From positions 1 through 41,285 of the forward strand of contig JAAFKI010000073.1 in assembly GCA_021399345.1 (NCBI GenBank): 41,285 nucleotides of DNA. Reading direction: 5' to 3'. Shown here one piece after another: positions 1 through 41,285 of the stretch. Under the pieces are notes generated by a model. The model had not been told where the DNA came from, made no database searches, and saw only the letters and a program-made list of their open reading frames with translations. Source of the stretch: Candidatus Heimdallarchaeota archaeon. Lineage in GTDB: Archaea > Asgardarchaeota > Heimdallarchaeia > Heimdallarchaeales > Heimdallarchaeaceae. The position numbers and the translations under genes were made by a program. Each line of letters begins with the position of its first letter. Position 1 is the stretch's first letter.

Positions 1-111
1 GCATACAATATTTTAATCAAAAGCGATCCGAAAGCATTGCCTAAACGGCGTGCGAACGGGGTAGGAGGATACGTGATGTATCCGCGTAGAGTGAGTGTTG
101 ATCCACAATGA
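1..111 (+). CDS. tnpB: 3' end of IS200/IS605-family TnpB (RNA-guided endonuclease, OrfB), truncated by the window edge
   Basis: Frame 1 translates as AYNILIKSDPKALPKRRANGVGGYVMYPRRVSVDPQ*. This matches the typical TnpB C-terminus that follows the RuvC-III motif (N/H-A-D-x-N-G-A-Y-N-I-L ... G-V/I-x-G ... P-x-R). It is also GC-richer than the rest of the window. Not in the ORF track. Confidence 0.75.
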   Translation, partial: AYNILIKSDPKALPKRRANGVGGYVMYPRRVSVDPQ

Positions 112-172
112 CCTCTCCAAAAGACGTTCGACTATGCTTGGCTTATATGCCAAGATGACATAAACTCATCAT
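53..172 (+). ncRNA. Putative TnpB omegaRNA/reRNA scaffold overlapping the tnpB 3' end
   Basis: Nested complementary segments: CGAACG (53-58)/CGTTCG (125-130), GGATAC (67-72)/GTATCC (78-83), CTTGGC (137-142)/GCCAAG (149-154). The location matches known TnpB reRNAs. Ends are not determined. Confidence 0.45.
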
Positions 173-176
173 GATT

Positions 177-3100
177 TTATTGTTTATCTTCTACTATTGC
201 TGTTGGGTATTCGGATAATCTGAATAATGCTTCTTTTATCGTTTCTGATAAATCTATGATATTTGTTTCACCATTTTCTATGAGATAGGAAATTACTGCT
301 TTCATCCCTTCCAGTACTGGACCTGTATTTTCATCAAATTTCATTCTTGCTACAAATCCAACTATATCACTCATAACAATCAAACGATCTCTATATTCAT
401 CCATTTCTCTCTTATAATCTGGTTCTAGATAAAGTCTGATTTCCCAATCTTTGGGGTGGCTAATTACTGAAACATTTGGAAATTTTAAGATATCCAATAC
501 TTCAGCTTTGGTTGAAAATACCTCCTTAGGGAAATCACCTAATACAATATAATATCCATTGATATCACTTGACAGTTCAAGATCGTTTTTGATGAACAAA
601 GTACTAGTTAATCTTCCATAAGTATCAATCATCTTTGTAAAAGTATTTCCTAGAACCCTCATGTTTAAGTAAAGATTGTTTTCAAATTCCTTTCTAGAGC
701 GACTTTTACTCCAAGCTCGAAGAACTGAATCTGCTACTCTTTTCTCACCACTTATCATCTGATTATAGGAATCATCGATTACATATTCTGGTATTCTTCT
801 GTATAGTAGGATTGAGATTGCGATCTCCATGAAATTCTTGGGTAATTCTGCAATTTCTTGTGGGTTGATTCTGTTTACAGTATCAATAATCTCTTTAAGA
901 CTTTGTTTTTCAGAAATAGTAATCTTTCCATATTCCAATTTTTGTATTTTGAATACATCTCCAATCCATTTGGAAGCGTTTCTACTAACTTCTGATAAGT
1001 GAGACGATAAATTAACACTCACATCTTTTGACCAGCTTTCAACCATTTTAGTCATCTGATCATTCAAAGGATTCCAATTTTTGATTAACATTCGTCGTAT
1101 ATATTTGAGGTCTTTGAGAGATCTACTATAAAGTCTCATTGCTTTCTTTTTGTAATTCAAATCATTTTTTCTTAGATTGGAGAATCCATTAAGTAATTCT
1201 TGTATGATTCTATATATTTTTGGTGCATAGATATTCCAACTTTCTTGGCATCTCTCATGGAAATTTTTTCCCCTGAATCTTTGTGGAATATCTTGTATAA
1301 TTGGAAATGATGGAAAGCTGTTTTGAACATCAGGTAATCTGTGAGCTTGTGTTAGTTTTCCAGCCATTTCACGATTAAAAACAGTTATCAGAGTATCGAG
1401 TTGGTTGTATACCTCTCCTTCAAAGTGAAACATTTTCTGAAGATAAGTACTAATCATTCCTCTAAGAATTGCTTTTGAATATGCTCTCTTTAGAACACTT
1501 GTATTTATCAGACAAGTAGTAAGAAATTCCGCATCCTGTTCTACAGCTCTAAGTGGTATAATTGTGTTAGCTAGATTTATTGTTACATTTTGCTTCTGTA
1601 ACAATTCTGTTGAAGAAATTGTTCTTCCATCAAATCGAAGTTTGGTTCCTTTGAAGAATGATCTCTTTAATTGTACGGGAACTGAATTTATAAAAACTTT
1701 AATTTCTCCTTCATCAATAGCGGCCCCTATAAGATCAGTAGAACTCAGATTCATTTGTTTTTGAGTTTCATAACCTCTGCCTTTTAGATCATCCATAATT
1801 TTTGACAAAATACTAACAAAAACTGTTTTTGGAGCAATTTGTCTGAATGAATTAACCATAAAAGAGAAGATGTCACCTAAGCTTGCATTAAATAGCTGAT
1901 CCTTGATGATTTTTTCAAGAGTTGTGATAATAGCTCTTTCCAAAGCACTAGCAAATAAGACTGATTCTTCAATATTTGACAATTCTAATTGTTTCCCTAC
2001 ACCCATCGTAGTGAATTTATCAGATAGTTGCTTCAGCCACTTCGTTTGTAAAACTGTTAGATGAGAAAGTCGTTCCTTTAGCAAGGTCCTTTTTACACTA
2101 ATGGAAGTTCCTTTCATTTTAGTTCCTTTATTCTTTATAGAAGAAATCTTCTTCTCACTCAAAATGGAAAAAGTAAAATCAATAATCGCATTCCAAATAC
2201 TTGGTGGTAATTTCTTTCCTATGAAAGGTTTGATAAGTTGAGAATAAAACAATCGAGCACTTTGAAGAGCTAAAGGTGAGACATCTTCAATTAAAGCATC
2301 GCAAATCATAGAACCTGGATTTGGTACTTCAGCTGCTAAGGTTATCTGATTTTGAATTGAAGAGAAGAGGTTAACATCTCTATAATCAACTAGAGAACAT
2401 AATGGTTCATCCTTTGCTAATGTATAGACTATCTCCTTAGCTAAGTTATGAGCTATGAACGAACTAGCAGAATGAATTTCATCAATTGTTAGTTTCTTAA
2501 GTTGAGCTGCAACCTTCTTATTCAGATTCTTTGCAAGATATTTATCTATTAGCTCTTGTGGCTTAATATCTTTGGCCTTAAGATTTCTTTCAATGCTATT
2601 TCGAATTTCTTCGATTACAAACCTAGGTCGCTCATATTCAACAAGAACAAAAGGATCCTTAATTATTATCTGATTAAGTATATCTTGTGCTACCATTTGA
2701 ACCAAAAGTTGACGTTTGAAGGGAACTATTGCTCCCTTATCCCATGAATTTTCATCCTTCCCTAACCATGCTTTCAAATCTTTCAACTGTGCAACTGTGG
2801 GAAATTTTATCGCATCAGTTTCTAAAATTTTGATGTTTTGATTAATTAATTCATTCAACCCTCTATTATTCGAAGATATAGATAATTTTTGCTTAGCAAT
2901 TGTACAGGCTTTCAAGAAAGCTTTTGAGACAAAATCTGGTGAAATCATTTTGCCTATTGCCATGTTTTGATGAAAATTCGGTGTAAGAACAATAAATTTG
3001 CAGAAAGAAAGAGCCAACTCTTGAACAAGTTGCTCCTCTGTTTTGCTAATCTTTCCTGGTTGGTTTGATTTTACTACATATTGAACAACCACATTATCAG

Positions 3101-3323
3101 CTTCTTCTGCTAAAGTGAAAGTTCCAAATTTAACATACTCATTTTCTCCAGTCATAAATTGGGAATTGGTTACTTCTACTTCTGTAGTCATTAAGCTTTG
3201 TAAAGATAATAAAATGCCTTGCATCATACTAGAATCTTTAGCAAGACGTCCTATAGTAGCAAAACTTATCCCAGCATCGCTTCCTGCTGAAATCCATAAA
3301 TCATAGGGAAAGTGTTTAGACAT
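177..3323 (-). CDS. Large hypothetical protein (~1048 aa) with probable N-terminal longin-like domain and a long helical body
   Basis: Long ORF. ATG at 3323 (MSKHFPYDLW) is preceded by an SD-like GAGGT and preferred over the track start at 3362. The N-terminus LWISAGSDAGISFATI...DSSMMQGILLSLQSLMTTEV... resembles the Asgard longin pattern. The CDS is secure; the domain call is tentative. Confidence 0.6.
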   Translation of the reverse strand: MSKHFPYDLWISAGSDAGISFATIGRLAKDSSMMQGILLSLQSLMTTEVEVTNSQFMTGENEYVKFGTFTLAEEADNVVVQYVVKSNQPGKISKTEEQLVQELALSFCKFIVLTPNFHQNMAIGKMISPDFVSKAFLKACTIAKQKLSISSNNRGLNELINQNIKILETDAIKFPTVAQLKDLKAWLGKDENSWDKGAIVPFKRQLLVQMVAQDILNQIIIKDPFVLVEYERPRFVIEEIRNSIERNLKAKDIKPQELIDKYLAKNLNKKVAAQLKKLTIDEIHSASSFIAHNLAKEIVYTLAKDEPLCSLVDYRDVNLFSSIQNQITLAAEVPNPGSMICDALIEDVSPLALQSARLFYSQLIKPFIGKKLPPSIWNAIIDFTFSILSEKKISSIKNKGTKMKGTSISVKRTLLKERLSHLTVLQTKWLKQLSDKFTTMGVGKQLELSNIEESVLFASALERAIITTLEKIIKDQLFNASLGDIFSFMVNSFRQIAPKTVFVSILSKIMDDLKGRGYETQKQMNLSSTDLIGAAIDEGEIKVFINSVPVQLKRSFFKGTKLRFDGRTISSTELLQKQNVTINLANTIIPLRAVEQDAEFLTTCLINTSVLKRAYSKAILRGMISTYLQKMFHFEGEVYNQLDTLITVFNREMAGKLTQAHRLPDVQNSFPSFPIIQDIPQRFRGKNFHERCQESWNIYAPKIYRIIQELLNGFSNLRKNDLNYKKKAMRLYSRSLKDLKYIRRMLIKNWNPLNDQMTKMVESWSKDVSVNLSSHLSEVSRNASKWIGDVFKIQKLEYGKITISEKQSLKEIIDTVNRINPQEIAELPKNFMEIAISILLYRRIPEYVIDDSYNQMISGEKRVADSVLRAWSKSRSRKEFENNLYLNMRVLGNTFTKMIDTYGRLTSTLFIKNDLELSSDINGYYIVLGDFPKEVFSTKAEVLDILKFPNVSVISHPKDWEIRLYLEPDYKREMDEYRDRLIVMSDIVGFVARMKFDENTGPVLEGMKAVISYLIENGETNIIDLSETIKEALFRLSEYPTAIVEDKQ

Positions 3324-3527
3324 AGACCTCACATATTGTACGTTGTAACTAAACGTTCTCAATTCTTAATTTTTGTGTTCTTTAATATTGTTTTGCCTAA
3401 TGGTAATGACAAAAGTATATGAGGAAGAAATATTTCGAGATTTACTTTCTATTTAGATAACAGAAAGTTTAAGAATTAAACCTTTACAAGTTAGAGTAAT
3501 TAATTCATTAATTTATGTGAATTCAAG

Positions 3528-3842
3528 ATGGGCGAAACCACAACAACTGTCCGAATTAGAAGACTTGTATTAGATGTTTTGAAACCTCATAAACCAAGGA
3601 TGGATGTTTTAGCTTATGCAGTTGCTGAATTAAAAGGTGTAAATTCTGTTAATTTAACAAGAACAGAAACTGATTCAAGCACAGAAGGAATTGTAGTTAC
3701 CATTGTCGGTGACAATCTGATCTACCAAGATATCGAAGATGTTCTAAGAGATTATGGTTCTTCAATTCATTCAGTCGATGAAGTAGTAGCCGGTGAACAA
3801 ATAATCGACACCGTGGCACTTCCTGATGAAGAAGAAAGATAA
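3528..3842 (+). CDS. DUF211 family archaeal protein
   Basis: Signature IRRLVLDVLKPH at the N-terminus and SIHSVDEVVAG near the C-terminus. Confidence 0.9.
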   Translation: MGETTTTVRIRRLVLDVLKPHKPRMDVLAYAVAELKGVNSVNLTRTETDSSTEGIVVTIVGDNLIYQDIEDVLRDYGSSIHSVDEVVAGEQIIDTVALPDEEER

Positions 3843-3910
3843 TTCTTCTATTTTCATAAGTAAAATCAGACTGAAATAGCTATATCATGGGGTAATAAAA
3901 TCTTTATAAT

Positions 3911-4516
3911 TCATAGATTCTTAACAGTTTTAATACCTAACTCAAAGGCTTTTAGATTCTGTTCAAGGTATTTTGCAGGAACACGTTGTTTTAACGCATC
4001 TCTTAATTCGTCTTCTGTTAGAGGAAACCTTTCTACTTGGGATAATGCTCCTAAAAGTACTATATTCTGAGTTAGAGCCAATCCCGCTTCAATAGCTAAC
4101 TTTTCAGCTTCAATCATTACTAATTTTACATCGAATTTTGTAATGTTTTCTTCTATTTTTTCTTTAGCATAATCTGCAGCTTTTTTGTCCTTTTTCCAAG
4201 AAATAGGAAAGAGAACTGTGTTTGATGTAATAGCAATTCCACGAGGTTTTAGAAATTTCATATATCTCAAAGATTCATTTTGCTCCAAACCAACTAAAAC
4301 TTCACAAGTTCCTATAGGATTAGTTGGTGAATGTAGTTTTTCTCCAATTTTTAGATTAGTAACAACAGATCCACCCTTTTGAGCCATTCCATGAACTTCA
4401 GATCCTAGAATATGTAAACCTTTCTTCCTCGCTGCCATAACAATAATATCTGTGATAGTTAGAATACCTTGACCTCCTACTCCACAAACAATCATTTGGT
4501 AGGTATTACTCATCAA
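3911..4516 (-). CDS. iorB: Indolepyruvate:ferredoxin oxidoreductase beta subunit
   Basis: GVGGQG and SEVHGMAQKGGSV motifs, C-terminal NLKAFELG; overlaps iorA. Confidence 0.95.
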   Translation of the reverse strand: MMSNTYQMIVCGVGGQGILTITDIIVMAARKKGLHILGSEVHGMAQKGGSVVTNLKIGEKLHSPTNPIGTCEVLVGLEQNESLRYMKFLKPRGIAITSNTVLFPISWKKDKKAADYAKEKIEENITKFDVKLVMIEAEKLAIEAGLALTQNIVLLGALSQVERFPLTEDELRDALKQRVPAKYLEQNLKAFELGIKTVKNL

Positions 4517-6368
4517 TATCTACCTCCTTTGATATCGCCTTCACAGGACAGATTTGGGAACAAACACTACACCCTGTACACATTGAAGGATCTATGATGG
4601 AATATTTCTTACCTTTTGAATTAGTATCAACACTCCAAGATATAGCTGGACATTGGTATTGAACAATACATGTTCCACAAGCAATACATGTTTCTGGGTC
4701 AATATGATAAACCTCAATCTTTTGTCCACTTCTTCTCTGTTGTCTCCACCATTCATTTGCACAAATTTTTCTCATTATTATTACAGTGGGACCTTCATGT
4801 TGTAGTGCTTCCTCAAATGTCTTTTTACCATTCTCAAAATCATAAGGATCAAATTCAACAACATATTCAACACCAAGAGATTTTGCTACATCTGCTATAT
4901 CAATAACTTCAGTGGGATTTGGTTGAAATCCTGTCATAGCAGTCATTCGATTATCAAGAACTAAAACATTGATGTTGGCTTTGTGATAAACTGCATTTGC
5001 TAGTGCAGTTAATCCTGTATGGAAAAAAGTACTATCCCCAATATATGCAAAAATTGGTTTATCTTTTATTATTCTAGAAAAACCATTGGCCATGCTTATT
5101 CCTGCACCCATACATAGAATAGTATCAGTTACCCAGGGATCAAGTGAGTAACAACCTATATCTGATGCGAAAATTCCTTTGTTCTTTCGAACAACTTTTG
5201 ACAATTCCCAAAATGCAGCTCTATGTTGACATCCAGGACAGAATAATGGCGGTCTAAATGGTATAAAATCAGTGATTTCTTCCTCTGCTTTTTGTATTTC
5301 TCCAACAGAAGCAAGCTCACCACCAATAACGCTTTGTAATGCTTCAGCAACTAGTCTAGAATTTAACTCGTGATATTTCTTTGTGATTCCAGTACATTTC
5401 CCATGAATTTTTGGAACAATTCCGTTCTGAATGAAAAGAGCTGAAATCCTATCTTCCAAATAAGGATCAACTTCCTCGATAAAGACAATGTTTTTCTTAT
5501 TTCTAGCAAATTCAAGAATTGATTTTTCATCCAAAGGAGCAACCATACCTAGTTTTAATATTGGTACATCTTTGTCTAATATTTCCAAAGCATCTTTTAC
5601 ATAAGCATAAGAAATTCCGCTTGTGATAATCCCATATTCTGTATCATTTTGCCCTTCAACAACAGATAATCCACTTTCAGGAATCCATTCCTTAATTGAT
5701 TCCATCTTAGCAACTAGCTTCGGGTGATTTGCTCTGGCTAAGGCAGGTAGACACTTGTATCTGTTGCTTTTTTCAAATACTCCTTCTCTGAAACTAGTTT
5801 CATATTTGTTAAATTGAACATCTGATCTAGCATGTGATATTCTTGTAGTTGACCTAACAACTAAGATTGTTTCGAATTTTTCACTTATTTCAAATGCTAA
5901 TTTTGTAAATTCTTTAGCTTCTTGTGGATTTGAAGGCTCTAAAACTGGTACTTGGGCAGAGACTCCTAACCATCTTGAATCTTGCTCATTTTGACTACTA
6001 AAGCAGTGTGGGTCATCTCCAACTAAAAGAACAAACCCTCCTTTAGTTCCCATATATGCAGCACTATATAGAGCATCTGCAAGGACATTTATACCAACAT
6101 GTTTGCAGGCTGTCATTGCTTTAATCCCACTTATGGACGCAGCATATGCTGTTTCAAATGCCACCTTTTCGTTAGTGCTCCACTCTGCATAAAATCCCAA
6201 TTTTTTAGATGCAGCAATTATAGCTGTACTTGCTTCGCTACTAGGAGTACCTGGATAAGCTGCGAATAATTGAACTCCAGCTTCTATGGCCCCTCTAGCT
6301 ATAGCTTCATTCCCTAGACAGAGAACTATATTTTCTTCATTTGCAATAAGCTCTTCTAACTTAGCCAT
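4506..6368 (-). CDS. iorA: Indolepyruvate:ferredoxin oxidoreductase alpha subunit
   Basis: GNEAIARGA, YPGTPSSE, NEKVA, SSQNEQD, RPPLFCPGC, DIGCY, TPP motif GDSTFFH, and two C-terminal ferredoxin Cys motifs. Confidence 0.95.
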   Translation of the reverse strand: MAKLEELIANEENIVLCLGNEAIARGAIEAGVQLFAAYPGTPSSEASTAIIAASKKLGFYAEWSTNEKVAFETAYAASISGIKAMTACKHVGINVLADALYSAAYMGTKGGFVLLVGDDPHCFSSQNEQDSRWLGVSAQVPVLEPSNPQEAKEFTKLAFEISEKFETILVVRSTTRISHARSDVQFNKYETSFREGVFEKSNRYKCLPALARANHPKLVAKMESIKEWIPESGLSVVEGQNDTEYGIITSGISYAYVKDALEILDKDVPILKLGMVAPLDEKSILEFARNKKNIVFIEEVDPYLEDRISALFIQNGIVPKIHGKCTGITKKYHELNSRLVAEALQSVIGGELASVGEIQKAEEEITDFIPFRPPLFCPGCQHRAAFWELSKVVRKNKGIFASDIGCYSLDPWVTDTILCMGAGISMANGFSRIIKDKPIFAYIGDSTFFHTGLTALANAVYHKANINVLVLDNRMTAMTGFQPNPTEVIDIADVAKSLGVEYVVEFDPYDFENGKKTFEEALQHEGPTVIIMRKICANEWWRQQRRSGQKIEVYHIDPETCIACGTCIVQYQCPAISWSVDTNSKGKKYSIIDPSMCTGCSVCSQICPVKAISKEVDIDE

Positions 6369-6431
6369 TTATGTTCAAGAAAAGGACAAAATCAGACTAA
6401 AAAAGGATTGTGAAATGAATATATTTCCCAT

Positions 6432-8360
6432 TTATTTAACTAAATTACTTGTAAGCTGAGTTTGGTAAAGGTCTCGATATTTTCCTTTCTTCTTTAGTAA
6501 TTCTTTATGAGAACCTATTTCAACAATTTTCCCATCATCTATGACTACTATTTGAGAGGCTGTTTTTATTGTTGATAATCGATGAGCAATGATTATAGAA
6601 GTTCTTTCACGTAACATAAGATTAATTCCTTTCTGAATTAGAGATTCAGTAATTGGATCGACTGAACTGCTACATTCATCTAAGATTAGAATACTTGGGT
6701 TTGCTATGACAGCTCGAGCAAGAGATATAAGTTGTCTTTGTCCTAAAGATAACCTTGACCCTCCTTCTTTTACATCCGTATCATACCCTTCTGGGAGTTT
6801 CAAGATATAATCGTGCAATCCAAGCATTAGACATACATCATATATTTCATCATCAGTTGCATCCTTTCTCCCAAACTTTAGATTTTCCTTAATTGATCCA
6901 CTAAAAAGATAAACATCTTGAGGAACAACAGCTATATTTCTTCTTAATGTTTCTAAATCGATTTCCTTTATGTTTATTCCATCAATACTAAGTTCTCCTT
7001 CTGTAACATCGTAATAGCGTGATAATAGTTTAGTAATTGTAGTCTTACCGGCTCCTGTTTGACCAACCAAAGCTATGCTTTTCCCAGGTTCTATTGTTAA
7101 ATTAATATTTTTGAGAATAGGAACTTTTGGTTGATATCTGAAATGTACGGATTTTAACTCAATAAGTCCTTTAATTTTCTTTGGGAAGAAAGGCTTTGCT
7201 GAATTCTTCACAGAAGGATCTTCGTCTAATATTTCGAATATTCTTTCGGCACTAGCAAATCCAGATTGTATGACCGTGTAGAAAGTAAAAAGACTAATTA
7301 CTGGCATGAAGAATCTATTTGAGTATTCTAAAAATGCATAAAGTTTCCCATAAGTAAGAGTACCAAGCGAAATAACTGAATATCCTCCGAAGATAATCAC
7401 AATGGTACTCCCCAAAGCAGCTATTAGTTGTATAATAGGCATGAATAACGAGGAAATCCCTGCAGCTTGAACATTTGCTGAATAATTTTCCTTATTTAGA
7501 TCCTTAAAATTTTGAATGTTCTTTTCTTCTCTAGAGAGAGCTTTAGTTACTTTTACACCTGAGATTGTTTCTTGTAAATTTGAGGTAACTTGAGCAATTG
7601 CGACTCTAGTTCTCCTATATGCTGATCTTACGCGTTTCTGGAAGAAGAAAGCTATTATTAACAATAAAGGGATTACAGTAATTGTCAAAAGAGTCATATT
7701 TATATCGAGAATGAACATCAAGACAAGAATCCAAACTAAACTTATGAAATCTGCAAAGATGTCTATAATACCCGTCGTTAATAGCTCTCCTAGGGAATCT
7801 ACATCATTCGTCAGTTTGGAAATTGTTCTACCAGATTCTGTATCGGTGAAATAATCAAAAGAGAGATATTGTAGTTTGGAGAATAAATCACCTCGAATTC
7901 GATAAATCATCTTTTGTCCCAGTTTAGCAAAGAAAATTGTTCTTACTAGTATCAAGATGAAGTTAACAACTATGAACAATAGATACATAGCCCCCATAAT
8001 TAAAATAGAGTTAGTTATCTCATTCTTTGAAGTAGGAATCATAAAACTGATGCTTTTTGTTAATATTCCGATATTAGAAGCACTGTAATTTGAAACATAT
8101 GTTTTTCTGAAACTAGATAGTATTAATTCCAAAGAACTAGCATCAGTATAGGGTTTAATGAAGTAATCAATAATTTGTTGCATTAGAATGGGAATAGTGG
8201 TAGTGAATAGAGAAAACAAAACCACAACAGCTAGAACTGAAAAAGCTTCTTTTTTGTAATAACTAAAAATTCCCAGAATTTTTTTAAACAGAGTCCTATC
8301 GGAATATTTTTTATCACGTTTTTCTTCTTCTCTCGCCATATAACGCATTATATGCCCCAT
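6432..8360 (-). CDS. Heterodimeric ABC exporter, TMD-NBD half carrying the canonical Walker B and H-switch
   Basis: Multi-TM N-terminus, GQTGAGKT, LSLGQRQ, ILDE, IAHRLS; 1-bp overlap with its partner. Confidence 0.92.
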   Translation of the reverse strand: MGHIMRYMAREEEKRDKKYSDRTLFKKILGIFSYYKKEAFSVLAVVVLFSLFTTTIPILMQQIIDYFIKPYTDASSLELILSSFRKTYVSNYSASNIGILTKSISFMIPTSKNEITNSILIMGAMYLLFIVVNFILILVRTIFFAKLGQKMIYRIRGDLFSKLQYLSFDYFTDTESGRTISKLTNDVDSLGELLTTGIIDIFADFISLVWILVLMFILDINMTLLTITVIPLLLIIAFFFQKRVRSAYRRTRVAIAQVTSNLQETISGVKVTKALSREEKNIQNFKDLNKENYSANVQAAGISSLFMPIIQLIAALGSTIVIIFGGYSVISLGTLTYGKLYAFLEYSNRFFMPVISLFTFYTVIQSGFASAERIFEILDEDPSVKNSAKPFFPKKIKGLIELKSVHFRYQPKVPILKNINLTIEPGKSIALVGQTGAGKTTITKLLSRYYDVTEGELSIDGINIKEIDLETLRRNIAVVPQDVYLFSGSIKENLKFGRKDATDDEIYDVCLMLGLHDYILKLPEGYDTDVKEGGSRLSLGQRQLISLARAVIANPSILILDECSSSVDPITESLIQKGINLMLRERTSIIIAHRLSTIKTASQIVVIDDGKIVEIGSHKELLKKKGKYRDLYQTQLTSNLVK

Positions 8361-10174
8361 TAATCGTTCCCCCCATGAATTATGTCTTTCTGACTATGTG
8401 GATCAATTTCACTGTAACTCTGTTCAAGGGTTTGGTAAATTTCTTGATACAAACCTTTTGAATTTATTAGTTCAGAATGTGAACCATCTTGAACAATTTT
8501 TCCTTCATCAAAAACCAAAATCCTATCTGCATAATGAACTGATGAAATTCTCTGAGAAATGATAATAGTTGTTCTCCCTTCACTTAAAATATTCAAGGCT
8601 TCTTGTATTTGAGCTTCAGTTTCAGCATCTACTGATGCAGTTGAATCATCGAAGACAAGAATTGAGGGGTTAGTTAGAAGGGTTCTAGCAATTGAAAGTC
8701 TTTGTTTTTGACCTCCCGATAGAGTAATTCCACGATCACCAACTTTTGAATCATAGGCGTCAGGTAATCCAGAAATGAACTCATGTATATTTGCTATTTT
8801 GCTAACCTCTATAATCTCTTCATCTTCAGAATCAGGTTTTCCAAAAGCAATATTTTCTTTGATAGTTGCATTGAAGAGAAATGTTTCCTGAAGAACCAAA
8901 CCTATTTGTCTTCTCATTTTCTTTAGTTTATACTGTTTGATATTTTTACTATCAATTAATATTTCACCTTTAATGGGGTCATAAAATCGAGATAATAAGT
9001 TAACAAAGCTACTCTTACCACTTCCAGTTCCACCTAGAATTACTATTTTCTGACCAGCAGGTATTGAAATATCAATACCATCTAGGATCAATCTTCCTTC
9101 TTCATATTCAAAGCTTACATTCTGATAGGATATCTCACCCATGAACTTTGGCGGATCTATAGCATCTGGATCTTCCTGTACTTCTCGTTTTGCTTCAATT
9201 AATTCAATAATCCTATCTCCACTAGCTAAAGATCTTTGAAGAATCCCTACTAACCAAGTGAGTTGTCTTGTTGGAGCAGGTAGAAGAGCGAGATATGATA
9301 AAAATGCAATGAAATCCCCTAACATAAGCTCTTGTCTAGTAACCGCTATCCCTCCAACAGCTATTACTAGAGCTGACCCAATTCCGATTAATAATGTCAT
9401 TGTTGAAAAATAAATTGCACGATAAATTTGTGTTTTAATTCTTAAATCTCTGTAAGTGATATTGGATTCATCAAATTTAGCGATTTCAGATTCTTCTTGA
9501 GCAAAACCTCTCACAACATGAGCACCAGTGACATTTTCTTGTAATATTGATGTTACGTCTCCAAATTGTCTTCTAGCCTGGTAGAAAAGAGGTCTAACCT
9601 TAGTACTAAACCAGTGAACTAACCAAATGAAACCTGGAAACAATGCAACTAGAATCAACCCTAGTTTCCAGCTCATGACTAGCATTGCAACATAAGCACC
9701 AATAAAGAAAACTAAGCCATTCATTACTAATCTCAAAGCAAAACTAATCAAACTTTGAATTGCATTAAGATCTGTAGTGACTCTAGTCATTATCTGACCA
9801 GTATTCTCATCATCGTAGAATTCTAAACTCAGTTGTTGAAGAACTTCGTAGATATCATTTCGGAGTTCAAAGATTATTTGTTGAGCATATTTAATTGCAT
9901 AGAATCGTGAGAAAAAAGTCAGAATACCACCAAAAATAGCAATACCCAATAAACTTAAACCAATTGTCCAGACAAGATTAATCTTTTCATTAGGAATAGC
10001 ATTATTGATTAATTCCCTAACAAGCAAGGGTGAAATTATACCTACAATTGATGCAAAAAACGAAACAACAGTAATAAAAATTAGAGATTTCCTTCTGCGT
10101 GATATATATGGCCAGATAATCTTGAAGATTTCTTTAATAGAATGCGCTCTTTTTCGATTTTCTAGCCATGACAT
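8360..10174 (-). CDS. Heterodimeric ABC exporter, TMD-NBD half with degenerate Walker B and switch (TM287/TmrB-like)
   Basis: GGTGSGKS, LSGGQKQ, VFDD (Glu to Asp) and ISQR (His to Gln). Confidence 0.92.
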   Translation of the reverse strand: MSWLENRKRAHSIKEIFKIIWPYISRRRKSLIFITVVSFFASIVGIISPLLVRELINNAIPNEKINLVWTIGLSLLGIAIFGGILTFFSRFYAIKYAQQIIFELRNDIYEVLQQLSLEFYDDENTGQIMTRVTTDLNAIQSLISFALRLVMNGLVFFIGAYVAMLVMSWKLGLILVALFPGFIWLVHWFSTKVRPLFYQARRQFGDVTSILQENVTGAHVVRGFAQEESEIAKFDESNITYRDLRIKTQIYRAIYFSTMTLLIGIGSALVIAVGGIAVTRQELMLGDFIAFLSYLALLPAPTRQLTWLVGILQRSLASGDRIIELIEAKREVQEDPDAIDPPKFMGEISYQNVSFEYEEGRLILDGIDISIPAGQKIVILGGTGSGKSSFVNLLSRFYDPIKGEILIDSKNIKQYKLKKMRRQIGLVLQETFLFNATIKENIAFGKPDSEDEEIIEVSKIANIHEFISGLPDAYDSKVGDRGITLSGGQKQRLSIARTLLTNPSILVFDDSTASVDAETEAQIQEALNILSEGRTTIIISQRISSVHYADRILVFDEGKIVQDGSHSELINSKGLYQEIYQTLEQSYSEIDPHSQKDIIHGGND

Positions 10175-10309
10175 CTGGTTAAATTTTTTGTTTTAACGAT
10201 ATAAGAATTGCGTTATTACATGAAAAAATGCTCTTATTCACTTTCGATAAAAACAGTTATAAATGTCATTTGAACTATTCTCGTAGAATGTGTTTTTGGT
10301 GGAAATAGA

Positions 10310-11179
10310 TTGAAAACTAGTAAACTAATGTGTTTGACAATAATCATTACATTCATGATAGCTCCAGCAACCAGTCATCCAGTGATACCTGTACAAGGAG
10401 ATTTTGAATTCACTGAATCATGGGACTACAAGGGGATAATTAACAGACAAAGTCACCGTATTACATATAGTCCTATTTATGGATTTGATCCAGATATGCT
10501 AAGAACATTCATCTATTGCTTAGATGACGCTAATGACAATGATACAGCCATTGATACCATTGTTGCCTTACATGGAATAAATCCACTTCGTAATGCACCA
10601 CAGCATTCTTTAATATTTGAATCGATAAGTATAGGTGCAGAATATGGATTCAATGTGAGTTCTGAAGTAGGAATGGAATGGGTTGATGTTGAATATGATT
10701 CAGATGTGATTAATGCAAGTTCAAGTTCTTATGATCCAGCAATAGAAGAAATTTATGAAGCTGTTAAGCTTAAAACAATATATTCATTACCAATATTATA
10801 TGATAATATTACTCATCCTGTAAATCTTGCCTTTCCAGTTCATATTGCTAATTTTGTCACCCAAACTGGAATAGTAGGACATTGGAGGCAAATAAATAAA
10901 GATCAGACTGTTATAAATGGTAATTTTACTACCTTTGGACCAGATAATCCAATCTTTACTGGACCTGTGAATGAGACCGATCCGACAAATTATGCTTATC
11001 CTGAAGATCAATGGTGGCCACAATTTAATGTCACAGTTGCTCAAAATGTAGAGAGAACTTCTCTTCCTCGAACACATAGTCTTCAGGTTAATTTTCCATT
11101 CACAACAATCATTGCATCTTTTGCACTTGTTCTTGTGATATTTACATTTGTTAAGAAAAACAGGAGGAAAACAAGATGA
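10310..11179 (+). CDS. Secreted, C-terminally membrane-anchored surface protein (paralog 1)
   Basis: Signal-peptide-like N-terminus, several N-x-S/T sequons, C-terminal TM helix followed by the basic tail KKNRRKTR; TTG start. Confidence 0.75.
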   Translation: MKTSKLMCLTIIITFMIAPATSHPVIPVQGDFEFTESWDYKGIINRQSHRITYSPIYGFDPDMLRTFIYCLDDANDNDTAIDTIVALHGINPLRNAPQHSLIFESISIGAEYGFNVSSEVGMEWVDVEYDSDVINASSSSYDPAIEEIYEAVKLKTIYSLPILYDNITHPVNLAFPVHIANFVTQTGIVGHWRQINKDQTVINGNFTTFGPDNPIFTGPVNETDPTNYAYPEDQWWPQFNVTVAQNVERTSLPRTHSLQVNFPFTTIIASFALVLVIFTFVKKNRRKTR

Positions 11180-11961
11180 GAAAAATAACTCTATTCATAG
11201 TAACTCTAATGGTTACCTCTTTATTCTTGCTATCATTCAATAATTCAATCAACGTTACTGCTGAAGAAACTGAAGATGAAAATTGGGATTTTACAGGTAT
11301 AATGAGAATTACTAGTGATCAAAAGAGAATTCTAGTCTTTGATCCAGTTGCACATGGATATAATGAGACATATGGTGATTTTGACACACCCTTGCTCTAT
11401 ATGGATGTCATGGGTTATGATACTGATGGTGACGGTGAAATGGACGTATACTATGGATTTTATGGCACCTCTAGTCTTTTCGATTTGACCCATATCAACT
11501 ATACAACTATGAGTAATTTATTGGTGGTGAAAGTGTTTGCAAAATGGAGTTTAAGGATACCTGAAAGTTCACCTTTGAGTTGGGAAGTTCTCTATTATCC
11601 AGATCCGTTTTACAATGCTATTGCTTATAATTTTCTTCACAAAATACCAATTTACTATGTGAATCTCACAAAAGCTGAAGGTGTTAATCTTCAGTTCAAA
11701 ATTGAACTAGGACTGAATTATACATTAGGTAATTTTACTACTTTTGGAGCTAGTAATCCAATAGTTCCATCAATGCCAACGTTTCCTGGGTATAATGTTT
11801 CTGTTCCTGTGTTTACAGCTAATTTACCTATTAGCGAACTTGTAGCGACACCTTTCTTCTCGGATCCTCTAACCTATGTGACAATTGTAACAATGTTTTT
11901 CTTCTTTGGTTATTATGTTAAGAAGAGGGGAAAAAGAACGAGTAATAAGAACAGTACTTGA
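11176..11961 (+). CDS. Secreted, C-terminally membrane-anchored surface protein (paralog 2)
   Basis: Signal peptide, DTDGDGEMD loop, C-terminal TM plus KKRGKR. Shares WDxxGI, GNFTTFGxxNPI and PxxNVxV with paralog 1. ATGA overlap. Confidence 0.75.
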   Translation: MRKITLFIVTLMVTSLFLLSFNNSINVTAEETEDENWDFTGIMRITSDQKRILVFDPVAHGYNETYGDFDTPLLYMDVMGYDTDGDGEMDVYYGFYGTSSLFDLTHINYTTMSNLLVVKVFAKWSLRIPESSPLSWEVLYYPDPFYNAIAYNFLHKIPIYYVNLTKAEGVNLQFKIELGLNYTLGNFTTFGASNPIVPSMPTFPGYNVSVPVFTANLPISELVATPFFSDPLTYVTIVTMFFFFGYYVKKRGKRTSNKNST

Positions 11962-12009
11962 TTCCCAAACCTTTTTATTTTTCTTTCTATTACATCTTAA
12001 TGTATTGAG

Positions 12010-12690
12010 ATGATTGGATTATCTTACTTTGTTTCTATATTGTTAATCTCAATTTTCAGCTTAGCAATAGCAATTTTAATTATAATGCCAAACATCTTTA
12101 GGGTTAAACAATATATTTGGTTAAGCTTGAAAATATTACTCATAGTAATTTGTGCAATTCTAGTAATCTTATTTGTAGAGACAAAAACAGACGCTTATTA
12201 CTTTCTAGGAAGCTTCTTTGGTGTTGGATTTCTGATTAAGGGGATACTGATGTCTAATCGATTAAGCTTTGTAGTTTTCCTATTAAGTTTTATGTCCTTT
12301 TCGTTTGTATTTTTGTCTATTGGTAATGTAATTATGTTTGTTTTCAGTCTCTGTTTTTCCTATCTCTTCATAATTGGCATAACTGCTTTTAGTTTATATG
12401 ATTCAAAAGCTAAAGAAACGATTATTGAAGGTAGTAAAAGATTTCAAACTATAAGTTTTATAACTTTACTTGCTTTCCCAATTATTACAGTATACATACT
12501 TTATTTCCTATCAGAGAATCAAGTGATATGGATTGAGAAAACATCATTCTTCGATTTGTTCTACAAGAACAATGATGCAATTACTTTCCTGATTATAGGA
12601 GTTATCTTTTTACTAACAGTAACATTTGTGTTCGTATTAGATTTACAAGCTCAAAATAAGAAAAGGGTAGATGAACCATGGTATTCTTAA
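12010..12690 (+). CDS. Membrane protein, NuoJ/ND6-like (divergent, with extra N-terminal helices)
   Basis: Highly hydrophobic. The helix layout and the C-terminal DLFYKNNDAITFLIIGVIFLL resemble NuoJ, and it lies directly before the NuoK-like and NuoL-like genes. Confidence 0.45.
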   Translation: MIGLSYFVSILLISIFSLAIAILIIMPNIFRVKQYIWLSLKILLIVICAILVILFVETKTDAYYFLGSFFGVGFLIKGILMSNRLSFVVFLLSFMSFSFVFLSIGNVIMFVFSLCFSYLFIIGITAFSLYDSKAKETIIEGSKRFQTISFITLLAFPIITVYILYFLSENQVIWIEKTSFFDLFYKNNDAITFLIIGVIFLLTVTFVFVLDLQAQNKKRVDEPWYS

Positions 12691-12959
12691 GTTATCTAAT
12701 TGCTCTGAGTCTCATTTGTTTCTGTTTAGGCTTGCTGCTATTAATGTTCTCAAAATCGAAACTTCAAATGAATATGAGTTTTATCTTTCTCTTTTTATCA
12801 GGTATTTTTCTTATATCTAGTTCTATTATGAGTGCAGATATTGTTTTATTCTTCTTATTAGGATTAGTTACAATTACTATAATCTTGGCTTTTCATTTCA
12901 GAGATCAGTTATTATCGAATATTCATGTAGAAGCAACAAGGAGAGAGGAAATTGAATAG
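12678..12959 (+). CDS. Small 3-TM protein, NuoK/ND4L/MrpC-like (degenerate)
   Basis: 93 aa. YLIALSLICFCLGL resembles NuoK TM1. Overlaps both neighbours and has no intramembrane Glu. Confidence 0.55.
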   Translation: MVFLSYLIALSLICFCLGLLLLMFSKSKLQMNMSFIFLFLSGIFLISSSIMSADIVLFFLLGLVTITIILAFHFRDQLLSNIHVEATRREEIE

Positions 12960-14898
12960 TATAACTGTCTTACTAATTGCTCAAGTTTCGATTTTGATTG
13001 GTTTACCTATATTTAGACGTCTATTAGTGTTTTCAGATAACGATAAGATTAGGGTAAGAAAAATTTATTCAAGCATTGTGTCTCTTTCCTTAGCTGGATT
13101 CTCTATTATTATATTTGCACTTACCATACATTATCTGAATGCAAATAATTTTTCAAACCTTACAGAGGAAATAACCTTATTTTCCATATCTGGATATAAT
13201 TTCGCTCTCGGATTTCAATTAACTCAAATCCAGGTTCTTCTGTTTGTAGGTGTTACTTCAGCTGTAGCTTTGATAAATTTCTATTTGGTATGGAGTCAGG
13301 AAAAATGGACTATTGATCAAGTAGACAGAATCTCTATTTACTCGGTGATCTCCATCCTAATTATCTTATCTCCAAACTTATTTCAATTGCTGTTTTTCTT
13401 AATTGTGGCTGATTTAGTTTTAATTGAACTGTTATACAGTTTGAATCAAGAAGAAAGTAAACAGAAGAACTTGAAAATAATGACAGCTTCGTTTGGTGTC
13501 GGAGATTCCCTGATTTCTTTAGCATTCATACTACTTTTTAGACGATCAAAAAGCTTTGATTTTGACATTATTTTGAGTGATATTCAATACAAATTTTTCA
13601 TTTTTAAACCATATTTTATTGTTCTCTGTTGTTTGTTTCTTCTAGGTATATTAGCAAAAAGTTCATTGTTCCCATTTCACAGCTGGCTACCTAATATTTG
13701 TTCTAAAGAATCTACATGGAAATTTAGCCCAATAATGATCAACATTATTCTTGGAATATCACTAATCTTTATTTCCCCAATATACAAGTTACTTGTATCA
13801 GTACCAAATTATTATGCATGGTATGGTATTATATTTTCTGTAATTGCAACACTTTTTGCTATATTTCTGGCAAAGGAATTTGAAAAACAGATTCTAGTTT
13901 TCTCTTCTTCTATAGGTTTGTTATTAATTTCAATTGGAAGCGGAAATCTGTCAAGTGCTTTTCAGCTCTTGATGATGTTGCCTTTTGCTTTTCTGGGTCT
14001 TGTGATTCTTTCATCAAAGTCTATAAACATCCACATAGATCCTCCTACTGATCAAAGAAGTAAAAAAATCTTCAGATCAATTGCTAATATTCTCATTGTA
14101 ACAATTATTATGGTCTCAATAATTTCAGTAATTCCTTTTAGCAGTAATTTACTTACTTTGGGTTATTTATTCACTTCTAGTATTGTAGATTTGAGTCTTC
14201 TTGTTTACATTTTATCCATTGGTTCAATTTTGGGCATAACTTTAATTTGTATTCAAATAAGTTGGAAATATTTCAAACAAAATCTTTTGAAGAGACTAAA
14301 ATTTTCAGAGTTGTTTCCACTTATTATAATTCTAGTTTTCTTATCAGCAAACAGTGTTCTTTATCCTTCATTTAACATTTTAAATCCATTTTCATTACCC
14401 CTTAATTTCTCCCAAGAAAGCCTTTCCATTTCTCTTATCCCAATTTTTGTAGGATGGTTTGTTATCCTCGTTTCATACATTGTTATTGAGTTATTTGCTG
14501 AAAAAATCTCAATATTTCTCAATAAATTTTCAACAAAGATTCAAGAAGAATTGAGCAAAATTTACTATTTCGAATTTATTTTCTCACCGATATATTGGGT
14601 ACATGTTAAAATCATTATTCCATCATCAGTCTGGTTTTATGAAAATGTGATCAGAGATTTTATTTACAATGTTATAATAGTCAGCATCTTCAGATTTTTC
14701 TTCTATTTAACAAACCTTGTTAAGAACTTTGTAAATAATGTTGCAGTTCCACGAACTGTAAATTTCTTTAAGAGAAGCTCTCAATTTGTTCAAAGCTTGG
14801 AAAGTGCAAAACTAAAAACACAACTACTTTACATAATCCTAGGACTTGGGATAATGTTTGCTATTACAATTGCTCTTTATGCTGGAGGTATAATCTGA
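12952..14898 (+). CDS. Antiporter-like subunit, NuoL/ND5/MrpA family (degenerate)
   Basis: AKSSLFPFHSWLP matches the NuoL KSAQxPxHxWLP motif. Also NLFQL, VGD, and a C-terminal amphipathic helix followed by a final TM. Confidence 0.8.
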   Translation: MNSITVLLIAQVSILIGLPIFRRLLVFSDNDKIRVRKIYSSIVSLSLAGFSIIIFALTIHYLNANNFSNLTEEITLFSISGYNFALGFQLTQIQVLLFVGVTSAVALINFYLVWSQEKWTIDQVDRISIYSVISILIILSPNLFQLLFFLIVADLVLIELLYSLNQEESKQKNLKIMTASFGVGDSLISLAFILLFRRSKSFDFDIILSDIQYKFFIFKPYFIVLCCLFLLGILAKSSLFPFHSWLPNICSKESTWKFSPIMINIILGISLIFISPIYKLLVSVPNYYAWYGIIFSVIATLFAIFLAKEFEKQILVFSSSIGLLLISIGSGNLSSAFQLLMMLPFAFLGLVILSSKSINIHIDPPTDQRSKKIFRSIANILIVTIIMVSIISVIPFSSNLLTLGYLFTSSIVDLSLLVYILSIGSILGITLICIQISWKYFKQNLLKRLKFSELFPLIIILVFLSANSVLYPSFNILNPFSLPLNFSQESLSISLIPIFVGWFVILVSYIVIELFAEKISIFLNKFSTKIQEELSKIYYFEFIFSPIYWVHVKIIIPSSVWFYENVIRDFIYNVIIVSIFRFFFYLTNLVKNFVNNVAVPRTVNFFKRSSQFVQSLESAKLKTQLLYIILGLGIMFAITIALYAGGII

Positions 14899-16394
14899 TG
14901 AGTTATCCTCTCTCATTCTTGTACGATTTTCTACCTCTTGAAATTCTTCTACTAGGAATCATCTTAATTATCATTTTAGGGTCACTCTCCTCTAAAATTA
15001 TCAGAAAATTCCCGTTTCTAATGACAAGGATGAGGATTGTTTATGGTTATATTGCTCTTATTTCAAGTATTATTGCAGTTATTGTGTATAGCTACTTATA
15101 CACCCCCTTAGATAGTAATTATGTAATTGCTTTTGAATTGACCATAACAGCTTTTACTTCGGGATTATTTTATGCGGTTTCATTTGCTATCATTATTGGG
15201 ATTTTCTTATCTATAGTTGAAATTGAGTTGAAATTTAGGAAAAGCTATATGCTTTTTGTCTCTTTGCTTTTGATTGAATCCAGTACCATGTTCATAACTG
15301 CTGCAAATTCATTGGTGTTCATTTTCTTTGGTTTTGTATTAATTTTTACTGGAATGAATTTCTTCATAAGAAACTTCACAACAAAAATACCCGATAAAAA
15401 GAAATCTTTCATAGGAAACTATCTAACTTTGAGTAGTTTAGCTCTATCTTTATTATTTATTGGTTTTGCAGCTCATTTTCTCTCAGGAAATTCCTTTATA
15501 TTGTCAATAGAAAATACCACTTTACGTCTCTGGGAGTTAATAAGCGAGATATTCATACTATCTGGATTATTGGTTCTAGTTGGGGGTCCTCCTTTTCACT
15601 TTATCTTTTTTGAATCGGAAAATGAGAAATTTAATGCAATCACACAGATAATGATTTCCGTTCAGAAAGGTTTGACCTTAGCTTTCTTAATTAAATATAC
15701 TTTAACAATTGCTGAATCATCATTTTCAATAGTTTTAATTTGGTTATTCACTGTTTGTGGTGTTGTCTATGTTCTTTGGGGAGTCTTAGCTTCCATGACA
15801 GTAAAAAGATTACAGAAATTAGTACACTATATCAGCATCATATTTGTGGGAATAATACTTCTGATTTTATCTGATTTATTTTCTCCCCTCCTCACTGAAG
15901 AATTTATAAATCTAACTTTAAAAACTGCATTTTACGGAGTACTGGTATTTATTCTTTCGTTAACATTTTCTATCTCCTCAATAGGTGTAATTTCAAAGGG
16001 TTTCAAATCAGATGAAATACGAATATTAAGAGAAGTTGGAAGAAATTCTATTTCTCAATTTGTTATTATGGTACTTAATGTCCTATTGATGTTTGCTGCA
16101 CCTTCATCAATACTTCTCGTCTCTCAGAAAATTGTTTTTCCCGATTACTTCTCGCCCAGAATGTATGTTACAGCTGTGATTCTTCTTTTAGGTGTTGTTT
16201 TTTCATTAGTCTATCTTATTAGGTTGTTAAGATCAATCTTCTTTATTCCAGTTCTGAGAAGTCAAGAGTTCTCTTCACCTGAACCTGCAGTGTTTATAGG
16301 CTCTTTCATAGCTCTGATTCTTATAGTTGCAGTAGTGATTTTTATCAAACAATTCTTAATTTTCTGCAGTTTGTTTGGAATAAATCTAGTTTAA
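14898..16394 (+). CDS. Antiporter-like subunit, NuoN/ND2/MrpD family (degenerate)
   Basis: GGPPFHF, YLTLSSLALSLLFIG and RLQKLVHYIS (compare KRLLAYSS); many TM helices; TGATG overlap with the previous gene. Confidence 0.7.
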   Translation: MSYPLSFLYDFLPLEILLLGIILIIILGSLSSKIIRKFPFLMTRMRIVYGYIALISSIIAVIVYSYLYTPLDSNYVIAFELTITAFTSGLFYAVSFAIIIGIFLSIVEIELKFRKSYMLFVSLLLIESSTMFITAANSLVFIFFGFVLIFTGMNFFIRNFTTKIPDKKKSFIGNYLTLSSLALSLLFIGFAAHFLSGNSFILSIENTTLRLWELISEIFILSGLLVLVGGPPFHFIFFESENEKFNAITQIMISVQKGLTLAFLIKYTLTIAESSFSIVLIWLFTVCGVVYVLWGVLASMTVKRLQKLVHYISIIFVGIILLILSDLFSPLLTEEFINLTLKTAFYGVLVFILSLTFSISSIGVISKGFKSDEIRILREVGRNSISQFVIMVLNVLLMFAAPSSILLVSQKIVFPDYFSPRMYVTAVILLLGVVFSLVYLIRLLRSIFFIPVLRSQEFSSPEPAVFIGSFIALILIVAVVIFIKQFLIFCSLFGINLV

Positions 16395-16418
16395 TTATTT
16401 CGACAATTCAATAAGTTT

Positions 16419-17423
16419 TTGAATATAGATACTCGAATCAACTTGATTAGAGTGACTTCTAACAAGCTAAATCTTCCACTTGAGGTAGATCAAATAAATT
16501 CTTACTTATCTGATTTAAGAAATCATAGCCCTTATGACGACGAAATCAATGATTTAATTGATCAAATCCTTCAGAATGGTGGTAAAAGGATTAGACCTTT
16601 AATCTGTCTTCTTTCATTTGAGATGATATCAAATGAACAGCGCAATGATACAAGTTTAGCTGCAGCTTGTTCTCTAGAAGTTATTCATAATGCATCATTG
16701 ATAATTGATGATATTTTCGATAAAGATATTTATCGAAGAAAAGAAAAATCTTTTTACTTAAAATATTCCACTTTCGCAGCACTTTCAATTTCTTATTCCC
16801 TAAGTAGTTTAGCTTTAAGTTTAGCTTCCAAAACTAACGTTATTGAGATAGTTGATGAGTTAATTAAAGCAATTCATACATTATCAACTTCATTATTTTT
16901 AGAGCAAAAATTCCGGTCTGGAAAGAATAAGATGTCTCAAGAGGAAGCGCTTCAGCTAATTGATAGGAAAACTTCAAGTTTATTTGAAGCAGCCTCTGTT
17001 ATTGGCGTTCTTCTAGGAAATAGCTCAAAAGAAGATAGAGAATCTATGAAGCTCTTTGGTAAATTATTTGGAAGGGCATTTCAATTAAAAGATGATTATT
17101 TCTCTTTGACTTCAGAGCAGAATGACTTGGGAAAATCAGGTGTTTGGACTGATATCTCGAACCGTATTCAAACCTATATAGTTCTAGAAGCAATGGATCT
17201 GGTCTCACCAAATGAAAAGGAAATTTTAAATGATTATTATATTGATAAGAAAGACTTTCCAACTGAAAAAATAAAATCAATACTTGTAAATTCTGGAGCT
17301 CTTGAAATTGTAAAGAATCTAATATCTCATTATATCACTGAAGCAATTGCGATTCTAAATATGTTTTCCAAAAGTCCTTCAAGAGATAAATTAATCGAAA
17401 TAACAAATTTTTTACGGATATAA
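16419..17423 (+). CDS. Trans-polyprenyl diphosphate synthase (probably medium/long-chain type)
   Basis: GGKRIRP, FARM DDIFD followed by RR, KT motif, AFQLKDD (SARM altered to DDYFS); Ala five residues before FARM. Confidence 0.88.
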   Translation: MNIDTRINLIRVTSNKLNLPLEVDQINSYLSDLRNHSPYDDEINDLIDQILQNGGKRIRPLICLLSFEMISNEQRNDTSLAAACSLEVIHNASLIIDDIFDKDIYRRKEKSFYLKYSTFAALSISYSLSSLALSLASKTNVIEIVDELIKAIHTLSTSLFLEQKFRSGKNKMSQEEALQLIDRKTSSLFEAASVIGVLLGNSSKEDRESMKLFGKLFGRAFQLKDDYFSLTSEQNDLGKSGVWTDISNRIQTYIVLEAMDLVSPNEKEILNDYYIDKKDFPTEKIKSILVNSGALEIVKNLISHYITEAIAILNMFSKSPSRDKLIEITNFLRI

Positions 17424-17437
17424 AAAAGAAGTAGGAA

Positions 17438-18511
17438 TCATTCACTTCTAATTCCTTGAATATATTCACTAAACCAAATATGTGCTGTATATCTATCTGT
17501 TGTAACAGGAGGAGCCTTGAACCCATAAGCGCAGATTGAACTTATTGGACCACTTCCTGCTCGATTAATAGCTACTTTTGTTGCTCTTATCACATCTACA
17601 AGGGTTCCAGCTGCATTAGGACCATCTAATGTTTCTAACCTAATATCTATTTTAACTGGCATCTCCATGAATCCTTCCCCTCGTATCCAGAAATGACCCA
17701 CGCGCCTATTTCCTAAGAATTCTAGATAGTCTGATGTCCCACTTGCAAGATTTATATCATTGCCAAAAGATTGTTTAATAGCTCTTTCTTTTACTTCACG
17801 TTTGTACTGTTTTCTATCATCATCAAGTGTATTCAACGTTTCAAGCCCACCAGCAACATCTAGTTGGTAGGTGTCCTTTATGATAACACCTTGTTCCCTT
17901 AGAACATCTAGAAATCCTTTATGAAGAACTGTTCCTCCAGCTAATGACTGTAAATCGTCTCCTAATAAACATAAATTTGCTTTTTTGAATTTTCTTGCCC
18001 AAACAGGATTGTTAGCAATACTAGTAGGTGTACAATTTATGAATGCTACTTCTGCATCAAGAGCTGCTTGAGCATATGTTTCAACAGCATTTTCTGCGCC
18101 TGAAGGAAGAGCACAAATTAGAATCTCGGCTCCTGAATCCTTTAAACTTTCAACAACATTTGTTTCAGAACCATCTGCTACTACTATTACTTCGAGTAGA
18201 TGATTCGAAAGGCCATCCTTTACAGGTCCCTTGAGTACTTCGACGTTGGTTTTTTCAACATTCACAAATTGGGGAGTACTATTGATTGGTGCAAATATAG
18301 CCTTTTCTAACTCTTTTCCAACCTTATCAGTATCAACATCAAAGGCCGCAACAATTCGAATATTTTTAGCTTCATAACTACTGATTTTCGGATAAAGAAG
18401 TTTTTTCTTTTTATCTTCAAAGATATTAAGATAATTGATACCTTGAAGTAAACCTGAAGCAATATTCCCGATACCAGCGATTGCTATTTTTATAACGTCA
18501 TTTTTCACCAT
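17438..18511 (-). CDS. Divergent inositol-3-phosphate synthase paralog
   Basis: AIAGIGNIAS, VAAFDVD, GDD, SDY, DGPNAAG and FKAPP; collinear with the upstream paralog. ATG at 18511 follows the SD GAGGTG. Confidence 0.8.
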   Translation of the reverse strand: MVKNDVIKIAIAGIGNIASGLLQGINYLNIFEDKKKKLLYPKISSYEAKNIRIVAAFDVDTDKVGKELEKAIFAPINSTPQFVNVEKTNVEVLKGPVKDGLSNHLLEVIVVADGSETNVVESLKDSGAEILICALPSGAENAVETYAQAALDAEVAFINCTPTSIANNPVWARKFKKANLCLLGDDLQSLAGGTVLHKGFLDVLREQGVIIKDTYQLDVAGGLETLNTLDDDRKQYKREVKERAIKQSFGNDINLASGTSDYLEFLGNRRVGHFWIRGEGFMEMPVKIDIRLETLDGPNAAGTLVDVIRATKVAINRAGSGPISSICAYGFKAPPVTTDRYTAHIWFSEYIQGIRSE

Positions 18512-18518
18512 TAGCACC

Positions 18519-19601
18519 TCAGTTAGTTATCTCTCCTCTTATGAATTTTTCAACGAGTTCTTTAGCTTCTGAATCTCTTATTTGTTCAGGAGGATGCTTA
18601 AAGAAGTAACTAGAAACGCCTATTAGAGGACCACCAATATTTCTATCTAAAGCAATTTTCAAAGCTCTTATTACATCAATCATAACACCAGCACTATTGG
18701 GTGAATCTTGCACACTCAATTTTAGCTGAGCTGTAATTGGTTGTTCCCCAAAGTTCTTTCCTTTTAACCAAAGATAACATATTTTTTCATCATCTAGAAA
18801 TGGAACATAATCAGAAGGACCAATTCTAGTAGGAACTTCATAAGGTAACATGCTTGTAACAGCTTCAGTTTTTGAAATTCTCTTTGTAATTAGTCTGTGT
18901 TCCTTTTTCATGTTTTCAAAATCTGTATTTCCACCAATGTTCAGTTGAAAAGTTTCATCCAGTTTTATTCCTCTATCATGAGCTAGTGAAACAAGAACAC
19001 GATGTAATATTGTTGCTCCAAGCTGAGATTTTATATCATCTCCTGCAACAGGTATATTCTTATCTGTGAATTTTTGACCCCATTCAGGTTTTGAAGCAAT
19101 AAATGCTGGAATTCCATTTGCAAAAGCTACGTTTGCATCTAATGCAGCTTGTGCATAAACTTTTGATGCCTTTTCACTTCCTACGGGAAGGAAGTTTACT
19201 AATACATCTGCATTAGTTTCTTTTAAAGTATCTACAACATTTACAGGTTGCATTTCAGAGGAATCATAACAGTGAAATGATTCCATCATATGCTGAGCAA
19301 CTCCATCATTAATAGGACCGGGTTTGACAGTTATTCCCTTGTTAGGGACATCTGAAAACTTATTACAAACATTAGGACTTTGCCAGATAGCCTCAGATAT
19401 ATCTTTTCCAATCTTCTTTGTATTAACCTCAAAAGCAGCTACTACTTCAACATCTGAGATATGATACTCACCAAACTTAACATGCATAACCCCAGGTACA
19501 AAATCGTTCTCATCAGCACTTTGGTAATATTCCAAGCCTTGTACCAGAGCTGATGCACAATTACCAAGGCCAGCAATTGCTACTTTAACTTTTTTCGACA
19601 T
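18519..19601 (-). CDS. ino1: Inositol-3-phosphate synthase (myo-inositol-1-phosphate synthase)
   Basis: GLGNCASALVQG, LPVGS, GDDIKSQLGATILHR, GGNTDF, KRISKT, DSPNSAG and FFKHPP. ATG at 19601 follows GGTGA. Confidence 0.95.
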   Translation of the reverse strand: MSKKVKVAIAGLGNCASALVQGLEYYQSADENDFVPGVMHVKFGEYHISDVEVVAAFEVNTKKIGKDISEAIWQSPNVCNKFSDVPNKGITVKPGPINDGVAQHMMESFHCYDSSEMQPVNVVDTLKETNADVLVNFLPVGSEKASKVYAQAALDANVAFANGIPAFIASKPEWGQKFTDKNIPVAGDDIKSQLGATILHRVLVSLAHDRGIKLDETFQLNIGGNTDFENMKKEHRLITKRISKTEAVTSMLPYEVPTRIGPSDYVPFLDDEKICYLWLKGKNFGEQPITAQLKLSVQDSPNSAGVMIDVIRALKIALDRNIGGPLIGVSSYFFKHPPEQIRDSEAKELVEKFIRGEITN

Positions 19602-19694
19602 GAGTTCACCTTTTTCTTCAAACACGAAAATTAATTTGAACTATTTGAGCAAAGGAACGTTATGCTTTTAAAAAGTTTTATCCTATGTGCTCTT

Positions 19695-20615
19695 ATGTCA
19701 TCAAAGAGAAAAACCATTCTTATTACTGGTGGGTTAGGACAAATTGGCTATTACCTTTATGAGGAATTGAAGAGTCAATATAATCTCTGTATATTAGATA
19801 ATAAATCATCATCCAAATTTGAACCTCCCGAAGATGTTATTTTCATTGAAGGTGATATCATAGATGGTGAGGTTTTTTCAAAACTTCCTGAGATTGATTT
19901 TGTAATTCACCTAGCCGCACAGATCAGTATTGAGAAATCTACTCAATCTCCACTTTTTGATGCAAAAATTAATGTAATGGGGACTTTAAATGTTTTAGAC
20001 TATGCTTTAAAGCAGAATGTTCAGAAATTCGTTTATATCAGCTCTGCGGCAATCTTTGGGCACCCAGAATTCCTTCCAATTACTGAAGACCATCCTAGAA
20101 ATCCTCTTTCTCCATATGGTCTGAGCAAGTCAGTTGCAGAGAAATATGTTAAGCTTTTTTCGGAACTATACAACCTGAATACTGCTATAGTTATTCCTTT
20201 CAATTTGTACAGTCCAATTCAAGCTGAAGATGATCCATATGCTGGTGTAATTTACAAATTTATTAAACAAGTGAAAAATGGGAAACCACCCGTTATTCAA
20301 GGAAAAGGGGACCAATCAAGAGATTTTGTGCATGTTAAAGATGCAGCAAAAGCCATCAAACTAGTTCTTGAAGATGTCAAAGGAGATGTTACTGTGTTTA
20401 ATATTGGCTCAGGTAAATCAACTACAATAAATGATTTGGCTAAAGTAATTATTGAAATCAGTGGAAAAGATTTAATCCCTCAATACACAGAAGCAAGATT
20501 GGGGGATATTGACCATAGTTACTCCTCAATTGACCGTGCAAAGAGAGAACTGAACTATAATCCAGTTATTTCTTTAAAAGAAGGTTTAGAAGAACTCTAT
20601 TTAAAGTTGCAATAA
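19695..20615 (+). CDS. NAD-dependent epimerase/dehydratase (GalE-like extended SDR)
   Basis: ITGGLGQIG, HLAA, SSAA, YGLSK, RDFVHV. Start moved to MSSKRK. Confidence 0.9.
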   Translation: MSSKRKTILITGGLGQIGYYLYEELKSQYNLCILDNKSSSKFEPPEDVIFIEGDIIDGEVFSKLPEIDFVIHLAAQISIEKSTQSPLFDAKINVMGTLNVLDYALKQNVQKFVYISSAAIFGHPEFLPITEDHPRNPLSPYGLSKSVAEKYVKLFSELYNLNTAIVIPFNLYSPIQAEDDPYAGVIYKFIKQVKNGKPPVIQGKGDQSRDFVHVKDAAKAIKLVLEDVKGDVTVFNIGSGKSTTINDLAKVIIEISGKDLIPQYTEARLGDIDHSYSSIDRAKRELNYNPVISLKEGLEELYLKLQ

Positions 20616-20665
20616 TTTTCTTTTATTACAAAAAGTAAAAATATGACTGATTCTTAGTAACACTG

Positions 20666-22471
20666 ATGCCAGATTTTGTTATCGATACAAATTTCTATAT
20701 TAGTGGGTTTCAAACTTTACCTAATACATTTTCCAAATTTGTTAAAGCTTCCAAAGCTCTCAAATTTGAAATTCATATGACATCCTATATTAAGAATGAA
20801 ATGAGGTTTTTTCTTCAAAGGGAAATTACACCCCATGTAAATTTAGTAGATGTAAATCATTCGGAATTTCAAGAGTTCCTTCGCAAAGTGCATAAACATA
20901 CAACAAATCTTCCACAAAAACCAGATTTGTCTGTTATTTACTTAGCTGATAAATTAGGTGCAACCATTGTGAGTAGTGATCTAAAGCTTCTTGAAACAGC
21001 TGAATTGATTGAAATTCCAACACTTACAAACAGCGCATTCACCAAATTTATTATTGAAGAGAACAAAGATCCTACTTTGAATTCATTCCTTAAAGAACTG
21101 GAAAATAAGTTGATGACAGCTGAAATTCGATATTCAATTGAAAGTACAAATAGATATGATCCAGTAAAACGAATCAGAAAGATAATTGATTCTGCTATAT
21201 CTGTAATTCGAACTGAATATGAAGAAAAAATGACTCAGTTATCTCAAAGTGATTTACCTGAAACAGATTGCTTTTCAATTGAATCCTTACAATTAAAGGA
21301 ACTTCTTACTGAAGTTCAAAGTGATTTACAACGCTTAGAAGATGATTTTAACTCAGGTAAATATATGGAATTAGAAGCAGAATTATTAGCTAGAATTCGA
21401 GAAATAACTGACTACTTAGTGGATTGGAAACTTGCTGTTGATAAAATAGAAGATCACATAATCTACAATGAATCTCTTCAACTTCTAGGTCGATTACATT
21501 ATTTATCCTGCATTAGTTTAGTTGAAAATAAGAAAGTTGATCTTGCTAGAGTCTACATGGATAAATTGATTATGATATTATTACAAAACTCAGAAGCAAA
21601 CGAAAAATATGGCATTGATGTTCATTTCTTACGGATGATTATTCTACTTTTATCAGGACAATTTCAGAGATTGAATTCCTATTTCACTCCAGCTTTTGAG
21701 GATGAATGTAACGAATATCAGAGAGCTGATGTTGTCAATGTTATAAGGGCACTAATCTTGCTAACTGTTATTCTAGGAGGGGAGAAGGCGGTAGAAACAG
21801 CGAAAGATTATGATTATGATAATATTGAATTCATCAATCAACTTGGGTTTAAATTCATGCAGTTAGAAGATTTGCAGAAAGCTGCATTAATGTTTGAGCA
21901 AACTTTTTACCTTTCTTTTAATTCCAAGAATAGAGGATTATGTATAGCTAGTTTAGAATATTTAGGTTGGTTATATTTCTCTGGATTTTATCCTGCTAAA
22001 TCGGTCATTAAAAATCTTTATGAAATTCTGGTTAAGAAATTTCCAGAGATTAAATCTAGTTATCAGGTCAGCTTACAGGTTACTAGTAAACCCAAAGATT
22101 TAGAGAACTTCACTTCGTCTTCATATCAACCTCTTTCTGCACTAGCAATTGATCTTAAATCTCCTCTTTATTGTGTAGGAATCTCTTACATGAAAGAGAA
22201 AAACAAAATCAAGCCGTTAATTAAAGTGATGAACTGGGGAATGATGGCTAGAATTGGCATTATAGATGAGAATCAAGAATTAATTCGCAATTCTACTCTT
22301 GGTAATACTATTCATCTTATTGATGGCAAATTCAAAATTGTACCTGCTTCAGCTCATTTTAGAAAACAACATGATGTAGAGTTGATTTTGCATATAGATC
22401 ATGTTTCACAGCCAACAATTTTGTGTAGATCTCCTGGAGGCTGGGAGTTAACAACTATTACTGATGAGTGA
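20666..22471 (+). CDS. PIN-domain protein with a long helical/TPR-like C-terminal extension
   Basis: FVIDTN...NEM...PDLSVIYLA...IVSSD carries the four PIN acidic positions. The remaining ~470 aa are unassigned. Confidence 0.7.
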   Translation: MPDFVIDTNFYISGFQTLPNTFSKFVKASKALKFEIHMTSYIKNEMRFFLQREITPHVNLVDVNHSEFQEFLRKVHKHTTNLPQKPDLSVIYLADKLGATIVSSDLKLLETAELIEIPTLTNSAFTKFIIEENKDPTLNSFLKELENKLMTAEIRYSIESTNRYDPVKRIRKIIDSAISVIRTEYEEKMTQLSQSDLPETDCFSIESLQLKELLTEVQSDLQRLEDDFNSGKYMELEAELLARIREITDYLVDWKLAVDKIEDHIIYNESLQLLGRLHYLSCISLVENKKVDLARVYMDKLIMILLQNSEANEKYGIDVHFLRMIILLLSGQFQRLNSYFTPAFEDECNEYQRADVVNVIRALILLTVILGGEKAVETAKDYDYDNIEFINQLGFKFMQLEDLQKAALMFEQTFYLSFNSKNRGLCIASLEYLGWLYFSGFYPAKSVIKNLYEILVKKFPEIKSSYQVSLQVTSKPKDLENFTSSSYQPLSALAIDLKSPLYCVGISYMKEKNKIKPLIKVMNWGMMARIGIIDENQELIRNSTLGNTIHLIDGKFKIVPASAHFRKQHDVELILHIDHVSQPTILCRSPGGWELTTITDE

Positions 22472-22524
22472 ATTGGTAATAATACTTCCGAAATTCTTTT
22501 TATAGTTAATGCAGAAGAGAACTT

Positions 22525-23244
22525 ATGGAAGTAGTTGAAACAGGGATAATTGGATTAGATGGAATTCTTGGAGGAGGACTACCTAAAGGTAGAACAATTC
22601 TAGTTTCAGGACCTGCTGGAGCCGGAAAATCCACATTTGGAATGCAATTTCTTTATCATGGTATCGTATCTGGTGGAGAAAGTGGAATTTTTGTTTCATT
22701 CGATGAACATCCCGAGCATGTACGAGAAGAAACTTTGAATTTTGGTTGGAACCTAAATGATATTGAAAAGGATAATTTACTTGTAATTATTGATGGTTTT
22801 AGCCCCAGAGCTGGTGTCAGTTCTGAAGAGAAATATCAAACCCCTGTAGATGTTGACGAACTTATAACACAATTAGTAGAAATAATTGATAAGACTTCAG
22901 CTGAAAGAGTTGTCATTGACAGTATAACAGCTTTAGCTTTATCTATGTCATCTGAACAGCAAATCAGGAAACAAATTCTCAAACTCAGTGCAGTTATGTC
23001 TTCTTTAGAGTGTACAACCATCTTAACAAGTGAAATGAGGGGTGGTGTAGTAAGTAGATTTGGTGTTGAAGAATTCATGAGTCAAGGAGTTATAGTCTTG
23101 AACTATGAATATAGAAATAATGTTGCCATACGCAGTATGAATATCCGCAAAATGCGTGGTTTGAAGCATGAAATGTCTGAAAGGCCATTTTCCATAACTC
23201 CAAATGGTATAGAAGTTTATGCAAGTGAGCAATTTTACTTTTAG
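22525..23244 (+). CDS. Single-domain KaiC/RAD55-like RecA-superfamily ATPase
   Basis: TGIIGLDGILGGGLP, GPAGAGKS, VVIDS, TSE, IRKMRG. Confidence 0.92.
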   Translation: MEVVETGIIGLDGILGGGLPKGRTILVSGPAGAGKSTFGMQFLYHGIVSGGESGIFVSFDEHPEHVREETLNFGWNLNDIEKDNLLVIIDGFSPRAGVSSEEKYQTPVDVDELITQLVEIIDKTSAERVVIDSITALALSMSSEQQIRKQILKLSAVMSSLECTTILTSEMRGGVVSRFGVEEFMSQGVIVLNYEYRNNVAIRSMNIRKMRGLKHEMSERPFSITPNGIEVYASEQFYF

Positions 23245-23312
23245 CCTTATTGTAAAATCTGACTCATAGTAAGGTTTAAAATAAGCTGTAAGATGCACCA
23301 GATAGTGATTAA

Positions 23313-23531
23313 ATGGGTAATATTCGAACAAGCCAAGTAAAACGGTTATCCAAACAAATTGTAAGAGATTTTCATGACCAACTCAATACAGAGTTTGAAA
23401 ACAACAAACATGTCGTTGAAGAAGTTTGTTCCACAATGTCTAAGAAAATGCGAAACCTAATAGCTGGGTATGTTACACGCATTATGAGACAATTCAAAGA
23501 TCAAAAAATACAAGTTTTAGAAGAACTCTAA
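23313..23531 (+). CDS. rps17e: 30S ribosomal protein S17e
   Basis: MGNIRT..VKR, FENNK, SKKMRNLIAGYVT. Confidence 0.95.
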   Translation: MGNIRTSQVKRLSKQIVRDFHDQLNTEFENNKHVVEEVCSTMSKKMRNLIAGYVTRIMRQFKDQKIQVLEEL

Positions 23532-23576
23532 GTTCTTTAATAAATTCTTTTTATCTTTTATTTCTTAAGAAGTCCA

Positions 23577-25361
23577 ATGATTCAAGAAAATATATATACT
23601 AACAGAAAGAGACACTCTTCAATGAAGAGATTACCCTTATATTCAAAGCTTGTTGCATTATTTTTGAATTTATTTTGTTTAGTAACAGGGATTATTTATT
23701 TTGCTTATCCAAATAATTCGCATTTTTGGAATTTTGTAGGAATCGTCTACATTTTAACTATTCTTTATGACAGCTCCATAGTTCTTTATATGGGCAAGAA
23801 AGTTAATCCTGAAATAAATCTAGTAAAAAGATTTAGAGTAGCTTCTTATGGATACTATTGCTTTGTAGCTGTTGCCTATCTCCTCATTTTCTTTGTTAAC
23901 TTTATTGGATATGGACCTAATCCTAGTGCAAATGTTGCATTTGGAATCATTGTTATTGGTAGCTATTTTGGGACTTTAATTTATCCTTCAATTTTAATTA
24001 CATTCTTCCTTCTTAAGTTGAATAAAGAAACGTTAGATTATTCAGAGAAGATTACTTCAGAAAAAAAATCGTTGAAGAATGTAGTTTTACTTATTCTTAG
24101 AACAATTATAGTACTAATCAGTATAATTTCTCTCTCTTTAGGAGTTTTGATAGTTATAACAATAATTAATCCAAACTTGTTAAGGTTTTTCGGTTTCGGA
24201 TTAGGTGTTTTTGCTGCTCAAACAAGTCTTTTTTTTGGTCTAGGATGTGTAATTTCAACATTTCTAATATTATATACAGTCAAAAGGTTTACAAAATTTT
24301 TTAAAACTAAACTGGTATCTATTTCAGTTTTAGGATTTACAGTAGCTATATTGTGCCTTATTCCATTATTTTCAACTCCATCATTCAGTGCAGCTGCTTG
24401 TAATGATTTTTCAGAAGCATATAATCCATATTTTGGAGGAAGTTGGGAAACTACAATCGATTCATCTGGTTTCAAGGATTTCTTCTTGAAAAATCCATTT
24501 CAATTGACTGGGTATTTTCTAGGTAGTGGAAATCCTTCTTGTGTCATTATTTCGGATATATTGTATTTTGATGGAAGTACTAGTAATTATTCTGTAGATC
24601 AGAATATTCAACTCTTCTTTGATGCATATTTGCCACCTAACGGTGGCGTTGGATTGCCTGGTGAAAATTCAACGATTATTAGAATACACGGTGGAGGTTG
24701 GGTTCTTGGTGATAAGAATTTAATGAACATAAGAATGATGAATAGATATCTAGCTGCTCAAGGATATTGTGTTTTCGACATTCAGTATGGATTAAATAAC
24801 GTGTCTAATCTAATGGGAGGATTTTCAGTAGGTCCTGAATATGTTTTTGGTAATTTTACACTGGATGATATGGTACGGCATATTGGTAATTTCACTCTGT
24901 TCTTAGAAACTCATTCTTCTGAATATGGGTCTAATCTTGATTCAGTCTTCATTTCAGGAGGTTCAGCGGGAGGCCAACTTACCTGTGCTGTGGCTTTAAG
25001 CTTAGATTCTGGGAATTATACAAGTACTTTTTCCAATGCAATGACAATAAAAGGACTGATTCCCTATTATCCAGCAAACAATATCACAGCAGATTTTGCT
25101 ATTGGTAGTAAAGCAGAATGGGTTGATCCAAATCTATTAGTAGTATCTGACTCCCCTCCAAGTTTAATATTCCAAGGAGCTAAAGATAACTTAATCAGAG
25201 AATCTTTAAGATTTCAGAAAACATATAGTGATTTGGGGAGAAGCGATTGTGCAGTATTAATATTTCCATTCGCTGGTCATGCAAATGATCTTTACTTCTC
25301 AGGGTACTATAATCAAGTGTTTCTCTACTATATGGAGCGATTTTTGTATCTTTACCATTAA
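23577..25361 (+). CDS. Membrane-bound alpha/beta hydrolase (HSL-like esterase/lipase) with an N-terminal multi-TM domain
   Basis: About 7 TM helices, then HGGGW, GGSAGG (nucleophile), QGAKD and AGH. The start could be the later Met at 23622. Confidence 0.85.
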   Translation: MIQENIYTNRKRHSSMKRLPLYSKLVALFLNLFCLVTGIIYFAYPNNSHFWNFVGIVYILTILYDSSIVLYMGKKVNPEINLVKRFRVASYGYYCFVAVAYLLIFFVNFIGYGPNPSANVAFGIIVIGSYFGTLIYPSILITFFLLKLNKETLDYSEKITSEKKSLKNVVLLILRTIIVLISIISLSLGVLIVITIINPNLLRFFGFGLGVFAAQTSLFFGLGCVISTFLILYTVKRFTKFFKTKLVSISVLGFTVAILCLIPLFSTPSFSAAACNDFSEAYNPYFGGSWETTIDSSGFKDFFLKNPFQLTGYFLGSGNPSCVIISDILYFDGSTSNYSVDQNIQLFFDAYLPPNGGVGLPGENSTIIRIHGGGWVLGDKNLMNIRMMNRYLAAQGYCVFDIQYGLNNVSNLMGGFSVGPEYVFGNFTLDDMVRHIGNFTLFLETHSSEYGSNLDSVFISGGSAGGQLTCAVALSLDSGNYTSTFSNAMTIKGLIPYYPANNITADFAIGSKAEWVDPNLLVVSDSPPSLIFQGAKDNLIRESLRFQKTYSDLGRSDCAVLIFPFAGHANDLYFSGYYNQVFLYYMERFLYLYH

Positions 25362-25450
25362 CCTCTATTTCTATTATTTTTTAATTCAAACAACATCAAA
25401 CACTATAGATTTGGGAAAAAGATATTAACTTAGTAGCTGAAAAGCTTATC

Positions 25451-26698
25451 ATGCCATTTAGTTCTCGAATACCGAATTTTCACAATCTCTCATTAGAAGA
25501 AAAACGAAATAAGATTGTAGATTTATGCAATTTATCTAATGAAGAAATAACTCTTCTTAAAGGACAAGGTATCAGAGATGAAACTCTTAGTTATATGATT
25601 GAAAATGTGATTGGTAGAGTTGTTCTGCCATTAGGTGTTGCAACCAATTTCACTGTCAATGGAAGAGATCATCTTGTCCCAATGGCTGTGGAAGAGTCTT
25701 CTATCGTAGCAGCTGCAAGTCACGCAGCAAAAATAGCTAGAAAGAAAGGTGGATTTGAAGCAGAATATACAGGTTCGATAGCTATTGGACAAATCCAGAT
25801 TTTAGGTATAGAAGATTTCAAAGCAGCTTCTTCAAACATTCTTATGAATAAAGATAATTTGCTGAAACTTGCTAATTCAACAAACGAGAAATTAGTAGAT
25901 TTAGGAGGGGGAGCTAAAGATATTGAGATTCGAGAAGTAAATGGAAAGATTGAGAAATACCTAGTCGTTCACTTGATTGTAGATGTAAAAGATGCTATGG
26001 GAGCAAATGCAGTTAATACAATGTTAGAGAAAATCAAATCAGAGATAGAGAACATTACTTCTGGCAAAGTTTTACTTAAAATAATCTCCAATTATGCAGT
26101 TCGAAGATTGGTTAAAGTCAAAGCTGTTTTTGATAAGGAAGATTTGGGTGGAGAAGATATTGTTGATAAAATTCTTTTAGCGCATGATTTTGCAGAACAT
26201 GATATCTACAGATGTACGACTCATAATAAGGGGATTATGAATGGAATAACAGCTGTTCTGCTTGCTACAGGTAACGATTCAAGAGCTGTAGAAGCAGGAG
26301 CTCATGCCTTTGCAGTAAAAGAAGGAAGATACAGATCATTATCTAGATTTGAGAAGAATAAAGATGGTGATTTAGTAGGTTATCTTGAAGTACCAGCTTT
26401 TGTAGGAATCCTTGGGGGTGCAATGAATGTTAATCCAATTTACAAACTTTCTTTCAAAATAATGGGTATTAGTAGTGCGAAGGAATTTGCAGAAGTATTA
26501 GGCGCAGTTGGTTTAGCTCAAAATCTGGCAGCACTTAGGGTGCTGTGTTCAGAAGGAATTCAAAAAGGTCATATGAACTTGCATGCAAGAAATATAGCAA
26601 TTACTGCTGGAGCAAAAGGTGAAAATATTGAAAGAATTGCTCAACAAATGATGAAAGAAGAAAAAATCTCTTTTGACAGAGCAAAAGAACTACTTTAG
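25451..26698 (+). CDS. mvaA: HMG-CoA reductase, class II
   Basis: ENVIG, PMAVEESSIVAA, DAMGAN, THNKGIMNG, GNDSRA, GIQKGHM. Confidence 0.95.
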   Translation: MPFSSRIPNFHNLSLEEKRNKIVDLCNLSNEEITLLKGQGIRDETLSYMIENVIGRVVLPLGVATNFTVNGRDHLVPMAVEESSIVAAASHAAKIARKKGGFEAEYTGSIAIGQIQILGIEDFKAASSNILMNKDNLLKLANSTNEKLVDLGGGAKDIEIREVNGKIEKYLVVHLIVDVKDAMGANAVNTMLEKIKSEIENITSGKVLLKIISNYAVRRLVKVKAVFDKEDLGGEDIVDKILLAHDFAEHDIYRCTTHNKGIMNGITAVLLATGNDSRAVEAGAHAFAVKEGRYRSLSRFEKNKDGDLVGYLEVPAFVGILGGAMNVNPIYKLSFKIMGISSAKEFAEVLGAVGLAQNLAALRVLCSEGIQKGHMNLHARNIAITAGAKGENIERIAQQMMKEEKISFDRAKELL

Positions 26699-26754
26699 AT
26701 GTTAAACTAGAGAAAATATGAAAAACTTTTATTCTAATCTGCTTATTGAGAATT

Positions 26755-27588
26755 ATGGATAAAGAAAAAACTAAGATAGAAGCAGATAAACCTGTCTTCG
26801 AAGAGGGAAAACAATATCATATTGAATGCAAACCTGGAGATTTGAAGGGACCTGTAATTCTTCCTGGAGACCCTGAAAGAGCGAGAAGAATAGCTGAAAC
26901 ATGGGAAGAGTTTAAGGAAATTGCAGCTCATAGGCAATACTTTTCCTATACTGGGAAGACTCATGGAGTTCCGATTAGCGTTACTTCTACAGGTATTGGT
27001 ACCCCTGCTTGTGAAATAGCCATTACTGAATTGCTCAATATTGGTTGTGATACCTTCATAAGAGTAGGTTCTACAGGTGCTATTCAACCAGGATTAGAAT
27101 TGGGAGATCTAATAATTAACACAGCTGCAGTCAAGATGGAGGGGTCTAGCAAATATTATGTGCCAGCAGATTACCCAGCTTCAGCTCACTATGAAGTTGT
27201 TCTAGCGCTTATAGAAGCATGTGAAGTTTTAGGATTTACTTATCATTTAGGAGTAGCAGCATCTTCTTCTAGTTTCTATCTAGGACAAGGGAGACCAGGA
27301 TTCAAGGATTATAAAATATCTAAAACAGATAAGATTGTTCCAGACCTCCAGAGGATGGGTGTAATGAATCTCGAAATGGAAGCGTCACATATATTTACAT
27401 TAGGTCAAATCTATGGAGCTAGAACTGGGGCAATTTGTGCTGTGTATGCAAACCGAGTTACTAATGAATTTGGAACAAAAGGAGAAAAAGAAGCAATAAC
27501 AGCTGCAAATTATGCTGTCAAAGTTCTAGCAGAAATGGATGAGGAAAAAAGAAACAAAGGGACAAAGCATTGGTACAGAATGAAATAA
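26755..27588 (+). CDS. udp: Uridine/nucleoside phosphorylase (PNP-UDP family)
   Basis: QYHI, LPGDPER, STGIG, IRVGSTG, FYLGQGR, EMEAS. Confidence 0.88.
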   Translation: MDKEKTKIEADKPVFEEGKQYHIECKPGDLKGPVILPGDPERARRIAETWEEFKEIAAHRQYFSYTGKTHGVPISVTSTGIGTPACEIAITELLNIGCDTFIRVGSTGAIQPGLELGDLIINTAAVKMEGSSKYYVPADYPASAHYEVVLALIEACEVLGFTYHLGVAASSSSFYLGQGRPGFKDYKISKTDKIVPDLQRMGVMNLEMEASHIFTLGQIYGARTGAICAVYANRVTNEFGTKGEKEAITAANYAVKVLAEMDEEKRNKGTKHWYRMK

Positions 27589-27638
27589 ATGAAATTTGAT
27601 AAGAGCTTTTTAATTAACTAACTGTCTAATTAATTTTT

Positions 27639-27700
27639 GAGGGAGGGAGGGTGAATCCCTGCAAAATGAGTGTAGGGATTCACCAAGATACCTTCCTTTT
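27639..27700. other. Strong intergenic hairpin between convergent genes (terminator or structured RNA)
   Basis: GGTGAATCCCTGCA (27650-27663) pairs with TGTAGGGATTCACC (27671-27684), with one G-U and a 7-nt loop. The flanking GAGGGAGG and CCTTCCTT can extend the stem. Confidence 0.6.
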
Positions 27701-27780
27701 AAACCTTATAAACTCTTCGCAAAAGGCGATAAGAACCACTAAAACCTTATTCTTTTGGAGTATTAGGACTTGTTTGCATC

Positions 27781-28524
27781 TTACATTTTAGCAATGCCAG
27801 GGAAGTAATAATCTCCCGATTCTTCTTCCAGTATTGCTAAATCCATCTTCATCATCAACGTCATCGTGCTTTGAGCTCTTTCCATTGACCATCCTAAATG
27901 ACTTGCAACTTTGTCAACCGATAATGATGGTAATCCTGTAGCTAGCATTAATATCTCTTGTATATCATTTGACATTTCGATTGGTTTGAATCTTATCAAA
28001 ACCTCTTCTTCTCCAAGATCTACTTTTGGTGGAATTACTTCTTTTTCTTCTAGTTTGCGTATTACTTCTAGAATCTCTCCTGTTCCTACTTTCCAGTTTG
28101 GTCTTGTTTCCCTGAAATAATCTATGAGGTTTACAACTGTTATTGCGCTACCAATATCCTCTAGTTCTTCAGTTCCTATAACCATTATTTCTTGAACAAG
28201 TTTTTGTTTGAATTCATCTTTACCAAACAACATTGGAGTTTTTACTTTACCTGCAGTTCCTATTGTTTCTGCCATTCCTGCTCTTTTACGAAGCTCAAGT
28301 ACCTTTCCAACTAGCATTTTAGAAGCTATAAGATCTTTTTCAGATTTCTTTTCAATCCTCTCTATTCCTTCTTCAAAGACTTCTTTCCTTCTGTCTTCAT
28401 CTTGCCTTTGAGTATCTTTCAGCCCTGCATCAAATGATTTGTAGGCATCAGAAATATCTGAACGAATGTCCTTTTTTTCTTCTTTTTGCTTCTTTTGTTT
28501 ACCATTTCTCTTATCAGGTACCAT
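27781..28524 (-). CDS. ESCRT-II Vps22/Vps36-like protein (EAP30 domain, tandem winged helix)
   Basis: EFKQKLVQEI...GSAITVVNL...EILEVIRKL...KPIEMSNDIQEILMLA...VASHLGWSMERA...YYFPG follows the Vps22/SNF8 pattern (P.EL..D...VL, LGW...RA, YWFP). The start is probably MVPDK at 28524. Confidence 0.85.
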   Translation of the reverse strand: MVPDKRNGKQKKQKEEKKDIRSDISDAYKSFDAGLKDTQRQDEDRRKEVFEEGIERIEKKSEKDLIASKMLVGKVLELRKRAGMAETIGTAGKVKTPMLFGKDEFKQKLVQEIMVIGTEELEDIGSAITVVNLIDYFRETRPNWKVGTGEILEVIRKLEEKEVIPPKVDLGEEEVLIRFKPIEMSNDIQEILMLATGLPSLSVDKVASHLGWSMERAQSTMTLMMKMDLAILEEESGDYYFPGIAKM

Positions 28525-28693
28525 TATTATCAAGATGAATCTAGCCATCCTTATATAAAAAAATATTCAATTAAGTACATCAAAACATTTTTAGTTATTA
28601 TGAAGTTACGGCATAATTGAAGAAGAGAATAATGAAATAACCTTTGGGGTAAATTACTTTATTTTTAGTACTCAAAATTACAGGGCGTAAATA

Positions 28694-30052
28694 ATGAACG
28701 ATATAAATATTACAGCTTTCGGTGCTACTGACTATGTGGGAAGAAGTAGTTTTCTTCTACACGATAGAGATCATAATATACTTCTAGACTGTGGTCTGCA
28801 ATTAGTTCCTAAACAATTGTCTATTGCTCCAAAAGGAGTAGATAGTATAGCACACAAAGTTGATTCAGTTCTTTTAAGTCATGCACATATAGATCACTCT
28901 GGTTATATGCCCGCTTTATCTAAGCATGGTTTTAAAGGAAATTACTACATGACTCATCCAACCAAGGAGATAGTTTACAAACTCTGGTTAGATCATCTAA
29001 AAATTGAAGGAAGAAGACATTGGTCAGAGTCTGATTTGGATAAAGCATTTCGAAGAATAAAAACTACAGAATATGAAAAGCCATTCAAAGTAGCAGATGG
29101 AATTACTGCACGTTTAATTAATGCTGGGCATGTTCTAGGAGCAGCTCAAATACTTATCGATTGGGAAGGGACATTGATTCTCTATACTGCTGATATAAAT
29201 GATAGAATAACTCCTATGTTTGATGGATATGATTTACCAGATGAGGAAATAGATATTCTACTGATAGAATCTACTAATGGCGATCGTTATGTGCCTGAGA
29301 GATCAAAGATAGATGTTGGTCTTCGTCTTATGGCTAAGCAAATAACAGATGAAAAAAATAAAATGCTTTTACCATCTTTTGCAGTGGGTAGGTCTCAGGA
29401 AACTTTAATCACCTTAGCTTTAGATGACGATTTGAATGATGTACCTATTTACATTGATGGAATGATTAATCATATGAATATGGTTACAGAGCACTTTCTA
29501 AGTGATAAGTGGGTATCCAAACGTTTTCTCAGTCAGTTGAAAGATGCTGGTCTCTATTCACCTTTCGAAAAACAAAATTTTATTCCTGTTCCCTCAATTT
29601 CAAATAGAACACACAATTCTAGAAAATACATCTCAAAAAATGAAGAGGGCTCAATCATTGTTACTACTTCCGGTATGCTAGAAGGCGGTCCTATTCACAC
29701 TTATTTAGAACTGTGTGGAACCAACCCAAATAATGTTCTAGGATTCACTGGCTACCAAGTAGAAGGGACAACTGGTAGAGACATATTTGATGGGAACAAA
29801 AACATAACACTTCAAACAAGCTATGGGCAACCAAAGAAACTCAATTTAAAGGCAAAAGTAATGAAATTTCCATATTCTGGACATAGTTCAGTAGATGGTT
29901 TGAAAGCAGTTATGGAGAAATCAGGAGCAAATGAGATATTTTTAATTCATGGTGATAAAAGAAATCAAGAATACATTCTCAACTTTGTCAAGGATATTGC
30001 TAAACCAAGAATCCTGAAAGAAGCAGTACCAACCAAGCTAGTGAGTTTGTAA
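28694..30052 (+). CDS. Beta-CASP metallo-beta-lactamase ribonuclease (aCPSF-like, no KH domains)
   Basis: LLDCG, HAHIDH, AGHVLG, IEST, AVGRSQE, SGMLEGG, GYQVEGT, SGH, HG. Confidence 0.9.
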   Translation: MNDINITAFGATDYVGRSSFLLHDRDHNILLDCGLQLVPKQLSIAPKGVDSIAHKVDSVLLSHAHIDHSGYMPALSKHGFKGNYYMTHPTKEIVYKLWLDHLKIEGRRHWSESDLDKAFRRIKTTEYEKPFKVADGITARLINAGHVLGAAQILIDWEGTLILYTADINDRITPMFDGYDLPDEEIDILLIESTNGDRYVPERSKIDVGLRLMAKQITDEKNKMLLPSFAVGRSQETLITLALDDDLNDVPIYIDGMINHMNMVTEHFLSDKWVSKRFLSQLKDAGLYSPFEKQNFIPVPSISNRTHNSRKYISKNEEGSIIVTTSGMLEGGPIHTYLELCGTNPNNVLGFTGYQVEGTTGRDIFDGNKNITLQTSYGQPKKLNLKAKVMKFPYSGHSSVDGLKAVMEKSGANEIFLIHGDKRNQEYILNFVKDIAKPRILKEAVPTKLVSL

Positions 30053-30053
30053 A

Positions 30054-30695
30054 ATGAAAATCAACAATCCTCCTTATCTACAGATAGCTTTGGATTTAGT
30101 TGACAAGACCAAATTGGAAAGAATCTTATCAAAAATTCCAGACTCCGATAAAATTCTTTTAGAAGCAGGGACACCTCTGATTAAAAAATTCGGAATTGAT
30201 ATTGTGAAATTTATTCGTGAATTTCATACATCATCATATATTATTGCAGATATGAAGACACTAGATGTTGGATGGTTAGAGGTTCAGATTGCTGCAGAAG
30301 CATCAGCAAATGCTGTAGCTATCAGTGGATTAGCCCCTAATGAAACACTTGTTTCATCAATTGAAGAAGCAGAAAAAAGAAGGGTTGATATTTTATTAGA
30401 TTGTATGAACGTTGAATCACCATCTACAATTCTTGAAAATTTAACAAAGAAACCAGAAGTTGTACTTTTTCATAGAGGAATAGATCAAGAAGGAGAAGCA
30501 GATCATCCTTGGAATAAAATTAAGCTAATCAAAGCAAAATTTCCAGAAAGTAAAACAGCTGTTGCTGGAGGATTAAATCTTGAAACTAGTGCTCGAGCTC
30601 TCAATAATGGCGCAGACATTATAATTATTGGTAGAGCAATTACTCAAGCAGATAACATTGAAGCCACAATTAATGATTTTCTTCATTTGTTGTAA
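30054..30695 (+). CDS. 3-hexulose-6-phosphate synthase-like protein (OMPDC/HUMPS family; resembles the Hps half of Fae-Hps)
   Basis: PPYLQIALD, EAGTPLIK, ADMKTLD, HRGID, AVAGG, IIGRAIT. Confidence 0.85.
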   Translation: MKINNPPYLQIALDLVDKTKLERILSKIPDSDKILLEAGTPLIKKFGIDIVKFIREFHTSSYIIADMKTLDVGWLEVQIAAEASANAVAISGLAPNETLVSSIEEAEKRRVDILLDCMNVESPSTILENLTKKPEVVLFHRGIDQEGEADHPWNKIKLIKAKFPESKTAVAGGLNLETSARALNNGADIIIIGRAITQADNIEATINDFLHLL

Positions 30696-30717
30696 GAAGA
30701 AAATTATCTTAGATTCA

Positions 30718-31605
30718 TTAGTATTCATGCATTGTCCCCTTATATCTGATTTTTGAATATATTTTTTTGTAGGTTAGATTAAACAGAATTAACATTATTA
30801 TTGACATAAGTATTAACATGACAACTGATCCCCAAACTATACCATTCAAAAGAGTTCCCTGTCCAAATAAACAGAGTCTAAATGATTGAACAGCAAGCGT
30901 CATCGGAGAGATATATGCAATTATTCTCAGCCATTCAGGGAAGAGGGAGAGAGGAAAGAGACTTCCGCTTAATAGATGCATAACACCTATAATTATCATA
31001 GAAATCTCTCTTCCTCTCTTTATTAGTATGGTTACATTTGCAGCCAATAGAGATAGGGAAAAGAAAAAGAAAATGACGCAAACTATAACCAACAGAAAGG
31101 ATAGCACGGATACAAAATTAAGATTGAGACCCCCCTTGAAAATAGGAAAGATTAGGAGAACTGGAATATAATAAATTACTGAAAAAACTAAACTGTACAA
31201 CACTTCAAATGTGATTTCAGAAACAAAATACTTCTTTAGACCAAAAGGTTGGGTTGCCAAAGTTTCGAAAGTTCCTTGCTTCATCTCACTTGTGAAACTG
31301 TTCATTGATTTCCTAAGTATGCGAGTAGATATATCTACTAACATGCTGCCTGCAAAGATATAGGTTACACTACTCACAATGTAACCATCTTGGGTTATAG
31401 TTTGACCGGGAACAAGGTTTCCAATATAAAAGAATAAACTAGCAACAGCGAAAGTATTAACAAAACCCAAAAGCAGTGCAAACTTATATTGCCAAATTAT
31501 CTTTATATTTCTGAAAAAAGTTGCTTTAAACCCCATCCAAAAAGATGTGGAAAAATTTGAATGCTCGAATTTTTCAATTACTTTGATGACTTCATCTGTT
31601 GACAT
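30718..31605 (-). CDS. ABC-2 type transporter permease
   Basis: EMKQGTFETL..QP, SGSLFPLSLFP, SPMT. The ATG overlaps the upstream stop (TAATG). Confidence 0.88.
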   Translation of the reverse strand: MSTDEVIKVIEKFEHSNFSTSFWMGFKATFFRNIKIIWQYKFALLLGFVNTFAVASLFFYIGNLVPGQTITQDGYIVSSVTYIFAGSMLVDISTRILRKSMNSFTSEMKQGTFETLATQPFGLKKYFVSEITFEVLYSLVFSVIYYIPVLLIFPIFKGGLNLNFVSVLSFLLVIVCVIFFFFSLSLLAANVTILIKRGREISMIIIGVMHLLSGSLFPLSLFPEWLRIIAYISPMTLAVQSFRLCLFGQGTLLNGIVWGSVVMLILMSIIMLILFNLTYKKIYSKIRYKGTMHEY

Positions 31606-32468
31606 TAATACCAATCTACCTTATTGTGTTTTTTTGAATGAGCGATGCTTTTAGATGCTAAGAAAATAGCAAAAATTCCTATAACTATTGAAGAAATTAA
31701 CAATATCATGCTATTTGTCAAAATTAGCTGCCAATTAGTTTCATCCGTTAATATTACTGAATGTAAAGCTTCAAGTCCATACGTCAAAGGAAGAGCTCTA
31801 GATACTATCATTGGAAACCCCTTAAGTAATGAAAGTGGAAAAACAATACCTGTGAATGTTCTTGTAAGTTGATAAAGAAGGGGAACTAAACCACTGTTTT
31901 TTTGATAGTATATTGTGAAAGAAGCAAAAATCATGGAAATCGACATATGAGCTATCAAAATTAACAAGAATAGAACGATGACTAACATAACTTCTTGAAT
32001 TGAAATAACATAAAAACTCCCCATGAATAAATAAGCTAAGAATAAAGCTGCAAAAACAGAAAGTGAAGAAAGAACAACACCAGCCAAAGTACTGCCTATT
32101 GAATACTCAATAAAATTGAATTGAAACAGTAAATAAGACCAAGTTCCTGAAACTATTTCATTGTAAATGCTTCCACAAACTGTTGCTAAAGAAGTCCCTA
32201 TGATCATCTGCAAACTTAGACCTAGAAAACAAAATTCTAAATAAGTTGACTGAATCCCAAACACAGTCATGTCTGGGTTCATTTTACCAAAGAAGAAGTA
32301 CATTACGATTGTAATAAGATTAAGGAAAAAAGTCATTAAGTAACTACTTTTGTAACTCAATGCCATTTTTATTTTTGATTTGAAGATGATATTAATTCTT
32401 GAAAAGGGGTTGCTTTTCTTAGATGCACAATTAAATGAATTAAGTACATCAACAAGAGGATAAGTAAT
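31605..32468 (-). CDS. ABC-2 type transporter permease (probable ATT start at 32468; first ATG at 32366)
   Basis: EIVSGTW, GIVFPL, LPLTYG. The frame is open 34 codons upstream of the ATG, reaching an ATT placed after GGAGGA. Confidence 0.8.
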   Translation of the reverse strand: MTYPLVDVLNSFNCASKKSNPFSRINIIFKSKIKMALSYKSSYLMTFFLNLITIVMYFFFGKMNPDMTVFGIQSTYLEFCFLGLSLQMIIGTSLATVCGSIYNEIVSGTWSYLLFQFNFIEYSIGSTLAGVVLSSLSVFAALFLAYLFMGSFYVISIQEVMLVIVLFLLILIAHMSISMIFASFTIYYQKNSGLVPLLYQLTRTFTGIVFPLSLLKGFPMIVSRALPLTYGLEALHSVILTDETNWQLILTNSMILLISSIVIGIFAIFLASKSIAHSKKHNKVDWY

Positions 32469-32470
32469 TG

Positions 32471-33550
32471 CTAAACATCCTCCTCTTGCATTGGGAAAGT
32501 GAAAATCTCTTCTTTTGCTTCAGATTCAAGAGCAGAATTTGTTTTGTTCATAGCTAGAAAAGCTAAGAAAGATTCTTTGAGACTAGGCATATAGGGTGCA
32601 ATTTTGTAGATTTCTCCACTGGCTCGTAAGATAAGTACAGTAATTCTAGAAATCGTTTCATTAAGCGGATACTTAATTGGCTGAATTGTTACCTCATAAA
32701 CGAAATTTAAGCCATCCTTTTCCTTGAGTGAAGTAACCTCCGCTCCAGCAGAATCTCTAACAAGTTTTTTGAAAATCTCTGTAGGTAGTTGAGACATTTT
32801 GAAACCATCGGATGGAAGTGGAGGTAATGAGAAGATTAGATGAATATATTCTTGAATAACTTTCTGCTTGAAGACCTCAGGAGCACAGTCTTGAACGATT
32901 TTTCCTGAATCAATTAGAATCAATCTAGAAGTTAGTTCATCTATTTCTGGAAAATTGTGACTAGTAAGGAGGATTGTTGTTCCAAATTCTCTATTAAATT
33001 CATTTAGTAAATCTTTGGCTTTTTCAGAACTTTCAGCATCAAATCCTAGAGTTGGCTCATCTAACAATAGGACTTTTGGAAAGGGAACTAAGGATCTAAT
33101 GAGAAGGACTTTGGCTTTCATACCTGTGGAAAGTTTCATAACTAGAGCATTCTTTTTCTCCTCCAGATCAAAATAATTCAAGAGGGACTGAATTCTTTTT
33201 TTTGCTACTGGTTTACTTAAACCGCTTAAAGTTCCGTAGAACATCAAATTGTCTAAAACTGATAATCTATAATATAAACTTCGTCCCCCTGTTTCTCCAA
33301 AAACAGCTCCTACAATTTGCCTAATTTTCTTATCTTCTTTAATTGAAATGCCATCAATATAAGCTTCTCCACATGAAGGAAGAAGAAGAGTTGTAAGAAT
33401 CTTTGTAAGAGTAGTTTTACCAGCTCCGTTTGGGCCTAGAAGCCCCACAAATGAGCCTTCTTTGATTTTTAATGATACATTATCTAATGCATTAATTTCT
33501 TTTCCCTTTTTTGTAAATTGTTTACTTAAACTTTCAATCTCTATAGACAC
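32471..33550 (-). CDS. ABC-2 transporter ATP-binding protein
   Basis: GPNGAGKT, LSTGM, LLDEPT, TSH. Confidence 0.93.
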   Translation of the reverse strand: MSIEIESLSKQFTKKGKEINALDNVSLKIKEGSFVGLLGPNGAGKTTLTKILTTLLLPSCGEAYIDGISIKEDKKIRQIVGAVFGETGGRSLYYRLSVLDNLMFYGTLSGLSKPVAKKRIQSLLNYFDLEEKKNALVMKLSTGMKAKVLLIRSLVPFPKVLLLDEPTLGFDAESSEKAKDLLNEFNREFGTTILLTSHNFPEIDELTSRLILIDSGKIVQDCAPEVFKQKVIQEYIHLIFSLPPLPSDGFKMSQLPTEIFKKLVRDSAGAEVTSLKEKDGLNFVYEVTIQPIKYPLNETISRITVLILRASGEIYKIAPYMPSLKESFLAFLAMNKTNSALESEAKEEIFTFPMQEEDV

Positions 33551-33611
33551 ATTACTTAAAATAAACTGAAATATATAAGCTCAACAAAATGAAATTTATA
33601 GAGTTCTCCTT

Positions 33612-34976
33612 CTATCTAACAGAATTATTCAATTCTCCTTTCTTGAAAATGAAGTAAAAAATTACTGTTAATATCAGTATGATTCCAGTAATCCATGCAA
33701 ATAACCAAGGATAGATTGGAGATTTATTGTATAGAACTGTAGACAAATAGGTTGTACTTGTAATACCTAAGAAGAAACCTGTAGTTATAATTGAATAAAT
33801 TACTGAGAAATGCGCTTTTGGTAATTCATAGGTTAGAATTGTAAATACTACTGGAAAAAATAACGCATGTCCAATGTTTTTGATAAATAATATTGCAGCA
33901 TATACATATGGATTGCCTGGAATTAAGTATATGAGCAAATAATTCAAAGTAATGATGACAGATGCTGAAAGAAGAAGCGATTTATTTGTTTTTGGTTTAT
34001 TTGATATTATCCATCCTACAAACGGTGAAATAAGGACAAAACTTAACTGAGATAAACCTAAAATAGTTCCTATCGTTCTTTCGGGTAGAAAAAGGATATT
34101 CTTGCCATAAAGAGAAATTACTGGATCTGTTATACCCGAGATAAATCCAAAGATAATGAAACTTAATGTGAAAAAGATAAATGTTCTAGATTTGAATATT
34201 TTGAAATCAAATTTTGTTTTGTCACCTTTTTTAATATCTATTCTTCTGACAAAATGAATTGTTTCAGCTTTTCCTTCTACAAAAAGAAGTTGAAATACTC
34301 CTAAACCAAAAATTGCTACAATGAAGCCAGATAATAGCATAACATAACCTGGAAGGAAATCTAGAACGAAACCTAAACTTATTGCTCCTATTAGTGTTCC
34401 TAATCTTCCAAAACTAGAGATAAGAGAATTATACAACCCTTTGTACTTAGACTTCAAATCAGACAACAGGGATCTACTGCATAAACCAAAGACATTATTC
34501 GTAAGTCTTAGCATTACAAAAAGCAATGCAAGAAGAGCAGTGTTATCTGTTAAGGCTAGTGAACCTACTGAACCAATCAACAAAATATATGATACTACAA
34601 TAGAAACTTTACGACCAAACTTTTCAACAAGCCAAGCACTTGGAACTCTCCCAATTAGACCCGCAAATGTATAAGCTGTAGCTATAATTCCCCACCGTAT
34701 TAATACTTCTGTTTCAATTCCTGATGTAAAATCATTCAATTCATTGGGAAAGAAGTTATCAAATGACATGAAGAAAGCATAATTCATCATTTGAAAAGAA
34801 ACTCTTTCTTGTATGTAAAGAGGAAATAGTTGTCTTATTGACATAAATACTGCAAAACTGAGAAACTGTGATGTGAAAAAAGCTATTACCTCCCTAGTTT
34901 CAGGAGCTTTAAGAAGAGCTTTGATATTCATCTGAATATCAGTAGGAGGGGAAAGTTCAGTTTCTAAGGTGGGCAT
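33612..34976 (-). CDS. MFS transporter
   Basis: About 12 TM helices in two halves; motif-A-like AWLVEKFGRK. Confidence 0.85.
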   Translation of the reverse strand: MPTLETELSPPTDIQMNIKALLKAPETREVIAFFTSQFLSFAVFMSIRQLFPLYIQERVSFQMMNYAFFMSFDNFFPNELNDFTSGIETEVLIRWGIIATAYTFAGLIGRVPSAWLVEKFGRKVSIVVSYILLIGSVGSLALTDNTALLALLFVMLRLTNNVFGLCSRSLLSDLKSKYKGLYNSLISSFGRLGTLIGAISLGFVLDFLPGYVMLLSGFIVAIFGLGVFQLLFVEGKAETIHFVRRIDIKKGDKTKFDFKIFKSRTFIFFTLSFIIFGFISGITDPVISLYGKNILFLPERTIGTILGLSQLSFVLISPFVGWIISNKPKTNKSLLLSASVIITLNYLLIYLIPGNPYVYAAILFIKNIGHALFFPVVFTILTYELPKAHFSVIYSIITTGFFLGITSTTYLSTVLYNKSPIYPWLFAWITGIILILTVIFYFIFKKGELNNSVR

Positions 34977-35041
34977 TAAATCAACTCAGTCTAATGTGTA
35001 TTTGATTACAAGCAAGATGAACTATAAAAGATTCATTTTCT

Positions 35042-35935
35042 CTACAGAAGCTCAGCATATATTTTTTCTGCTAGCTCATTTGCTTTTTTAGAGTTAGTTA
35101 CAAGTTCGATTTCAGCTGCTGTCTGAATCCCAAGCTTTAGTTCTACAGCTCTCGCTATTTGTTCTTGTTGGAAAATATTACCTCTAGAAACTTCAGGTGT
35201 TGTACCTAGTATTCTTAAGATTGCAACTCCTACAGCATCAATAGCTACTCGATCTGTAGAAGCTAACATTACATTAGCTTCTTTCATAGTACCTCTAGCT
35301 GGTCCACCATCAACAAAAGCAGAAACTCCATCCATTATAATTAAGTCTGGAGTAAATGCTGTGTTTATTTCTGCTATCATTTTTCTTGTGTGTGGAGAAC
35401 TATGCATTTCCCGCATGTGTGCGGTTCCATCTAGATTCCTTCTTGGAACTAAACCAGTAGCGTTCTTCAAACTAAATGTAAAATGCCCCCCAAATTGATG
35501 TGTTTTCAAGCAACATGTCTCAACAATACATTCTGCATCATGATAGATTTTTGCAAACAAAAAGCCATTTTTCCAATGGCTATCGCTTGGAACAATGTGT
35601 ACATATTCTTCTACTGGAACCTCTGCTAAATTTACTACTTCAAATTCTAATTCTTCTGCTAATTCAAACAAACCTTTTTGCTTCATGCAATCATGTGTGT
35701 CAACAGGTCCACTTCGTTCAGCTACAGTAATGTTTTTAGCTCCCATATCGTAAAGTTTGGTGATTATTGATTTCAGAACAACCATTGATGTAGAAGCTGG
35801 AGGAGGATCAGCTGTGTTAAAATTGGGTTTTAGAACAACATTTTTTCCTTTAACAGGGTTGATTCCTAATAATTCTATTACTTGATAAGTCCCTTCTTCT
35901 CTGTTATCAGTATACACGACTGCAACTTTCGACAT
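35042..35935 (-). CDS. DUF362 domain protein
   Basis: VVLKPNF, LKTH, SLKN, IMDG, DRVAIDAV. Start moved to MSKVAVV. Confidence 0.88.
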   Translation of the reverse strand: MSKVAVVYTDNREEGTYQVIELLGINPVKGKNVVLKPNFNTADPPPASTSMVVLKSIITKLYDMGAKNITVAERSGPVDTHDCMKQKGLFELAEELEFEVVNLAEVPVEEYVHIVPSDSHWKNGFLFAKIYHDAECIVETCCLKTHQFGGHFTFSLKNATGLVPRRNLDGTAHMREMHSSPHTRKMIAEINTAFTPDLIIMDGVSAFVDGGPARGTMKEANVMLASTDRVAIDAVGVAILRILGTTPEVSRGNIFQQEQIARAVELKLGIQTAAEIELVTNSKKANELAEKIYAELL

Positions 35936-36039
35936 CGTTATCATGTGAGATGAGAAAAACAACTATATATTGTTTTCTTGTTTTTGATAATCAATTTAAT
36001 GAATAACAAGATTAAAAAAATAAGGACAAATTATAGCTC

Positions 36040-37602
36040 ATGAGTATGGAATTATTTGCAGATTTAATTATCAAGAATGCGAATATTTGGACACTTAATG
36101 ATGAAAATCCCAAAGTGGAAGCTGTAGCTATCTATTCGGACACTATCCTTAAAGTCACTTCAAATGAGGAAGTAGAGCATCTTATTGGACCATCAACTAA
36201 GGTTTTAGATGTAGAAAATAAAACAGTACTACCAGGATTTATTGATGCTCATACACATATTGCATGGAATGGCATGAATAAAGTACATCTTGATTTAAGT
36301 CAGACTAAAAGTCTGAATGAAACATTAGATTTAGTAAAAAATGAAGTTAAGAAAAAGAAACCTGGGGAGTGGATTATAGGTAGATCTTGGGATCAGAGCA
36401 ATTGGTTAGAACAAAGGTATCTGACAGCAGCTGATTTAAACCCTATAAGTCCTGAAAATCCTGTTATACTTCAGCATGTATCTGGACATTTTGTAGTTGT
36501 TAATAACCTTGGTTTCACACGTTTAGGTTTATCTAAAGACCAGAAAGGTGTTGATGTTGATGCGGAAGGAAGGATAATCGGAACATTAAGGGATATAGAC
36601 CTCTCAGATAAAAAAGAAATCCGACCTACTTCTGAGGATTTTATTAAAGGATTAGGTTATGGAATGGATGAATGTTTGAGTCTAGGAATAACTTCTGTAC
36701 ATGATAATATAACCTTCGAGACTTTACTTGCTTACAATTTTCTTGCTAAAAAAAATGATCTGAAGATTAGAGTATATGGTATTGTATATGAAGATATGAT
36801 TGATGAGATAGCTAAGCTGGGAATTGATCGTACATTTGGTGATAAATGGTTTAGAATTGGAGCATGTAAATTGATGACAGATGGAGCCATTAGTTCTCGA
36901 ACAGCTTATTTGTTTGATGATTATGTTGACAAGGAAGGTGAAAAGGGTTTTGCACTATATGATGATCAAAGATTAGATGAGATGATTTTGAAGGTTCAAA
37001 ATGCTGACCTACAAATTGCTGCTCATGCAATTGGTGATAAAGCAATTTTCAAACTGATTTCAGCAATAGAACGAAATTTAGATGCAATTGAATGTAGAAA
37101 TTCCTTGCATAGGATAGAACATGCTGAACTTCTACTAGAAGATGATGCAAAACGATCAAAAGAATATGGACTAGTAATGTCTATGCAACCAAACTTTGTT
37201 TGGAGGTGGGGGATGATTGATGTCAATGGTATGTATGAACAAAGACTAGGGAGAGAAAAAACCATGATTAACAATCCTTTTCGTTGGGTTCTCGATAATA
37301 ATATGTTACTTATTTTCGGGAGTGATGGTATGCCTTTGGGTCCAATATATGGCATTAAAGGAGCAATATTTCATCCTAATGAAGAACAAAGATTATCTCT
37401 GGAAGAAGCAATAAAGTGCTACACATACTATCCAGCTGTAGTATCGAGAGAAGAGAATATCAAAGGAATGATAAAGGAAGGCATGCTCGCGGATATTGTT
37501 ATTCTAAATCGTAACTTAGACGAGATTGAACTAGAAGAATTTCATGATGTTGAAGTGTTATACACGATTGTAGGAGGAAAAATCGCATATAAAAGGGATT
37601 GA
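36040..37602 (+). CDS. Amidohydrolase 3 family (YtcJ-like) metal-dependent hydrolase
   Basis: PGFIDAHTH, SGH..VVN, KLMTDG, HAIGD, HRIEH, GSD, GMLAD. Confidence 0.92.
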   Translation: MSMELFADLIIKNANIWTLNDENPKVEAVAIYSDTILKVTSNEEVEHLIGPSTKVLDVENKTVLPGFIDAHTHIAWNGMNKVHLDLSQTKSLNETLDLVKNEVKKKKPGEWIIGRSWDQSNWLEQRYLTAADLNPISPENPVILQHVSGHFVVVNNLGFTRLGLSKDQKGVDVDAEGRIIGTLRDIDLSDKKEIRPTSEDFIKGLGYGMDECLSLGITSVHDNITFETLLAYNFLAKKNDLKIRVYGIVYEDMIDEIAKLGIDRTFGDKWFRIGACKLMTDGAISSRTAYLFDDYVDKEGEKGFALYDDQRLDEMILKVQNADLQIAAHAIGDKAIFKLISAIERNLDAIECRNSLHRIEHAELLLEDDAKRSKEYGLVMSMQPNFVWRWGMIDVNGMYEQRLGREKTMINNPFRWVLDNNMLLIFGSDGMPLGPIYGIKGAIFHPNEEQRLSLEEAIKCYTYYPAVVSREENIKGMIKEGMLADIVILNRNLDEIELEEFHDVEVLYTIVGGKIAYKRD

Positions 37603-37611
37603 TTTTCTCTT

Positions 37612-38724
37612 TTAGAATTTTTTAATAATAATTGTAATAACATCTTCATCTTGAATAACGTGATCTAAACCTACTCTCTGATTTGGATGTTTCGAACTTT
37701 TACCAGAAACAACTGCATAACGGAATTCTGCTACAAAACTTCTATGTATTTTATTACACACATCTTTAATTGTTGAATTTCGTTTAACAATCAAGGGTTC
37801 TTCATAATCTGTTTTTAGTCCCTGTTTCTTTAGATATATTTTTATCAATTCAAGGCGATCAACTATTTCATCCTTGAGGATTTCGAGATTTTCACCAGTT
37901 AATGCACTGATAATTAAAGCATCTGGAAATTTTTCTTTGATTTTCCTTTTTTGTTTTTTCGAAATTAAATCAACTTTATTTACAATAATAAGAATCTTAG
38001 GATAAACTCGATTACCCTCTAAAACATCTATTAACTCATCAACTGTTGGATCACTGCGAACAGTTACAGCTGCATTCATGATTTTGTATTCTCTTAAAAT
38101 ACCCATGAATGTTTTTTCAGACATGTGTGTAAGCTTAATTAAAGTGGAGAGAGCAATTCCTCCTCTATCTTTCTTTTTTATTTGAATATAGGGTTTTGTT
38201 TTTCCCGGTCTAATTGCAACAGCATGCAATTCATGCATAATTTTCTTATAGTATTCAGTGGGTTTTTTAGGATCCACCATGATTATAATCATATCTGCTC
38301 CTCGAGCAACAGCTAGGACTTCCTTCCCTCTCCCTTTGCCAGAACTTGCCTCTTCTATAATACCAGGTAAGTCGATTATTTGGATTTGTGTCCCCCTGTG
38401 AAACATTATTCCTGGAATAGCTGAAGTTGTAGTAAAATCATAGTGCCCGATTTTTGATTCTTTACTAGTGATGTTGGAAATGAGTGTGGATTTACCTGTT
38501 GAAGGAAATCCAATCAAAACTGCAGAACCATCACCAGCCTTCTTAACATCAAAACCATGCCTACCTCCACCAGACTTGGAAAATTGCGCATCTAGTTTCT
38601 TCCTACGCAATTTCGCAAGCTTAGATTTCAGAACCCCAAGGTGTTGTTCAGTAGACTTGTTCTTTTTAGTTTTCGAAATTTGGTCCTTAATGTCAAGAAT
38701 TTTTTCATCTATAGCTGAACTCAT
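37612..38724 (-). CDS. DRG family GTPase (OBG superfamily, C-terminal TGS domain)
   Basis: GFPSTGKS, YDFTT, DLPG, GKGRG, NKVD, IHR..F.YA, QRVGLDH. Confidence 0.93.
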   Translation of the reverse strand: MSSAIDEKILDIKDQISKTKKNKSTEQHLGVLKSKLAKLRRKKLDAQFSKSGGGRHGFDVKKAGDGSAVLIGFPSTGKSTLISNITSKESKIGHYDFTTTSAIPGIMFHRGTQIQIIDLPGIIEEASSGKGRGKEVLAVARGADMIIIMVDPKKPTEYYKKIMHELHAVAIRPGKTKPYIQIKKKDRGGIALSTLIKLTHMSEKTFMGILREYKIMNAAVTVRSDPTVDELIDVLEGNRVYPKILIIVNKVDLISKKQKRKIKEKFPDALIISALTGENLEILKDEIVDRLELIKIYLKKQGLKTDYEEPLIVKRNSTIKDVCNKIHRSFVAEFRYAVVSGKSSKHPNQRVGLDHVIQDEDVITIIIKKF

Positions 38725-38980
38725 TACTAAACCCTGTTTCTAGCAAGTTTAAGTATAGTAATTCTGAAAAGTATTTAGATTTAACGATTATCGTTGTCTT
38801 GAATTTTCATTGCTGATTGAATATCTGATTAATTCAGTAAAATCATGATAGATTAAACTATTGTCAAAGCATTAAACATTCTTGATATATAAATGTTGTA
38901 CCTATTTTTTCGTCAACCAAGCATTATATTTAAATAATCAATTAATTTAAGATAAACTGAAAATTAGGGGTGGTTTTCAA

Positions 38981-39262
38981 ATGACTGAAACACTTGAATT
39001 AAGTGAAGAAAAAGTAATAATCGCACTGGCAAAAGCTTTATCGTCTCCAACACGGTTTAACATTGTAAAATTGCTTCTTGATAAAGAAATGGATATATCA
39101 ACTATAGCAAAGAAAATGAAACAAACTGAAGCAAATACTTCAGCTCAGATCAAATACCTAGAACGAGCAGGAGTGCTTGATTCAAGGTACGAACCTGGCG
39201 CCCATGGTGTACGTAAGGTCTGTAAGACGAAAGTGAATAAAATAATTCTAAATATACTTTAG
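38981..39262 (+). CDS. ArsR-family winged-helix transcriptional regulator
   Basis: KALSSPTRFNIVKLL, HTH region, LERAG, GVRK wing. Confidence 0.85.
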   Translation: MTETLELSEEKVIIALAKALSSPTRFNIVKLLLDKEMDISTIAKKMKQTEANTSAQIKYLERAGVLDSRYEPGAHGVRKVCKTKVNKIILNIL

Positions 39263-39269
39263 CTTTCTT

Positions 39270-39809
39270 TCATTCCTTTTTTGCTATAATAGCTATATCC
39301 TCTATTGAAAGATTCCACGATTTAATTATTTTAAATCCACTTTTTTTAACCTTATTTTTTAAAATCTTAATGTTAAATATCTTTTTTAGAGCAGTCAAAA
39401 CAAGATAACCTTTCTTTGTTGCTATATCATGACACTCATCAATCGTTTTTTGTGGATTGACTAAATTTTGTACCACTGAAATACAAGTGACAAAATCTCC
39501 ACTCTCTTCTCGGAAAGGGAGAAATTCACTATCTGCACAAACGAAAAAACCTAGAGGATATTTTTTTCTCCCAACTTTCAGCATCTCTAATGATATATCA
39601 TTTACAATAATAGTAATATTATCCTGTTTTAGATAGTTTAGAAGCAATCCTGTACCTCCACCCACATCATAAACAATTGTCTTTTCTTCAATATCAATAT
39701 CAGAGAAAATTTCGAAATACTTCTGTTTCTGTATAGCAGTGTATCTATTCTCATATTGCTCTGCAGTTGAATCGTATTTATGCCTTACTTCGTACTTCTT
39801 ATTACTCAT
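39270..39809 (-). CDS. Class I SAM-dependent methyltransferase
   Basis: YDVGGGTG, DIS..ML, ADSEFLPF. Confidence 0.88.
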   Translation of the reverse strand: MSNKKYEVRHKYDSTAEQYENRYTAIQKQKYFEIFSDIDIEEKTIVYDVGGGTGLLLNYLKQDNITIIVNDISLEMLKVGRKKYPLGFFVCADSEFLPFREESGDFVTCISVVQNLVNPQKTIDECHDIATKKGYLVLTALKKIFNIKILKNKVKKSGFKIIKSWNLSIEDIAIIAKKE

Positions 39810-39863
39810 TCAAATAAATATAAGAAAGAAAAGAATTTTAAGTCATACTCTTACAACATATTG

Positions 39864-40760
39864 ATGCCAATAAAACTGCGTGGAGCTAAAGTGCTGAAAG
39901 ACCTCTCAAATATGGATTTTAGGGTTTTGAATATGATTGAGACGCTTCTTCGAAAAGGAGAGTATGCTCCCGTAGATAAAATTGTCACTTATTCAGGTTA
40001 TAGAGCTAAAGATGTTGATCTAATATTATCCAAATTGAATAAAATGAAATTGACACGCAGATGGAAAGGACAATTTGTTGGTTATTCCTTAACCTTGTCT
40101 GGATTTGATGCTTTAGCGCTCAATACACTCTACAATAAGAAAATAGTTTTTGGTGTAGGGCAAACTAGGGGAGTAGGAAAAGAGAGCGACATTTACCATG
40201 CAATTGATTTTGAAGAAAATGAGATAATAATTAAGATCAATCGAACAGGTAGAGCTAGTTTCCAACAAATAAAGAGAAAAAGAGATTTTCTTGAAAACAG
40301 ATTTCACTATTCAATGTTCTCAATTGCTGAAATTGCAGCTAAAAGAGAATACAAGATTCTAGAAGATTTAAAGGGTAAAAATCTACCTATACCTGATGTT
40401 AAAGGACATAATAGACACATCATTGCAATGGACTTTGTTGAAGGTAGAGAACTTGTAAATGTGCAGCATATTAAGAAACCAATTAAAACTCTCGAAAGAA
40501 TAATAGAATTTGCAAAAACTCTTTATCAGACATTTAACATAGTACATGCAGATTTAACAGAATACAATATTATGTATAATGAAGAAAATGGAAAGATAAC
40601 AATTATTGACTTCCCCCAAGCTGTTCAAACAGATCATCCTGAAGCTACTGTTCTTTTAAGAAGAGATTTTACTCATCTTTTAGACTATTTTGGGAAAAAA
40701 TGGGGAATTACTACAGATGAAGTTGAAACTGTTATAAAATATGTTATGGGAAATAAATGA
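39864..40760 (+). CDS. rio2: RIO2-type serine/threonine kinase
   Basis: N-terminal winged helix (DFRVL..IE, GYSLT..GFDALAL), GVGKESD, VHADLTEYN, IIDFPQ. ATG at 39864 avoids overlap with the divergent gene. Confidence 0.92.
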   Translation: MPIKLRGAKVLKDLSNMDFRVLNMIETLLRKGEYAPVDKIVTYSGYRAKDVDLILSKLNKMKLTRRWKGQFVGYSLTLSGFDALALNTLYNKKIVFGVGQTRGVGKESDIYHAIDFEENEIIIKINRTGRASFQQIKRKRDFLENRFHYSMFSIAEIAAKREYKILEDLKGKNLPIPDVKGHNRHIIAMDFVEGRELVNVQHIKKPIKTLERIIEFAKTLYQTFNIVHADLTEYNIMYNEENGKITIIDFPQAVQTDHPEATVLLRRDFTHLLDYFGKKWGITTDEVETVIKYVMGNK

Positions 40761-41285
40761 AGGTGATTGAAATTTCTGATTCCGAAATCATTAGTGTTGG
40801 TGTTGATATCTTACCTCAAACATCGCCTTCTAAGATAGCTAAATACTCAGTTTGTGTTTATGATGGAGCAAATAATATTATAATTCAGAAATATGAAAAG
40901 GTTAACTTACAGAAACTGATAGGCATAGTAAGAAGTTCTCGGGCTCACTATCTTGCTAGCGATAATATCTATGAATTAGTTAAGAACCCATCTCAAATTC
41001 CTCATTTATGTCTTCAACTTCAACCTAATACAAAGCTAGTTCAAATAACGGGATCTCCAGTTCATGGTTTTACTCCCCTAACTACGCTAATGAAACAACA
41101 TGGCTTGAATGTTTCCGGGAAACTTTTTCCGCTAGTTGCAGCTGAAGCGTGTGCAATTTTAGCGAGTAGAAAATTGGGTTACATTGTAGAACCTTTTGAG
41201 AACGAAACAAAGATTATTGTGTCTAGATCCAGATCTAAAGGATCAGGCGGTTGGTCTCAAAAACGCTATAGTAGGCTGTATGATA
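40757..41285 (+). CDS. DUF460 family protein (COG2433-like), truncated by the window end
   Basis: My own translation from the ATGA overlap: MKVIEISDSEIISVGVDILP...LASDNIYEL...LVQITG...AEACA.LA...ETKIIVSRSRSKGSGGWSQKRY. No stop before the window end. Confidence 0.85.
   Translation, partial: MKVIEISDSEIISVGVDILPQTSPSKIAKYSVCVYDGANNIIIQKYEKVNLQKLIGIVRSSRAHYLASDNIYELVKNPSQIPHLCLQLQPNTKLVQITGSPVHGFTPLTTLMKQHGLNVSGKLFPLVAAEACAILASRKLGYIVEPFENETKIIVSRSRSKGSGGWSQKRYSRLYD

Follow-up and report, generated by a model that had tools for sequence, protein, structure and literature searches.

A highly diverged, complex-I-like NuoJ-K-L-N membrane arm in Heimdallarchaeaceae, probably non-pumping and without a redox module

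Can a distal arm of complex I that has neither a redox module beside it nor most of its proton-relay residues still translocate ions, and if not, what might it do? Antiporter-like subunits of complex I are taken to be devoted to ion translocation, and few features in bioenergetics are better conserved than their Lys/Glu/His axis. The question is raised by positions 12010-16394 of a 41,285-nt stretch of DNA from a Candidatus Heimdallarchaeota archaeon (contig JAAFKI010000073.1, assembly GCA_021399345.1; this whole stretch is called the window), where an initial annotation had described an orphan arm that seemed to be stripped of its proton-pathway residues.

Gene order and subunit assignment

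Four forward-strand ORFs were present in nuoJ-K-L-N order with overlaps of 13, 8 and 1 nt; judged from its sequence, 12010-16394 is a translationally coupled four-gene operon. Because the four genes overlap, no MrpE/F/G-like gene or other ORF fits inside it. Pfam scans of 36 window ORFs (all 35 non-overprinted ORFs of at least 100 aa plus the 93-aa K-like ORF) detected no NuoA/H/B/C/D/I, no Q- or hydrogenase module in the operon or the window, no other complex I or hydrogenase gene, and no MrpE/F/G family match; for the Nuo and hydrogenase genes this agrees with what had been noted initially.

The two large subunits were assigned to the NuoL/NdhF and NuoN/ND2 types, respectively. The L-like protein (12952..14898, + strand, 648 aa), recognised by Pfam, NCBIfam, family profile and hhalign, belongs to PF00361 (Proton_antipo_M; 31.5 bits, cut-off 21.5); its family profile matched NdhF (6hum_F) with 78.9 bits and, weakly, DabB2 (9rd0_B), hhalign against canonical Asgard L gave a probability of 98.5%, and the NCBIfam NuoL model aligned residues 14-641, at only 29 bits. 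The N-like protein (14898..16394, + strand, 498 aa), identified by family profile and hhalign, had no Pfam match above threshold; its family profile matched Nad2 (8e73) with 58 bits, and hhalign against canonical N gave a probability of 99.4%.

The J-like protein (12010..12690, + strand, 226 aa) is predicted to begin with two additional TM helices, after which comes a five-helix NuoJ fold (residues ~58-220). Residues 60-220 of its AF2 model, whose pLDDT was only 63.7, superposed on residues 1-165 of E. coli NuoJ (3rko_J; VIA-align Z 11.5, rmsd 2.5 Å, 107 aa), and in a search of 48,161 chains with this low-pLDDT model, NuoJ, ND6, NdhG, MbhD and the MrpA C-terminus made up 13 of the top 15. Foldseek also ranked NuoJ first, but with an E of 0.68; the named matches in the ESM Atlas were PF00499, a lead only; and no sequence-level signal was obtained with Pfam, PDB sequences or hhalign. 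The K-like protein (12678..12959, + strand, 93 aa, three TM helices) showed weak homology to NuoK: hhalign against 32 canonical NuoK sequences gave an in-register match over columns 1-39 with a P of 5.4e-4, compared with 0.019 for a reversed control, and the two HMMs matched each other at ~1e-5. The J and K assignments, weak at sequence level, should be considered putative and combine fold, weak profile signals and gene order.

A BRE/TATA-like motif, CCCAAACC-TTTTTATT (11964..11979, + strand), is located ~30 nt 5' of the J-like start and 3' of a T-rich stretch. It was found at equal spacing in 9 genus members, CAAAAC-TTTTAT-like motifs also precede J in genera without upstream glycoprotein genes, and it is the probable promoter of the J-K-L-N operon itself. 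Separate promoter-like motifs were found for two upstream glycoprotein genes and for the prenyl synthase gene, the latter being conserved.

Proton-relay residues

Profile alignments bore out each of the substitutions originally listed for L and N and the loss of Glu36 in K, and the coordinated loss of pathway residues in J, K, L and N proved to be family-wide. In the L-like subunit, the TM5 WE pair is replaced by L150/I151, the TM8 His, the second TM11 His or Lys and the TM12 Lys are absent, and TM8, TM11 and TM12 carry no charges (the first TM11 His is present in 6 of 15 L-like sequences). Only one of the 24 conserved charged or His positions of canonical Asgard L is retained, the TM7 Lys (K236). 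In the N-like subunit, V147 and L227 stand in place of the TM5 Glu and TM7 Lys, and none of the nine conserved charged or His positions of canonical Asgard N is retained in strictly aligned columns. The aligned Glu36 position of the K-like subunit is hydrophobic, and TM2 and TM3 lack an intramembrane Glu in all 14 sequences; the two glutamates of NuoK are both missing, and D/E54 was found at the start of TM3 in 12 of the 14.

The word “stripped” was nevertheless too strong, since L K/R236, L D/E154 and N K/R257 survive family-wide. Conserved L-like residues are S140-P141-N142-x-x-Q145, D/E154, K/R236, W245 and, in a 12-sequence set, H243; the aspartate of “VGD”, reported earlier as kept, is present here (D185) but varies between D, N, S and T across the family. 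D/E154 was found in 15 of 15 sequences, three residues (about one helical turn) past the lost TM5 Glu, and may form a compensating Glu-Lys-type pair with K/R236. Conserved N-like residues include E/D108, H234 and E462. Two N-like lysines had been suspected to survive near K247 and K395: K257 indeed lies at or next to the TM8 Lys position and is K or R throughout the family, but K411, near the TM12 Lys position, is not conserved. Of nine N sequences from the genus, seven have a basic residue at the TM12 Lys position or beside it. Lys and Arg interchange at L236 and N257, with Arg in many members, and because both sites tolerate this exchange the charges look structural or electrostatic, rather than like proton carriers.

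Since almost all proton-relay residues are lost, it is very probable that the orphan arm has ceased to pump ions and serves another membrane role; lacking both an input from NuoH/A and an unbroken Lys/Glu/His relay, it would not be capable of canonical redox-driven or Mrp-type translocation. Against this stand D/E154, which could re-form a Glu-Lys pair with K236, the base at N TM12 in most genus sequences and the first TM11 His in some L sequences.

Conservation was unevenly distributed along the antiporter-like subunits. In canonical sets TM9-13 is conserved as well as or better than TM4-8, whereas in the orphan arm it is the region of lowest conservation in L (21.9%) and falls below TM1-8 in N. 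The L-like strap and N-like TM1-3 are relatively better kept. The putative C-terminal lateral helix (strap) and TM16 region of L (residues 526-648; 14527..14895, + strand) has conserved S610, E617 and Q624, and in two closed genomes (G065 and G100) that retain J, K and N, the lateral-helix region is all that remains of L, as a 152-aa ORF between K and N.

Distribution, selection and origin

Within the genus, 22 of 24 genomes carry the orphan arm, and within the family 26 of 30, from five genera. Matches outside the family were canonical NuoN-type only, and a search of 1.84 billion representatives gave only 16 relatives with E values of 1e-10 or lower. Reading frames were intact and stop-free in all matches across the five genera, and dN/dS was 0.09-0.29, well below 1 in every close pair and somewhat above that of the canonical arm. 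The orphan genes are kept under purifying selection, and the earlier opinion that they are not pseudogenes was sustained; as all same-family orthologues are diverged and intact, neither canonical nor frameshifted, simple recent decay is not the explanation. Between distant genus members, identity was 26-54% for the orphan genes, 57-88% for canonical J/K/L/N and 65-84% for flanking genes.

The orphan genes are also not the only L and N genes of the genome. A canonical NuoH-A-J-K-L-N locus, which holds the only NuoH, was found on another contig beside hypE/hypF, and a NuoD-like gene elsewhere in the same genome; this canonical arm has two antiporter-like subunits only. In two genus genomes with the orphan arm (88-89% complete) no canonical PF00361 gene was seen.

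In a sister family, the site of the orphan module is occupied by a canonical nuoH-J-K-L-x-M-N operon, with the prenyl synthase and inositol-phosphate synthase genes again as neighbours (H-J-K-L-x-M-N-pps...MIPS2-MIPS1 in G030; G037 has N-pps). The absence of an M-like subunit noted initially is true at this locus, but one sister genus (G043) has retained it, grouping with the NuoM clade (SH-aLRT 93). The orphan arm would then be a positional descendant of the J-K-L-M-N end of that operon, which in the host family may first have lost NuoH and nearly the whole charged axis; M would have followed in most genera, or in one genus the L core. A link to lipids or quinones is weakened, because the orphan arm took over its prenyl synthase neighbour from the canonical operon, and the synthase gene carries a separate promoter-like motif.

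Candidate roles and comparison with known systems

We give an even chance to the explanation that best accommodates these data, a redox-module-less, highly diverged copy of the distal arm (NuoJ-K-L-N) that was exapted, does not pump and is structural or organising. As in complex I, the subunits would sit next to each other in an assembly held together by the L strap, and the targets of selection would now be the assembly interfaces and a handful of buried charges (L K/R236 with D/E154, N K/R257). A structural or organising membrane complex is the most likely role, a default reached by exclusion. More tentatively, a P-module may have been exapted to a non-bioenergetic complex in which selection preserves assembly, including the NuoL strap, but not the ion pathway. 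That M, the L core and the neighbouring glycoprotein genes were lost piecemeal is as compatible with slow decay as with exaptation.

An arm that still translocates ions, as a minimal redox-independent Mrp-like cation/proton exchanger or channel rewired via L D/E154-K/R236, N K/R257 and polar residues such as N Q/E127, seems unlikely. Mrp functions without a redox module, the subunit set parallels MrpA (L), an MrpB-like subunit (J), MrpC (K) and MrpD (N), and both the L acid-base pair and the N TM8 base are conserved in genes under purifying selection; but both K glutamates, the TM12 Lys/Glu of L and N, the N TM5 Glu and TM7 Lys and the L TM8/TM11 His/Lys are absent, many members have Arg for Lys at the two basic sites that survive, the overlapping genes leave no room for an MrpE/F/G-like gene within the operon, and the two closed genomes retain J, K and N without the whole L core. 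Somewhat more doubtful still is the idea that the arm serves a partner as its membrane base, whether by anchoring the two surface glycoproteins encoded upstream or by extending the canonical group-4 hydrogenase-like complex as an accessory part. In its favour are the paralogous glycoprotein genes (signal peptide plus C-terminal TM) directly 5' of J in three of five genera, the J/K face that normally contacts NuoH/A and is free here, and a canonical arm with so few antiporter-like subunits. However, J has its own conserved promoter-like motif 3' of the T-rich stretch, glycoprotein homologues were not found anywhere in two J-K-L-N genera (genomes 89-91% complete), and the canonical PF00361 gene was not detected in two orphan-arm genomes, though these are only 88-89% complete.

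We regard as improbable a slowly decaying, functionless relic held open by weak residual constraint or by its position 5' of an important prenyl synthase gene. Evolution faster than that of the flanks, the piecemeal loss of M, L core and neighbouring genes, and a dN/dS somewhat above that of the canonical arm would be expected of it; against it, frames are intact and free of stops in all matches from five genera, every close pair gave a dN/dS well below 1, the genes are still translationally coupled, the family shares many invariant positions, and the prenyl synthase carries its own conserved promoter-like motif.

If the exapted, non-pumping reading is true, it would be the first case of a P-module retained for structural or organising purposes. 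Purifying selection despite loss of both axis and redox partner makes the arm a natural experiment on other arm functions and on the parts needed for assembly only. The sister-family synteny, the M-like genus, the strap-only L, the separate motifs of the glycoprotein and prenyl synthase genes and the glycoproteins not found in two genera are new here; the M-like genus, the strap-only L genomes and the sister families' canonical operon at the same position give direct comparisons for structural and biochemical work. Energy metabolism of Heimdall-group Asgard archaea is used in models of eukaryote origin, and automatic annotation could miscount the orphan genes as complex I.

Short-armed, complex-I-like group 4 [NiFe]-hydrogenase complexes have been described from Heimdallarchaeia (Appler et al. 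2024, bioRxiv 10.1101/2024.07.04.601786). They come from the same organisms and superfamily, and the canonical NuoH-A-J-K-L-N genes beside hypE/hypF, with the NuoD-like gene, fit what is described there. Text searches of the paper found no mention of the orphan arm, which differs as a separate, diverged locus without a catalytic or NuoH/A partner. Like the Mrp (Mnh/Pha) antiporter, the orphan operon is a stand-alone, redox-independent set of NuoL, NuoN, NuoK and NuoJ-like-domain homologues, and the J-like model matched, among other folds, the MrpA C-terminal domain; unlike Mrp, it has no MrpE/F/G genes within it and lacks the charged residues common to Mrp and complex I, and its profiles match Nuo/Ndh subunits better than MrpA. 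The CO2-uptake modules DAB (DabA/DabB) and NDH-1MS (NdhD3/F3-CupA/S) set a precedent, in that their antiporter-like subunits are teamed with an accessory protein for a task that is not respiratory pumping, but DabB and NdhD3/F3 retain ion-pathway residues, and no DabA- or CupA-type partner was seen beside the antiporter-like subunits of the orphan arm. The neighbouring proteins, which are extracellular, matched no Pfam family and lacked an invariant His or Cys pointing to a metal site, and the model of the up1 neighbour had no convincing known fold (best Z 5.2, OB-like). Compared with the distal arm of complex I/NDH-1 (P-module; NuoJ-K-L-M-N = ND6, ND4L, ND5, ND4 and ND2), the gene order is the same, the L-like subunit is of the NuoL/NdhF type, sharing the SPNxxQ motif of TM5 and the TM7 Lys and having a putative C-terminal lateral helix region, the N-like subunit is of the NuoN/ND2 type, the low-pLDDT model of the J-like protein resembles NuoJ in fold and the K-like topology resembles NuoK. 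The orphan arm differs in having no NuoH/A, Q-module or NuoK glutamates, in keeping so few conserved charged or His positions (1/24 in L, 0/9 in N), in the absence of M in this genus, in the two extra helices of J and in evolving far faster than the canonical arm.

Identity of the four genes and loss of axis residues

Four overlapping ORFs were called on the plus strand: J-like (12010-12690, 226 aa), K-like (12678-12959, 93 aa), L-like (12952-14898, 648 aa) and N-like (14898-16394, 498 aa), with J/K, K/L and L/N overlaps of 13, 8 and 1 nt respectively. Profile, hhalign and fold matches identified them as J-K-L-N, firmly for L and N and moderately for J and K. Orphan L was weakly above threshold for Pfam PF00361 (31.5 bits); its family profile (12 sequences) matched cyanobacterial NdhF (78.9 bits) as well as NuoL chains, and the hhalign probability against six canonical Asgard L sequences was 98.5%. 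Orphan N had no match in Pfam, its family profile recovered Nad2/NuoN chains (58 bits), and its hhalign probability with ten canonical N sequences was 99.4% across 486 columns. The K-like protein, with three TM helices, aligned in register with 32 canonical Asgard NuoK sequences (hhalign P 5.4e-4 vs. 0.019 for the reversed control), and the K-like and canonical NuoK HMMs hit each other at approximately 1e-5. For the J-like protein, nothing was returned by sequence (Pfam, NCBIfam, PDB profile search, hhalign against 25 canonical NuoJ); its AF2 model (pLDDT 63.7) ranked NuoJ first in Foldseek, yet with an E of 0.68. Residues 60-220 of this model superposed on residues 1-165 of E. coli NuoJ (Z 11.5, rmsd 2.5 Å, 107 residues), its first two helices being modelled as additional to the NuoJ fold, and 13 of the 15 best matches among 48,161 chains were NuoJ, ND6, NdhG, MbhD or the NuoJ-like end of MrpA.

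The substitutions that the initial annotation had listed by eye in L and N were borne out by three independent, concordant alignments (to NdhF, to the genome's own canonical L and to a wider canonical set). In orphan L, L150/I151 replaced WE, the TM7 Lys was K236, and there was no counterpart of the TM8 His/Lys, the second TM11 His, the TM11 Lys or the TM12 Lys/Glu. In orphan N, V147 and L227 stood at the TM5 Glu and TM7 Lys positions, K257 was at, or adjacent to, the TM8 Lys position, and K411, which was not conserved, was close to the TM12 Lys position. Canonical L and N have 24 and 9 positions, respectively, at which a charge or His is constant in hydrogenase-type as well as nuo-type arms; of these, the orphan family retained one in L and none in N. 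Across five genera, every one of the 14-15 sequences kept K/R236, D/E154 (three residues C-terminal of the lost Glu position), N142 and Q145 in L, and K/R257 (mostly Arg), H234, E/D108 and E462 in N.

Canonical arm and distribution

The initial annotation had raised the question of a separate canonical nuo locus, and a NuoH-A-J-K-L-N set was found on another contig of the same genome (C53), adjoining hypE/hypF, with antiporter-like genes scoring around 195 bits each. The canonical L and N of this locus rule out the orphan L and N as the only such genes of a scattered complex I. The genome also had a NuoH and a NuoD-like gene, one of each; a Pfam scan of the remaining ORFs of at least 100 aa in the window showed no additional complex I or hydrogenase gene.

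Orphan L had only 16 matches (E ≤1e-10) among 1.84 billion representative proteins. In a survey of 83 genomes of the class, the N-family profile located the module in a single family, where 26 of 30 genomes, distributed over five genera, had it; outside that family the profile recovered canonical NuoN-type matches only. Two genomes of the same genus (G021 and G016) had the orphan arm and a NuoD-like gene; at 88-89% completeness, neither yielded a canonical PF00361 gene, which a gap in the assembly or a genuine loss of the canonical arm could explain.

Locus organization, variants and positional origin

Upstream of the J-like gene were two ATGA-coupled paralogous genes for surface glycoproteins, up1 (10310-11179) and up2 (11176-11961), each encoding a signal peptide, numerous N-x-S/T sequons and, at the C-terminus, a TM anchor with a basic tail. 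Both proteins had WD(F/Y)xG, an acidic DxDxDG-like loop (DTDGDGEMD in up2) and an invariant GNFTTFG, and neither matched a Pfam family. The AF2 model of up1 (pLDDT 77.8) had no Foldseek match, and all leads from the ESM Atlas were below 0.9; its best VIA match, to OB-fold proteins, had a Z of 5.2, too weak for naming the fold. Two tandem half-size ABC exporters (ABC_membrane and ABC_tran; 6432-10174, minus strand) were divergent from the cluster. In both genera without glycoprotein genes this pair directly adjoined the J-like gene, so the exporters and the orphan cluster may have a common regulatory region.

Downstream of the N-like gene were a polyprenyl synthase and, beyond it, two tandem inositol-1-phosphate synthase paralogues (17438-19625, minus strand), with approximately 35% mutual identity and kept as a pair in the sister family as well as throughout this one. 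The window also contained genes for an HMG-CoA reductase of the mevalonate pathway (25451-26698) and an EAP30/Vps36-family, ESCRT-II-like protein (27781-28548), and ORFs of 1061 aa (177-3362, minus) and 601 aa (20666-22471, plus) with no Pfam family at E ≤1e-4.

A CCCAAACC-TTTTTAT motif was located around 30 nt 5' of the J start across the genus, with similar motifs ahead of J in the genera without glycoprotein genes, and every genus had a CAATAAC-TTTTTTTA motif in the interval separating N from the prenyl synthase. From their conservation, both look like BRE/TATA promoters, and the transcription unit would thus be J-K-L-N, with the glycoprotein pair and the synthase as neighbours outside the operon. 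Membership of the prenyl synthase was unsupported: its adjacency derives from the canonical operon, and the conserved promoter-like motif intervenes. In the interval 16395-16452, the listed TTG start of the synthase (16419) falls within a conserved promoter-like motif, CAATAAGTTTTTGAATATA, and orthologues of the synthase start approximately 11 codons further downstream, so that translation probably begins in fact at the GTG of 16452.

Gene content varied between genera. In genome G043, from a sister genus, the order was ABC-up-up-J-K-L-M-like-N-pps (pps, prenyl synthase), where the M-like gene (L077:8331-9818, 495 aa) encoded a very diverged third antiporter-like subunit (PF00361, 36 bits) that joined the NuoM clade; used as query, it found no orthologue in the window's genome. 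The C-terminal strap of orphan L (lateral helix/TM16; 14527-14895) was no shorter than in this M-bearing genus (L of 648 vs. 660 aa), and the C-terminus reached approximately 70 residues past the end of the genome's canonical L, which belongs to a two-subunit arm. Genomes G098 and G099 had the order ABC-J-K-L-N, and no glycoprotein homologues were found anywhere in them. In two closed genomes (G065 and G100) the order was up-up-J-K-[152-aa ORF]-N-pps. In this ORF of 151-152 aa (L075:10538-10996 and L076:10581-11036 respectively), a KE-rich N-terminus preceded a region matching the lateral-helix/TM16 end of orphan L; the ORF aligned end-to-end with the last 100 residues of orphan L, retained the S-x6-E-x6-Q spacing (hhalign P 8e-4) and resembles a NuoL strap standing on its own. 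Neither closed genome yielded an L core at another locus, and the L antiporter core is therefore dispensable there, with the strap retained.

In sister families the best prenyl synthase orthologue adjoined a canonical arm: NuoH-J-K-L-x-M-N-pps, five genes and then MIPS2-MIPS1 (inositol-phosphate synthases) in G030, NuoN-pps in G037, and L-M-N, three genes and then pps in G025. By position, the orphan module thus descends from the distal portion of a canonical nuo operon. When 41 antiporter-like subunits were placed in one tree, the clades of orphan L and of orphan N fell outside the canonical clades and, owing to their very long branches, were left unplaced; long-branch joins were flagged, and the tree gives nothing reliable on the donor of orphan L/N. 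The M-like protein alone among orphan subunits joined a canonical clade.

Constraint pattern and possible role

In canonical sets TM9-13 were conserved equally to or above TM4-8 (49.3 vs. 48.3% in L; 41.3 vs. 36.7% in N), and in the orphan family they were among the least conserved parts (21.9 vs. 31.0% in L; 29.3 vs. 35.9% in N). Relatively better kept were N TM1-3 (34.4%), in complex I the side facing K and J, and the L strap (26.9%). The pattern fits selection for assembly and not for the second half-channel. We infer that the orphan subunits would still assemble in a complex-I-like manner, that this assembly would be incapable of canonical redox-driven or Mrp-type translocation, and that it was probably retained for a structural or organising role.

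Three alternatives were weighed. Slow decay would agree with the identities among distant genus members, 26-54% for orphan proteins vs. 57-88% for canonical J/K/L/N and 65-84% for flanking genes. Of the 24 genomes in the genus, 22 had orphan L, free of internal stops, and dN/dS against close relatives was 0.18-0.26 (L), 0.12-0.22 (N), 0.19-0.28 (J) and 0.09-0.29 (K), vs. mostly 0.10-0.18 for canonical genes; these data uphold the initial view that the arm is not a pseudogene. A rewired transporter is conceivable in that L D154 may make up for the missing Glu; the surviving basic sites, where Lys and Arg swap freely, would be fixed positive charges and not proton carriers.

The orphan arm might otherwise be a base for the canonical complex of the same genome or for the glycoproteins. 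Complex prediction of J, K, up1 and up2, with up2 as partner, scored 0.34 (best control 0.00), which counts as weak support. Of 80 solved complexes, 58 pass the same mark, as do 2 of 110 mismatched pairs; at scores ≤0.60, only 7 of the solved complexes pass it, together with both mismatches. The runs agreed in at least 1% of contacts, with a partner pLDDT of at least 62. Replacing up1 brought the score down to 0.00, so any signal is limited to the up1-up2 pair, and complex prediction gave nothing for glycoprotein docking on J/K. A structural or organising role for the orphan complex is preferred. Text searches found no account of the orphan arm; they recovered only the description by Appler et al. 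(2024, bioRxiv 10.1101/2024.07.04.601786) of Heimdall complexes of the canonical, short-armed kind.
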